Shown in pieces: positions 1 to 64,000 of a DNA stretch of 64,000 nt (positions within the stretch are counted from its first letter, which is position 1; every line of letters begins with the position of its first letter). A program made the translations under genes and the position numbers. The notes under the pieces are model-generated. The model made no database searches. It was not told where the DNA came from and saw only the letters and a list, made by a program, of their open reading frames with translations. Origin of the DNA: Moniliella sp. 'wahieum' (lineage: Eukaryota); the NCBI GenBank assembly GCA_003971905.1, contig RSEE01000004.1, forward strand, positions 248,001-312,000, in the 5' to 3' direction.

Positions 1-680
1 TTCTCAATGCCGTCGAAGAGGGCAAGGCCATCTTTGGCAACATTCAGAACTTCCTTGCTTTCCAGCTTTCCACCTCGATCGCCGCGCTTTTCCTCATCCT
101 CATGTCCATCATGTTCGGTATGGCCTTGCCGCTCAATGCGATGCAAGTTCTTTTGATCAATCTCGCCTGCGATGGTCCGCCCGCCAGTCCTCGGTGTCGA
201 TCCCGCCGACGCATCGTCTTTCGCAAGCCGCCCCGGCCCAAGAACAAGCCTGTGCTCGACAAGCGTGTCTTCTTTGACATTCTCTTTTCCTCTGCCATAT
301 CTTGGGTGGCACGCTGTTTGTCTACCTGCACGAGGCTGCCGTCGACGGCACGCCGGACGAGCGCGACATGGCCATGACGTTTGTCACCTTTGTTTCCCTC
401 GACTTGATCACGGCGGTGCAGTGCCGCGGGCTTCACGTGGGTCTGTTTGCCAACCGGGTAATGACCATCACCCTCTCCGTGTCGTATGTGGTGCTGGGCG
501 CGTTGATCTACTTCCCCCCGCTCCAAGCCATCTTCCAAACCATCCGCTCTCGTTCCCCGACCTGTTGTATGGGCGGGCCTGACCGGCATCACGTTTGCTC
601 TGCACGGCGTGCGCCGCAACCTGCAACGCAAGCGTGAAGCCAGCCTCGACCTCGCGCCATGGGAGGCCCAGGTCGCTTGA
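1..680 (+). CDS. PMR1: P-type Ca2+/Mn2+-transporting ATPase (SPCA/PMR1 family), 3' end only
   Basis: Stitched translation LNAVEEGKAIFGNIQNFLAFQLSTSIAAL...LNAMQVLLINLACDGPPA(Q)SLGVDP...RDMAMTFVTFV...YFPPLQAIFQT...WEAQVA*. FQLSTS and DGPPAQSLGV are SPCA signatures. TGA at 678-680; several indel frameshifts. Confidence 0.9.
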
Positions 681-1730
681 GGCACGCACCTGCCACCTGG
701 TGAGGCGAGTGCAGCAACCTCCCCGGAGCACCTGAGCACCTAAGCCCAACCAACTCTACCCTTCCACATGGCATGCTCCTTCCCTTTCATCTGCTTGATT
801 TCTTATGGACCGACCCTTTTTGCTGTGGGGGCCCTGCCCTCTTTTCTCTTGCTTTGCCATCTGGGCCCCCGTCCAGATTCTCATCTGGACCGTTTATGCT
901 AGGCGTGCTCTCGTTGGATGTTTGCCTGCACACCGCAAGACAGTACCTACCACTAATCCTCATCAGCATCAGTCTCTCTCATTCATCTTGACCCCGGGCT
1001 TGGGGTTGGGGGTTGGGTTGGGTTGGGCGACCGCGGCTACGTAGTGTTGTAGGGCAGAGCGAAGGTCGGAGGGGGGAAATGTGGTGGAGGTGTCATAAGT
1101 GTATAGGTTTTTGCACGGCCAGGAAATCAGTTTGGCTAAAGCGGACACGAACGCCACAGGAATGGCGTTGATGACCTCGATGGCCGGTCACGTCGGTCAC
1201 GCGGGGACTGGCCACTGTTATAGGGCTGTGAAGATGGTACTTCCCTAGACAAGAACGCTCTGCGAAGCTAGCACCGAGCCATGGCTCTGTCTTCTTGCCG
1301 GTACTTTCTTGCCGTCCGAGTAATGGAATCTAAATCTACTGTGGTCGCTTCCCCTCTTTTGTATGCCCTCCACGACTGCCACCGCTTCTACTCTAGTAAT
1401 ACGGTTGGTTCACCGTTTACCGTGTACCGTGCACCGACATCTGTGCTCGTGATCAGCTAGCTCGCCATCTCTTCTTTCAGTCAATCGGGGCCATTTGATT
1501 GAAGTCAGTGGGCCATGGCACGACACAACCGATTGCTCGGTCGTATGCGCAGTCTCAGGACTGGGAGAAGCAGGGAACAGAAGGAGGATCGGGGGGGCCA
1601 GTTGACCAATCAAAGTGCACAGAAACAAAACGTGAACAGCTAGGTGTGGGGGGGGGTCAGTTAGATGCGAAAGAAGGTTGGTTCGCTCGACAAGGAAAGA
1701 AAAGTGGGCGGATAGAACAGAGTCCAGGGG

Positions 1731-1781
1731 GAAGAAGAACAGGAACAGAACAGACAGAACAAAACAGAACAGAACAGAACA
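1731..1781. repeat. (GAACA)n microsatellite
   Basis: gaagaagaacaggaacagaacagacagaacaaaacagaacagaacagaaca, just downstream of the NRPS-like gene. Confidence 0.75.
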
Positions 1782-1818
1782 AGCCGAGGCATAAGGGGCC
1801 AGGCGCAAGGCGCACGCT

Positions 1819-4800
1819 TCAACTTTTACTTGATCGTGCTGCCCGAGGCACCCAAAGATGAAGGCCGCGCTGGAACGGGAGAATGGGAGAAAGGAAGCCC
1901 GAACTCTTGCCCATCGGCTGGGCCAAGTTGAAATCCGATTCGCGCAAGAGGGGGGTCGACTTGCCCGTGGCCAAACCGTACTGGGCGCACGGAAACGCAT
2001 TTGGCGTGCGGGCCAGCCAGCATACACACACCCTGCTTCGGCAATCTCACCTGACGCGACAAGTGTGCTCGTACAGCATCGAATGCGGTTCCATGCTCGC
2101 ACCCGACAAGAGACGCGATCCTGTGCGCAACGCACAGCCGTCACCAATGGTCAATCGGTTAGACTAAACCGACCACGCGAGTTGATGTGGGCCACAACCG
2201 ACGCATCGTCCAGACTGACTTTGTTGCCCATCGTAACCAGCTCTGGTTCGGTGAGTTGCAAACTCGGCTTACCCCCGGCCCAGATAGCACAGTCCTTCCC
2301 GATCGTCGCGCCAAGGAGACGAAGGTAGAGCACAGCGTACCATGTGCCCGAGATGCAGCCCACAATCCGGCCGCCAAAGCCGCGGCCGAGCAGGCGCTGG
2401 AGAGAAAGATGCAACTGCCAGCGCTGGCAGTAGGATGACATGTCCCAATCGTACCGCCCTTCCCGCCGGCGACCAATGATCGCCCACTTGGTCACGATGA
2501 CCCAGCAAAAGCCAACAACGCCTGCGTAGTCATGATGACAATGAAGGCAAGCGCGATATACATACACCAACGCCGGGCGATACCAATGGTCCCCAAACAG
2601 GCCTGGCGCCTTGTGCTCGTAGTTCAACCGCGCCCGGTTCAGAATCACCACCGCAATCGGCGCCGGGGCCCCAGTAGACTGAGCTGAGCGCGGCCATAAA
2701 CACGTTGACCAGAACGATGAGGGGGTAGGGGAAAACAAAGTAAGGTGCTTTACGCTGGTAGAAAGCGCGGCCGAAGGGAGTGATCGTGTCCTCGCTCGGG
2801 GCCGACTTGCCAAAGCTGACCGGCTCGCCATGCTTAGCCCCCATCCAGACTGACAACGGCTCATAGTACCCGTTCCTGCGGGACAAGGCACCAGAGCCCA
2901 TGACCGCTTGTCGATCCACCGTTGTGCCGGGCAACAGAGTTACACGGTCAGCGATCATCGCCCCCGAGGCAATGGAGATTCGGTTAAATCCAATCGAGTC
3001 GGAGGTGAAAAGCTCCGAGCGCGAGCCAAACACTACATCGTCTCCAACACGAAGTAGCTCCGGGTCGGGGCAGTAGATACCGGAACCAGGCCAGTAGACC
3101 CTCCGACCTACCTGGGCGCCCATCGCACGATAAATGACCGAGGTCATCTCGTAGTGGGTACCAATAATGGCAAACCCGCCGCAGCTGAGGCTGGGAGAGC
3201 AGTTCCGTGCACATCCACCTGCGGAACAAAGCCCATTGGCTTGCATTGCGCATGGAGCCCTCCTGGTTGCGCCCAAGGAAAAGGCGCTTAACGAGAATGC
3301 CAAGGATCATGTTTGAGAGGGGGCATACAGTTTCGGACGATTCGGGCGACAAAGTGCCACCCAATACGCTGCGGATACGCAAACCATGAGACGACACCCT
3401 TAACCGAGTCGGTCTTGTTGAACAAAAACGGCTGCGACAACAGCATAAAGAGCGCGGCAAACCAAGGGATGTAGAAGGAAATGATCCCGTATTTGATAGG
3501 GAGACCGAGGCAAACAATGAGGAAAATGTTGGGTTGGGGAACCTCGCCCTTGTTGTACGCCGCAAACCCATCTGCCGAAGGTTCCTCGTGCGAGGAGGCC
3601 TGCGGCCCCCAAACTGTACCATCTGCTAAGTAGGCACCCGGGGCGATCTGGGTGAATGTGTTGACAATCGTGTGTCGCCAATCACCACAGGTTCAAGACG
3701 GAAGTAACAGTCACGCTCGACAGCAAAACCGCGAACCACACTTCGGTCGATTCGGGCCCCGTCGTGGATTGTGAGCAGGTCGTACTCTCCCAGTCTGGCG
3801 AACTTGTCGATTTTGACATCGTTTCCAATACGCGCGCCGAGGAGGCGGTAGTATGCAATGCGGAGCGACGGGGTAAGATTGAATAACCCCTTGCCCGACA
3901 TTGCAGTGATTGATGCACAATCCACCAGCGCAGGTGGTAATTGCACCACATGGGGTACTTCCCTGGGCGATATCGACCAATTACGACCCATTTGAACATG
4001 ATGGCAGCAACAGGACAAATGATACGAGAAGTGAGGCGGGCGGCAACAAGGAAGGCAAGCAGGACTCCGACCCGCTCCCAAAGTTGTCCGAAATGTAGTA
4101 GGCTGAGAAAGCAAGGCCTTGTAGGATCACAGTCCATGTCCAGGCTGCCTTGAGAGGGTACATGAACATAAGGGGAAGAATCTGGACGAAGAGTACCCAA
4201 GGATGGGTTTGACTGCGGGGCTTGTACCCGTGTGAGTGGAGGTAATCAGGAATATCCCCATCCTCTCGTACCATGGGCTGGGGAGCGGAGGAATCCATTT
4301 TTCTCGTCGAAGTACCCACTCGCCATATACTCATCGTCATCCGAGCCTAGCTGCTCGTCAACCAGACCAGCGATGCCGATGATGTCGAGTTGGTGAATAC
4401 AGAAGCGACCTCCAAGCTCGCCCCCGTCTCCTTTTTGATGGAATGGATCAGACGGCCGAGAAGGAGCGAATTCCCCCAAAAGGAAAAAGTCGGAGTCGGC
4501 TGTAATGGCTCCAGAATCCATATTGAGAAGCTTGGCCACACAGTCCCGAACAGTTTGTGTCGAACGAGACATATCAGCTGCGTGTTGGGCGCGTACCTCT
4601 TCAGTCATTGTGCAAAGTCGAAACGGCCATCGCGGGTTCGAGCAAGGCGTTGGCGGAAGACGTGCAATGGGTTGGGGACAATGTATCCATCCAGCACCCC
4701 AGCTAAGGCACCGTCAATATCGCGGCATCGTACTCGGCATCCTCGTCAATATGGAGGAAGGCTTCTGGGGATCCATCTGGCCGCATCTGCACGGCCACCT

Positions 4801-6682
4801 CTTGCACTCCGGGAATGCGCGCGCAGGCCCGTTCGATGGAACTGAGGTCTACGCGCACTTTGCGGCAAGGGATGGGGGTGCTCAGCGGAGCATTTTTGTC
4901 AGGCGCTCTGGCCTCGAAGTGACGGTCCATAAGAAGTATCGTCAGCGAGAGGCTTGATGCCTAGCCGTTGACCGAGCTTGATACGGAGCGGTTACCCGCC
5001 TGATTCTTGGGCAATTCGTCCATGTACACAATGGCAACGGCCATTGGATGGGTGCAATGCGTTGCGTAGCGTATTTTGGAGTTCCATCAACCCGATCCTT
5101 GGCTGGTTAGGTGGGGACTACCACCACGCCAATAGTCTCTTGCAAAACCTTGTGATCAATCGAAAATGCAAGAGTTGCCTTAACCCGGTCGCGCACATGG
5201 GCTGTGATGGCCTCTTCGATCTCAAAGGGAGAGATGACTTCGCCACCTTTATTGATGATCTCTTTCGACCTAGACGTGACATAGAGGAAGCCATCGGCGT
5301 CCATGTGGCCTACGTCGCCAGTGTCGAACCAACCAGAGCGGGTGAAGCAGGATTGGTCGAGCTTCCCCGGCGCCACCTCGTATCCGTCAAATGTCGGTAG
5401 CCCTCGGACACAAATGGCGCCATCGACGCCAATTGGCAGTGGTTTCTCCAATGTACGAGGATCGCGAATCGACAAGTCCGGGCCACAGGCTATGCCCGAG
5501 CACCCGGGCCGCTCAGTTGGTATGTAACGGAGGGGGAAGCAATGGGCATGCACTCAGTCATGCCATACGAGGGCAGAATGGCACAGCGAAACGTATCCCG
5601 CATCTGGGTTGCAAGCGATGGAAGAAGGCCACCGGCAGCGTTGCAAATCATCTTGATCTTGATGTCGCGCGCGACATTGATCTCATTGGGCTTGGAGGCA
5701 AGAATGGCCTGGTGCATTGTCGGAGCAGCATAGTACCAAGTGGCACCGAGCTTGCGGACCAACGTCCACCACGAGGTAGCATCAAAGCCTGAGCACATGA
5801 TGGCGCTGCCGCATGAAAAAAGTGGAGCCCACAGATTGCGGATAATGCCGCCTACATGGAAGAGGGGCATCATGTTCACTGGACATATGGGGGTTAATGA
5901 ACGATGGACTTTAGGGTCAGGGTATGGAGGGGGACATACTGTTAACTGACTCAGGCTTAAGCTGCCAGGAGTCCACAACGCAACAAGTGCCGACGATCAG
6001 ATGGCGTAGCGTGTAGGGTACGACCTTTTTGGTGCCGGATGTGCCGGATGTGTGCAGGACAAGGGCCACGTCCTGTAGGCCGTTGGGCTGTAAGCGAGCG
6101 TGGCGGCGCGTCGAACGCGGCGCGGAGATGTTGTCGCCGTCGAGGACAGCCATGTCAAAGAGACCGGCTGGGCCAGAGAGGCGAAAATCGACAAAAATCA
6201 CCTCGAGCCCATCGCGGGCATAGCAAGACCAAAGATCAAGGCGTTCGATAGCATCGCGGGTGGTGACTATGGCACGGGCACGCAGGCGACGGGCATCGTC
6301 GCGCAGCTCCTGCGACGTGCAGGCCGCGTTGACGGGAGCAGCGGTATAGTAGGCGGAGATGGCCATGAGTGCCACCGCATTCTCCGGACCAGTGGGCAGG
6401 GCAACCATAACACGGTCGTTGCGGGCAAGGGGGGAGGCGCGGGGCGAGACGGGGAGCTGGAAGGCGGTGATGACGGAGCGGAGCATGTTGTGGTCGAGTG
6501 GGGGGGGTGGAGGTCGGGGGACCAGAGAGCGGGGCGGGGACTGGTGCAGAGACAGTCGAGGAGGGTGGAGATGCGGCCATTGTCGGTAACGTGAGCTGCC
6601 ACATGGTCGCCGAGGGAGGTGGTGGGCGCGGGGGGGGCAGATGGCCCAGCATCGAGAGCGGGTATGCGCCCGAGGACGCCAT
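1819..6682 (-). CDS. NRPS-like membrane polymer synthetase: adenylation domain + carrier (T) domain + three Pls/PosA-type TM/beta-helix C-terminal modules
   Basis: A-domain motifs: LVLHTSGTSGTKKVVP, NMMPLFHVGG, TWYYAAPTMH, ILPSYGMTEC, WFDTGDVG, SRSKEIINKGGEVISPFEIE, ELPKNQAGK. T domain: DSDFFLLG(G)NSLLLGRL, Ser codon 4467-4469. Three modules of the type KWxxIGR...YRxxGAxIG...EP(D/E)LxxxG, ending YAGWPA. Intron 5879-5939 (GTATGT..CATTAAC..CAG). ATG at 6682 (MASSGAYP); 3' end approximate. Confidence 0.88.
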
Positions 6683-8143
6683 CGCAGCCGAGGGCGGGGA
6701 GGGGGAGGGGGGAGGAGGAGGAGGAGGAGGGGAGGACAAGCGCAAGCGAAGGGCAAGGCAAGGGGGCGTGCGCGGGGAGGTGGTGCTGGGCGGGGGCTAG
6801 AAGCGAGCGGTGGCTTATGCTGGCCAGCGCCCAGCGCAGGGCCAGCAGCATCCAGCGTCGAGCAGCCACCCTCGATCAGCGGTCGCATCCATCATGCCTG
6901 CTCCCGCCTGCCCAGCGCTCGGGCTGCTCTGGCGCTGCGCTGCGGCACTGCCGCCCTGCCAGGCACACCGCATCTGCCGTCCAGCGGGGCTCCAGTGCCA
7001 GCCAACACCGCCCCCCTGCCGCCGCACGCGTGGCGGGATCGCCCCTCGCCCGCCACCAGTACGCTGCTGCTGTGCCTCGTGCTGCGCTGCTGTGCCTGGT
7101 GCAGGGCGCGGGGCGCCTGCCAGCCGAGCGCACACAGGCGCTGTCCAGGCGATCGCACGGCCATCGGGACTCCGGGTGGCAACGCAGCACACCTGGGCAG
7201 TGTCGCAGGTCGCGCCCGAACGCTCCAGGCGATCGCTGCTGCGCACTGCGTACTGCTGGGCGTTGGCGAGCCACTCGCGGAGGTCGAAGGCCCATCGGCT
7301 GCTGGTCACCGGTCACCGGTCACCAGTCACCGTCACCAAGGCCAGCCCAGCGACTAGCGACCCCAATTGAGGCACACCATCGGCAACATGCGTGCTCGGT
7401 GCGTACTGAGTACTGACGTACTGAAGATTGAATTGGTCATGCATGCCCCATAATCGATAATCGATAGTCATGCACATGGAAAACCTCATGCAGTCTAGTA
7501 TAACACTTGTTATTTTCTCGGCTTCATCATATCCCACTCATTTGTCCTCATTTCCTCCATTTCTGGCGCCAATTTTTGTTTGAAAGCTGGTACTTACAAT
7601 GGAAAAGCAGTAATGGGGCAGATGTTGGATACGCTGATACCCTGTTTTGCAAACGACTAAGGGCGCGAAAACGCGAAAGGCCCATAGATATTCAAACCGT
7701 TTGCCCCACCTCCGCGATACTAATTGATAGTATTAGGGACTAAAAGGACATCGATAGATCTTAGTCGTTTTGTAGCAGATCATTGATTGAACTAGTGACT
7801 ACAGTGACTATAGAGCCTGATGTCTAGGTGACTATTGCAGTTATTCAGGCACCAATTCTTGAGCCTCTTTCTCTCCCCCTACTCTTCCTTACATGCCGCG
7901 GGCGCCTTGCACCCGACGCCTTCTAGCGCCGTCGCCGGTCATCCGCCGTTCCTAGGAGGGTGCTCCAAATCCGAACTCCGAAAACTGTTCCCCTACCCTT
8001 CTATTCGCCCTTACACTTGCGTTTTGATGTGCGTGTCAGAAGAATGCTCCACATCATGATGCTCACTGAGCCGGGATTCCCATGTAATATTCCGCGGTAA
8101 TTCTGTGCCCCTCCGTGGTATTCCGTAGCTTGGATTCCGTGGC

Positions 8144-8249
8144 ATACCGTGTCCATACCGTGTCTATACCGTGCCCATACCGTGTTCATACCGTGCTCGT
8201 ACCGTGTTCATACCGTGCCTATACCGTGCCTATACCGTATTCATACCGT
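8144..8249. repeat. 11-bp minisatellite, ~9.6 copies of ATACCGTGYYY
   Basis: ataccgtgtcc ataccgtgtct ataccgtgccc ataccgtgttc ataccgtgctc gtaccgtgttc ataccgtgcct ataccgtgcct ataccgtattc ataccgt. Confidence 0.92.
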
Positions 8250-8453
8250 TGTATTCTATGGCATAAGTACTTTGAACGGTTGTAGTATAACGTGTAGGAG
8301 CGACAGAAAGCGCTGAGCAATTGCGGAAGCGAGAATATCACCCAAAGTTTCAATTCTGTCTGTCTGCTTAAAATGCATCCTGGTGGACTGGTGCTGTGAA
8401 CATGTGAGCAAAGGACAAATTCCTCCCCAAGGCACAAGATTAGATAGATTCCT

Positions 8454-9917
8454 GTGGAGACTTCAAGCACCAGAAGCTGGGGTACTCTGCATCACCTTGT
8501 CTTTATCACGCCCCGGCCCGACTTGGTCATCCGATGCGCTTTGTGCGTGCCTTCTCCTCATCCGCAAGGGCGAGTAACGGTACGGAGCGCACTGATCGAT
8601 GAGATCCTGTCGCGCGCACACCTACTACTCTCTGTGTGCCTGCAGAGCTTGAGCAAGCGGTGTACACGTACAACCAGAAGCTCAACGCCACCTTGCCGTC
8701 CCGCTCGTCAAGGACTTCTATTTCAAGCCTGGTTCTTCAGCCGAGCTCGCCTACCTCAAGGCCGAGGCCGAGCGCATTAAGGTTGACTTCACTTCTATCC
8801 TTAGTTGCGGGGACTTGAATGTTGCCTCAGCCGCTGTCACATCTACGGCTGAGGGCTCTGCCGACGGCTCTGGTTTGGCCGATAATCCTACTGTGTCCAA
8901 CCCTGTAGAGTCGGTGATGGACACCAGCACCCAGAGATCGGAAGAAGGGCTGATGCTGCTTCGATTGATTCGTATATTACCTTGCAATCGCGTTGGACAG
9001 ATGCAGATGAGAAGAACGATCAGACGTCGCTCACCGTGCAGGCGACCGGACTTTGTACTTGCTGGTTAACTCCGAAGATACCGGCAAATCATGAAGGTTT
9101 CCCTCAGACAGTGTAGACCTAACCACCAAAAGATCGAGTCGGTTCCGGACAAGAGCGAGGATGCTGCCGAGGACGCGATCGCATGGAGAAGTGACGCTAG
9201 CAACAGATTCTCTTCATGCTGCTGCCCCTCGCGCCGTGACCAAGGTTTTGGGCGAGACGATTGACGTATGGTTACTGAACAACTTACCCGTGGGCCACTT
9301 GACCGACCATGGAAAGGTGTGTTGAACAAGGCTGATCGAATGTGGAATGCTAACATTTCGTTCGCTCCAGATCTACTTCTTGGCCGGCCACGTGATTGCG
9401 GGCAATGCGGACAGAGATTGTGCGCAAGGCGGGCACAAAGTACGCATGGCTTAAACGCGAAGAAATTGAGCAACTCTTGACAACGGAGACGGAACGAGCG
9501 AGGACAAGGACTACTATGATAACATTGCCCACCTACTCAACGAATAGACCCATTCCACTTCCTTGCACGCATCATCGCACAGCTTCCACTTATCCACATG
9601 CTGGACATCGATCTAGCGATGGTCAACACAAGCCTCAGCAGCATAACCCGCTGGTTCCGCACGCCTGGCACTTACGAACAGCAGGCTTCAATGATTAATG
9701 ACCGGTCAGGTGATCGGTGAACGCGCTTCATGCACCCACGGCATGTTCTTCTCGACGTGAGCCTACATTGCAACCTTGTTTGAGGACATCTCCCATGGGT
9801 TGCATGCGTTCCAAGGGCAACGCCTATAATTCCAGATGGTTGGACGACGAGACTCTACCGCATGTCCATAGATTTGACCCCTACAAGGGTAGGCATGCAA
9901 TTTTATTTTGTGCATAG
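8454..9917 (+). CDS. Hypothetical protein or gene relic
   Basis: Protein-like segments across frames ([61 protein letters not shown]) and a plausible intron ~9317-9370 (GTGTGT..GCTAAC..CCAG). No domain recognised; ends uncertain. Confidence 0.35.
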
Positions 9918-10113
9918 GGCAGGCACAGAACCATCGCTCGAGCCGAGAAGCCCGCGCGACCAAGATCCGTCCAGGGGGTAAGGACCAGTGGGTACCTTAA
10001 CAGAGGGGTGGGCCGTATGGCCCTCAAATGGCGTTGAGAAGGAAAAAGAGCAGATTCTCGAACAACTCGGAAGAAGAAAAGCGGAGCGAGCAGGGCGATA
10101 CATCCCAGCCGAA

Positions 10114-10732
10114 TTAACGGTTGCTCTTGGCCACACGCTCAAGCTCATCCTTCTTCTAATGGCGTACGAGTTGGACGAACCCTTGGCGGCGTTGATCAGC
10201 TCGTCAGCAAGGCATTCCGAGATCGACTTGACGTTGCGGAAAGCCGACTCGCGAGTGCCAATAGTCAGGAGAGAGATCGCCTGGTTAACACGGCGAAGAG
10301 GGGACACGTCCACGGCCTGGCGGCGGACAGTACCACCCGAGCCAATGCGGGTCGAGTCCTCACGGGGGCCCGTGTTGATGATGGCGTCAACCAAGACCTG
10401 AATCGGGTTCTGGTCGGTAAGGAGCGAGATGATCTCGAACGCGTGGGCAACGATGCGGACAGCCATGAGCTTCTTGCCGTTGTTGCGGCCGTTCATCATC
10501 AGAGCATCAACGAGACGCTCAACAATGGCATCGAAGCCTTCTTGAACGCCTTGGAAGCGTACCGGCCAGCCGTGTGAGGAACGTAGACGGCGTTGCGGAG
10601 CGAGATGTAGTCCTGCAGCGACAGGTCCTTCACCTCGACGTCTTGCACGTCATACTTGCCGAAAAGCAGGACAGCGCCCTTAGGGGCGGCAACAGCCGCG
10701 GCCTCCTTGGGGATGGTTTGCACGGTCGCCAT
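10114..10732 (-). CDS. RPS5: 40S ribosomal protein S5 (uS7)
   Basis: MATVQTIP...[17 protein letters not shown]...[24 protein letters not shown]...[34 protein letters not shown]...[16 protein letters not shown] at 10114-10116; intronless. Confidence 0.98.
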
Positions 10733-11129
10733 CTTGATACTACTGGTTCGGGTAAAAAAGTACTGGAGTCAGTTCTTTGCTCTCCATCTTTTGGGCAGCG
10801 CAGAGAGTGAGGAGACCACGCCGCTCAACATCTGGCACCGCCGGCACCCTCGACAGGACGACTCACCTTGCTTGGCAGGACCGTCAAAGGTAGTTGTGTC
10901 GCGTTTGCATTAGCCACAAGCGAACCAGGGCCACCAGGTGGGACGCGCCAGAGATATGGAAATTCCGCCGAGCCGCAGCACTCTGGATTGACACTGGCTC
11001 CAAGCCGTATGTATTTTGATAAATTCAGTCGGGTATAACCCTAGTGTTCCCTGCGCTCCATGCGAGATTTGCCTGTCTTGATCGGCTTGACGAGACCACC
11101 TGTACCCACCTCTCCCAAGCCCTCTCAAG

Positions 11130-11400
11130 ATGGAAGCCGTTTCGAAGCAACCCGTTAAGCTGGCCAAGGTTACCAAGGTTCTCGGCCGCACTGGCTCGCG
11201 CGGTGGCGTGATCCAGGTGCGTGTTGAGTTCATGGACGACTCGACCCGCTCCATCATCCGCAATGTCAAGGGGCCCGTCAAGGTGGACGACATTCTTGCC
11301 CTCCTCGAGTCGGAGCGTGAGGCTCGGTATGTAGCCTGCTGCCTGCTCGCTTTGGATACGCTGGACTGACACCCTTGTTATTTACAGTCGCCTGCGCTAA
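11130..11400 (+). CDS. RPS28: 40S ribosomal protein S28 (eS28)
   Basis: [66 protein letters not shown]. Intron 11327-11387 (GTATGT..CTGAC..CAG) completes ...ARRLR*. Confidence 0.98.
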
Positions 11401-11814
11401 GCGGCACCTGGCGCTTATGTCCCTTCCCCCTACCCCTACCCCCAACTGGATTATTCAGGATGAAATCTCTATTCGTGCAGGGGGAAGGAGGAAGTCCTTG
11501 CGCCGCCGAAGTTCAGACGGAGGGAGACCTGCGCTCATGTCCCACCCACTCATCTCGGCCTCTTCCCGCTTACATGGTGTTATGCGTGAAGGGCATGCGC
11601 AGATATGTACTGGCCATGTCTCCCACCCCCGCTGGCAGTTGCGGTGGGAACTTCTTCACCCAAAATGGCCTGTACAGGCTTAGTCACCACCCATATGATA
11701 TGTGACGTGTTTCCCTGCTCATGGCTGGCTACTACGGAGGCCAAAGGTGAATAGGTGAAAGAGTGTGCACATTAAGTGTGGATCATTAGTACTTTTAGTG
11801 GCCACAAGGACCGG

Positions 11815-14071
11815 TCAAAGCAAGCCTTGAACGATAGTGAGTTGCTCCTCTGACATGCAAAATAGCGCCCGCCCTACTTTGGTTTCGGAGCCGGCCTGGA
11901 TAGGAGCAAACTCAACCACGTCCAACAGCTGGCCCGCATCCTCATGACCCAACGCCATCACCCGAGCTTCACCCACAGTACCAGGGTGGCCATCAGTGGT
12001 GGCGGGCGCCGTGTACATGAACAATGTTCCTGCGCCACGTGTTCCACCCAGCGGCGCGGCAGGAGGGGAAACAAAGGCGAGAGCAACCGCTCGGCTCGCC
12101 ATCGGTCGCACTGGCTGCCTCGTCTGCAGGCGGGCGGGAAGTAAGTGTGGTGTAGCAGAATTTAGCGTCTTTCTTGCTGGCCAACACGTAGGCTAACCCA
12201 GGCAGGTGGCCTACATGTTTCGGTTGGCCAGGTCCCATAGCGAATGCCGCCCCGTCTAGACCTTGGGCGATGGTCAAACTTGGGCACTGGGTATGCGTGC
12301 TCGTCCCTCTGTGATGGAAATGAGGCACGCCCAGGAATGGTTAGGGCCAGCATTGTCTCTTCATCGCTGTAGGAGAGCGTGGGAGGGGTAGCAGGAGCAA
12401 AGTGGGTCACTTTGGCCACTTGCAGAGGTCGGCCCACATTCGCATCCTCTTCTTCGAGGGTCGTGAGTAACGTTGACTGCGTGGGAGGCAGACCGGGTGT
12501 AGGAATGGGAGCCTCATCCAACTCGTCCGAGGTGTACTTTCCAGTGCTTCGAGTGCGTTGAGCAAATCGGATGGGCTGAGCGTCTCAAGAACATCGTCAG
12601 ACAACTTACTCTGTCGTGACTGTGGATCGGCAAAGAGCTGCGTCCACCGAGTGCCTTCCTCCTTCTTAGCAATGAAGAGAGTCAAGGCACAATACTCGCC
12701 CTGTTCCTGACGGCGGGCCCGCTGTTCCCATTGCCATCTACTCTTCTCAACATCGATTGGAGCCCAAAGTTTGTGGTTAGTATACCGCCCTTGCTGCAGC
12801 TCCGTAGCAAGCATTGTCTCCCAAGGCTGGGCAAGACTTCCTCCTGGGGAAAGTTGAACCATCTTGGGTCCCACATCTGCAGTCGTGCTGACTGATAACG
12901 ACAGACTTGAGGGAGAGGTAAAATTGACGGAAATAACCTCTTGTTTCAACGTTGGCGGGAGGGAGAACGCAACGGACACTGTTTCCGACGTTTGGGCCCA
13001 GGTATAGGCAGGCTGGGATGGGTGTTGGGTAGCTCGCACTGTCGTCGGTCCCGCCCCCAAACCTGTATGGGGCATTGGAGGGTAGTATGGGGCGCTGTCG
13101 AGCGTGGGGGATTTGTAGAGCTGGTATTTGCCAGCGGAGAGAAGGTACCACGAGATAGGATCATCGAGTGGACCAGGAATCTCGATGGCTTGGTAAAGTG
13201 GGTCAGTGCCGCGAAGAATCCACAGCACCTCAAAGTCTTCCCCATAGCGGGCATTGAGGTAGCGCTCGTCAGGAGAGGGCAGGCGCAAACGGACCAGAGC
13301 GATGTTGAATTCGGTAGTGCGTCCACTGGGCCGATCCTTCCGATTCCTTACCCGGCACAAATGTTGACTGGACCAGGAATAAAGCTTGAGTCCTGCTGGA
13401 GTCGGCAAAACGGGCCGAGAGAAGGGATGCAACTTTCCCAAACCGGGAGAAATGGTGGAGTGGGGTACTCAGCTACAGGCGAGCTGAGCCAGCGCTCGTA
13501 CCTGACCAGGGCATTGGTCTCGGCCTCATGGGCCTTCAAAAGTTTGATGGTACTATCTTCAGCACCATCGTGGACAAGCCAGAGGTGGGCACCTAGGCTG
13601 GCGGCACTGGGGAGCTGCGAGGGGGAGTTGATAGAGATGCGGTGGATGGGGTGGGTGAGGGGGGTGAGCAGCCCTGTGTCGGGGGCAATGGATATAACCA
13701 TAAGAACAACAAAGCCCTTGGCGTCAATGTAGAGCAAGTGGTCTGCCTCATCCCGGCTGGGGATGAGAAAACGGTGCAAGAGACGAGCCTGGAGCTGCTT
13801 GAGCGACATGGATGCCGCTGCCTGTTCCTCTGGGTCCAAGCGTGGGAGGGGGGATGGAAGGGGCCAGCTGGACTGAGAAATTGTGCCATTGCGCAGAACC
13901 GCAAGTGGGCGAGGAGCACGACCAGCACCGTCGCCTGTTACGCTGGTGGTATCTTCGTCGTTCCCAACGAGGCGGTACGTGTCAAAGGCGGGCTGGTAGC
14001 GAGAAGGGCTGCGCTCAAAGGAGAGCCCGGGCGTTGGGGGAGGGCGGAGAGGCAGAGTCGGCGGCAGACAT
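11815..14071 (-). CDS. NudC domain-containing protein 1 (NudCD1-like, CS domain)
   Basis: N-terminal YQPAFDTYRL; CS domain YTWAQTSETVSVAFSLP...LWAPIDVEKSRWQW...LTLFIAKKEEGTRWTQLF; then VLETLSPSDLLNALEALEKYTS, EEEDANVG, FPGLAYV-like LPGLAYVLASKKD. Confidence 0.78.
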
Positions 14072-14679
14072 GACGACGGACAGACTCGGGCGAGCGAGGC
14101 AGGTTGGGCCGAGACGGGGATGCTGAGCGTTGCAGCAGCGAGCAGCGCGAGCGGCGGAGGACGGGGGACGGGCAGGGGATGAGCAGGGGATGGGCAGGGA
14201 TGAGAAGGGGATGGGGGTGGGAGCGCCGGTGGGGCTGAGCGCGGACGATGAAAGATGCGGCGGTTGCTGATGGATGGCGTGTGCGAGGGCGTTGGGAAAG
14301 AGGCCGGGAAGAAGACGGGCCAGACCATCCCGCACCAGCACGCACACAGCAGACGCCGCACCCGGCTCAAGTACTCCGCGGAGGATACTGAGTCAGTGCG
14401 GCGGCTGAGGCCGCCTCCTTGTCCAGCCGGGCGGCCTCGGCCTGAGGAAAAGATAGTACTGTGGGTCGCTTAGTTAAGCCTTAGGCCGCGTGAGACTCCA
14501 GCTCACCACGGGCAAACCCCACGTGTACCCCCGCTTGGTTTCGATCTGCTGGCTTGGCGCATGCGCCAATTAAGAATTCTCATCCATTGATTTCGCGAGA
14601 CCATGGCATATAGCAAGGCCCGATCCTGTCCTTCGCACTTGCGCCCCCTCTCCCAGGGCACAGAGCAAGTGGCACACAC

Positions 14680-14723
14680 GGACAGGCAGGCAGAAAGGCA
14701 GACAGGCAGACAGGCAGACAGGC
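14680..14723. repeat. (CAGGCAGA)n microsatellite
   Basis: ggacaggcaggcagaaaggcagacaggcagacaggcagacaggc. Confidence 0.75.
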
Positions 14724-14995
14724 GACCACCGGGTGGACAAACTGTTTTGGGAGAAAGAAGTGACAGGAACAGGTGCAGAGCGGGGATGCATGGAGGGCGC
14801 CCAGTCGTCCCGACATGGGAAGACGACGAGGCCCGGTCCATCGCGGCAAACGGTATTGGCTTGGCACACGGAAGACTATGTTCACCATTGCAATCAACAG
14901 CAGGTGAAGGGAAAGAAGGGAGAAAGGGGAAAGGGGGAAAGGGGGGGGGGCGCCATAGCAAGCCCAAAAACAGGGATATGTGAACGCGCGTTCTT

Positions 14996-17873
14996 TTACT
15001 CCGCCGACAAACGGACGCCCATCTTCTCCCGCCACATCAAGAAGAGGTCGCGGTCCAAGTGGATGACGAATCCTCGGGCCTTCGAAGGATCTTCGGCAGT
15101 CGATGCAGTCAACTTAAACACGTGGTCCAAAGAACGCGGGTGAGTACGGCTGCGAACGTAGCGGTAGCAACGACCGATGGTCGAGTCAGTGCTGAACACC
15201 TTGCGTTCAAACTGCGACAACAGCTCATCTACCGCCACACTGTCCGACACTGCCATCCGCGGCACCTTGGCGTCGGGATGAGTGCCCCAGGGAACGTCGG
15301 GGCATAGGGTATGGAACAGTTGGTTCAAGTTTGACGCTTGGTACACAGACTGCGCCGTGTTGATAAACGTGGCCTCATGGAGGTCGGCAGGTTCTTCTTT
15401 GATAAAGGACCAGTACCAATGGACCAACGAGTTGCCCAAGAATAACGCCCCACCACCAATGTAGCGTGGTGTGTCCGTGGTGACAATGGGAGTCGGAGCG
15501 ACGACGCATGGACGGTAAGCTGGTCAAGATGGGAACCGATGGGGTGAGCGAGTTCAGTCCGGTCACTGCCCGGCCCAATGGTGAGCACTGTGCTGATGGT
15601 CCGCTTGAGGTAGAAGAGCAGGCGCCAGAGCGCTGCATAGTCCTCCGACTTGATCGAGTCCCGCGTTCGCGGTGATAGGCGAAGCAGAGCATAAGCAATA
15701 TCGGGCCTGGTGCCATGAGCAAAACTCTTGAGCTTGTTGTACGTGTACATGTACCACTGTTGCTTGTTGATCGACAGATAGGGTTCAGTGGGCGCAATCT
15801 CCCTGTCAGGGGCCGAAAAGCCCTGCCCTCCAGTTTTGCTACCGCTCACGGGGGTGATGGGCAGGGCAACGTGGCTAGCACTGTCCCCTTCCACTCCCAA
15901 ACGGGAGAGGAGACGTTGAATCTCAGCCGCTTGAGAAAGTTCAACATACCACAATTTGGGCTTGATCTCCACCGTACCAACCCGTTTGAGAGCACCTGGG
16001 TTGCGGAGAGAGAGCACAGATTGAAGCAGGGCGCGAATTTCCTCGATATCATCCGACTTGCCCAACAAACAATTTCGTCCACGTACACAGCCACTGCCAC
16101 AGACAAACTGGTGTAGAACATACCAGGACTGCCCTCGATGGCACTCAGTCCCAGACGTTCAAGACTGATTCGGGCTGAGCGGGCCCACGAATTGCGCACC
16201 GTGTCAACAGCATAGAGGGTACGCTTGAGCTTGTAAACAGGCTCCACCATGCCCTCAGGGTGCACCGCGAAACCCGGGGCTGAAGTACATATATGGACTC
16301 GTCATCATCCATTGGTTGATTAAGCCATGGGTTCAGGTAATCGAACTGGACCAACTGGCACTCGTGACTCTTGTACCGCTTCTGGCACATGGCCGCCAGC
16401 ATCGTGCGCAAACTCATGAGTGTAGGCTGGTGCGAAGGAGATTGCTCCTTGACGCTTAAGTGCACTTGGCGTAGCACTTCGTGGTCCGGACTCATCTTAA
16501 ATGTAAAGTGGCCAGTCAGGGGGGACGTCTTTTTCCGGATATTAGCCAGGCCGGGAGCAGCCCAATCAACCACCTCCCACGTTTTGAGGTTGGTTAAGCG
16601 TGTCATCTCCGCTTCGATCAGGTCAAGCCAGCGTTCCGCGTTGGGACCAGTGAGAGCCTGGTACGCTGTCGGGCGAGCCGGATCAGTGGAAGGTTCCCGG
16701 TCGGCCGACTTGAGTAGTGCCGCACGAGTGTGCTGACGGTCCGGGTTCGCCAAGGGCGACGAGGGCTTCACAGTATCAACAGGAGCCTTGGGGGTGCTAG
16801 TGGGAGAAGATCGGATCGATAAAAGACTTGGGGACGTCGACGGGTGTGTGAATCGGCTCAACGACCTTAACTGGCTCGGGCGGTAGAGAAGGTACGCCGA
16901 TCGCTGTGAATGTTTGCATCGTAGCGGAGGGCTCATCATATCGAACGGGGGTACAGGCGAGGGGAAGGTCTCCAGCACCGGAACACTCTTGGCCACGGGA
17001 GGAGGAGGAAGTGCCTCTTCCACCTTGGTACGCGGGTCAGGAAGAGACTCAGGTCATCCTCTCTCTTTAACTCTGCTCGACTGGGTACAGTGGGAGTGTG
17101 CACCGAGAGCGAAGGAAAAGGGACTCGCAGCCTTTCCTTACGATCTCCATCCACTTCGTCCACATCGGTGATGAAGTCTTGCAACAAGTCATTGAGTGCG
17201 CGCTCAGTCTCTTTCCAAAAAAGTACTTCTTGACCAGCCGAATCAACTTCCCACTGTTCGATCCGGCGACGATGCTTAACAATATCCACAAAGCGTTCCA
17301 GATAGCTACGGCATAGTTTCGGGTAGTACGGCGAAAACTGGCGGTGCAGGTGCAAGAACTTGTGGTCCGCACCTAGCGCATACCCCCAATCCTCGATCCA
17401 CTTGAGTGTGTTGCGGAAGCGAGACCGGTAGGTGCTGAAAGTCTCACTAATATGAGGTCAGGGACAATGTGCACAATTGGAGGGGAAACAAATATGGGGA
17501 ATGAATGAAACGCACTTTCCGAGTTGCAATCCTGGAGCATCTCGAGCTCGCTTATCGCTCCTTGGTCCAAGGTCTCGCCATACGCCTGGTCGAGCGCGGT
17601 GAGAAGAAGGAAGCCAGAGGGCTCATGAGAGAGGTAGGTGTACTTGCTCAGTAACGGGGCCGACATAGTCATGGTGATGAGGAGGCACTCGCGTGCTTCG
17701 GCATGAGCGTCAGACGAAGCCATTTGCCGCGTAGTTCACGGTAGATGGGCTCGGAACGGGAAGCCCAGTATTTGACGTAGTCACGACGCGCCATTTCCAT
17801 ACCCGAGCGGATCCAGTAACAGTGGAGCAGACTGGGCAAGCTCGACGGGATGAAGAAGCGGCACGGTCATCAT
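14996..17873 (-). CDS. Ty1/copia-derived gag + degenerate RT/RNase H gene (no integrase, no LTRs, one intron)
   Basis: Gag-like (UBN2/Retrotran_gag_2): LLDPLGYGxWR, LTALDQAYG, LQLGN|ETFSTYRSRFRNTLKWIEDWG...FSPYY. Copia RT_2-like: PTAYQALTGPNAERWLDLIEAEM..LKTWEVVD, QFDYLNPWLN, IYVLQPRGF, VYKLKRTLYA, VAVYVDEIV, TRPDIAYA, RLLFYLKRT. Intron 17447-17515. Confidence 0.82.
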
Positions 17874-19051
17874 CAGCACCAGACGCCAAGAGGAGGATTG
17901 ACGCCAGGAGGAGGATGGAGGCCAGGAAATGCGGGGCAGAGGTGGTGGGAGGCAAACAGAATCAACACGCAGGCGCCGCTGGCAGAAATTGCAAATCCGA
18001 TGCAATTGACAATTAATCAGGGGGTGGCCCACGGGGCGGACCGGTTCAGTATGTACGGCCACTTTCGGCCTCAACAGATCTGAGATCAGAGATCAGGATC
18101 AAGATTTGAGATGCAAAGTTGAAGCTTGAAGCACCGCCCTCCTACCTATACTTGGCATTGGCGAACGGAAAGTGTGTCATTCATACTTAGTGATTACTGC
18201 TGTCGATGATCGATAAGATCTGAGATCATCGATCAGGACTCAGGGGACCGATGACCGCGGGTGACCAGAGTGACCGACCACACGAGCTATCTGTTCTGTG
18301 CGGCAACGAAGAGACTGCCCGTGCCCACCGGGCAAGCGCACAGCCCCGCGCCCCCACAGTAGAAGTTACTGTTCGTGATCATCACGGGTCACAATTATGG
18401 GCATGATGCATTTGTGCGCGCGCTCTCGTCTTTCTTCCCACGAGATGAACACCGGCCTTGTGGGCAGTGGTCGATAATATATGAGTCTCGGGCGCACCAA
18501 AGCATCCCCACAGAGAAGAGCCCCCCACGCAGGTGAATTTATCTCGCCAAAACAAAGCCTCTGGGCCGGTGGCATCCCCAGCTCAGCGCCCAGTCGGAGC
18601 ACTGAGTTCTCGATTGTGTTGTATCGCACATCGAGCTACAGAAGAAACCAGAGAATATTGTGCCATTCAACGACGACGAAGGAAGGACGAGAGGCTTTCA
18701 ACTGATTAGAAGCTTGAAGACTAATTGAACTTTGAAACATTGGACTCAACCTTTTGAACTGCGAGCGTTAGAAGTTCAACACAAAGTAAGGCGCGTCCCC
18801 TGCTTCGGAGCTTCTTCTTTTGTGGATGAACGTACAGAACTGGTCCGTTCAAGCACTCAAGCTCCAAGCTTAGCCAGCACAACCTGCAAGCAGCGCCAAC
18901 CAGCTCCCCGCCGCCATGTGGCCCTTGCTGAGACCCGTGTGCAGGCGCCACATGGGCGGCAGGGGTGTTGTGGTGTGGCCGATCACATTTCCTTCAACAT
19001 TGCAAATTGGGTGTTCGGCTGTCACATGTCACATGTCAGTCACCGAGCGCT

Positions 19052-19144
19052 GTCAAGCTTCAAGCTTCAAGCTTCAAGTGACAGCAACACGCTGACATGC
19101 GACCGACTCCTACTTGACTTGAAGCTTGAAGCTTGAAGCTTGAC
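19052..19144. repeat. Perfect 28-bp inverted repeat made of (TCAAGCT)n / (TGAAGCT)n, 37-nt spacer
   Basis: gtcaagcttcaagcttcaagcttcaagt (19052-19079) is the exact reverse complement of acttgaagcttgaagcttgaagcttgac (19117-19144). Confidence 0.93.
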
Positions 19145-19449
19145 CACTGCGCCCGTAGGCCGTAAGGCTGTGTAAAGCCTAAGGCCTAAGGCCTACTATT
19201 AATGAGGCGGTGGCCTAAGGTAAGCGCTATAAATATAAACCCGCTTGAAGCTGCTGTTACAAACAGACCCATGCACTCAGATAAGAGAGAGACCGCTGCA
19301 TCGCCCATCCCTAGTCCCCACGGCTGAACCAATTACTCCTGGCACCTGGCGAAAAACTATAGTTAACAAGGCAAAACAAAATGTGGCACATGTAGACGTA
19401 GCATTGGGCAAGTGCACAGAAACAACCAGACGCTCGAAACACGGCACCC

Positions 19450-21144
19450 TTAGCCGTTGAGGTACTTGGTTTGCCCGATGGCCGCCCTTGCGTGGCCTCT
19501 GGCGAAGGACCATAATGTTGCCACCCGGTCTGTAGGGCGACGTACGCCCACCACGGGCAAGATTACCCCACCGATCCTTGGACTGGTGGTTACCCTTGGA
19601 TTTACCACGGCCCCCCGTTCGGGTGGTCGCAGTGGTTCATTGCCACACCACGAACCTTAGGACGACGGCCGAGCCAGCGGGCACGACCAGCCTTACCCAG
19701 CTTGCGGTGCTGCCAATTGGTGTTGCTCACACGGCCAATTGTTGCCGCACCATTGACCGGCACCATACGTACTTCACCACTCTGCATCTTGATGACTGCG
19801 TGCGTGGCAGTAGGCTTGTCTGCCATAGCAAGGGCGGCTTCCTTACCACCCAAGAGCTTCTCCAGTTGCTTCTCGCGAGGCAAGAGAGCGTTCTCCTCCG
19901 CATTACCAGGCAGCAGCTCGGGACGCGGGATGGGCGTACCTTTCTCCGTCAACTCACCCATGAGCGGGCCAGGGGGGCACCAGTTTTACGGTGCATAAAG
20001 CCCACCAGCTGACCGCAGGAACCAGCAGAACGAATGAGCTTACCCTTACCCTTGGCCGCAATGGTCACATTGTGGATCTCGGTACCGATAGGGATGAGCG
20101 ACAGAGGCAAACAGTTACCCGGGCGCAAACGCCTGCATACGGAACATACCCAGGTCGAGCGGGGCCTTGGCAATCTCCTCTTCAGTGAAACGCGTGTTAT
20201 CCATCTCGGGGTTGCGGAAGGTCGAGACACCGTCGCGACGGTAAGAGCGAACCGTGTCGCCAGCACGAGACCATCGGCCGCAACGATGTACGAAACGAAC
20301 TTGGTCTCCCGGTTCTCAATCAGTGCAACGTGGGACGAACGACCAGGATCATACTCGATGGTAAGCGTCCTGAACACCGGGCTCCCAACGGGAAAAGTCC
20401 ACGAGACGAATACGTTGCTTGTGGCCACCACCAATACCACGCGTGGCGATCCGCCATTTCTGAACGACCACCCGACTTGCGCAGCGCAACCGTCAGGCCT
20501 ACTCGGGCTCACCACGGAAGAGGTAAGGGTTGTACAGCAGACGGGTATGGCGAATACCGGGTGTGATAGGCTTGAAAGTCTTGAAAGCACCATCGACACG
20601 AAACGTAGGGTGTTTGGATCCGGGTTTTGAGTCCCAGACGGGAGGCCAGTTGGGCCTCTTTCTTGGCTTCCTTAACAGCACGCATCATCCTCTTGCGCTC
20701 CAGGACGCACGCGTCTAGGCACCAGAGTCGACTGGGAGCGGGGGAATTGTGACCAAAGTTGTATGTGCCAGACTCGCGGCTCGAGGGCCAAATGTTGTTG
20801 TCGGCAAGACCGACAAGAGTCTTGTTAGGCTTTCCAACACGGTGGGAACCGTCGGCCAGAAACGAGAACGCAACGGAATGAAACACTTGAAGCGTGCCTC
20901 AACCAGAGCATGGTTGCGCATGACGGGCGGATCGGGAAGCTGGCCCCAAGGCTGGTACGCCTCGTGGATCTCAAGCCGCCCGCCATCGTCGGTGCGATCA
21001 CTGACGGGAACTGGCGCAAGTGATGCAAGCCCGCGACGGGCATGGGCTAAACTGGCGCTTATGGTCGGCACGCGACCGGCAGCCGGGCGCACAGGCAACG
21101 CATAGTGAGCGGTGGGCTGCAAGGCGAAGGGGAAGCGAGGTCAT
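19450..21144 (-). CDS. RML2: Mitochondrial ribosomal protein uL2m (L2)
   Basis: [109 protein letters not shown]. Arg/Ser/Ala-rich presequence-like start [13 protein letters not shown]. Ends approximate. Confidence 0.95.
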
Positions 21145-21303
21145 GGGCGATCAGCCTGATGGAGCAGAATGGGTGGCCTCGGGAGGTTGCGATACGCAGC
21201 GGAATGTGGAAGCGGAATAAAACGGGTGAGCCCCCAGGCCCCAGTATTTTTGAAATTGCAGCTGCCCTTTCCTACGGCAGCCGCTCCAGCCAGAAAAAGT
21301 TAA

Positions 21304-23743
21304 TAGACGTAGCGTTCCCCCTGTCCCAGCCTTCTTAAGTCTGCCAATAAAATGGACGTGATGGATGAACGGTTAGGTTTAGACGTAGCGTTCCCCCTGT
21401 CCCAGCCTAAGCTCTGCCAAATGAAATGGAAGTAGCGATGGGGCGATGATTGATGAACACCTCTGGTTCTCTGGCGATCCGCCAGCCGAGTGCCTTGACC
21501 TACATGTATTGGCTCCCCAGTTACCCCTCAATCCTGATCCTGAACCCGTAGGCGTCACCTGATCATGGGTACGTTGGGAACGCTGTCCCCCTCGCTTGCC
21601 CGCTGCCTGCCCTCTCGGCAGGGTCACAGCAGAGAGGGATTATATGTATTTTTGTTTTTGTGTTTGTGGGCGCACTCTCGCACTTGCGTCTTGCCCTACC
21701 TAGATGCGGCTGCTCTTGGGATTTTGCATACTCCCTCTCAGTCCTTCCCTTCTCTCGGCGTTCAGCGCTGCACAGGGTTCCCCTGATTGACACGATTCTC
21801 TACCACCACACTTGTCAAGAGGAGAGAGCTGACAGCAAGACAGTAGTCCTTTAGCGTTTGATCATATAAAAGCTTTCTGTTTAATGTGTTCCGACGTCTC
21901 ATAATGGGAAGATGCCTGCCCGTACATGAGGACCTACGCTGGTTCACCTAGGACCCTAGAGAAAGCATGATATGTATGTGACGAAAGAGACCCACCATCA
22001 CCACGCTCTTTTGCTTTCATATATGTGGTCGTGTAGAATACCAGACCATGTTCCCGCGTTCGCTTTTTGTCTGGGTTAGATATGGATATCTCCTTACCCA
22101 AAGATGCGCCAGTAGCTCCTGATCTTATATCGACTTGTAAGGAATCTTTGCATCTTAATTCTGCCCTCTCAATGTCGTTGCACCCATGTCCATTCCTCCC
22201 CCAGAGGGATGACTTCGTCTTCTTTCTTTTTCTTTTTTTCTCCGTCGCCCTTTAGACGCTCATTCGTCCGCTTATCCAGGCTCTCTCTCTCTTCAGACAA
22301 GGTCACAAATACCGACTATTATATAGACTGTCGGTTAGAAGTTCGTCAAGGTGACCTCGAAGGTTTCTCTATTTGTTACTAGGCCAAACAATTGGGTATG
22401 CTGTTGGCCCAGGGAGCCGGACGGGCAACAAAAGGATGAGGAGAAGGTGATGAATTGGAGCCAGAGTTGGGCTTGGGTACAGAGGTATTGTATAGAAGGC
22501 TGGACTAGGCATAGGGCCAGGGAGGCAGACAGGAGAAAGTGCAGAGCAAATGGACAGTGATACGCTGGGAGACACCCGCAGCATGGAAGTCGATGGAACC
22601 GAGGTGAACCTGTGGTTTACCGACGGGAGCTGGAGGATCACAGTCGACACAATGCGGTACTTATTTTCCGTGTGGGTGTGTATTGCGGTATGTGCCTAAT
22701 AGGATGAAGCCGGGTTGCGGATCCAGCCCCCGGAGGGTTCAGGGGACACGCTGTGCGCACTTTGATGTAATAGAGAAGACGCAGGCAGTGCATTGGTTAT
22801 AGCGCAACAAGTCCTTATTGTGAGGTCACAGTGATGCGGGTCGACCTCTTTTGTAAGAGGCAGCCCCAAAGATGATTAAGCTGATTATTAGTTTCTTGAA
22901 TGTGCTCCCTGTATTAACCAGGAATAGAGACAGATGAACGGGTACCCACTTCTACAAGCACGAGCGATTCCCGATATATGTTCAGACTGACGCCCAGGCT
23001 AGTATAATACCTCCTTTTACTTCTGTACCCTAGGCCCCCTCCATACAGTCTCTTCCATACAGTCTCTCTCCATGTGCATAAATACCATAGGAGGACCATA
23101 CCCAAAGTGTAGGTGCATAGGGGGCTCAAGCCTCTGCAATTTTCATTCAACACGGCCACATGCTTATCCTGCGTCGGGGAAATTCTTGACAAAGACGGAG
23201 AGTATATAGGCTGATGAAGAGTCGATTGAATTGATATTCTCTCCACTCAGTACCCACAAGACTCCTCTCTCGCATTCGTGCATACTATAAAAGATTGGAA
23301 TGGAACCAAGTTGATGCAGCTAGTATGACAAATTTCCTCTTATGTTTGAGCGCTACGGAGTAAATGGGTTGTCTAATACGATGATATATACTGTACTAGG
23401 TCATCCCAGCTGCAGAGCTTCCCGTAAGTGGCTCATTCCCCCATAATTCTTCCTGCTTTACCCAGGCCTGGGCTTGAAGCTGATGAGGCCTCGCCCAACA
23501 TCTCCTGTCTCACCACCGGGGTGGATTTTCGGCAAAAAACCCAAAGCACTATAGCCAGTCTATACAATCCAAGAACGACTAGTAGCCTATTAGCGCATAC
23601 AGAACGCAACACAGGACGGGTCATTTTTCTCTTTTTGTTAAAGACCAGAGAGACAGTCAGCTCATAGTGCACTGCTTTGCACATGAGCTACAGAAGCTAG
23701 ATCACGTCCATTTCATTGACAGAGCTTAAGGCTGGGACAGGGG
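21304..23743. mobile_element. Possible non-autonomous/degenerate element bounded by an inverted ~45-bp motif CCCTGTCCCAGCCTTAAGCTCTGTCAATGAAATGGACG
   Basis: Motif occurs twice in tandem (~21311-21362, ~21387-21432), inverted at ~23701-23743, and again at ~41509-41553. Interior has no intact ORF; no TSD identified. Confidence 0.4.
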
Positions 23744-25702
23744 AGAGATAATATTGCTGCCCTCGGTTCCGGGTTTTTTATTGGGCTACCAGTGCCACTA
23801 CAACTAACAGTGTGGCATCATACTGCCTTCAATGCCCCAATCGCATTGCATAGACTAACAGCAACGTGGCAGAGACCGACCCCGGTTGCAAAATCCCCTT
23901 TTTCACATCTCGGTGTATACCAGCAATCGTAATCATATGTGCTGATAGTGGGGGCGGCACAGCCAGACACTGCTGTGGGCGCGATCATAAGACACCGTTA
24001 CAACCGGACCCAATCCGACGGCAGGAGTCCTGAGGCCTGAGAGCCATTCAACGCAGCTTCTCAAGTTAGGCCTTAGACCTTAGGTCTTAGGGGTCTCTCT
24101 CATCAATCTTCTTTTTAAAACAATCACTACTGCTGCCAAGGAAGACAACCTTGGCGCATTACTATTACATGTTCCACCCTTATAGTTTTGCTTTCAACCT
24201 TGAGATCTGAGATATCAACACGTTCAACCTTCTACGTGCTCGACGTCTAACGTTCAACACAACGTATCGGCGTATTTCAACGAGATGTCCTGCCCCGACA
24301 GCGAGGCACATTATGCATTAAGTCCGCGCTAAGCGCTAACCCCCCACACTAACTCGGTCTAATAGCCGCCCCATTCGGCCGACCGAGCCGCACTACTATA
24401 ATGCTCTGATGCCTTTGTCCGCAAATAACCCGGTGTCACATGTCATGCATCGATGCATGTCACTGTTACCAAGCATCGCCCAAAAACCAGTGATCATCGA
24501 TCATCGATCAAATGTCATACATCATGCATCAACTACCTTCACTGCTTCAGTGACTAGCTAGAGTGACTAGTGATCTAGTGATGCATGATGCATGATGCGT
24601 GGCGCGACACACATCACCTGTCAGATCTCAGATCTGTCAAAGCCGTCACGCCTCAGCGCGCCGCGGCTGTAATTTATTTGTTTGGGGTACTACGTAAGTA
24701 ATAAAGGACCGAAGAAGTTGTCTTCATTTGAACGGGGAAAAAAGAAGTAGTGATGAGATATAGCCGGGTATGCAAAGAGTATAGCATAGCCAAAACCTCA
24801 TTCATGCGTCATGCATGCATCACGGCTTCCTCTATCTTGTCTCTCTTTACTATCGCATGCACACAGGGTATGTTATCATCGTCATGCCCCTCATATGCCT
24901 CTTCACCATCACGTCATGTGCACCTCCCTCTCCTCAGAGCCTCTCTGAGGCTGCCTGATCCATTCGCGTGGAGTCCGTATTCTCCGTGATACTTAGTCCC
25001 AACAGAACAACTTTTGGGGTGATAAAAAAGGTACGCATCAATCCCCGGGCGATGGCATGTCTCTCATGCATGATGTTACCCTCCATTGCCCCTCCTATTT
25101 GATTGTATAGCACACCGTATCTCTCTCTCGTACATCCGTCGCGCTGTATCTAGTTTATGTGGGAGGGGTCCGCCCTGTGTTGGGATTCAAAATTAGGACA
25201 AAAACAGTATCAACATATGTGGGCCTTGACCGTAACTTAGTAGTGATAGCAGGGCTCCAGAGCCTCACACACACTAGTGCCAGGAACTTGCGACCGCGCT
25301 GCACTTCAAGCTTCAAGCTTCATAGAGTGCCAGTGCTGAACACTGGATGTACTCAGTGTACTCTATGAATCTTGGATCTCAAAGTGACATGTGAGGGGGG
25401 CAATGAACTTCAGCGTTATTGTTTGCGCAGTTGCACGTTGGTTGAGTGCTCAGGCTGAGCGCGCTGAGTAATACTGAGTAGAGATGTATTAAATACCTTT
25501 TGCTATGCAATAATATGTCTGGCCCCAAACTTCACTCTTGAAGCTTTGAAGAAGCTTGAAGCTTGTAAGGGTGCCGCGAATGCGACCATAGCATACAGTC
25601 CCTTAATCTTCGTCTGAAGTATGATCTGGTCATGACCCCAGTATATGTATTAGCAGCGCATGTATCTATGTGCACATGCGTCATACGCTCTCTCTCTGTG
25701 GT

Positions 25703-25883
25703 TGTCACCGAATGATTAAGCTCGCTCCAATTTCCAATTCCGCATCCTGTGTCTCTCGCTCTTCCCTTCCCTTTTGCTTCTGTTCTCTGCCTGATGCCTT
25801 CTGTTTCCTCCCACGAACGATCTTGCCTTTCCCCCCGCCTCTGACAGGACCTTGGTCTCCCTCGTTTAGCCCCGACTGTTACA
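25703..25883. mobile_element. Solo LTR, short family A (181 bp), TSD GTGGT
   Basis: Termini TGTCACCG...ACTGTTACA; GTGGT at 25698-25702 and 25884-25888; similar to copies at 33846, 41274 and 59321. Confidence 0.85.
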
Positions 25884-26953
25884 GTGGTTATCAATTGTGC
25901 TTTGGTTTATCCTATCAAGATTGAGAGTCTTAGTCTATAGCCAATGCTCTGTATCATTGGTCTCTGTTCCCCCAAGCATAAGAAGAGAGTAACAAAAAGC
26001 ATGCTGCATATGACGGCAATAAAAAAGACAGCTGAACTGTTTTCTCCACCCGTTTAGCTGCCGTTTAGGTGGCGCGTGACGGAAGTATCTTCGTTTGTGC
26101 ACGAGCTAGTGACTAGTGACAGTGGCTGACCGGCGCATAGATAAACAAAACCGTCGAGATAGTCGATACGCAGAGAGCGGGGATATGAGTTCCCTCAACC
26201 GTAAATAAAGTATGGAGAAAAACGGGGGAGATTTGTTAATGATTTGGTGTATGACGCATAGTGATCGATGACATGTATCCTCCGAAGATCTGAGGATGTC
26301 TGAGGCTCTGACGCCTGACGCGCTGAACATCCTGAGGCCTGGTGCATCATGATACATGATGCATGATGTGCATGACGCCTATAAGGCCTCAGACCTCACT
26401 GAGGCCTCAGGCTTGGCGCTGCTGTTGAGTCGGAACAATGCCAGTACGTCGCATCATGCATGGTGCATCATGCATCGTAAATCGCTGTCACATCGTCACT
26501 AGTGGGCTGCCCACTCAGTTTGTACTCAGGCCTCAAGGTACGCAGGCGTACAGACCAACTCTGGGTGAGGAGGTGGGATGTGCCTGGGCAGTGCCTGGAC
26601 CTGGCCGTTTTTTTGTCTGGTCTGGTGGTCTGGTGCATGGCGCTGGATGTGCGGCCTGCAGCACGCGGCCAGTCGTGACGCTTGACGCAAGTCGGCCCGT
26701 CCTTCGCCGCGTGGGCCACCCACGGATTTTCGGTCTGGCCGGGACTGGTTAGTATTCACTAGTGACTACGTTCACTGAGCTCAATACTCAATGTTCCCTA
26801 CTCTAAGGCTTGCAAGCTTCTGAATGCTGGTACATCCACTTTTTTGTATAAAAAACAAAGTCTTCCCCCTCCATTTGCTTGTCTGTTTCGCTAACTCCAA
26901 CCACCCAGCAGCTACCCCTGTGCTCCCCCTTCGAGCGCTTCATCTTCTACATC

Positions 26954-28580
26954 ATGCATTCCGAACAGGACCCCTCTGTCCCTCCCCGAACACTTCAGGC
27001 GACGAGTACTCCCCCCCAGAGAAGACTGTGCCTTCTTCTTCCATTGATCTGCCCAGCAGCAAGGGCGATCGCCAAGAGGTGACGAACTATGCCATGCCCC
27101 TGGAGGATGTGAAAGAGACCTCTGACGAGGAGGAGGCGGACGTGTTCACAGGAGGCAATGTGAACTTCCGTACCATGTCCTGGTAAGTACTCTATGCCCT
27201 CTGGCTTGTCTCCAGGAGGATAGCTCAACCATGGTTCAAGTGCTTAGGAGGGTTATACTAACCCCAATACTGTTCTTCCAAAAAAACAGGCCCTCAGCTG
27301 CAGTTCTGATCGCCAAGTTCCAATTTGGTATCGGTGTTCTTTCAATTCCTTCGACATTCTCTTCGCTGGGTTTCGTCCCTGGTCTCTTGTCGCTCTTAAT
27401 TATCTCGGCCATCACCACCTATGGCGGCGTTATTATCGGCACACTGCGTCAACGGCATCCCAACATCCACACTGTTTCGGATTTGGGCCTGATTTTGGGT
27501 GGCAAGGTCTTGCGTGACATCTTTGGTGTGGCATATTGGATCTTGGTCGTTCTCACTGCCGGATCAGGCATCCTTACTGCTTCTATTGCCCTTCAGAATA
27601 TCTCAGCAGGCCATGGTCTCTGCACATTGGGCTACTCAGGTGTGGTAGCCGCTGCTGCGCTAGTCTTGGGCGTTTGGGCCAGGGAGATGCACAAAATTGC
27701 GTATGCTGGCTGGGTGGGGATGATTTGCGTGTTCGCCTCCGTCATGGTCCTCACCATTGCCGTGTTGGTACGTGACCGGCCCGCAAGCGCTCCCCCAGGC
27801 CCAGTGCACAAAGAAGTCAAAGTCATCAACCACGCTGATTTTTACGTGGCCGTTTCGGCAGTGGCAAACCATGTCTTCTCTCTCTGGCCAACGTCACCTT
27901 CTACTCTATTGGGGCTGAGATGAAGAATCCTAAGGACTTCCCCAAGGCTGTCTTGGCCGGGCAGAGCTTCGTGATTGTATGCTACGTCTTTGTCGGCTGT
28001 GCCGTTTACGCTAAGCTGTGGGCAGTGCCAGTCCTGCACTAGGATCGGCTGGGCTCGTTTTCCGCAAGCTTTGCTACTCGATGGCTCTCCCTGGCTTGAT
28101 TGTCTCTGTGATCATTTACACCCACATTGGCGCCAAATGGGTCTTCGTCCGTGCGCTACGTGGCACGCCCCATCTAACCAACTCTGGGTTGTTCACTGGA
28201 CTGCTTGGGTTGGTTCCTACACCGGCTGCCTAATCCTCGCCTGGGTTCTAGCCTGCGCCGTTCCTATCTTTGACGATCTCCTCGGTTTGATTGGCGCAAC
28301 GGTCGGCTCGTTGTTCAGTATTGTCATCACGGGGGTTACGGCATTCTACCTGCTCTCATCGAAGGAGACCGAGAAGCAAGGACGGATGGCATGGATACGG
28401 TCAGCACGGAAAAATGGCCTGTCTTCGCCACTGAAGATGATTGTTCTTACAATTGCCTTCCTAATCATGGCAGGCGGTATTTTCCTTATTGGGGGGGGGG
28501 TCTACGCGGAGGCGGAGTCCCTCGTGCATGTGTACCGTAACCATGACTGGCAAGCCATTTGCTTGCGATAAGCCCACTAA
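26954..28580 (+). CDS. Amino-acid transporter, Aa_trans/AAAP family (Mtr-like neutral amino-acid permease)
   Basis: VNFRTMSW|PSAAVLIAKFQFGIGVLSIPSTFSSLGFVPG...HPNIHTVSDLG...EMKNPKDFPKA...AWVLACAVPIFDDLLGLIGA. Intron 27183-27289 (GTAAGT..TACTAAC..CAG); many hydrophobic segments. Confidence 0.92.
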
Positions 28581-28844
28581 GTAATTTTTTCGAACCCTCG
28601 CATATATGTGATCGGATGGTCGAGATTTGACAGTATATTAGCTCCTCTTCTGGTATTGTTTTTCCCCGACTTTGTTTCCCTTTCACTTCTGTATTATATA
28701 TATTAAATGTACTTCTCGGCATATGTAATGTTACATCAACTCATCCACATCATTCTTCTAGTATCCGTTGGATAAGGGTAGTAATATTAGTAATGAGGAG
28801 AGACTATATGGAGAGACCGGAAATCTCTTGATATTGCTGGTATG

Positions 28845-29489
28845 GGGAATCGACGCGGTTGAAGGGGGATCGCGTGACTGGACGGATGGAGAGCTGTTGG
28901 AAGACGAGGTCGGAAGAGGATACGGAGGCTAACGGAGAGGAGGTTGCCTGTACTGAGAATCAATTGGCTAGGTAACGGGAAGGAGCTGGACAGGTTATAG
29001 GAGGGAAGGGACGAGAAGGGATACGAGAGAGACGAGAAAGGACGAAATGAGCAGAGAAATGACGAGAGGTGACATGGTGAAGGTTAGAGAGGACGAGAAA
29101 ATAGAAAGTGGGGGAAAGATCCCCACCAATCAGGGGTACAGGCTAGATCAAAGGGAAAACGGATTCAATATAGGGGGTGTAGAAAGGAGGACACGCCAAA
29201 AGAGGAGTTGGTTGCCGCAGGCGAACAGAGAAAGAGAAAGGAAGCAGTGACGGAGGCGACAGTCAGCGCAAACATAGGAGGCTTGGTGGCACTATTTACC
29301 ATCCACTTGGACTTGGGCGGGGGGGGGCGCTATCATCGCGCGGACGCATGGCCACTTGGGCCACCATACTTGATTTAACCAACCATCCTCACGCTTTTTG
29401 GACTTCAGGGTGCGCTCTACTGGGCATGTGCAGAGCAGACGGTCCTTAGCTTGGATCGGACCATCTCGGATCCAACCCAGTCCGTAACA
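28845..29489. mobile_element. Truncated, diverged copy of LTR family B (opposite orientation to 61273-62116)
   Basis: Aligns by eye to the reverse complement of ~61273-61850 (gacgaggtcgga, tgcctgtactg, caattggct, aaagatcccca, cgctctactgggcatgtgc, tcggaccatctcg); ends ...ccgtaaca at 29489. Confidence 0.8.
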
Positions 29490-30163
29490 ATATATGCGGT
29501 TTCATTGTCGTAGTACAATATATAGAGGACGACGTCGGAAGGGTAGCTCCTTCTCGACTCCGTTCTACAGCAACACTGTCTCCAGTCGGGGAAACCACGC
29601 CGTTCCAATGGGCAGATGGTATCTATGTTGTTACGCAGGGGCGCATACGTACTACAGTCCAGTGCCCGACGAGACAACGAGGAGAAGGAGACGAGGGAAA
29701 AAACCTAATACCGTCCTGTGCGAGAGGAGTGAGAAAAGCTGAATACACAAAAAGGGGTTATAATAGCAGTTGACAGAGGGACGAATGGAGGACCGGATAA
29801 GTCAAGGGCGATCAGACGTAAAGACGAGGGAAGACAGCCAAAAGCTTCAAGGACGGACTGAGCGATGAACGTATATGAACGCCCGTTTCGTTTTTGTTCC
29901 CAAAACCTCTCGGGTCCAAACGTAAACTCTATGCAGCCGTATGGCCTTAGAGCCCCAATGGCACTAGGCCGCTGACAGCAGGTGCTTCCGAAATGAAGCA
30001 GGATAAAAACTTTCACATGTGCGTATGGCGTCGGCGCTCCAATTTCAAAACGTTACCACCATCATCAACCGCGTTGCTTCATTTCACCTGGGCCACGCAA
30101 CAAGCTTGACACAGCCATCCACCATCAACTGCATCAACAGCCAGAAGCCCTCTCTCTTCACTC

Positions 30164-32028
30164 ATGCCGAGCAAGCGTTCCGCTGCTGCTCCCCCCACCA
30201 GGGTAACAAGCGGGCACGCACCCACGTGGGAAACGATGAAACCTCGAGAGGAGTGCGTACTCGTCGCCAACTGCTCGACAACCCCGACTCGGAATCGGGC
30301 AGTGAGAGCGGTTCTGAGTCTGAGGCAGCCGAAACCTCGGACAACCAACAAGCCGGAAAGGCGGAGAAACTACTCTCCGCTCTACCCCCCGAGCACGTCG
30401 AGGCATGTGTTGGCCAGGCCAAGTTGCAAATCAAATCCGCTCTAAGAGCTCCCCACCCCACAAACGAGAAGGGCCAACACACACTTGACGGTCTTTTTTC
30501 TGCTTTGCTGAGGGGAGAGAGCAACTCGGCCATGCTCCTCGGTCCACATGGGACGGGAAAAACTTCGGTACGTATCGATTTTGCATTCTATGTTAATCCA
30601 GCTAATTGATAGCCAGGCAATTCAAGCTGCGATTGAGCCAAGGCGAAGTAAGCTCCACGTCGTGCGACTGCACTCGACACTCCATCCCAACGACAAAGTC
30701 GCGGTGCGTGAGTTGGTGCGGCAATTGGTTACTGTAGGCGCCTTGGCTGAGCTCTATGCTCAGGACTTGGCCGACTTTGACGATGAGATTCCGGCTGCCG
30801 ACTCCCAGGGGGGATGAAGAGGAGGAGGAGGAATTAGAAGAAGAAGAGTCCGACGATTCTCCCCTGGAATCGGACGACGAAGAGGTCGCGCACATGACCA
30901 AGCTGCGCCAGAAGCGGCAGCAGGCCCGTGAGGCGGCTAAGGCCGCCGCAGAAGACTCAATCCTTGCATCGGTGTCCACTGCTACCGCTCATCTACTCTC
31001 TCTCTTGGCCAAGCCCGCTGCAGAGGCAACCGATAAGAACAAAAACCGATTGTGATTGTGCTCGACAATATGGACGAGTTTGCACTTCGACCCAAGCAGG
31101 CACTTCTTTATGTCCTGTTGGATGCAGTACAGGCCTCCTCCTATCCCCTGGCTTGCTGATTTTGGCCACCTCTACAAGGGGGGACACTTTGGACCTCCTC
31201 GAGAAGAGAGTCAAGTCACGATTTTCTCATCGAGTGGTGCATATGCGCCCACCGGCCGACCTTGCGGCCTACACATCTCTGTTCAAGGGCTTGCTCACCT
31301 TGGACTTGGACATCAAGTCTCGCAGGCGTCAGCCCAGAGGATGGAATACGTTTGCCAAAGCATGGAACGAGAAGGTGAAGGAAATTGTTGACCATGTGTA
31401 CGTTCAAGCTTTACTCGCTCATCAGATGGAAACTTCGTGGGACATGCGTACCTTGGGAACTACCATTCTGTGCGCAATGGCGATGCTTTCCTCGCCCCTT
31501 CCAACTGCTGGACTGTTGGCTCGTTCCCTGGTCTTAGGGGACGCTAGGGGAAAGGAGGCTCTGTTACGTACCCTTTCTGTACCCGAGAGCACGCTACTTG
31601 CTGCGGCCTTGCGTGTTTCTCACGTCCGGGGACAAGAAACGTTTACTCTCGCCATGCTTCAAGCCGAGCTTGCTTCATATCTGCCTCCTGACCGGAAACG
31701 AGTCAAGACCGGGATTTCCAGCATGGCAGTCCTTAGAGATACCTATCAGAGTCTCCTCTCTCTTTCTCTCTTTATTCCCGCTGCTGTGGCAAACAATCTC
31801 TCGGATCTACCCAACCTGGTGGCGTGGGTGCCACCCGTCGTTGTGGGGGCACACGTGGGGCAAAGGGCGGGCCGATGCCACTGCTTTTCCTTCCCACTAG
31901 GCTCGCTCTTCTCCCCCGTGACCTCATCTCCTCCCTTTCAGATGAGAAGAGAGTTCCGCTTGATCAGAGATTGGTCAAGTGGGCCCAAAAGAAAATCGAG
32001 TAATGCACCTCTCACGGTGGCGCTGTGA
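30164..32028 (+). CDS. ORC4: Origin recognition complex subunit 4
   Basis: RGESNSAMLLGPHGTGKTS (Walker A), IVLDNMDEF (Walker B-like), KQALLYVLLD, LDLLEKRVKSRFSHR (ORC4 signature). Intron 30568-30616; 3' end approximate. Confidence 0.93.
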
Positions 32029-32408
32029 ACGAGGGGCCAGTAGATGAGCACTGAGTGTAATATACCACCGTTAACATGGCTAACCGGAACACCCACATCT
32101 GGCTTGTTGCGACCCGGTGATTGCACTGCTATGGCATAGCTCCTGTGATTCAGGCCATAATAATAAGATGTGGAGCTGACTTTCGAACATTCTCTGCGAA
32201 GCCAATACCAACGACCCCCTGGGGTCGCGCGATCATCCGGAAAGGGTTCAAAACCATACATTGCCAGACCTGTCAAAACAGCACTGGCGTTCAACGTACG
32301 TCTAATGTTCACTACGCTCGATCACCAGTGGAAACGTAGAGGTTTAGAGGTTGTTCGCTGGAGCCTCGTGGGGAAAATGCTTCGACATACACAAATCTTG
32401 AAAAAAGA

Positions 32409-32495
32409 TTCCCCGACCGGGAGTCGAACCCGGGTCTTGACGGAACTCGCTGATGAGCTGAGAGCGTCACATCATAGCCGTTGGACCATCGAGGA
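32409..32495 (-). tRNA. tRNA-Glu(CTC) with 15-nt intron
   Basis: TCCTCGA TG GTCCAACGGCTATGAT G TGACG CT CTC A [GCTCATCAGCGAGTT] C CGTCA AGAC CCGGG TTCGACT CCCGG TCGGGGA A. Stems pair; T6 Pol III terminator at 32401-32406. Confidence 0.93.
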
Positions 32496-33436
32496 GTATG
32501 CCCAGTGAATTTAAAGGATCTTCCTCTTTCGCTAAGCCGCCAAGCCGCCCTTCTTTATAGTATACCAGGGGAAAGGAGGTTGGAGAGCCGAGAATTGCGG
32601 GATTACCCAACATAGAGCAATCGTCTCTCCGCGCTTCTTTCCTCTACGCCTCTATTCTGGGCCTATAGTCTCGCATTATGTCTTTGAGCCACATCATTTA
32701 TCGCGCGCATTCAGCTTAGCGCTCAGGCTCAGCCCCCATTGCAGGCTCAGCTCTCTGTCCCAATAAAACCGTTGGAGAGAGACGCAAGCCGATATATGGG
32801 GTGCACGATGGGTTAATGGAGTATCCCCTTTCCGAGGGCGATGTGGGAAGCTTGGCAACAAAATCCGGAAGGCAATGCACCTGTTGTAGGACGATGGATG
32901 GGGGGATGAGGGCGAGTAGTCGATCACCACAAGGAGGTGTTGCCTATCTGCGGCTGTCCTACGGTAACTGAGAGGATGATATAATAGCTACTACGCTTTC
33001 TCCAAGCTAAAAGGACAAGATATCTCGCACTGTGAACGTCGGAAACATCGCAGAGATAGCTTCTTGTAAAAAAGCTCGCGAGACGCTATTCCGACCTTTT
33101 GAGTGCAACAGGGAGAAAAAGATGAAGGAGGGAAGCGAGCGCAACGGTACTCAACCCGGAGGGCGCGAGTGGCGAGACGCTGCACAGCCAGTTCCACTTC
33201 CCAGTGACTTGGCCGATAATGCCATACGAAGTGAGATTACATGGCACCATACTCAATAACCTGAGACTGTGATGATCATGTTGTCTTTCTATGGAACCTG
33301 AACAGTGGGACGGATGTCTTGTCGGCAGAGGACGTCCGACTGGGCGATCCCCTCGCCTCATCGTTTTCCTTCTCCATCCCAGTGCTGCCCACTTTTAAGA
33401 GAAGTTGCAGGATAAATTCTGGGGCAGGAGCGCGGC

Positions 33437-34835
33437 ATGAAATGGCGTATATACCTGGGCGGCATTACCCTCTTTTGGGACGAAAGACGGGCTTTACCAG
33501 CCGAGCTGCCAGAATTTTACAAGGAAGAAGACACGTCATGCAGATCTCAGACCTCACCCTCAGTCTGCCAAAGTTCGTCGAACGGGACCGGGAGAGATCC
33601 TGAAGAATGGACTCAAGGTCCTATGGTCAAGTTGTGTAAGAGTAGGAGAAAGGATTGTCGCGGAACGTGGTTCCGAGACCAACTGGCCACACAGCCTGAG
33701 TCAGGACATGCCCAAGTTTGATCGCATCACCGTCAGGGACACTCTTAATTATATGGCGCAGTACAGCACTCAAAAAAGTTGTGCCGTCTGCTCTGTACCA
33801 TGCAGATAGCTGAGGACGATGAGCGCACAGAGTTCAGATGGGTCATGTCACCGATGACTAACCTCGTTCCAATTTCCAATTCTGCATCCTGTGTCTATCG
33901 CTCTTCCTTCCGTTTTGCTGTCTCTGTCCGTGTCTTCTGCTTCCTCCCACAAACGATCTTGCCTTTCCCGCCGCCTCTGACAGGACCTTGGTCTCCCTCG
34001 TTTAGTCCAGACTGTTATACAGGTCTGGAGCAATGGGAACCCTAAATGGTACGAAGGGCGCACTTTCAACTACTATCCTGTAGAACCACATTTAGTTGAC
34101 CCCTCGGAAGTACGCACAACGAATGCATTTACAACTCAGCGCAAGCGCTGTTTCGGGAGATGTGGGAGAAGAGCTGAAAGGAACTGCTCCAGAAGCTTGA
34201 TGTTGCTGTAGTGCTCAACTACACTTCGCCCTCCTTTTATTCCATCAGCCACGGGCCTCCGGCTCACCAAGACAAGCAGGGTCAGCTCGGTCTCCATATC
34301 AGCTCCGCACTCGCTGTGCTGTTCCACGCGCAGCATTGCATGTGCAAGTATGGCTGTGTTTGAGGCACATCGTGATTTGCACCCGAACCCAGTCCAAGTT
34401 TGATGTATTGCATCAGGGGGTGGGGTGCCCATTCTCCAGTTCGTATGCCCTCCATCCCCGACACCCACATTCACAATGAACCGACTGTGGAGGGAAAGGA
34501 TGAGACGAGGCGTGAGATATGAGAGAAGGCAAAATGTGTACTGAGTAGTGTTTGATGACAGAGTGATGCCACCTGGGGCAATGGGAGGATCAGAAATGGA
34601 GGCGGACCACACGTTGCGGGACCGGGGAACGCAGGAGGCGATGTTTTTTGCGTACCGGAGGGTGGTGCATGACAGCGCTCCAACGCTTTTGGAACCCCGT
34701 GAGAAGAAGCTGCTGCGGTTGCGGAAACAAACAGCATGCGACACGAACAGAATTCTTCCCTTTCTTCGTTCTGACGACGCGACAATACTATACCACCAAG
34801 ACGGCGAGCAAGATGTTGGGCACTGGAAGACTTAA
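33437..34835 (+). pseudogene. Hypothetical gene interrupted by a solo LTR
   Basis: Removing LTR 33846-34021 plus one TSD restores ...QIAEDDERTEFRWV|WSNGNPKWYEGRTFNYYPVEPHLVDPSEV. Further protein-like ORFs at 33437-33721 and 34548-34835; boundaries uncertain. Confidence 0.45.
33846..34021. mobile_element. Solo LTR, short family A, near-TSD GGTCA/GGTCT
   Basis: TGTCACCG...ACTGTTATACA; shares long identical blocks with 25703-25883 (ccaatttccaatt, acgatcttgcctttccc, cctctgacaggaccttggtctccctcgtttag). Confidence 0.85.
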
Positions 34836-37278
34836 CAATTGCTGAGTCTCACTGTCGCCGCTCATCGGATGTCTATACTGTTAGACTCACACCGTGCTAC
34901 AGGGCTCTTGCCCCACTAGGCCCGTATGGGCACCATGGGCGTGATTCCTAACAGTTGTGGGAGATCCTGTTGTGTCCACCTCTCGACCGTGTCCCCTTCC
35001 TTCTGAGGTACATGTACCTTATCCGTTCATAGATGTATCCAATCCATCTGCTCCCTTTGTTCCTCTTCCGTCTCGTTTCCTGGCATCTACCCGTTCATTC
35101 GTATCCGCACGCGCTCTAGTAGTACCTCGGATATGGACACGGATGGCGCGCATCAGAGGGTCCTGTGATCTGCTGGCGATTCCCCTGGTTCCCTAAACGG
35201 GTTTGGCACCAACAATTTAAGCAACATACGCCGAGCGAGGAAGTAGGTTATAGGCGCAGCGCGTTTCTTTGTCCCAGCCTCTGTCCATTTGGTATGATTA
35301 CTATAGTGACTGGCTAGCGGGGGGTGTCCTCTGGGGGGGGGATGCATATGGGTAGCGCGAGTGGGTGCCCGTTGCCCGTTACAGAGGCCGTTTCCATGTT
35401 AGTAGTTACTGGATGAGAGTTTGCGACGTTTGCGAGGGAGCAACTTGTGGGTTGCGGGGTGTGGTCGTGACGCGCGCGTCATGGGTTGCGGGTTTTCGTG
35501 AGATCCGAGATACAAATGGCTTATTGCGCTATAGTGCAGCTATAGTGCATAGTGACCAAGCAGGAAAATGAAACGGTCGAGGGCTGCGGGTGAAATTAAT
35601 TGGCATCAATATCAGAGCTCAGGCGCTCAGGCGCTCAGGCGCTCAGATATCATGTGAGACCATGGGGTTGTAGGCTGGACTGGTGCTGGCATTGCAGGAA
35701 AAACTCGGCGAGTAGCTCGCGAAGGTAGGGCGCGTTAGCATGGTTAGCACCAGCACGGGGGCAGGTTTTGCTGTTCCCCGCTTGCAGACCAATTCGCACG
35801 GGCCAATCCACACTGCCCCTATGCTGATTGAAATGGGCGCATGGTGCTTGTGTGTGACATACGTTACCAGAGAAGGGTGTGTGGGTGGTGCCGTGCCGTG
35901 CGGCTGAAACCGTACCCGGAAGTACGCATATACCAGAGGCAAGGGAGTTCGTGAGTACCGAGTACTCGGTGTACTCATGTTCAACGTGTTCAACTGACTC
36001 AGACTGAGTAACTGAGTACGCTAAACGTACGTACTGAACGTCTTGAACGTTGATATAATTTGATCGAGATCGCGGGTGGCGCGTGTTGATGCATGATATA
36101 TGATGCAATGATGCATGATACGCAACATGTAGCATGTGACCTGCGGGGGAAGGAGGGAAGGAGCGGAGGAGGAGCAAAGGAGGGAAGTATTGCAAAGCGC
36201 TAACGGATGAATGTGCCGGTTTCAATGGTGACGGATGTGGGTCGCGGGCAGATGTGATGGAAATACGGAGGGAAAACATAGGCGGAAACTAGCAGCGCCA
36301 CCGCCACCCCTGTGCCTCTCTTGTAGTGAGTATGAGGACATAGGATGGGACTGGACTTCGACGCCACTGACGCGTGTGTGGGCCCAGGGCGACGTAGATC
36401 TAGCATTGCGCTCTCTTTGTGGGTTGTGGGTGTTTTTGCCTCGAGGGATCATTAAATCCGCGCCGGCGCTCCACTACAGCGGCACCCACCGTCTGTTCGG
36501 GCCGTTGTACCCCTTTGCCTGCTGGTGTGGCAGTCCAAAACGTCAGCGTTTACGTGCGTCCTCTATAGTGGAGAGAAATGAGACGATTTGAAGCACAGCG
36601 CGGCTATGTTCCCACAACCCATGGTCATGCATCATGTCTTACTGAAACAGCTTCTTTCAATGGATTGCGCGCGTTACCATATGCCCATGCATACAGCCCG
36701 TCCCGGCCCTCCCTCCAATCCATTCTCGCCTCGTCTTTGCCTCGGGCAGAGATGTGAAGCATATGTGACGGAGTATCTCATGTATATCGCGCTGCTGCTG
36801 CCCCTGGACCCACCATACCTTAGCTTGCTGCTTCGTTAGCCAACAGTGAGATCCCCGTGACCCCGTTTGATACAGAGAGCTGTAGCAGACCACTGTTGTC
36901 GGTGTGGCAATTGCATGAAGTGCGACTGTGGATGCCAGTATTGTTCTGTTCCTTAGGTGACGGTTCCTTTTCGCACTAAGAGATTCTCACGGTGGAGGCC
37001 AGGCCTTGGAGTAAAGAGTATGTGAGTCGCGTGCCTCATGTCTCGCTTGAAGCTTGGAGTCGACCCGTGCACAGTGACCGTGCATGAGATTGCGGTGCCT
37101 GCGGTTCCAAGTTATGCTTGTGTACTGCAATGGGCACGCGGGGTCTTGCCCGTGTGCCTGAGATATTCCATATCCGGTATATAAATCCCTGCAGTATTGG
37201 AGGTGCTAGCGGTCCGATATCCTCATCCCCCGGCGTTCGTTTCCCCTCTCACTTGGCCTCTCATCCGAGTATACCACC

Positions 37279-40200
37279 ATGGGTCCGTCCAACAAGGAAG
37301 CAATGTTTGCCTCGGATGACGCTGAGGCCGGCGATCTCCCACCGCTCCCATCCCTCGCACACGGTCTGGATACTACCAACTCTGTCTCTCTGGCGTTCGC
37401 ACAAGGCGCGCGCGACCATGCTGCTGGCATTGTCCACCCTGAGTCATTCAGCCCCAACCCACTGCGTCGCACGCGGCACACCGATATGGGCGCTCGCACT
37501 TCAACTATCCAGTCTGTTCGCTCTGCTCAAACCCGGGATGGTGCTCTCATACCAGCCGAGTTCCGTACAATGTCAATCCAAGTCGGCGAAATCCGCACCC
37601 AAGAACGCATCCAGGCCAATGCCAAACACTCCACCACGGCCGAGCTGGCGGGCAAGCTGGGGATGAATAAGCTGCGTCCCAAAAAGGCGACCTCTAAACC
37701 CCCTGCTCCGATGCCGATTACTTTTCTCAGCTTTCGTACCACGTCACTCCCGCAGTCAAGGTTGCTTCTGAGTTGGCGGTTGCCCCCGAGACTGGGCTAA
37801 CTAACGACGCTGACGAGGCTCAGGCGCGTCTGAATCGCGATGGTCCGAACGCATTCAAAGCAAAGAAGCCTAACTACGTTTTGAAACTGCTTTCCTGGTT
37901 CTTTGGGGGATTCGGGTTTATCCTCTCTCTTGCGGTAATTCTCTTTGGCATCAGCTACAAGCCTTGGGTAACCCGGACCCTGCGCCATACAACCTTGCCC
38001 TCGCCATTCTCGTCCTTATTGTCATCTTTCTCCAGGGTCTCTTCAATGCTGCCCAAGACTGGTCGACGACCCGCGTCATGAACTCTATCATGGGCCTGCT
38101 CCCTTCCGATGCTGTGGTTCTACGTGACGGCCAGAAAATTACTGTACCCGATCCAATTTGGTAAAGGGTGACCTGGTGATGCTTCGCCAAGGAGATCGTG
38201 TGCCTGCCGACATGCGTCTGTTATCTGCTTCCAACGATCTGGCTTTCGATCGTGCCGTTCTGACTGGGGAGTCGGAGGAAGTGCCGGCCGAGCTCGTGTC
38301 GGATGAAGAGAACTTCCTCGAATCCAAAGCGATCGCTTTCCTTGGGTCATATGTTACCTCTGGTTCGGGCGGGGATTGTTGTTCTTACTGGGTCCGAGAC
38401 GGTGATGGGACGGATCAACAAACTTACCAACACGGGCAAGGAGAAGACGACCAACTTACAAAAGGAGGTGAATCGCTTCATCTTCATCATTGTTAGTCTC
38501 ACCGTCTCTCTCATCCAGCTATGCTGATTTTCTGGCTGTGCTACCTTCGCAAGCATCACAAGGGATTCCTTAACACTTCGGGGATCGTGACTAATTTGAT
38601 GGTACGTTTCCCTCTCCTTGGTTAAGTATTGGAACGAAAAATTGACCAGATTTCTATCAGTCGATTGTGGTGGCTTTCATTCCCGAGGGTGTGCCAATGG
38701 GTGTGACTCTCACGCTCTCCCTCGTTGCCAGGCGGATGAGAGACGCGGATGTGCTTCCCAAGTCATTGGCCACTGTCGAGACACTGGGCACGGTCAATGT
38801 TCTCTTATCGGACAAAACGGGTACCTTGACCGCCAACAAGATGACGGTCAGCACTGTCTATGTTGATGGAGAAAATCAAGGACGCGGGCGAGGCACTTCG
38901 TGAGGCCCAGCCGGCTTACCAGACGTTTGAACGGGCTCTTGCGCTGTGTAACGATGCTTTCTTTGAGGTGCAACGCGCTGAATCGGCTTCCGAGTCCATC
39001 GACTCCACCAAGGACAAGTTGGAGAAGGATACGATGGAGACGCGGGTGGTCAACGAAGGTCGAGGCGTAGCTAAGGGCAACGCAACCGATGTCGCCGTTC
39101 TCAACTATGTCGCTTCCAGCCCCGAATATGAACCGACCATGGCCGGGTACGAGCGGGTGTTTGTCCTTCCTTTCAACTCGACCAATAAGTTCATGATGAC
39201 GGCTTGTGTGCAGCATGGCGCAGGTCGGACACGCACAGTTCTCTTCAAGGGTGCCCGATATTCTCTTGCCCAAGTGTTCTATGCCGGATGAGGTGCGCCA
39301 AGCGGTAGTGGCAGCGCAGGAGCGCATGTCGCCCAAGGCCAGCGCGTTATCCTAATTGCTTCTCGTCTCCCCATTGCATCAAAGAGCGATCCGACCACCT
39401 GGTGGCCCTCTGATGAAGAGACGCAGACTTTGTCCGACCTCGACTTCCTTGGATTGGTCGGGATTGTGGATCCGCCCAAGAAGGAGATCCCACAGACAGT
39501 GGCTGACTGCCGTCGCTCTGGCTGCCGCTTCTTCATGGTCACAGGCGACTTTATTACGACTGCTTCTGCGATCGCAGAAATGTGTGGCATCTTTTCTTCG
39601 CGGGAGCGGGTGAGCCGAGTGGCGGATGTACCCAACGATTCGGAAGCTGAACCTCCACTAACGCTTGCGATCGAGGGAAAAGATTCCCCTTATCACCCAG
39701 GAGCAGTGGGATGTGATCTGTCGCACCGAGGAAATCGTCTTTGCCCGCACCACCCCCGAGCAGAAACTGGCCATCCTCACCGAATTCCAAAACAGGAAGT
39801 ACGTGTGCGCCATGACTGGTGATGGCACCAACGATCACCGGCGCTCCGAGCTGCAGTGGGCACGCTATGGTGTCAGGATCGGATGTGGCTTTGGCAGCGG
39901 CTGACTTGGTCTTGCTGGGACTTTTCTTCAATCATTGAGGGCATGCGTCTGGGTCGCCTTGTGTTCCAGAACTTGCAAAAAGTTATCTGCTATCTCCTTC
40001 CTGCCGGCTCATTCTCTGAGGATATGCCATTGATTGCGAACGTGTTCCTTGGTCTTCCGGTATGTGTTGTTTTGATGACCTTTCCTTTGTGAGACGGGTT
40101 CTGACGCATTGTTTCTTAGCTACCCTTGTCCTCGTTCCAGATGATTATTATCTGTCTTCTCACCGACCTTGCCTGCTCTCTTTGCATGATCTTTGAAAAG

Positions 40201-40781
40201 GAGGAATTCGACCTGCTGTCCCTCCCGCCCCGCAAACAAGTGAGCATTTGGTAAATCTACAACTGTATGGCCAAGCGTACGGGTTTGTGGGAATGATGGA
40301 GATGCTGTGTGCGATGAGCATGTTCTTCCTCTACTTGAAGCAAGAGGGCAACTTTAACATTGGCGACTTGTTCTTGGCGTATGAAAAGTGGGGCGAGGGC
40401 TTTCACGGCTATTCGGCCGACAAGATCAGTAATTTCCTCAACACGGGACAAAGCATCTACTTTGTCACGCTCGTCATTATGCAAATCGGAAATCTGCTTA
40501 CCGTTCGCTCCAAGCGCATGTCTCTTCTACAGTCCGACCCGTTCTTTAACAAGAAGCGGCGCAACGTTTCCATTCTGGTTGGGCCCACCGTGTCGATTGC
40601 GATTGCGATTCTCATCACCGAGGTGCACTGGTTCAACCATCTGTTTGGTACGGCTCATGTACCGATCCGCTTCTGGTTCATCCCTGTGCCCTTGGCATTG
40701 GGTGTGCTGTTGATGGACGAGTGCCGCAAAATCGTGATTCGGACCTGGCCCCACAGCTTGGTGGCCAAGCTGGCTTGGTAA
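37279..40781 (+). CDS. P-type ATPase, Na,K-ATPase-like fungal ACU family (K+/Na+ uptake)
   Basis: GDRVPAD, LTGESE, VAFIPEG, LLSDKTGTLTANKM, GNATDVA, PFNSTNKFM, KGAPD, DPPK, MVTGD, FARTTPEQK, MTGDGTND, YLLPAGSFSE; ends ...AKLAW*. Introns 38602-38660 and 40060-40119. Confidence 0.9.
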
Positions 40782-41273
40782 ACCCAGAGCATGTTCGCTC
40801 TAGACTGGGAAACCGACTAAGCCGGCCGATACCTTGGGGGTTTCTGAATATATAACCTCACTGCTTGTTTCTCTATATGCTATGAGAAGCATCTCTTCCG
40901 CTATAACATTCCCGGTATCGACAGAGTGCACCTGCTTTTGTATCTACTGTCATCTCAATCTCAATTGTGATGGTCCGCTTTCGAGCGCTGAATTGACGTT
41001 TCTTTACGCACGATGAAAAAGTGTCCCGCTTCTCTGTCTACGACCATATTAAATGCGACTTGCCTGATGATTCTTTCGAGGTGTCTGTTGAGAGAGAGAA
41101 ATGGATGTAAGGGCAGTGCGCACGCATATCAGTGTACTGTGTAGGTGCAACAACTAATATGGTATCACCGTCAGGGACAAGGCTGTGGACGATAGTAGAT
41201 TTTGCCCTCTCTTTTCCTCTCGCGCTCTTCGCCGTCCTGCGCGTGTCAACTTCACATGTTGGCAGAAGAGGAG

Positions 41274-41371
41274 TGGAACAGTCGGGGTGAGAGACGAGGG
41301 AAACCACGGTCTTGTTAGTATACACGGGAGGCAGAATTGGAAATTGGAGCAAGCTTAGTCAATCGGCGACA
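41274..41371. mobile_element. Internally deleted family A LTR (reverse orientation)
   Basis: tggaacagtcgggg..acgagggaaacc..gaattggaaattggagcaagcttagtc..cggcgaca matches both ends of family A; flanks aggag/agaag. Confidence 0.6.
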
Positions 41372-42281
41372 AGAAGACACATGACTATAGGAGAAAACGA
41401 CAGGGAGGGCCATTGCAAGATTATGAAGAGGATGGTAGCAGTTTCGCTTGGAAAGACCTTTTGATTTCATCCCAATCAAAGGCTATGATTGGGACGGTTT
41501 GTATACTGCATCCATATCATTGACAGAGCTTAAGGCTGGGACAGGGAAACGCTGTTTGTATGCAATAGAACATGTTTTCGTCGCATACCACAAAACCCAC
41601 GTACAACGTCGGTGGTGATGTCAATGATCCAGTTGGCCATATACTTCCACACTCGTGGCTCGCGCATTGCTTTTGACGCAAGAAATTTGATCCAATTTCC
41701 AATTCTGCGTCTCGTGCCTGTCGCTGTTGCTGGATCCCCTTCTTTTCATAGATCAACACCAGAACGCATCTTGCCGATGCGCACTTCTTTTTTTCATCAT
41801 TTGGTCCCATGATGCATGATGGCGCACGGCGAGAGAGAAAAGTGTGTGGTAGCTCGGCTTGCTTGCGTGGCTTAGTAGCCCATCGTTGTTCGGTGGGGAG
41901 GGAGGTTTTGGGTTGAATTGTGCGAATGAAGATGGTGGTCCAAGGGACAGAAGGGAATGCGTCATGTGGATGTGAGGATGGACAGCATCGTGGGCGATTA
42001 CCGAAGTGGCTTGCATGGGCCACTGCGGCTTTGGCTGGCTGAAGTAAGCGGGTGCGGTAAGGAGCCTGGCAGTGTGTGAGGGCAGCATAGGGGTGGTTGC
42101 AGGCAGTGGGTTAGATTCGTGAACGTTAAATATTCAATGTTCAATGCGGAAGTTCTTGAAGTTACACGTTCAACACAGTACGTACACAAACGACGACGTT
42201 TCCTCGACGTTCAGTACGTTCAATGAACAGCACTAGTTCACTCTAGTCACCGGTCACTGGTCGATCACGATCACCGAACAC

Positions 42282-42330
42282 TAGTCACTATCACTAGTCA
42301 CTAGTCACTAGTCACTAGTCACCTAGTCAC
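42282..42330. repeat. (TCACTAG)n heptamer tandem
   Basis: tagtcactatcactagtcactagtcactagtcactagtcacctagtcac. Confidence 0.9.
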
Positions 42331-42829
42331 TCGTGGCGTCCTGGGCTCTGGGGCAGCACACGGCGGACGGGGCATGGAGTGCTCCCGTGCGTGAGTTCGG
42401 GGACTGGGATCTGGGAAGTGGCGTCGTGCGGGGGCCGGCACGGGGAGGCGCTGAGGGCGATCTCAACGAGACGCATCTGAGACGGAGCGCCAGGGATGCA
42501 TGCTCGCTACTGGCCGCCTGAGCGCCTGGGCGCCTGAGCGCTTGCCCGCACAGCTTGGCTGCTCGCCTCGGACGCTGCGGCGTGCCGCAGACTGCGCTGG
42601 GCTGTCGTCTGCTGCGGCGCCGATTGCAGCCGTCAATCCGTCCCGACCCGGCCCAGCGCAGCGCACCACTGGCGCACCGAGTGTACCCCCAGCACTGCAC
42701 GGCACTGCACTGCGCCGCGGCGGCCGCCGCAGCCACTCGCCCGCCAGCGCTTTTCGCCGGCGTCAGTTGCTGTGCCCGACGGCTTCCACCACCTCGGCTC
42801 TCTCGGTGCCTCCTTCTTCTTCCAGGCCC

Positions 42830-45800
42830 ATGGCTGCCCCTCCCGCCGCCGACCCGCCGCCCCCCTGGGACTCCCCCGCCGACTCCGGCTTCGACTTCTC
42901 CGCCCCGCTCCAGGCGCTGGACGAGCCGCCGCTGCCCAGCAGCGCTAGTGCCGCTGGCAGTGTGTCCGAATCCGGCGCGTCCACCACCGATGCCGGCGAA
43001 TCGACGGACGATGGCGAAGCCCTCTCCCGCCCCAGCGACGGCGCCAGCCCAGAGCCCGCCATGGGTGGCTTTGCCTGCCCCACCTGTGGCCACCGCTTTC
43101 GGCGCAAGAACGGGCTCAGCCGCCACATGCGCTCCCACACGGCGAGAAGCCCTTCGCATGCACGCTCTGCAAGTTCCGCTCCACCCGCACCGACAGTCTC
43201 CAGCGGCATATGAAGCTCCATGCCCATCCCGACCTCCCCGCCTCGCAGCACCCGGCCTGGATGCCGGCGGCGTACCCCGTCGAGCCGCCGCACGGGTTCG
43301 ACGTCCCCCATTCGACCCGCTACGGCTACAGCACCCACCCCTATGCCACGGGGCGCGACATCCGTGCCGCGCCCGGTTACACCTCTACCCGACCCTACCC
43401 CGCCTCGCATCTTGCCCCGCAGGCGTATGACGATTATGCGTCGCCCCCGCTGGGCTATCCGCCTATGGAGACTGTCGCCCCCGGCCTGCCTGCGCCCCTG
43501 ACATCCACGCCCATCGACCCTAGCAACACCATGTCCTCCATCCTCCGGCCTTCGCCGGGGACACATGCCCATCCCAATGCCTCCTCCTCCTTCTCCGGCA
43601 GTTCCACCAGTCTGCACAGCTCTGCCAGCTTGCACACGCCATCCCACGGAGACCTCTCTTCCACTCCAGCAGCCACGTGGACAAGCCCCGTGCCGTCGGT
43701 GTCTCAGCAACCTTCGCCCTCGCCCCTACTCAGCCAGTCCTCTTACCCCTTTGAAGGAAGCAGTCTGCTCCAATCGCACCCGTCGCACCAAGCACTCCCA
43801 GCACCTCCCCCGCCGCACCACCGTGCTGTTTGGCACGCCCAACAGCAGGATAAGGGCACTAGTCCGCTAATTATCCCTCCGCCTGCTTCCAGTTCTTCTC
43901 TCTGCTGCTGCCGCTGCGTTGTGCCGGGCGTGCCACAGATCCAAGTTACCGAGGGATTTCCCACCTCACCCGACTTCGACTTTGGCCGTCTGTTCGGCGC
44001 GACCCTTGCGGACGAGTCGGCGCTTGGGTTTGATGCGTACATTGCTCAAGCCGCCAGTCTTTTTTCGCCAATCAAGCCGGCCAGTATGGAGGACCAGCAG
44101 CAGGGATCACTAAATGCTTTACTTGGGGATCTGGGAAGCGACGTCCTGGACACAGGATTTGCCTCCCACTTGACCTTGCCTCCCGACTCGGCCGATGCAC
44201 CTGCGCCAGCGGCCATTCCTGCCTCCCAATCGACACCTGTCCCAATTTGTGCTCAACTTTAACCGACACATGCCCTTTATTCATGTGCCCACCATCCCAC
44301 AACTCTTTAGTGACATTCTCGACCACCAGGGCAAAGTCAAGCTTTCGGTTGAAGCCAAGCAGATCGACTGCCTCAAGCCGTGTACCGAAGATGTATTACG
44401 CGCAATGGCCATCGTTGGTGCCTCGTACGATGGCATGGCCCCATCGGGTGGCAGTTTCGTGCCCATCCCGTCATCGCTGGAGGGGATGGAGATGGATGCA
44501 ACGCCGCTTTTGGTCGACTGGTACGGCGCAAACGAGCTGAAGAACAAGCTCTTGGCCGACTTCGCCGCAGACAACCCTCCTTCTACTGTGAGAGCGACGT
44601 TTGCGCCTGCTGGTGGGGCCGACTCGCTCTTTAAGGACTTTTTGGAAGAACCTCCACTGCTCCGTCGCGCCCAGGCCTTGATGCTACTCCAGTTTGTCAG
44701 CCTTTTCAGCCAATCGCGTGCGCACCAGAACCATGCTCGGTTGCTGCACGGCGCGCTGATTACTATTGGTCGCGAACTGCTGACAGAGACTGTGCAGCGC
44801 CAAATATTGGAACGGAAATTGACCGAACAAGCCCAATTGAGTGAGTATGAAAAATGGCGGCAATGGTCGCGACGAATGGAACGCAAACGTACTATTTGGG
44901 CGATCGCCGTGTGCGATCAATTGCAATCGGTCCTCTTCCGCCTTCCTCCCTTTCTTCAGGCGAACGAGTTGGATTCGGTCGATATCTCTGACTTGGGCAG
45001 CACCGAGATGTGGGAAGCGCCTTCGGCCGAGGCATGGGCTGCTCTGCCCTGCCCCCACTCCCCCAGTTGGCAAAGCGTCGGTTCAATCGGTATTGACCAT
45101 GTTGCTGGATCCTGCGGCTGAGACGGCGCCCATGGCCCAGCTGGGCCCTGCGGCTACTTTGTCACGGCGCTTTGCTTAATGAGCCAAACGACCGAGACGA
45201 TGCGCCAGGACACAGAGACCCGGAAACGGCTCCGGCAGTCGGCCGGATTAGGCCCCGACCCGCCTGGTGCGTCGGAGGCGGTGCGGCTGCAGAACGCTCG
45301 CACCGCCTTGGAGGCTCTCGGGGCAGGGGAAAAGTCTGCACTGATTAAGGAGGCAAAGGAGGCCGATCGGGTTCTGTCCCATACCGTGGGCCAGATCGAA
45401 ACGGGTTTGGCGCGGTGGCGGGAACATGCACGGGTCCCCGTTCCCGCCCCAGGCGATGGCACTGCGCCCTGGCCCGAGGAAAGCGTGTCGATTTCCTGTG
45501 CGACGGTCCATCTCATGGCCCAACTCAGGGGCCGGTGCCAATCTGAGGACAGCTGGGCCGAGGCATCCGAACCGTCGTTGGTTCGCTTGTTGGCTGTGGT
45601 GCCTCAGAGCCGGTCTACGCCCGACGAGACGGAAACTCTGTTGGTTCAGGTTAGGAGAGCCCTCCGATCCCCTGACCCCGCTGCCGCGCTGGTCCTGCTT
45701 GGTGTGGTGTGCCCCTCCGCCATGCACAGGCCCCCACCCTCCCCCCAGGCCTACCGGAGCCCAATGTCGATCCCACCTCGTTCCGCGGCTTCTTCCCCCG

Positions 45801-46253
45801 GTTACAGTAACTACACACCCGACTGTGGCGTCGTTTTCCTCGTTTGGTTCCACAACCACCCTTTTGTTTTGTCCCACTATTAATTCCAATGGCATTGCTC
45901 TTGTTTAGTCGTGCGCGTACGCAAGCGGTACTGGAGCCGCTTCGGCAGCTGAAGGATAGCCGAGCTGATGCAGGCGGTGGGACTGCTGCACAGGGGCGGT
46001 GAGGCCACAATGCCCTCGAACACGCGGATGCACAGAGCCTACAACATATGCGGAACGGTGCCGATTGTACCAAGACTTGGCAAAAAGTGCATCGAGTAGC
46101 CAGAACGACAGAGCGGTTTTTGCTGATCTGAACTTCCTAGCACTCCCACACACTCTCTTGCTCTGGTGTACTCAGGGTACATCGGAGCCTCGCGTACTTT
46201 CCATTCTCGACTTGCATGCCCACAGCAGATCGCCAACCTACTATCCCATATGA
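42830..46253 (+). CDS. C2H2 zinc-finger transcription factor with fungal-specific TF domain (Adr1/AmdX-like architecture)
   Basis: FACPTCGHRFRRKNGLSRHMRSHTGEKPFACTLCKFRSTRTDSLQRHMKLH (one indel), then FNRHMPFIHVPT, LRAMAIVGASY, QALMLLQ, WRQWSRRMERKRTIW, MWEAPSAEAW. 3' end approximate. Confidence 0.88.
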
Positions 46254-46682
46254 AACTGACAGACCCACAAGAGAATCGTCGTCACTGGCAGCTCGGATTA
46301 AACATCTCAATTCGACATATTAGTGCTGGCATACACCAGATGGGGTTTGCGTCCTCTTGACCATGAGCGCCTGGAAGAGCTTGCAGCTTAAGCTGAGCGC
46401 CTCCGGCGTCTCCGGCTAATGAACGTTGGTTGAACGAGACGTACCAGCGGAGTTACCCCGACTATCACCAAAAAAACGAGGTGCAATTGCTGGCGAGGCA
46501 CACGGTAACCCTACTTCAAACCCTAGTCTAACTTCTCGCATGTCGCATGTCACACGTCACAGGCCTCAGGGCCACAGGCCACATGCCACAGGTCTCCCCC
46601 AGGCAAGGAAATTTTAAACCTGCGTCGCGGGAGACATGCATCAACTACATCAACCAATTGGCGTCATGACAGACCCACCGCC

Positions 46683-48970
46683 ATGGTCGCTGACAACACC
46701 GATCCACTCACCCAAGCACTTGTGTGTATTGCCTTGCAGCATCGTCTTGGATTGGGCTAACCACAGGTGTACCCCCCCCCCCCCCCAAGAACGATTTTGA
46801 GGAGAGTATCCGCTCCGTCCTGCGTGAGGCGGCGCGGGTCTCCCCGCTGTCTCAGGCAATGCCCACTGTCGCCACCCGCGTGGTGACCTCGTCGCTGGCC
46901 AAGAACCAGTTGCTGCCTATGCCAGCAAACCTGCATGCTCGTCTCCGTTTTGGCATGGATGCGTGGGATACATTCTTACTCAACGCATATCCGCTTTTGG
47001 CCCTGGACCGTCTCCAGCCCGGAGGTGATCTGCTGAAAGCGCACCTTACCCTCTGTAGTGAGTTGTTCCCTACTTCTCCCACTCCCGAAACGGATGAACA
47101 AGAGACCGAATCCGGTCTATTTTGGGTGGCACACCCATGCAAAGTGCCGTTTCCCGTGGTGTGGATTCCATTCTTCGGCTTCTTCGCCCCACCGATCCGA
47201 TTTCTGTGCATCGTCCGGACCCGATCTTGCTCCTTCTTCTGCCAGGGGAAGGGTTCGTCAACCATTTCACCGACTTCAACTCTCTATCCTGATATTACTC
47301 GGCCATCAGATCGTTTATCTCATCCTCCGGTGAAGACAGGGCACGCCCACCTGGAGAATGCGGAGAAAGAAAAGCGTTGCCGAACTCCACACGACTCTGA
47401 CTCCCACTCCAAAGAGAAGCGCAAGCGGCCTCTTCCCCCAGAAGACCGGCGTAATTCCTATCAGTTCCATGAGAAAATGGTCAACGGGCGCCCCATCAAC
47501 GGGGACAGGGAGGTACAATCCAAGCGATTGAGGTGGGACCCGTCTGCATTGCGTGTTGCTCGCGATGCCCGCTCAGCTGAAATTGTTGCGTTAAGTGATT
47601 TCGTGGAGAAGTGCATGGTAGGTGGCCGCTGTTGTCACTTTCCAGGACATGTGAGCTGACTTCATCCAGACTGAAGCAGTGGATCGCCTACAGAGCTAAT
47701 TGGCACTTGTCAAGAAAAGGGAGGTCAAGGCCCCAACCAAGAACATTGACGTAATACAAACTTCGATCTTGCGCTTTTTGTGTTGCAATCTCGTGCAGTG
47801 TGGACTGCTCCCTTCATCGGACTCATGCTGTAGCTCCTTGAATGCTTCGCATCGTAAGGAACACGAAACAACATGGTCAAATCATGCTCTCCTTGCCTAC
47901 CCACTGTTGCACGCGGCCGCTTTTGCGCCGCACCAGCCGTTAATGACCGTGCACTTGAAGAGCCGAACAAGGTTCGAATCCCCCCGGCGTTCCCGTTTGA
48001 TTGATTGGCTTCAAGAACCTATCGGGGCCAAAATTGGGACTACGTGTCAAGACTCGCTTTCCCACTTTATCAACGACAGCCGGAGGAAGAGCAATGTCAA
48101 GGTACCCGCACCATCCACCATTCTTGGACGTGGTGCTCTCTTGGTAGTATGTTCCTCTCTGCTTATTGGTACTGTGAACAGCACACTAACATTTTCTAGC
48201 GCACGTGGTCCAACGCTTTGGAAACCCGAATAAAGGCTTTGCTCGACGAAGATCCATCCATCAGCCCGCTTCCGATATCCTGGCTCGTGTCCCAGCTTCT
48301 TTCAGATGGCATGATCAGAATGGCTTTACTCCCCAGCGCCCACCAACTGTTGCCATACATGGGCCACGTGGCCATGACCCTCCCTACTGCTGAGAACCAT
48401 CGCATGTGGCCTGAACATCTCCTTCGCACTTTTCCTTTACTCTCTCTCAACCTACTACGGCCGTGGAAATTGACACTGCGCACAGCCGTATGTACGGAGG
48501 TCACTCACCAAATACCTCCTACCCCTACGCAGCTGAAACACGACGAGGACATTGTTCGTGTTACCGATGGCACCCTCAACCGTCTTGCATCTCTCATCGA
48601 TGAATGGCTGGACGAGGTGCTACCGACCATGCCAAGCATTTACCTGTGACTATGGTCACACCAGAAGTTATGGCACGTACTAATTAACTCTTCTAGTGCA
48701 CCCCACTTCGATAAGGGAGCGTTGCTACTTTCTCCTCTCCTTTTTGCGCTGGACAGATTTCTGGTTTTGCTTCTACAGTATTTTTGGTCGAATCAGCTTG
48801 AGGCGAAAAAAAGAAAGCTTCCGATTCCTAAAGCGGCATCTCCTTTATATTACCGGTTACGCCCAATGGTTGTGAGCAAAAAACGCGAAACAAACGGCCA
48901 TCATGCCTCAGTAGAGCAACTGTCACGGCTAACGAAGAAGGATTGCCCATCTCGCATCTGCGCCTGGTGA
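46683..48970 (+). CDS. Orphan protein, paralog 1 of an inverted pair
   Basis: MVADNTDPLTQAL|intron 46722-46766|VYPPPPKNDFEESIRSVLREAARVS...; C-terminal LDEDPSISPLPISWLV...LLRTFPLL...PWKLTLRTAVCT. 3' end approximate. Confidence 0.65.
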
Positions 48971-49646
48971 TCCCACGAGTCCCGTGGAGTGTTAGGGAGA
49001 TTGACCTGTTTAACCATTGAATGTTGAACAAAACTTCAACCTTGAGGCGTTCAGGGCAACCAGGGGCAACTGACGCTGAAGCTTGAAGGGAGCTCTGAGG
49101 GTGCTGTGCCGTGGAGCAGGACACTCTCCTAGTACGAGCAGTCTAAAGGAGAGGTGACCAGTCGACGATCGGTCACACAGAGTGGGAACGAGGTTACGAG
49201 TGAAGCGAAGCGAAGAGCGAGCGGTGGTGTGAAGAAACAGGATACAAACTGTAGAGAAGGAGGACAGGAAAGGCGAGTGCGCGCAGCGTGACTGCTATGG
49301 CATGAGCGGGCCTAGTGCCCCTGAGCCATGGCACCCGCCTAGGCAAGCTAACACTCCCCCGTCACCACAAGAGTGCTCATCATCACTCACAGAGCCTGTG
49401 CTCGTCGACATCGCTCCGCGCTCAACTATTAACACATGCTACCAGCTCGTTTTGCTTCCTGTCTAGGGCCTAGGGCACGGCAAGGCCTGTACAGCAGCTG
49501 GCGGAGCCGCTCGGTCTGTATAGTCCCTGCCATGACGAGTTGAGCGACGAGGCTAGGGGAGTCAGTAGTCACTTCGGTACTACTAGTCAAATTATCGACC
49601 CCAAGCACTGGCAAGACGATCGGTCAGGCCGGTCACCGGTCACCGG

Positions 49647-51200
49647 TCAAACTGCACAAGCTTTTGTTCGGTTCACACTTGCCCCTGTGGGCAGGGAGGG
49701 TAGATAGAAAGCGTGAGCGTGACGGTGACGCTGCAAGTAGGCTTGCGGTGCTCCCCCCCTATGGGTGCCGGCACCCACATTCGCCCTCTGGAAAGCATTG
49801 GACAGGAATATCGAAGGCCAGTTCACCACCACTGAGTGGTCTGGGTGGGGAAGTAGCTGGGCTGCTGAGGTGTGTGTGATGGGAAGGCGGATTGCCCGAG
49901 AAGAGGGGGCAGAAAAGGCCTGCGCGCCCAAATCTATAGGAGAAGCGAGGGGCGCCGGCGTAGATAAGGCCGTGTTGGAGTACCCTGTCGCGGCTCCAGC
50001 CTGAGCCGGGAACGAAGTTTGGGGTTGGAAGGCAGCCTGTTGTGGCAGTGCAGTTTGTGGTTGGAACGGCGCGGCGTAGGGCTGAAAGGCAACCTGTTGT
50101 TGCTGCGCAGCTTGTGGTTGAAACGGCAATGTGTAAGGTTGTTGGAAGGCAGCTTGTTGTTGCAAAGGTTGAGACGGCTGAGTTGGTGCAAACCCACCAA
50201 ACGCCGTGATGCCCAGGGAAACGTTCGAAGGCAAGCTGGCAGGGAGCGAGGGCCCAAGAGAGACGTTGGAAGACGAATTCGAACGCATGCCCGTAAAAGA
50301 GGGAGGTTGATGCTGGCTGGGCAGGGTGGCAGAAAGAGAGCGTTGGTTAGGAAGAGGGCCGAGGCTGAAAGGGTTCGACGCAGGGTGGGTCGTAAATGGC
50401 CCTGTTGTGGTTGGAGTGAAAGGAGATCCAGCTGGATGTGGACCAAAGGAGGAGGCCGGAGACACCGGCCCCGTAGAGGTGGGGAGCAGGGTAAATGGAT
50501 TGGACTGTGACCCCGTCGAGGTCGAGGTTGCGGATGGTGATATAGCCGAGGGCGGAGGAATGGATTTAGGGGGTGCAGTAGAGGGAGGAGGGGCGGTCGA
50601 ACGGCGGGGTGGGAGATCGGGAGGGGGTGAAGTCAGTGTAATTTGGGGGCGGGGCAAGTCGCGCGTCGAGGAGCTCGGTGGCAGCGTGGGACGGTTCTTT
50701 GGTAGCGGCGGAGGGGCTCGCCCTTTTGAAGCAGGGCTGGAGATAGGGTCCGTCGGTGCAGGCCGGACGAATTTGCGGAACTGGTACTTGTCTCGGATAA
50801 ACTTGTCCATTTCACTGCTCGGGGACGCCAGTCGTTAGTCAATGGCCAGCATCAATCATGGGGGTGGGTAGGAAGGGACGAACCTGTCGCGCTCATCATC
50901 GTTGAAGGTAAGCGGGCGGACTCCACTAGGATTGAAGAAAGCGTTGGACTTTATGTTTCCCATTTCCCGCATGTGCTTCACCTCCTCTCGCGTCCACGAG
51001 TCGAGGGAAGTGGACTTGATGCGGGAGATGTGGGTGCCGAGGTGGCGATGAAGTGAGGCGCAGCGCATGCAGAGAAAGATGCCCAGGTTGACGCTCGCCC
51101 AGCGCGGATGAGCCGCAGAACATTCGGCACACCGGTCGTTCCCCTTCTCGGCAAGTGCTGCGTTCAGCCCGGCCTTGATGCGTGTTGCGCCGGTTGACAT
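49647..51200 (-). CDS. ArfGAP-domain protein (SMAP/Gts1/Age2-like) with Pro/Gln-rich tail
   Basis: GNDRCAECSAAHPRWASVNLGIFLCMRCASLHRHLGTHISRIKSTSLDSWT...GNIKSN. Intron 50815-50883 joins to SEMDKFIRDKYQFRKF. Confidence 0.92.
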
Positions 51201-51522
51201 GGATGGGTGCGGAGATGGTGGTGGGTTCGGAGCGCGAGGGGGCTGCGGAGCTGCGGGGCGCGCATTGTGTCAGCGTGTCGAGGCTGAGCTCAGCCCGGGG
51301 CTGATCAGGGTGACTTAAAGCTTCAAGTGTCGTAGCACTCGCCTTTAAGCTTTAAGCTCCAGTAGGAGCTAACGTGATTGACTGAAGCGCAGGCGCCGGA
51401 GCCAGTGGCTTACATCAAACTTTCACGTTGGACCGCACACCGAGTACGCGGGTTGCCGCCTCCTTAGCACTCGTCGCACTCTGCCTCAGGCCTGCGTCAC
51501 GCGTCAGCGCGTCAGGCATGCA

Positions 51523-54500
51523 TCAGGCCAGGATCAGACATGGAGTTTGCAATGTGACATTGGCAGTAACAGGTAAAACTTTAAGGTTCACCACAGATGC
51601 AATAAAATCCACGTCCAGCTTCAGACACCTGTGCCAGAACCAGGCTCTCTGTCCTCCTGCTCCGCTTCCATCCATCTCCTCATTACACCGTCCCGACCAT
51701 CCCCATCCCCCGCAAGGCCAGCTACTGCAGACGATACATGCATGTATACGTAACCATTCAAACACCCTATCCTGTCCGTTGCTCCGGTAGCAGCGCACCC
51801 ATCGCCGATCCCGGTCTTGGAGGCACCGCGGCCAAGGGTGGGGAGGACAGCGTCTGAGCCGACCGGCCCGGCTGCGAGTGCGACGGCATCATCGCCACCG
51901 CCTCAGTCATGGGGCCTGGGGGCCACCCTTCGGACCATGGAGGCGGAGGCTGTTTGCCTGACGTTGGTCGCAGCAGTGGCACACACCGTTTAGCAAAAAT
52001 TCCCGCGACACCTTGTCTGCCCCTTCGACCAAGTCGGCACGCAGAACAGGCGTCAGGATGCGGGGCACATGCCAGAATGCATCTTGGTACGTCAAAATCG
52101 TCGTCACTGCCCTGTTGGCAGCAAATGCCTCACTCTTGTCCGCCATTGAGACTTTGGGATAGAGGAGATTGGGTGCCATGACCAAGGCCAGGTTGGGAAG
52201 ATCCATCTTGCTCCCTGACCCTTCGTCAGGAGAGGAAGATGCAAACGTGGCCACCCAACGAAGGAACAGGGACAGGACCTCCAAAACGTCCCTGTGCACG
52301 CGTGGGAGAAGGATGGCGATGGCTTGTAGTAGGCGCACTCGTTCCTCCTCTGGCTCGACAGCTTGGGACGTACAAACAGGCAGTGCAGACGGAATGTCAA
52401 TAGCGGATCCGGCAGCTCGTGCAGAAACTTCTTGAGTAGCACCGCTAGCTGGATTGGCGAGTCTTCCTCCAGTGCAACCGCTTGGTCCTTGTCCAACGCT
52501 TCTACTTCCTCCTTCAACTGGCGGATGTTGCCATTCTTGCGGAAGATGCCTTCGACCCTCATATCCTTGTTGCGCATCGTGTGGATCAACTGGTCCAAAA
52601 ATTGAGGGATGATCAACTCCCCGCCCATACCAAGCGTAGAATGAACGCCCCCGCGCTCAATCAGGAGTTCAAGGGGGACACCGAACAGGCCTTTCTTCTT
52701 CACCTCTTTCTTATCCTTCTTGTCAGCTTTAAACCAGCGACTCCAAAAGTTGTTCTTGCGAGTCTCAATCAAGTCCAAGAGCTCATCCAACTCTAAAACC
52801 CCTTTCAGTGGACTGTGCTCGAGATAGGCCACGGCCATATGCTTGATCGCCACCAACTCGTTTTCGCCCAGTTCCGCCACAAGTCGGGAAGTATGGAACG
52901 ACTCCACCTTGGCTTTGCTAGGCAGTGGGTCTGCGGGTGCTGGTACAGGCGAAGCCGGTGGAGCCGGCGAGCTCCAGGGTGGTCGTGTCACAGGAGTGCT
53001 GGTCGACGGTGAGAGTGGACGATGTGAGGGCGAAGCGGTGGCGAGGCCTGGCGATGGCGGGATTGCCCTGGGCGAGGCAGGAGGAGGGGAAGCGGGAAGG
53101 GGAGCGGGAAGGGGAGGAGGCAGTGGACTGGGGTTTGCCGCCCTCCTTGGGTCGGGAGGGACCAAATGTTTGGCTTGGAACCGGTCGAGCAAGCGTGAAA
53201 GTGCGACCCGCAACAGAAACGCATACTGTTCCAGCAACGAGACCGCCTGTACCCCCCCGCTCGCGCCAGGACCGGCACAATCAGGGCAAAAGATCTTTGG
53301 CTTGGATTCCGATCCAATCAAAAAGTCTTCTGCAGAGTATCTCCCCCCGCCTCGAGAGGGGAAGAGCCACAGACGCTGCAGCGAAAACAGTTGTGTGCCA
53401 ACGCATATTGATACCGCGTCTCCAGCAGGTATCCTCAATTGGCAACGCACACGCTCTGCACCGGTCTGTCCATTCACCTCCGCATTCAGGCTTAAGGTGG
53501 CGCGGGATACTGGCAAACCCATATGGCTGGCTCTCGTCGGGCTCCAAACTCTCTTTCCGGCAAAGAGGGAAAGTTGGTCGAGAAAGTGGTTAAGCCCGTT
53601 GGGTTGGCCTTGGTGCAACTCAGTAAGGCCAGCAATCAAAGCGGTTCGTATGATGGACTTGAGCTCAACCGCCATGCCGCTAAGGTCCATCTCTGTCAAA
53701 CGGATCGCCGAATCCATCTCCTGTGACTTGGAAAGAAGGAGGAAGAATTTGACGATTTTGCGGCAGAGGGTGCGGGCATGGGCAATGGAGGCCGCAGGTG
53801 GTGGCACAGCCAACGAGGAAAGAAGGACCTCCACGTGCAAGATGAAAGCTTGAGCAACACAGATCACGTCTCCAAATCGTCGGTCCGACACATCGCGCAT
53901 GATTTTCATGACGAACGTGGAGGTTGATTCTTCAAACGCTGAGGATGGTCCAAATCCGATACACGCGAAGCTCCACAGCTTGTTGCTGCGCCGCAAGCGA
54001 AGCAGGGGTCATTGTCTCTTCAATCAGTAATGCATCTGCGCGCACTGGACCAAAGGGTGTGTCCACTTCCTCCACTGGAGCAGGGTCAGGGAGGCAATCG
54101 ACTGGAACCGCCATGCGGATATTCCATAGCTTGTGAGCCATGTAGCAAACGCCATGCCATGCAGGGCCGCCTTTGATAACCACAAGCTGGTCCAGGATGG
54201 CCTGCTCGCACCCAGGGCAGCGTGCGGCATGCCGGGTGGAATAATGGAAGGGACAGAGGATCAGGTTGGCATGCACAAAGTATTGGTCGAGTGGGTATCG
54301 CACAGCGTGCAGGTGAAGTGCTCCAGATGGTACTTTCGCCCGCCCGCCTGAATCGCACCTGGCGCGCCCGGAGGGAAGAGGACGCCGCACCGGGCGCATG
54401 CGAGCTGGGCATGATGCTCTTCACAAAGAGCAATGCGCGGGCCGCCGTTTGGGGCCTCGGCAGTGAAGTACTTGGCGCCGACGTTCCGCCCGCATTCCTG

Positions 54501-54834
54501 CGGCGGGTCAGCAGCAGTAGACAGGGGCAATGAGGAAGGCACGTACATGGCAGGTAAAGCAATCGAGATGATAGAGCGCGTCCAGCGCCTTGACGCCGCG
54601 GTCAGAGGCGGTGATGGGGTTGCGGCACTTGGCGCAGACGCGGGTGGGCTTATCGGGGGTGGGGGTGGGGTGGGGGTGGAGGCGGGTGCGGCGAGAGGAG
54701 CAGGGGGGCCTACGGGCCAGGCGAGTGCGGGGGGCATGGCGAGGGGCGCAGGCGCGGGCGAGGGCGAGGGCGAGGCGAGGGCGAAGGCAAGGGCGAGGGC
54801 GACGCTCGGGAGGTCACACGCTCACTTGGGCCAT
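51523..54834 (-). CDS. LIM-domain RhoGAP (LRG1-like)
   Basis: LIM motifs (YHLDCFTC, LACARCG..YHLEHFTCTLC, RCPGCEQAIL, WHGVCYMAHKLWN); RhoGAP GLFGVPLE, VEGIFRKNGNIR, QLAVLLKKFLHELPDPLLTF, SKMDLPNLALVMAPNLL. Start and end approximate. Confidence 0.9.
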
Positions 54835-55310
54835 GGGTGGTTGGGTTGGGTTGGGCTGGCGGGCAGGCAAGTAGGCAGGCGGCTGCCGCCAATAGAGCGT
54901 GCGCTGCCAGTGGCGCTCCAGGGCGCTCCAGGGCGCCCCCGCCAGCGGCGGCGGCCAGCCACGGGGCTGAGGTAAGCCGTGCACCCTGGCTCAGCAGGGC
55001 AGAGCCTGGGCACTAGAGGACTGGGCGGCTGAGCGGCTGGGCGCTGGGCCGCTGAGCATCTCTCGGCCAGAGCGCCGGCAGTTGGTCATTAACCGTTGTG
55101 TCCCTTTGCCATCGGCCAAGTATGCGCGGGCTCCTGCGGGCAGCAGCGCTGTCTTGGGTTTAACCACGCTAGCAACGCAGACACCCGCCATGGCCGCAAC
55201 ACGCCACAGCCTGCAGGGAGCAGACATAAGCGGGCGGGTGCTCACACTGGAGGCTCTCAAGCGACTGCTCGCCGTTGGCCGCTCCCCAACGCGCCTTCAA
55301 CCGTCGCCCT

Positions 55311-57489
55311 TCACCGCAACCATTCATGCCCTGGTTTCTCCCGTACTGCGACAAGGAACACTAGTCTACAGCAATCCGTCGAAGGAAACACGAGACGAAT
55401 GAAGAATGAGGGATCTGAACTAATGCCCGAATGCCACACACTATACTCGTTTCTCTTAAATATAGCCCATGTCCTCTGCCCAGTCGTAGTGTGGGGCATG
55501 ATGGCAAAGGGGGCTTCCAGCCTAGTCGTTAAATGTAGGTATGCTTCATCGTCAAAGGTAGATGGTTGGCGCGGCACGGGCCAGCTCCATTGCCCACTCA
55601 TCACTAGCATTGAGAGGCGGTGGATGGCTTGATCGGCGATTCGGGAGATGACCTGGTCGTGTTGGTAGTGGTCTGGACGATAGGTGATCTCGTGCGTGAT
55701 TGACGTACATACCGCCGTGCGGAGCATCAACATCCATGGCTGCGCCTCGCGGAGGTGGAGTAAGGGAAAGTAGCGAAGAAGGGTTGTAGGCCAAGCCATT
55801 CCTTTACGTTCCTCGTCGGTGGGCCGGGTCATGGTCACCTTGCCCATGTAGGGTAGTAGCACGTTCAGACTCGGTATCAATGCACTTTTCACCAGGAAGA
55901 ATGACATGGTCTGGGCCACCATCCAGGACGCGGGAATAGAGGTGATGGAAGGGTCCCGTTCGATCATATAGTACGGGTACGATCAAGCAGGGCGCGTTTC
56001 CAGTCTTTCTGGGGGAGGGGTTAGCGTGTTGTTCTTCGGACAACAAAGGATAAGGACATACTACAATAGGCACGCAAGCCTGTAGGAGGTCGTAGACGGG
56101 CAGCGTTCCCTTGGAGTGCTTATCCCGCTGGCCATTCACGTGGTTCGTAAGTACAAATGCCCATGTGGTAACTATCTTCTTGACATTTGGTTCATCAGTC
56201 GAGATGCCAACGTAGGCGTGTCGCTTCGCCACCACGTTGGGCTTGCTGCCATATTCGCTCATCAATGGCTCGTCCATAGCGAAAACGCGCGTGCACAGCA
56301 GAGGATAGCAAATGAGAAGGCGCGGTGGATAATATAGGTAATTACCCCCTTACGCAGGGTCACCAACACGGTCCGGAATACTCTCCACGAAGGGATCAGC
56401 TCACGGCTGTAAGCGCAATGGCCATCTCGTATAGGACTGCATCGCGCACAGCGTCAACGTCTGACGCTTTTTTGGTGTAATTGGGCTGCTTTTTTTGCAC
56501 GAAAATCGACCAGGCAACCTCCTGAAGTTGATCGGCAAATTTTTTCTGGATAGGTCAGTTCAGTTGGCCTTTCAAGGGTTACACTGGAAGGCACCTACGA
56601 ACTGCTTTTCCACGAACGTATCGAGGGCTGTAATCTCAGCTTGGAGAACATGCGGCACGAGATACGACGGAACCGCGTCTTGCATAGGTGGCTTGGGCCG
56701 TAACCGCTTGAATGCATCCTCCCTTTCGTTCCCTTGGAGAGGGCGCTTTACCCCCTTCTTGTCTTCGCAATGAGACTCTTGGCCGTTCGAAATGAGAAGG
56801 GGAGGTTTGTCCTTCTCCCCATCTCCAGGGTCGTGTCCTCATTCTGAACCGAAGGACAGGGAGAGCCCTGTGGCGACTCAATCAAATCAAGATCCTGAGG
56901 CGGAATGTGCGAAGTGGTTGATGAACCGTTCCTCTCCGGTGAAGAAAGGGTAACATTGGATCCGGAAGCTGCACAGAAATTTGGATCGGTGGGGCGAAGA
57001 GTCGAGAATGGGAGTCCACACCACGGGAAACGGCACGTTGCATGGGAGCGCTACCCAAAATAGACCGAACGCGGTCCTCTCGTTCATCCATGTCGGGAGT
57101 AGGAGAAGCAGCGGACAGCCCACTACAGAGGGTAAGGTGCGCTTTCAGATCACCCCCCGGGCTGGAGACGGTCCAGGGCCAAAAGCGGATATCGTTGAGT
57201 AAGAATGTATCCCACGCATCCATACCGCGGAGACGAGCATGCAGGTTGCTGGCATAGGCAGCAGCTCGTTCCTAGCCAGCGACGAGGTCACCACGCGGGT
57301 GGCGACAGTGGGCATTGCCTGAGACAGCGGGAGACCCGCGCCGCCTCACGCAGGACGGAGCGGATACTCTCCTCAAAATCGTTCTTGGGGGGGGGGGGGG
57401 TACACCTGTGGTTAGCTCAATCCAAGACGATGTTGCAAGGCAATACACACAAGTGCTTGGGCGAGTGGATCAGTAAAGTCAACGGCCAT
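55311..57489 (-). CDS. Orphan protein, paralog 2 of an inverted pair
   Basis: MAVDFTDPLAQAL|same 45-nt intron|VYPPPPKNDFEESIRSVLREAARVS...; C-terminal IERDPSITSIPASWMV...LLRYFPLL...PWMLMLRTAVCT. Confidence 0.65.
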
Positions 57490-58088
57490 GATGGCAGAGG
57501 TGGTGACGATGGCTGCGTGACTGAGTACCGATTGAGGATGGATTGGATGGGGATGCGAGTGAGATAAGTGGTTGAAATCTCATTACAACGCTTTTTATTT
57601 CCGCCCCACCACTCCACCGGGGGGGGAACTCGGGCCCTCAGGCCTGAGCCTGACCTCTGAGGCTGAGCGCGCTGAGTTTCAGGACTGGGAGGGGGATGGG
57701 CACACGGCTCAGCCCTGGGCTCCAGGCCTGCTTAACCTGAGAGCCCAAGTCCTGCTGGGATGAATAATGATCGATGATCGCGATTGCTGGCTATTCCGGC
57801 CATTCATGGCTATGCAGGCTATGCAGGCTATGCGTCCGAGTCCCGGGTGTAGGAAATCCCAGAGTAACCTCTGGCAGTGGCAGGCGAGCAAGGCAGGGGA
57901 AGAAGCGGCGTGGAAGCAATCAGGGGGAAGGAGCCCGGAGGCAGCAGGAAGGGGCGGAACATATCATATCCGCTCAGCGTGCGCCCAGCCATCGCTGCTA
58001 CAACATATGAGAACTGCACGGCCCAGATTGTTAACAGCACAGTTTATATTGCAGTCCTCAAGAGGGTAAACTCCCTAGAGGGTAGAGC

Positions 58089-58868
58089 TTAGAGCTTCTT
58101 GGCCTGGACCAGAGCCTCCACTTCGGCAATAGCGTTGTCGAGGATCTGCTTCTGGAGAGAAGGGTCCTTAAGCGCGCCCTGCACTTGGCTCACCACAGTC
58201 TTGGCCAGCTCCTTCTGCTCCTCGTCACGAACCTGCGCCTCGTACCGCACCCACGAGTCAAGCACCGTCTTCACCTCAGCGGCAAGGGCAGTCTTCTGCT
58301 GCAGTTCGAAAACCTGGGCCTCAGTCTGAGCCGTGTCCTTGGCCAAGGCGTACAGGCCCTTGGTCACATTCACAACGTCCTTCTGAGCCTCAACGGCAGT
58401 GATCCGGTCCTGAATCGACTGGGCGTGGCGCTCACGAGCGTCCGTAAGCATTTGGGTAATACGCTACATATCCAACATTAGTACTCTTGTCCACCGCGCA
58501 AGGAATCAGAACCAATAAAGAAGAGTAGGAAGACGTACAGCAGCGCTCGAGTTGGCCCACTCATTAAAGGGACCACCCCCCTTCTTGACAATCGTCGTGA
58601 GACAATCAAGAACCCGGCAAGGATGACGGTGTCGTCGTTCAGAACGTAGATCTCGTTGGAAACGGCAGCAGCAGCAGTCCACTACCCAGGGTAAGCCAGC
58701 CGGTCTTGGCCACCACCGAATCACCCGGCAGCAGGTCAATCAGGGCCGACGCTTTGGTGGCCGGTGCGGGCTTGGACGAGGAAAACCCACCTGGCCCACT
58801 TGGCTCACCGTGGGCACGGCAGCTGCGAGACGGGTTGTCCGAAGAAGCGTGCGCGTAGCAATCGACAT
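58089..58868 (-). CDS. ATP4: Mitochondrial ATP synthase subunit b (4)
   Basis: MSIATRTLLR presequence; KASALIDLLPGDSVVAKTG, SNEIYVLNDDT, KTVLDSWVRYEAQVR. Intron 58464-58538. Confidence 0.96.
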
Positions 58869-59320
58869 GATGGCCAGCGGTGGAGGAGAGCCAATTCCAT
58901 CCGGCTTTGGCCGAGGTCCTGGCAACTGGGCGGGCTTGCCAGCTGGCGCATTCTCGCAGAGGGGCAGTGCAAAGCATCCCGCAGCGGGGAAGTGTCGCGC
59001 TGACGAAGATTGAGCGGAATTGGGATTCCGTCCCACTCCCGCAACAACGCGCAACCCTACTGCCTGTGTCCATCCTGCGCTGTAAAACCAATCATCGATG
59101 ATCATCGATCAATGATCTGAGAACTGGCGTTAGCGCATTATGATAGCGCGTATATATAACGCGTTTTGCGGAGAGCGTGTTCGCCAGCGATGTAGTCGGT
59201 CAACTAGAGAGAAAGGCGGCTAGCATGCAGACGCATTGACTATACAAGGCAATCTTCTCATCCATGGGGAAGCTTTTGATCCGTAGACTAAGTGGGGGGG
59301 ATCATATTAGCGTGTGGATG

Positions 59321-59504
59321 TGTCACAGTCGTGGCTAAGGCGAGGGAGACCAGAATCGGGACCAGGCCAAGGGGTGTAGCAATCGGTCGTGGGGAAGAAG
59401 CGAGAGCACAGAGAACATGGTGCGAAGTGGAAGAAACAGGGAAGGAGCGAGACGCTCGAGACGAAGAAATTGGAAATGGAAGCGAGATCAGCCAAACTAT
59501 GACA
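59321..59504. mobile_element. Diverged family A-like solo LTR (184 bp)
   Basis: Inverted termini TGTCACAGT...ACTATGACA; internal cgagggagacca and aattggaaatgga match the reverse complement of 25703-25883; no TSD match. Confidence 0.65.
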
Positions 59505-59916
59505 GTCTCGAAGAGGTTGAAGATGATGGGGATACCAATAGCGGGGTAAATCCACGTAGCGGAATTGCGGAACTTTTCGCGCAATGGCGGAGTTTGTAAT
59601 CAAGCATCTCGTCGTTTTGCCCAACACCACCATCTGACTACCATGATTGCCGGCATTGGGCGCGGGTGGCGCCACCTCCGCTGGTCACTTTACGAGCGCC
59701 CAGGATTTACATTCATGGTACTCGCTTGCTTCTCCACTCCTTGGATCACCGCCGTTGGCGTTAGCGTTCTGAACAAGTTCGATTATCAACGCCCTATCCC
59801 CCTCCCGCGCTCTTACCCTTGTACGTGTTTACCTTTCCTCTGACCTTAGGGGCGGCACTCAATGCTGTTTGCTCTTGCATTTGGAGAGGCGTTACGATGA
59901 ACATGAAACCAATTGG

Positions 59917-62900
59917 CTAACGTGTCTCCCCAGTGCCAGAAGGTCCGCGCCAAAAGATCACGGGGTACGAGGATGACGAGTAAACGTTGAAAAGCATGTT
60001 TTTTGGGTCCAATATGCTTGGAACGTCTGCCACCATCTGTTTTGTGATGGATTGACGCCCATCCACCCTGAAAAGTTTGTTTTCACCCGGGGAGAACGTC
60101 GTGTAACTTTCTATACCCGCTACGCCTGCAACACAGGCCACACTTGCCAAGCTAAACCATCAACTGCTATCACATAGATTTTGGGTTTCATCGGATTGGG
60201 ATCCGAGGGGGCCAATGGAGCAGCTTGCCGGGTGAAAAGGGCAGCAAACCTTTGTCTTCCTTTGAAAGCAGCTGTTCCACCACTCACATCATTTCCGCCA
60301 TCGGTGGTGCTTGGCGCCCATAAGAGAGTTGAAGCAGGTTGGCCAACTGGAGGAGACAGGCCACATTGGTAGGATTGAACGTGGTTCGGTCAAAACCTGC
60401 AAGGCCCAGGTCCCCAACGGTTGAGGATGGGGGATGGCAGACTGCATCCAATCGGTGATCATAGTTCGTTTGGTGTCTAGAGCGGAGGAGACCGGCACTG
60501 TTATAGTAGCAGGTGCCGGCACGCTACCCGACTTGATCAAGGCCGTTAGATTGGCCAGTACACTGGTCGTATCCTGTGAAGTAATAGAAGCAGGAGGTAC
60601 AGTTGGGGCTGAGAAAGCTGGAGATGACAAAGGTGCCGTCCCCGGACGAACATACGAGGACGCTCTCAGCATGGGAGGAGTGTCTGGAGGAGGCATGCCA
60701 TTCGCTTTGACTAACAGCGCAGCCACGGTGACCGGCAACTAAAGCAGAGCGAGGCAGTTGATGCTGGCACCAACACTGGTTCAACAGGCGCATTTCCCTC
60801 GAAACAGAATATTGCACAAGGGGGGTGCTTCTCCCCTGGTTATTCGCGCTATCCATCACTGTTTGTTTTATCTCCACCGTCCCGATGGCGCGAACATGTC
60901 TGTGCTTTCTCCCAGATCTCCAGCACCTTGATTTTATCCTGGGTGAAGAAGAAGCAAATATTAATTCAAAGTAGGGTGCAGGGGACATTGGAAGGAAAGG
61001 AATGAGATGGGGGCACATACGTGTTTCGCAGGCGGAAGGTGCCGGAGAGTGGCACCCACAACTTTGACAAAACTACCTCGAAGCGCTGAATCCAGGCATG
61101 AGCTAAAGCAGGAGGGATGCCCTGTAGGGGGGGGGCCCATCCTGTAAGTTGGAGGCTTGGCGCGAAACAGCGTCGAATTAGTAGGCAAAAGCCACAGACA
61201 GTCGCTCGTAGTTTGTTTCTGTCGAGCTGTGGGCCAACGAGGGCTGCGGTGAGCTCGTCAGACCGCTCGTAGTGTCACGGGCTGCGGCGGACACGAGATG
61301 GTCCGACCGAAGCTAAGGCCCGCCTGCTCCGCACATGCCCAGTAGAGCGTGCTCCGCAGGTCAACCAAGTGTGATGATGGTTGGCTAAATTAAGTATCGT
61401 GGCCGAAGGGCCACGCTCCGCGCGACAATAGTCGCCCCCCGCCCAAATCCAAGGCGGCCGGCCTAAGTAAGGCCACCGAGCTTCCAGTGCCGTGGCGACG
61501 TCTGTCGCCTCGTCCCCGTTTCCTTTTCCTTTCTCGGTCGCGCCTGCGGCGACCAACCCCGCTTTTGACATGTCTTCCTTTCTATACACCCCCTCTTGTA
61601 TCCGTTTCCCTTTTGATCCTGCCTGTACCCCTGGTTGATGGGGATCTTTTCCCCCACCTTCCATTCTCGTCATTCTCGTCATCATCTCGTCCTTTCCCGC
61701 CTATCCTGTCCGACTCCTGCCCGTTTTCCAGCCAATTGATCCAGTACAGGCAGCTCCTCTTGTTAGCGTCCGACATCTCCTCCGACCTCGTCCTCCAGCC
61801 CTTCGTCAGTCCAATCGCGCGAGCCCCCTTTGGTCGCGGCGATTCCCAGTCTCAGTTGAGGCAGTGTTTGTCCCCCTCTGCCTCCTCCCGTCCCTAAGTC
61901 CCGGAGGCTTCAGACACGTTACTACGGCCCAAGCCGGTGCAGACGCAGCCTTGCCACACGTCAGCCGCCCCACCAAAGGCCTCTCCTCGTCCCTAGCTCC
62001 GCTCGGACGCACCAACCAGCCTAAGCCCGAAACTACCGTGAGTCGACCTACCGCCACCTAAGGGATTGTACCCCAAAACCCCAGGGCGGGCCCCCTGGCG
62101 GCGCCCGCCCATGACACGTAGCAGGCTACACTCAGCTCCTTGGCACGCTCTGCCGTACTGACAGAGAACTTGTTGTTCATTGCCGTCTCCTAGGCCAATT
62201 TGGCCACCTGTGTAAGCTTATCCTCCATCGACATGTCTACACGTCCAGAGTTGCAAGCCTCGATGCGGTCACCGAGTGGTTGCACTATAATTTAGGTTGG
62301 CATGCGAAAGAACCCCAGTGCAAAGCCTGCACAGTATAGGTTGCTAACCCCACCTGGGCCACATTCTGAATGGCGGAATTGGGCTACAGAGTCACGTGAC
62401 CGCAATTGCGGCGCCGAAGCTGACGCAGACCGCGGGGTGGTGGGCTACTGGTTTGGGATTGGCGGCTTGCATGTCTTGGCAGGGCGGCTACACGGTCTTG
62501 GCATTTCTGGTTTACCGGGTTTACCTGCCGTGACACACCCCACCGTCCGTTACTAACTTGGCGTGGTTGATGTCGGGACGATGGCCATGTCTTCGCCACC
62601 ACCTCTATCACCTCCACCCTCATCGCCTCCGCCAGCGTAACAGCTGTAAGGAGAGGCATGCACATTCTCCTTGTCCTTTGCTCCTGGCTGTTCACGTGCA
62701 GTTCGCGCTCGCCCTGCCCCATCTTGCACGCGCTGGCAGTGGTGGCAGCTCTGACGACGGCTCCTGTGCCACCGCCTGGTCCGACGTGGGCTTGATTGCC
62801 CCCGGTGCCCTCAGTCCTGGCACATGCGCTTGCTAGTATGTTGCTATTCATCGATAACCCCTCTCCCAGTACTGCTACTGACACGGCTGTTGCAGCTTTG

Positions 62901-63400
62901 ACCAGGTGACGGCATATTGCTGTCAGTACCTTGGAGGGCAGGAACAAACATCAACCTTTATCCGGGACAATACTACATTAACCTACACAACCTGCTCTCC
63001 ATCGGGATCGTTTAAGGACATGCTGGCCTGCTTCAACACAGCTACGGCTCAGCATTGTGGGGACTCCAACCCTGTATTCCCTACGGGACTGTGTAACTCG
63101 ACTAATTCAGTCACGACCACCCCCAATCCTCTCTCAGTACTTCAGCATCCCATCCTCTCCTTTTGCATGAAGCTTTCGTCCGAAGGAGGGATGCATGTGC
63201 ATTGCTTCTGGGTCTCCTCATTTCGCTTGGTCTAAGTTGGTTCTGGTGAATTCACTAGTATTTATCCCATTGAACCTAATTACTATTACCTTATCCAGCC
63301 TCAATAACACCTTACCCTGCTGGCATTTGTATCCTCTTTGTCTATTACATCCATTCTTGACTTCTACATCTTGCTTGGTACTCCCAGAGCTCAGATGTGA
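59917..63400 (-). pseudogene. Large hypothetical gene relic interrupted by LTR B
   Basis: Removing LTR 61273-62116 restores MNNKFSVSTAERAKELSVACY|ERSDELTAALVGPQLDRNKLRA. An in-frame TAG lies just upstream (~62190). Protein-like ORFs at 60289-60738 and 59917-60150; outer limits uncertain. Confidence 0.45.
61273..62116. mobile_element. Solo LTR, family B (844 bp), TSD CGTAG
   Basis: Inverted termini TGTCACGGG...CCCATGACA; CGTAG at 61268-61272 and 62117-62121; second partial copy at 28845-29489. Confidence 0.9.
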
Positions 63401-64000
63401 ACCAGGATAGGAGCTTCCTGTATACCATACTTAAGTCAGGCCTAAGCAAGGTAGGCCAGTGGCAGGCCCAGACTCAAATCCAGTTCAAGGCGGTTTGATG
63501 GCATGATCGGCTCAACAGCCTGAGAAGGGCGCAAGAGAGAGACACTTTCAATATTCATCCTCATTGAGCAAGGCCAAAGGGGGAAAACAGGAAGAGCGAG
63601 ATACGAATTCGAAGTGGAGATCAAGTTGCGAAATACCAATATTTGCTTGGCGCATCATGCACGCATCATTGCGACATGTTGGCGCGGTTCAACTCGTCAC
63701 GTTTACTTTCGCACATCCGCAGATAATGTCTCTCTTTCTCGCGTCTTCTCCGGTCACGGGCTCAAATTTCTCCCCCAGCTGCCAGGATCACTCGCAACAT
63801 GTCTATCGCAGGTCATCGAGTATACGTTGAGGGTAAGATGATGATTGAAGTGGGCGAAAATGCTCCAAGGATGATTGCGACCGCACGTTTTCCATGCGGG
63901 CATTGAATGGCAACCTGGAACAGAGGAACATTGACAACGCATTGCGCCACTTGGAGGACATTATGCTATAGGTATACAGTTCCGATGGGCCTCCTTCCGA

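Follow-up and report, generated by a model that had tools for sequence, protein, structure and literature searches.

A gene for a candidate carboxylate-activating, polyester-type membrane synthetase in Moniliella sp. 'wahieum', a member of the polymalate-synthetase-type family

The window analysed here, a stretch of 64,000 nucleotides of contig RSEE01000004.1 from Moniliella sp. 'wahieum', contains a real, single gene for an enzyme in which an adenylation (A) domain, a carrier (T) domain and a membrane part are joined. Judging by its sequence, the gene is a further member of a polymalate-synthetase-type family already known across fungi and from some bacteria. The reading that its product activates a non-amino carboxylic acid and makes a polyester-type product is supported as a hypothesis. 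We lean, with confidence only a little above even, towards a joint explanation in which the region encodes one functional membrane enzyme whose frames are broken by nothing but assembly errors, and which is predicted to activate malate, load it on the carrier, polymerise it through ester bonds and export the polymer.

The gene and its broken reading frames

The gene has two exons on the minus strand. Its features, in window coordinates, are as follows.

1826..6682, minus strand: whole A-T-3x(2TM + beta-helix) gene, about 1,580 aa (frameshift-aware alignments to P0029 and six other homologues)
4977..6501, minus strand: adenylation (ANL) domain, oxalyl-/malonyl-CoA-synthetase class (Pfam AMP-binding; NCBIfam acyl-CoA ligases; PDB 6qjz, 5ie0, 8aff)
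6031..6057, minus strand: P-loop TSGTSGTKK (alignment)
5879..5939, minus strand: sole intron, 61 nt, GTATGT...CCAG, phase 1 (sequence read and alignments)
5847..5867, minus strand: PLFHVGG at the NRPS FDxS position, without the Asp; Gly in place of AAE3 His216
5628..5645, minus strand: NAAGGL; Ala-Ala in place of AAE3 Cys288-Ser289
5544..5567, minus strand: YGMTECMP; Ala313 changed to Gly, Met314 kept, His319 changed to Pro
4989..4996, minus strand: position of the A10 catalytic Lys, AGKPLR, codon cut by a frame break
4366..4551, minus strand: carrier (T, PP-binding) domain, FFLL(G)GNSLL (alignment; PF00550 in homologues)
3994..4217, minus strand: membrane helices 1 and 2 (homologue hydropathy; model; mapping)
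3582..3942, minus strand: first beta-helix (C-like) module (TIGR02353 and Hexapep matches; model)
3272..3527, minus strand: membrane helices 3 and 4 (homologue hydropathy; model; mapping)
2791..3174, minus strand: second beta-helix module (TIGR02353; PF00132 in homologues; model)
2496..2742, minus strand: membrane helices 5 and 6 (homologue hydropathy; model; mapping)
2007..2486, minus strand: third beta-helix module, AHINSRG at 2192-2172, His codon at 2189-2187

The start ATG is read at 6682-6680, in agreement with the end coordinate of 6682 given in the preliminary description. Indels leave the 3' end of the gene uncertain between about 1990 and 1826, with the TAA at 1828-1826 as one candidate only. 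The intron ends at 5879 in all seven guide-protein alignments. Its donor at 5939 was set by reading the sequence, the aligner having given 5935 or 5946, and splicing it out restores ...ESVN-M-NMMPLFHVGG. In a frameshift-aware alignment, the 1,585-aa homologue P0029 of Tilletia laevis matches end to end, from 6673 to 1968, with 1,529 matched codons, 71% identity and zero in-frame stops. The homologue P0373 of Aureobasidium pullulans aligns at 44.6% identity over 1,522 matched codons (residues 47-1678 of P0373). The end-to-end alignment bears out that the A and membrane parts form one gene and are not separate genes. The neighbours of the gene in the window are housekeeping genes, not a biosynthetic cluster.

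Within 4.7 kb the gene has 23 frame breaks (about 4.9 per kb), one of them inside the GG(N)S motif of the T domain at 4476, in a G/A run, and another in the A10 Lys codon at 4992-4993, where AA- is left. Such a number would be expected if the breaks were genuine and the gene a decaying pseudogene, which we regard as improbable. There are no in-frame stops, and the window protein keeps 268 of the 280 conserved columns (>=90%) and 89 of the 91 invariant ones. No invariant residue is substituted; the remaining two columns, those of the start Met and of the A10 Lys with its broken codon, have no aligned codon. The neighbouring genes are affected as well. The Cation_ATPase_C and Ribosomal_L2_C Pfam domains of the ATPase and RPL2 genes are split over overlapping frames. 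For uS7 (RPS5), the match breaks off before the C-terminal end of the domain. Both observations indicate assembly-wide indels. Because these genes are also broken, the breaks look like assembly indel noise. Their link to homopolymers is modest, the mean longest run being 3.09 at the breaks and 2.69 at random positions, with 3.4% of random draws reaching 3.09.

The adenylation domain and its acyl pocket

The preliminary description placed the A domain in the class of oxalate-CoA ligase and PCS60-like acyl-CoA synthetases, and this assignment holds. The AMP-binding family matches pieces of the window ORF at E 2e-12 and 1e-18 (Pfam). The top NCBIfam matches on window pieces are acyl-CoA ligases, among them families such as FadD7, and the best of these models reach 4e-9 to 4e-21 on three A-domain pieces, whereas the amino-acid adenylation model TIGR01733 gives only 1e-4 to 5e-4. 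In the PDB search the closest solved relatives are the oxalyl-CoA synthetases 6qjz, 5ie0 and 8aff (2e-50 to 4e-40), with malonyl-CoA synthetases next, against 1e-16 for 6ulw, the top chain among those labelled as amino-acid adenylation domains. The Asp of the NRPS FDxS motif has a role in binding the amino group. The window domain is without it, and PLFHVGG, TWYYAAPTMH and YGMTE are all found in the sequence, as first described.

The pocket was compared at nine positions (H214, V215, H216, C288, S289, A313, M314, H319 and K500 in AAE3 numbering). The residues there are H V H C S A M H K in AAE3 and in yeast PCS60, and H V G A A G M P K in the polymalate-synthetase-type family. The first eight of this family signature, HVGAAGMP, are read in the window piece, and the Lys codon of the ninth position lies at the frame break. 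HVGAAGMPK is identical in P0373 and in 200 of the 241 long proteins tallied; three of the seven bacterial homologues have it too, and the other four differ only at position 2. The window domain shares PLFHV-G, TWYxAxPT, Y-MTE and the A10 Lys with AtAAE3 (5ie0-5ie3), Lathyrus LsOCS (6qjz) and PCS60 (8aff). Unlike these stand-alone CoA ligases of ~514-543 aa, it is fused to a carrier acceptor and a membrane part, and their Ser289, His319, His216, Cys288 and Ala313 are replaced. The Gly at the Ala313 position (YGMTE) is shared with the malonyl-CoA synthetase MatB (4fuq, 3nyq), but MatB is a stand-alone enzyme whose nine pocket residues are H T H G S G M N K. With four changes to smaller residues and one of His to Pro, the pocket is predicted to be enlarged relative to oxalyl-CoA synthetases. 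An enlarged pocket would suit acids besides malate too.

The nearest relatives raise the possibility that the A domain loads oxalate, and that the membrane modules transfer oxalyl groups to an acceptor or serve to export oxalate. The top PDB matches are oxalyl-CoA synthetases, and the database names of homologues, besides 'acetyl-CoA synthetase-like' and 'NRPS-like', include 'Oxalate--CoA ligase' and 'peroxisomal-coenzyme A synthetase'. According to PMC8905533, Ser289 and His319 of AtAAE3 contact oxalate and are conserved only among oxalyl-CoA synthetases. Both are lost in the window protein (Ser289 to Ala, His319 to Pro), so the name 'oxalate--CoA ligase' is probably wrong; His216, Cys288 and Ala313 are changed as well. 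In a tree of 120 A domains, sequences with the HxGAAGMPK-type pocket form one group, which contains all sequences with a Pls-like C-terminal module. Oxalate-like pockets (HIH-C/S-S...) sit in a second group that, except for one 21-bit match, is without this module. In addition, oxalate has no hydroxyl, and a homopolymer from oxalate is therefore impossible. We think it improbable that this is an oxalate-activating enzyme. The earlier proposal of a non-amino acid substrate is strengthened, and the loss of Ser289 and His319, together with a signature identical to that of the Aureobasidium homologue, suggests a non-oxalate acid too.

The carrier domain and the membrane half

The Ser codon of the T domain (TCG, 4469-4467) is intact, although the adjacent motif is frame-broken at 4476. 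A profile search of the kind proposed in the preliminary description found AMP-binding and, weakly, TIGR02353 on window pieces (25-38 bits on four C-terminal pieces). PF00550 has no match on the T-domain pieces of the window alone. Full-length homologues match PF00501, PF00550, PF00132 and TIGR02353, the last at E 2e-51 and 1e-58. In three of three Novosphingobium loci, a gene for an Sfp/HetI-type phosphopantetheinyl transferase (PPTase) directly follows the homologue, an adjacency that we count as suggesting carrier dependence of the family.

Behind A and T follows a fused membrane part of about 780 aa. Hydropathy of the homologues gives six hydrophobic helices in three pairs, with a hexapeptide region after each pair. 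For the homologous C-terminal half, an AlphaFold (AF2) model with a pLDDT of 84.9 has three units, each of two long helices and a left-handed beta-helix. With this model Foldseek matched only hexapeptide acyltransferases and gamma-carbonic-anhydrase-like proteins. The fold of each soluble module is that of hexapeptide acyltransferases such as galactoside/maltose O-acetyltransferases and serine acetyltransferase (Foldseek E 3e-4 to 5e-3, target-normalised TM up to 0.61), and sequence matches are weak. These acyltransferases are soluble, trimeric and CoA-dependent, whereas in the window protein a single chain contains three divergent copies that are anchored to membrane hairpins and predicted to be fed by the carrier domain. 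All 66 aligned family members have the His, Asn and Gly of AHINSRG in module 3, and this is the only one of the three modules with an invariant His.

Epsilon-poly-L-lysine synthetase (Pls) of Streptomyces has six membrane helices around three tandem soluble domains. As the preliminary description had it, the window gene has this layout, an A-T unit followed by three tandem soluble modules parted by membrane-helix pairs; profiles, hydropathy and model agree on it. Condensation, Thioesterase and reductase families were absent from the profile searches of window pieces and full-length homologues, and Pls/PosA proteins (TIGR02353) likewise have no C or TE domain. The same architecture and the significant TIGR02353 similarity would fit an enzyme of the Pls type that builds epsilon-polylysine or a comparable polymer from amino acids. 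We consider this very improbable. TIGR02353 scores (175.2 bits for P0029, 199 bits for P0373 and 166-189 bits for bacterial homologues) lie below the curated cut-off of 423.1 bits, and the A domain is of the acyl-CoA-synthetase class, without the amino-group-binding Asp and far closer to acyl-CoA ligase models and oxalyl-CoA synthetase structures than to amino-acid-adenylating ones. The C-terminal half is, on profile evidence, a distant relative of the Pls/PosA terminal domain, and we expect ester rather than amide linkages in the product.

The proposed polymalate link and the reach of the family

PMAs of Aureobasidium melanogenum ATCC 62921 (QHD40385.1) goes back to Wang et al. 2020, as cited in reviews and in PMC11905612. 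It is described there as a gene of 5,049 bp, whose product combines A-like, T and C-like domains with six TM and is without a TE; by the same reviews, its deletion abolished polymalate. According to PMC9210645, the support is genetic only, the enzyme has not been isolated, and complementation restored about a third of production. The Aureobasidium homologues have 1,685-1,690 aa, a size that matches 5,049 bp. The Aureobasidium homologue thus fits PMAs as the reviews portray it, in length, architecture and antiSMASH class ('NRPS-like'); none of the listed Aureobasidium cluster members carries the accession QHD40385.1 or the name PMAs. The window protein resembles PMAs in its domains, its six membrane helices and the lack of a thioesterase, and it aligns with P0373 end to end with an identical pocket signature. 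It differs from the Aureobasidium member in coming from another phylum, at about 45% identity, and in lying among housekeeping genes. From the identical signature we infer the same substrate for both, and orthology to the polymalate synthetase of Aureobasidium suggests that this is malate.

We propose the following mechanism. The cytosolic A domain would activate a carboxylic acid that has no amino group and exceeds oxalate in size, with L-malate as the likeliest candidate. The acid would then be attached through a thioester bond to the phosphopantetheine arm of the adjoining carrier domain. Three cytosolic acyltransferase-like modules with left-handed beta-helices, each anchored by a two-helix membrane hairpin, would then acylate a hydroxyl, either on a free monomer or on the growing chain. 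The polyanionic polyester would exit through the six-helix bundle, and a thioesterase would not be needed. We infer the ester-forming polymerisation, the catalytic role of the module-3 His, the cytosolic topology and the export.

The family may instead use the same thiotemplate loading for a different chemistry. The acyl group, from malate or another hydroxy- or dicarboxylic acid, might undergo just one transfer or a few, with a component of the membrane or cell wall or a small molecule as acceptor. Alternatively, a short metal-binding oligo-carboxylate might be made, and not long polymalate. We treat this as a possibility of some weight, though clearly a minority one. The family is nearly universal in fungi. 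It spans Basidiomycota, Ascomycota and chytrids and extends to protists and some bacteria, and to our knowledge these bacteria are not known for polymalate. We also know of no polymalate from such basidiomycetes. Since many of the fungi and bacteria with the family are not known for polymalate, either polymalate has been overlooked or the product of the family differs. The single module with an invariant His and the housekeeping neighbours in the window would also suit a different chemistry. In the three Novosphingobium loci the homologue lies between the genes for a TonB-dependent receptor and the PPTase, and close by are another TonB receptor, a ferritin-like gene and genes of the PepSY_TM or CDF/MerR kinds, a setting typical of metal-uptake loci. 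TonB receptors are very numerous in sphingomonads. As they are abundant and the three loci are related, this context may be inherited chance, and the Myxococcota and Planctomycetota loci are without it. The triple-module, six-helix layout is that of Pls-type polymerases, and the sole genetics on a family member, as reviewed, points to polymalate. For these reasons we favor the polymerising enzyme. Polymalate hydrolases, moreover, are described from bacteria making no polymalate (PMC9210645).

The spread across fungi and some bacteria makes the window gene an ordinary conserved gene and no special feature of its Moniliella host; the rarity implied by the preliminary description was overstated. 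More tentatively, and with well under even confidence, we suggest that the family, with its invariant non-oxalate pocket, is an ancient machine that bacteria and protists share with nearly all fungi and that synthesises a polycarboxylate polyester for export, either polymalate or a related polymer. Polymers of the polymalate type may then be a general, overlooked surface or extracellular product of fungi, with metal binding or uptake as a possible original role, to judge from the gene context in Novosphingobium, and the window gene would be the basidiomycete copy.

For the window itself, these findings are mostly a tidying up of a real conserved gene in a noisy assembly. Because Novosphingobium, Aureobasidium and Moniliella share one and the same pocket, an adenylation assay on any one member would inform all. 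If the Aureobasidium assignment is right, the capacity for polymalate-type polyesters would be far wider than the few known producers suggest, and the family would bear on the search, already long, for the enzyme behind polymalate outside Aureobasidium.

Gene model and frame breaks

The minus-strand stop-to-stop ORFs between about 1,800 and 6,700 are fragments of one large protein that lies across all three frames. We modelled the gene with a dynamic-programming DNA-protein aligner that permits frame shifts and GT-AG introns, using the Tilletia laevis homologue P0029 (1,585 aa) as the guide. One alignment to this protein spans the window from 6673 to 1968, with 1,529 matched codons, 71% identity and zero in-frame stops, and six more guide proteins left the picture of the gene unchanged. 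The adenylation (A) and membrane parts thus belong to a single gene, as the preliminary description had read them. The start ATG at 6682-6680 (MASSGAYPLSML...) agrees with the N-termini of the homologues and coincides with the gene end at 6682 that had been proposed. The 3' end can be placed only to a range, from about 1990 down to the TAA at 1828-1826. The gene has one intron.

Intron of the subject gene
5939-5879, minus strand, intron (GTATGT...CCAG, phase 1)

The intron end at 5879 was obtained with all seven guides, and the donor placed by the aligner was 5935 or 5946. We set the intron at 5939-5879 because splicing there restores ...ESVN-M-NMMPLFHVGG, as read directly from the sequence.

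Apart from the intron, the gene is interrupted by 23 frame breaks (about 4.9 per kb). One lies in a G/A run at 4476, inside the carrier-domain motif FFLL-G-NSLL, and another, at 4993-4992, interrupts the A10 lysine codon of the A domain. The Ser of the carrier (T) domain, whose absence after polishing would have counted against the preliminary description, is present in the assembly, with its codon (TCG, 4469-4467) intact.

We read the 23 frame breaks as assembly indel errors, in which case the predicted gene is a single open frame of about 1,580 codons with GGNS whole at 4476 and the Lys whole at 4992. This is because Pfam domains of the neighbouring genes are also split, the family-conserved columns are kept, and there are no in-frame stops. 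Among the neighbours, Cation_ATPase_C is matched at positions 2-64 and 61-148 in two frames (window 3-634) and Ribosomal_L2_C at positions 2-43 and 43-110 in two ORFs that overlap at 19952-19985, while the uS7 (RPS5) match in ORF 9906-10649 ends at profile position 138 of 148, before the C-terminal end. The window retains 268 of the 280 columns that are conserved in at least 90% of 66 family members. Six of the remaining 12 are substituted, none of them invariant, and six have no aligned codon, namely the start Met and five at frame breaks. Of the 91 invariant columns, 89 are retained, which leaves only the start Met and the A10 Lys codon with its frame break. The longest run near the frame breaks has a mean of 3.09 versus 2.69 at random positions, and 3.4% of random draws reach 3.09. 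Since this association with homopolymers is only modest, the assembly-error reading leans mainly on the neighbours and the conservation pattern.

The assembly appears to be rich in small indels across the whole window, including 1-700 on the plus strand and 9906-10649 and 19605-20671 on the minus strand, so gene calls here need frameshift-tolerant methods. The region 6500-7400, which covers the 5' end of the gene and its upstream region, has 64-72% GC (500-nt windows) and long runs of C, and both strands carry long spurious ORFs; C-runs of 7-8 in this region contain two of the gene's frame breaks.

Domain organization and the acyl pocket

The window ORF pieces match Pfam AMP-binding (E 2e-12 and 1e-18) and give a single weak Hexapep match. 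Their NCBIfam matches are acyl-CoA ligases, with the FadD7 type best, and four C-terminal pieces score 25-38 bits against TIGR02353, the Pls/PosA family, which includes the epsilon-poly-L-lysine synthetase (Pls) of Streptomyces. In the full-length homologues, PF00501, PF00550 and PF00132 are all present. Thus, the families anticipated earlier were found in the window pieces for AMP-binding and, weakly, for TIGR02353, and the carrier family PF00550 was seen in the full-length homologues. No Condensation, Thioesterase or reductase family was found in the window pieces or in the two full-length homologues scanned.

Kyte-Doolittle hydropathy places the hydrophobic helices in three pairs. An AlphaFold2 model that covers the C-terminal 915 residues of P0277, the Hortaea homologue, made with a 66-sequence alignment (mean pLDDT 84.9, pTM 0.84), has three units, each a pair of long helices with a beta-helix after it. 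The domain scans, the hydropathy and this model confirm the preliminary description of A and T domains followed by three TM/beta-helix modules, with no C, TE or R domain. Foldseek with the model against the PDB matched solely hexapeptide acyltransferases and gamma-carbonic-anhydrase-like proteins (8 matches at E ≤1e-3, best 3.2e-4). A PDB sequence search with the C-terminal half gave marginal hexapeptide-protein matches only (best E 0.0017), and neither search of the PDB found a Pls-like membrane structure. In the ESM Atlas, the C-terminal part matches solely unnamed Hexapep clusters from diatoms and Pseudomonadota. Agaricales homologues carry a RING finger C-terminal to the third beta-helix module (1575-1616 in the Hypsizygus protein P0056; many Mycena), and there is no sign of it in the aligned part of the window gene.

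The nearest solved structures to the A domain are the oxalyl-CoA synthetases of Lathyrus (6qjz, 2e-50), Arabidopsis (AAE3, 5ie0, 5e-45) and yeast (PCS60, 8aff, 4e-40), and malonyl-CoA synthetases rank next, whereas the best PDB chain named as an amino-acid adenylation domain is 6ulw (1e-16). The PDB search was done again with the A-domain fragment P0014. This ranking bears out the class proposed earlier for the A domain, i.e., oxalate-CoA ligase/PCS60-like and not of the amino-acid type.

The oxalate pocket of AAE3 consists of Val215-His216, Cys288-Ser289, Ala313-Met314, His319 and Lys500; Ser289 and His319 contact oxalate and are conserved solely among oxalyl-CoA synthetases, according to PMC8905533. 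We read these positions off printed alignments and transferred them by HMM alignment, and the gate His214 was added to give nine positions.

Residues at nine acyl-pocket positions (AAE3 numbering: 214, 215, 216, 288, 289, 313, 314, 319, 500)
PMA (polymalate)-synthetase-type family: H V G A A G M P K
AAE3 and PCS60: H V H C S A M H K
MatB (malonyl-CoA synthetase): H T H G S G M N K

The comparison shows that both oxalate-specific residues, Ser289 and His319, are lost in the PMA-synthetase-type family, and four pocket positions have smaller side chains. The window's own A-domain piece reads HVGAAGMP. Aureobasidium, Hortaea, Fusarium, Malassezia, Tilletia and Gloeophyllum share the HVGAAGMPK signature without change. 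Of 241 tallied proteins of 1,400-1,900 aa, 200 have it too; among the other 41 are partial alignments, single substitutions and five pockets of the oxalate-like kind.

An A-domain tree was built from 120 of 158 sequences, after removal of those with fewer than 380 aligned positions. The HxGAAGMPK-type pocket is characteristic of one group, in which every sequence that has a Pls-like C-terminal module is found. Pockets in the other group are oxalate-like, of the HIH(C/S)S type, and the Pls-like module is absent from it except for one 21-bit match. Its five scanned members (P0224, P0238, P0245, P0219 and P0252) have PCS60-like adenylation domains. Four are A-T-TE or NRPS / PKS-NRPS multi-domain proteins, and the fifth is a dinoflagellate transcript with AMP-binding domains only. 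For domains with the HIH(C/S)S pocket, the acid loaded onto a carrier domain may be oxalate or a close analogue.

Distribution and genomic neighbours

The PMA-synthetase-type family is not special to this organism, and the gene is ordinary in its distribution. Full-length homologues (1,500-1,750 aa) occur in Agaricomycetes (Trametes, Mycena, Gloeophyllum and others), and others are found in Ustilaginomycotina (Tilletia, Malassezia, Thecaphora, Violaceomyces, Ceraceosorus), many Pezizomycotina (Hortaea, Aureobasidium, Fusarium, Verticillium, Metarhizium, Erysiphe, lichen fungi), chytrids (Polychytrium, Nowakowskiella, Geranomyces) and protist transcriptomes. The window protein is closest to Ustilaginomycotina, with 69-71% identity to Tilletia, Thecaphora, Violaceomyces, Ceraceosorus and Parajaminaea and 66% to Malassezia; identity is 60% to Gloeophyllum and 44.6% to Aureobasidium.

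Nine loci came out of a scan of bacterial genomes, and we examined seven full-length genes (1,472-1,588 aa; three from Novosphingobium, two from Myxococcota and two from Planctomycetota). For six, the alignment to the Tilletia protein is one segment with about 32% identity, and a Myxococcota gene (locus L003) aligns in separate segments at 32-39%. All seven have the pocket H-V/A/S-G-A-A-G-M-P-K and a GGxS carrier motif, and the module 3 motif AH-N-RG is present in five.

In all three Novosphingobium loci (L002 803-14053, L007 1044-13526, L009 794-13465), the homologue lies between a same-strand upstream gene for an 880-898-aa protein, named TonB-dependent receptor by the sources, and a Sfp/HetI-type phosphopantetheinyl transferase gene directly 3' of it. 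Nearby are genes for a ferritin-like protein and a second TonB receptor, together with PepSY_TM or CDF/MerR genes. This context suggests metal uptake. It is absent from the Myxococcota and Planctomycetota loci, where the neighbours are secretin-like, BNR/sortilin-like, sulfatase, and ECF sigma and Ser/Thr kinase genes. The neighbours in the window are housekeeping genes (P-type ATPase, uS7 (RPS5), RPS28, CS-domain protein, RPL2) with no biosynthetic cluster, and Rfam and tRNA scans of the whole window gave no matches.

Window genes at most 14 kb upstream of the gene start
9906-11366 and 19605-20671, three ribosomal-protein genes (uS7/RPS5, RPS28e, uL2/RPL2)
12410-13468, CS-domain protein gene

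Relation to polymalate synthetase and a proposed mechanism

Reviews give the polymalate synthetase (PMAs) gene of Aureobasidium melanogenum a length of 5,049 bp and describe its product as an NRPS-like protein that has A-like, T and C-like domains and six membrane helices but lacks a thioesterase; deletion abolished polymalate with no growth defect, complementation restored about a third of production, and the enzyme has not been isolated (PMC11286673, PMC9210645). Physarum polycephalum, the other classic producer, and Penicillium cyclopium are also known to make polymalate; among ten representatives looked up for a Physarum homologue, the one organism label was that of a dinoflagellate. PMC11905612 gives its accession as QHD40385.1 and places the orthologue in an antiSMASH 'NRPS-like' cluster, apart from a 'NAPAA' cluster. 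In the supplement of that paper, g3625 and QHD40385 were not found and there is only a separate NAPAA cluster line; passages of PMC10751350 and PMC9647333 add nothing on the PMAs sequence. The Aureobasidium members of the family have 1,685-1,690 aa, among them the A. melanogenum homologue P0411 with 1,688 aa. Annotators of other fungi have given its members the label 'NRPS-like', and none of the listed cluster members bears QHD40385.1. Judged by length, architecture and antiSMASH class, the Aureobasidium family member is very probably the published PMAs (QHD40385.1). In the open literature, with subscription papers and bioRxiv supplements outside its scope, we found no paper comparing Pls with polymalate synthetase, no account of A-T-Hexapep proteins in fungi and no mention that the family extends across the fungi and into bacteria.

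Promoter motifs of the Crz1 type, reported for PMAs, were also tried as evidence. In the window, GNGGCKCA has 23 matches versus 27.7 expected and CAGCCAC has 9 versus 13.8; upstream of the ATG there is one CAGCCAC at about 180 nt (6863-6869) and one GAGGCTCA at about 1.2 kb. Because the motifs are not enriched, they are not evidence.

The preliminary description had likened the architecture of the protein to that of Pls. The C-terminal half has TIGR02353 similarity, but membership of Pls/PosA does not stand, with 175 bits for P0029 and 199 bits for the Aureobasidium homologue P0373 against a curated cut-off of 423.1. The gene would work as Pls/PosA does, but it falls outside that family on score and A-domain type. 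The A domain resembles oxalyl-CoA synthetases, but without their defining residues. The window gene fits the PMA-synthetase-type family on every feature testable. This family is an already known kind, itself poorly characterised.

The best-supported reading is that the enzyme is a thiotemplate homopolymerase. We suggest that the A domain would adenylate a hydroxy-dicarboxylic acid (on the C4 carboxyl of L-malate in the case of beta-linked polymalate), which would be loaded onto the carrier Ser. The beta-helix modules would catalyse hydroxyl attack by the free monomer or the chain end, and the chain would exit via the six-helix bundle. The sole invariant His of the C-terminal half is in module 3 (H832 of the model sequence; AHINSRG, window 2192-2172), and in hexapeptide O-acyltransferases a His is the general base. 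The helices ahead of every soluble module are even in number, so the catalytic parts should all face the cytosol. Our comparison of mechanisms draws on a model that has reportedly been published for Pls.

The earlier interpretation, that a non-amino carboxylic acid is activated and made into a polyester, is supported as a hypothesis. For the family as a whole, we consider it possible, if rather doubtful, that its members make a widespread exported polycarboxylate polyester, perhaps one linked to metals.

Follow-up and report, generated by a model that had tools for sequence, protein, structure and literature searches.

A candidate domesticated Ty1/copia gene joining a Gag-like domain to a remodelled reverse transcriptase-RNase H module in a fungus

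Introduction

The 64-kb window of fungal DNA analysed here (the whole stretch) carries on its minus strand a gene that resembles the outer parts of a Ty1/copia polyprotein, which raises the question of whether it is a mobile element, a decaying copy or a gene that the host has made its own. Host capture of Gag, protease, integrase and envelope sequences is well documented, whereas capture of the reverse transcriptase (RT)-RNase H module of an LTR element is off the usual lists, as far as the portions of the sources used here extend: LTR-element contributions listed in the consulted part of one review are gag, envelope, integrase and protease, with RT absent from that list (PMC3670739). Mammalian PEG10, RTL1, ARC, ASPRV1, NYNRIN and integrase-derived genes are presented in the accessible parts of two reviews as single-copy genes without LTRs or mobility, some of the mammalian LTR-derived genes keeping Gag and part of Pol (PMC3670739, PMC9447858); as described there, they are animal genes of Ty3/gypsy or retroviral origin, unlike the gene reported here with its retained RT-RNase H module. 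The known fungal copia co-options are, in the sections of the source at hand, short gag genes: Crtg12 and Crtg13 are single-copy genes from Ty1/copia gag that were co-opted in Dothideomycetes, intron gain served as support for the co-option of Crtg14, and, going by the labels of the supplementary tree, Crtg loci are about 0.55-0.65 kb long (Wang and Han 2021, PMC8321522). Going by these partial descriptions alone, Crtg12 and Crtg13 are set apart as gag co-options from the 2.9-kb gene studied here, in which RT and RNase H are retained. The literature that we searched contained no description of such a Gag-RT-RNase H host gene, which is not proof of absence.

Results

A Gag-RT-RNase H gene on the minus strand

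Read from 17873 to 14996 on the minus strand, one gene comprises a Gag-like N-terminus, an intron, a linker, an RT domain (RVT_2) and an RNase H-like end, and once about ten frame breaks are read through, the window copy yields a conceptual product of about 937 aa. This order of parts had been proposed in an earlier sequence-only reading, and end-to-end alignment to uninterrupted homologues agrees with it. The gene and its neighbours are laid out as follows:

14996..17873, minus strand: whole gene, two exons (stop-free ORF pieces; frameshift-aware alignment to P0001 and P0004)
17516..17873, minus strand: exon 1, N-terminal half of the Gag-like domain (45/111 residues identical to P0004 residues 1-126)
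17447..17515, minus strand: spliceosomal intron, 69 nt, GTGCGT ... CTGAC ... TAG (sequence; no P0004 insertion there)
17161..17446, minus strand: start of exon 2, C-terminal half of the Gag-like domain, ETFSTYRSRF...DFITDV (56-81% inter-lineage identity; hhalign)
16742..17160, minus strand: disordered Pro/Ser-rich linker with conserved SLPDP motif (hypervariable, many indels; low pLDDT)
15880..16741, minus strand: RT domain of the copia RVT_2 type with remodelled active site (RVT_2, AF2 model, Foldseek)
16340..16342, minus strand: motif A aspartate (QFDYLNPWL), kept (D in 3/3 members with a residue there)
16200..16217, minus strand: LYAVDT where copia has LYGLKQ (family/copia column comparison)
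16074..16085, minus strand: motif C, reading YVDE (sequence)
15790..15879, minus strand: variable RT-connection loop (family length variation; pLDDT <50, P0001 residues 505-544)
15529..15789, minus strand: connection region (TRPDIAYALLRLSPR ... LFYLKRT), the family's most conserved block
14999..15528, minus strand: RNase H-like domain and C-terminal tail (alignment to copia RNase H)
14996..14998, minus strand: TAA stop (position conserved across the family)
12410..13468, minus strand: CS-domain (NudC-like) gene, downstream neighbour (Pfam CS, E 3.5e-8)
19605..20671, minus strand: ribosomal protein L2 (RML2-like) gene, upstream neighbour (Pfam Ribosomal_L2_C and Ribosomal_L2_N)

The ATGATG start lies at 17873-17868, where the N-terminus coincides with that of P0004, and the RNase H-like domain and tail finish where copia Pol finishes. 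For the intron proposed at 17515-17447, GTGCGT, CTGAC and TAG are all present, and P0004 runs continuously over the site (...CNLQPNETF...), while P0003 diverges upstream of NETF. The splice junction originally read as LQLGN/ETF survives as one possible end of exon 1; a second reading, ...ELEMLQDCNSE/(N)ETF, fits P0004 equally well, and each requires one 1-nt indel. Two altered RT motifs reported from the letters, YVDE (16085-16074) and LYAVDT (16217-16200), are both present, whereas the supposed RNase H motif VHASSL proved to be a frameshift artefact, the homologous reading being VHAS-(break)-APTPIV. The gene has a GC3 of 0.648, compared with 0.641 for host ORFs, and occurs once within the 64-kb window.

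A small and divergent family within copia

Four other lineages have uninterrupted homologues that share this architecture, are 692-898 aa long and show 41-74% identity; the Gag-linker-RT-RNase H layout is spanned by P0001 (821 aa), P0002 (692 aa) and P0003 (898 aa), together with P0004 (442 aa) and P0016 (420 aa). Between the window copy and P0001, 576/777 aligned residues are identical and no stops intervene. A HMMER scan of 1.84 billion protein representatives returned the family as five clusters, the next match being a canonical copia fragment (E 2.5e-50). Phylogenetically, the family forms a single clade (SH-aLRT 100) within copia RTs, to whose rows its identity is only about 20-25%, and its stem measures 3.34 changes per column against inner branches of 0.09-0.53. 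A metagenome scan with the family profile gave a sole locus (L001) at 31% identity, which is an ordinary copia relative that falls outside the family.

The homologues derive from short-read assemblies (Logan proteins) and, instead of being orthologues from different species, may represent paralogous genes or members of a mobile family. The longest contig is 3735 nt for each of P0004 and P0016, and several homologue contigs are just 3.7-5.3 kb long, approximately the size of the internal region of an element. Five cluster mates of 821 aa differ from one another at just 1-5 positions, and these changes combine six variable sites in different ways, a pattern that looks like alleles of one locus; contigs that carry cluster mates are 8.8-13.6 kb long.

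Loss of mobile-element hallmarks

The earlier claims that integrase, a CCHC knuckle and an LTR pair are lacking all held when searched for. Pfam detected neither integrase nor protease in the six window pieces or in P0001-P0004 and P0016; canonical copia rows, by contrast, carry Pol_BBD, gag_pre-integrs, rve and SH3_retrovirus. In a tblastn search of the 64 kb with 145 copia proteins, matches were confined to 15250-16750, with no protease or integrase remnants, and no CCHC knuckle was found in the gene. Within 11000-22000 no direct repeat of at least 20 nt flanks the gene, the two short families of direct repeats in that interval (23 and 29 nt) not bracketing it. Ty1/copia (Pseudoviridae) Gag-Pol is matched in its RVT_2, RNase H, C-terminal end and the order of its outer parts, and probably in a Retrotran_gag_2-like N-terminus; its middle of about 650 residues (zf-CCHC, Pol_BBD protease, gag_pre-integrs, rve and SH3_retrovirus) is represented here by a disordered linker of 130-200 aa, and the candidate gene further differs in having no LTRs, an intron, and replaced dNTP-binding and RNase H residues.

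Several distant relatives have kept the gene open and conserved although it has none of the parts needed for jumping, so it looks like a tamed retrotransposon. We consider a domesticated, copia-derived fungal host gene the best reading and probably the correct one: the mobility hallmarks expected to be lost on domestication (LTR, protease, integrase) are gone, and features of a host gene (intron, GC3, monophyly with a long stem) are present. The sequence-only reading had likewise suggested a copia gene that was domesticated and is kept by selection, and homologues in four lineages, the lack of stops, conservative replacements, uniform remodelling of sites and the missing LTR, protease and integrase all speak for it.

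It is unlikely, in our estimate, that the gene is instead a still or recently mobile, non-autonomous copia derivative that encodes Gag-RT-RNase H, borrows protease and integrase and has insertion ends that went unrecognised. Open, conserved ORFs would be expected of an active element too, canonical copia is the nearest relative outside the family, P0003 retains YVDD, and the small homologue contigs fit assemblies that break at repeats. Yet replication via spliced RNA tends to strip introns, and this gene has a spliceosomal intron inside gag; it is single-copy in the window and not flanked by repeats, and all members have lost the dNTP-binding residues of the fingertips, which do not vary across 55 copia rows. 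The long stem with its short inner branches is unlike a proliferating family, and the near-identical cluster mates on their longer contigs also argue against mobility.

Frame breaks in the window copy

Alignment to P0001 and P0004 places about ten frame breaks of 1-2 nt each, and no in-frame stops, in the window copy; 8 or 9 of these breaks, spread over 2.8 kb, are one-base deletions:

17802..17812, minus strand: break at about 17807, 1 base missing (P0004 alignment)
17785..17795, minus strand: break at about 17790, 1 base missing (P0004 alignment)
17717..17727, minus strand: break at about 17722, 1 base missing (P0004 alignment)
17516..17535, minus strand: one more 1-nt indel, either at the exon 1/intron junction or shortly upstream of it (exon-1 frame plus 69-nt intron misses the exon-2 frame)
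17047..17057, minus strand: break at about 17052, 1 base missing (P0001 alignment)
16919..16929, minus strand: break at about 16924 in the linker, 1 base missing (P0001 alignment)
16803..16813, minus strand: break at about 16808 in the linker, 2 missing or 1 extra (P0001 alignment)
16274..16284, minus strand: break at about 16279 in CAGCCCCGGG, 1 base missing (P0001 alignment)
16059..16069, minus strand: break at about 16064, 1 base missing (P0001 alignment)
15496..15506, minus strand: break at about 15501, 1 base missing, source of the false VHASSL (P0001 alignment)

As a control we used a conserved P-type ATPase gene 20 kb away (37.4-40.8 kb), in whose alignment there are 14 frame shifts (9/14 one-base deletions), one of them within the TGDGxND motif and a few adjoining its two likely introns. 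A RhoGAP domain and a Cation_ATPase_C domain in the window are also frame-split with no space for an intron. The breaks had first been likened to indels in neighbouring housekeeping genes, and the ATPase indeed shows the same kind and density, although their number (about ten) is above what had been implied. Because the ATPase is broken at equal density, most of the breaks are probably assembly indels, and the gene would therefore be intact in the organism. Some may nonetheless be real, since break density is uneven, a 634-aa RhoGAP ORF and a 376-aa ORC4 ORF in the window are unbroken, and exon 1 alone holds 3-4 breaks in 360 nt.

This unevenness gives some footing to the view, which we likewise hold to be improbable, that the gene is real and conserved while the window copy is a recent pseudogene in which some or all of the breaks are genuine. 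Other window ORFs of 1.1-1.9 kb being unbroken, the error rate of the window is not uniformly high, and family-invariant columns are altered at 9/205 positions in the window copy (mostly conservatively) versus 5/201 in P0001. A recent pseudogene accords poorly with the absence of stops and with indels that are all of 1-2 nt, with identity to P0001 that does not drop downstream of the breaks (72% over the final segment), with an end branch (0.091) shorter than that of its uninterrupted sister P0001 (0.13), and with deletion-biased breaks that occur at equal density in the ATPase and strike its invariant motifs. The stops, mixed indels and accelerated non-conservative change of a pseudogene or relic were not found.

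The Gag-like domain and the linker

Pfam recognised the Gag part in none of the members (six window pieces; P0001-P0004 and P0016), and its assignment comes from profile-profile comparison: hhalign against 48 copia N-termini gave a probability of 79% (E 1.6e-5), compared with at most 0.2% for seven controls, and weak HMM matches fell inside Retrotran_gag_2 in 7/7 proteins checked. These profile similarities argue with moderate strength for Gag homology. The AF2 model of the N-terminal part (P0004, 6-row alignment) is unreliable (pLDDT 51, pTM 0.28), and Foldseek found no match to it at E <= 0.001, the top rows (vinculin head etc.) being meaningless. In the P0001 model the linker has a pLDDT below 50 (residues 70-202), and mismatches between the window copy and P0001 amount to 56/136 in the linker versus 145/641 in the domains.

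A retained RT-RNase H fold with remodelled sites

RVT_2 is the sole Pfam domain found; it scores above the Pfam cut-off (31.6 bits) in the uninterrupted P0001-P0003 and below it in the window pieces alone (E 4.7e-4, 20.3 bits). PelG and DUF6127, returned for the window pieces at E <= 1, were discounted as chance matches. The AF2 model of P0001, run on a 60-row alignment, reached a pLDDT of 76.9 and a pTM of 0.73, with the RT domain mostly above 90, and its top Foldseek matches are the RTs of HIV-1, Ty3, XMRV, MMLV and CaMV (probability 1.0). Searched by sequence, the PDB returned 0 matches to the family profile.

Sites were compared at 80 columns that are at least 80% conserved among 55 copia rows, and there the family retains 161/299 cells. 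Losses uniform across the family are K298S, K307Q, R309H/Y, deletion of the GxxQxxGxD segment, A353P, K395D/E and Q396x. At the LYGLKQ site K is replaced by D/E and Q by S/G/T/P in 4/4 members, and beside the motif A aspartate a copia-invariant A has become P. The last residue of motif C is E in the window copy, P0001, P0002 and P0016 (NVDE in the last) and D in P0003 (YVDD), so that the three RT carboxylates are chemically retained (D, D, D/E). Among the acidic columns of RNase H, D646 is replaced by S/A in 4/4 members, E689 is kept in 4/4 and D739 in 3/4, and by inspection the Asp of the KHID motif aligns to Cys. The copia TRPD of the connection region is retained in 4/4 members. The D ... 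YVDD and LYGLKQ signature of autonomous copia was not found in the gene, which has the RVT_2 fold and has lost the copia-invariant R309 and K298.

Because the dNTP-binding residues and 2/4 RNase H carboxylates are replaced alike across the family, the protein most likely works as a pseudo-enzyme and not as a polymerase, judging from its residues; given the retained RT carboxylates, loss of polymerase activity is something that we infer. The same observation makes a different outcome conceivable, in which the RT is repurposed rather than dead and serves as a cellular enzyme of copia origin, an RT or nucleotidyl transferase acting on a new substrate and brought in by the capsid-like domain: the carboxylate positions are kept wherever a residue is present, and the surrounding pocket has been rebuilt in one conserved way. 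We rate this as improbable; if true, it would amount to a host-owned reverse-transcription system in fungi.

Purifying selection on the reading frame

In a neutral simulation run 300 times up to the observed 201/777 differences between the window copy and P0001, drift produced an expected 9.0 stops (minimum 2 in 300 runs), compared with 0 observed, and the mean BLOSUM62 score of replacements (+0.10 observed versus -0.60 +/- 0.105 simulated) was reached in 0/300 runs. Together with the ORFs of 692-898 aa that homologues retain at 41-50% identity, this points to an ORF under purifying selection over a long divergence. Such tests alone cannot separate a host gene from an element, because active transposons are also under purifying selection. 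That the gene is a functionless, decaying copia fragment and the Logan proteins other dead copies is very improbable, for while the window pieces give only a sub-threshold RVT_2 match and the frame is broken many times, neither the open frames of the homologues, nor the simulation, nor the contrast between domains and linker fits neutral decay.

Discussion

On the preferred reading as a domesticated host gene, an internal deletion in a Ty1/copia element would have taken out zinc knuckle, protease and integrase and joined Gag to RT-RNase H via a disordered linker. A burst of change along the stem would then have given way to purifying selection, acting in at least five lineages. The folds of RT and RNase H would have been kept while the dNTP-binding residues and two RNase H carboxylates were replaced. 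The Gag-like domain may take the protein into retroelement particles or RNPs, where an uncleavable, polymerase-dead RT-RNase H arm could hold template/primer or poison RT dimers, with damped copia replication as the outcome. We put forward this decoy Gag-Pol mechanism tentatively, as somewhat doubtful even if the host-gene reading is correct; a retroelement-independent scaffold that binds RNA or RNA:DNA is about as likely. The functions suggested in the sequence-only reading, a capsid/RNA-binding factor or a dominant-negative restriction factor, are likewise conjectural.

The decoy is modelled by analogy on Ty1 p22, a copy-number-control fragment of Gag, and on Fv1, both of which are Gag-derived and restrict retroelements by interfering with particle assembly. 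p22 is made by the active element itself and Fv1 is Gag only; neither is known to have an RT-RNase H arm, unlike the candidate. Cellular single-copy proteins with RT-like domains are known from the rvt genes, whose products are reported to retain polymerase activity, and from Prp8, where RT-like and RNase H-like domains form an RNA-binding scaffold without catalysis; these are not known to derive from LTR retrotransposons or to have a Gag domain, whereas the candidate has both this origin and a Gag-like domain. If the reading holds, a conserved Gag-pseudoRT-pseudoRNase H protein would widen the range of retroelement parts that hosts can salvage, provide a natural case of an RT fold kept for a use other than polymerisation, and offer a candidate Gag-Pol decoy controlling copia elements in fungi.

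P0003 finds its best Protein Atlas clusters among generic RVT_2 (0.86), which we note as a lead only.

Gene structure and homologues of the candidate

The candidate copia-derived gene, on the minus strand from 17873 to 14996, is a run of stop-free pieces between which the frame shifts. One of the six pieces matched Pfam RVT_2 (E 4.7e-4, 20.3 bits, below the 31.6-bit cut-off), the remaining ones giving no credible Pfam domain. With the 277-aa piece at 15325-16158 as query, three uninterrupted proteins were retrieved, P0001 (821 aa, 63% identity), P0002 (692 aa, 50%) and P0003 (898 aa, 41%), and the sole tblastn match of these proteins in the whole window is the candidate locus, where their matches run collinearly from 17448 to 14999 in five segments with four frame changes. 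Frameshift-aware alignment to P0001 gave 576 identical residues among 777 aligned, six frame breaks (positions good to about +/-10 nt, the aligner being a custom script that has no intron state) and no in-frame stop. The homologue P0004 (442 aa), whose N-terminus is complete, aligns to 17864-17523 (45 of 111 residues identical) with three further breaks, and because the window product and P0004 begin at the same place, we set the start at the ATGATG at 17873. The gene contains one candidate intron:

17515-17447 (69 nt), minus strand: intron with GTGCGT, a CTGAC branch site and TAG

This intron had been proposed from the sequence alone; the sequence agrees, and P0004 is continuous across the point, as expected for an intron. 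Since the frames of exons 1 and 2 are out of register by one base, a tenth indel must lie at or just before the exon 1/intron junction, so that the junction first read as LQLGN|ETF is one way to place this 1-nt indel and '...CNSE|(N)ETF' another.

A HMMER profile of P0001-P0003 was searched against 1.84 billion representative proteins, of which 9 reached E <= 1e-30. The family matches were P0003, P0001, P0002, P0016 (420 aa, C-terminal part) and P0004 (N-terminal part), followed by P0017, a canonical copia IN-RT-RH fragment (E 2.5e-50), and then by generic copia proteins (E 1.8e-38 or weaker). The longest contig is 3735 nt for both P0004 and P0016, and as the two cover complementary halves they are probably one gene. 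The gap of about 30 residues between them, which includes motif A (QFDY), marks an intron or frame break in that lineage. Counting this pair once and including the window copy, the family has five lineages, all homologues deriving from short-read assemblies. P0001 has five cluster mates, likewise of 821 aa and carried by contigs of 5.2-13.6 kb; they show 1-5 differences, spread over six variable sites in mixed combinations, a pattern expected of alleles at a single locus. P0017 (821 aa; C-terminal part of IN, then RT-RH, with YVDD, LYGLRQ and ADADHA) is by far the nearest ordinary element and may represent the progenitor lineage.

Domains retained and lost

RVT_2 exceeded the Pfam cut-off in P0001-P0003 (40.6-58.1 bits) and P0016 narrowly missed it (31.5 against 31.6); no other Pfam domain was recognised in the family proteins. 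The AF2 model of P0001 (60-row alignment; pLDDT 76.9, pTM 0.73) has 416 residues at pLDDT >= 90, nearly all after residue 205, with the linker (70-202) below 50, and its best Foldseek matches are the HIV-1, Ty3, XMRV, MMLV and CaMV reverse transcriptases (probability 1.0, E about 1e-6).

The N-terminal domain has no Pfam match, and its all-helical AF2 model is unreliable (pLDDT 51), a fold search with it returning nothing. Its profile aligned across 143 columns with one built from the N-termini of 48 copia polyproteins (probability 79%, E 1.6e-5), whereas no control, be it a reversed query, any of five column shuffles or a target made of copia residues 331-660, exceeded 0.2%, and weak direct HMM matches fell within the Pfam Retrotran_gag_2 interval in 7/7 copia proteins checked. 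Its identity as Gag is therefore moderately supported.

In canonical copia rows, Gag and RVT_2 are separated by zf-CCHC, Pol_BBD, gag_pre-integrs, rve and SH3_retrovirus; in the family their place is taken by just a Pro/Ser-rich, length-variable linker of 130-200 aa with a conserved SLPDP motif. A tblastn search of the window with 145 copia proteins gave no match outside 15250-16750 apart from one 20-aa chance match, and a repeat search around the candidate found no flanking LTR-like repeat. The earlier claims that integrase and an LTR pair are missing are thus borne out.

Conserved remodelling of the active sites

We compared the family with copia at 80 columns that are at least 80% conserved across 55 copia rows. 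The copia residue is kept in 161/299 cells, and the departures are mostly identical in kind across members. At the fingers/dNTP-binding positions, K298 is replaced by S, K307 by Q and R309 (100% conserved in copia) by H or Y; a deletion has removed the GxxQxxGxD segment, and A353, beside the motif A Asp, is P. The replaced RT columns are ones that we take to bind dNTP by analogy with K65, R72 and Q151 of HIV-1 RT. The sequence-only reading had noted altered YVDD and LYGLKQ motifs in the window copy, and both alterations extend to its relatives: E replaces the second Asp of YVDD in the window copy and three of the four relatives (P0003 keeps D), and KQ of LYGLKQ gives way to D/E plus S/G/T/P across the family. 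In RNase H, S or A replaces D646, E689 is retained and D739 is present in 3/4, and by-eye reading of the alignment to P0017 places Cys at the KHID Asp. This pattern is one of functional change that has become fixed and conserved, as opposed to erosion; polymerase and RNase H activity have probably been lost.

In a quick IQ-TREE search (50 RT-RH rows, 451 columns, SH-aLRT in place of bootstraps; copia rows being the first 45 of 104 copia matches with adequate coverage), the family forms one clade (SH-aLRT 100) whose stem measures 3.34 changes per column, with inner branches of 0.09-0.53 and lineage-to-lineage paths of about 1.0-1.2. As a stand-in for dN/dS, we substituted the window codons neutrally in 300 runs until the number of differences from P0001 reached the 201 observed, which yielded 9.0 stops on average (minimum 2) versus 0 observed, and a mean replacement score of -0.60 +/- 0.105 versus +0.10 observed. 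The differences from P0001 are denser in the linker (56/136) than in the domains (145/641).

Frame breaks as probable assembly artefacts

A conserved gene in the window served for comparison:

37400-40800, plus strand: K/Na-type P-type ATPase gene with 14 one- or two-base shifts and likely introns at about 38602-38663 and about 40040-40090

Its alignment to the fungal orthologue P0170 (566/1034 residues identical) contains 14 frame shifts, of which 9 are one-base deletions; a few adjoin the two likely introns and one falls inside the TGDGxND signature. The gene indicates deletion-biased indel noise in the assembly. A RhoGAP domain (split at about 52363) and the Cation_ATPase_C domain of a second cation-transporting ATPase (split at about 300-311) each lie in two frames with no room for an intron. 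The candidate, with about 10 breaks in 2.8 kb, matches the P-type ATPase in density and deletion bias and has no stops, in keeping with the first impression that its breaks resemble indels of neighbouring conserved genes. We regard them as most probably assembly artefacts.

That the window copy is a genuine recent pseudogene of a conserved gene, a question separate from that of host gene or element, is unlikely. In its favour, errors do not seem to be uniform: the 634-aa RhoGAP and 376-aa ORC4 ORFs contain no break, and exon 1 of the candidate has 3-4 breaks within 360 nt. A Fungal_trans domain in the window marks the source as a fungus, and the look-alike cluster matched by ORC4 is labelled Ascomycota. 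Alignment to the relatives revealed no stop and no further sign of decay: the window copy departs at 9/205 columns common to the other four lineages, mostly conservatively (P0001 at 5/201), and its end branch measures 0.091 versus 0.13 for its uninterrupted sister.

Similar interruptions occur elsewhere. Upstream of the split RhoGAP, a LIM domain lies within a set of three minus-strand ORFs that overlap in different frames (53935-54821), and the whole of 51910-54821 (minus) probably represents a single LIM-RhoGAP gene interrupted by assembly indels. The interval 1413-6891 holds a chain of about a dozen minus-strand ORFs that overlap and change frame, with AMP-binding matches only in the two nearest 6891; they may be one large adenylate-forming enzyme gene split by indels, or partly spurious GC-rich ORFs. 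The second cation-transporting ATPase is represented by its C-terminal part (1-740, plus), cut by the window edge.

Host gene or mobile element

The sequence-only reading had proposed a domesticated copia gene, free of LTRs and integrase and under selection. The zero stops, the conserved remodelling and the lack of mobility hallmarks uphold these features, and domestication as a whole we consider fairly likely. A mobile, non-autonomous copia-derived family would fit the shortness of some homologue contigs, yet it is improbable given one copy in the window, no mobility hallmarks, the intron, host-like GC3 (0.648 versus 0.641 in host ORFs), the long stem with a short crown, the allele-like variation among P0001 cluster mates and the loss of residues that an element would need. 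Also in favour of a host gene, the candidate lies between housekeeping genes on its own strand:

12410-13468, minus strand: CS-domain gene
19605-20671, minus strand: L2 gene

As a domesticated protein, the candidate would combine a capsid-type domain with an RT-RH body whose nucleic-acid cleft is still there and whose chemistry is probably gone. The most economical role would be that of a Gag-Pol decoy, which might enter copia particles or RNPs via Gag, stay uncleavable, as it has no protease or recognisable site, and take the place of Pol, hold back template or primer, or poison RT dimers. Between distant lineages, however, Gag (56-66% identity) is conserved like RT (46-55%), and its identity to present-day copia rows, for the family as a whole, is just 20-25%; these two points disfavour an arms-race restriction factor and make a retroelement-independent RNA or RNA:DNA scaffold about as likely as a decoy.

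In the passages cited here, Wang and Han (PMC8321522) describe three fungal gag co-options, two of them from copia in Dothideomycetes (Crtg12 and Crtg13, single copy, about 0.55-0.65 kb by supplement label coordinates), and take an intron in Crtg14 as support for co-option; the corresponding passage of Kokosar and Kordis (PMC3670739) gives gag, envelope, integrase and protease as LTR-element contributions. We found no description of a copia Gag-RT-RNase H host gene in the literature searched. The candidate would share fungal copia gag co-option with Crtg12 and Crtg13 but retains RT and RNase H, the module that also sets it apart from those listed contributions.

Several features lie nearby. 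A 23-nt GATC-rich motif occurs twice (AGATCTGAGATCA...GATCAGGA), 140 nt apart, at 18076-18238, 200-360 nt upstream of the start codon, and could be a promoter element or chance. Between the candidate and the L2 gene, at 19052-19144, (AAGCTTC)-like units form a perfect inverted repeat of 28 nt whose arms are separated by 37 nt, and a direct repeat of 29 nt, exact and with a spacing of 76 nt, is found at 21304-21408. A 373-aa Pro-rich open frame lacking a Pfam match (13351-14469, minus) runs, in a different frame, into the beginning of the CS-domain ORF; it either extends that gene N-terminally across an indel or is itself a spurious ORF in GC-rich sequence.
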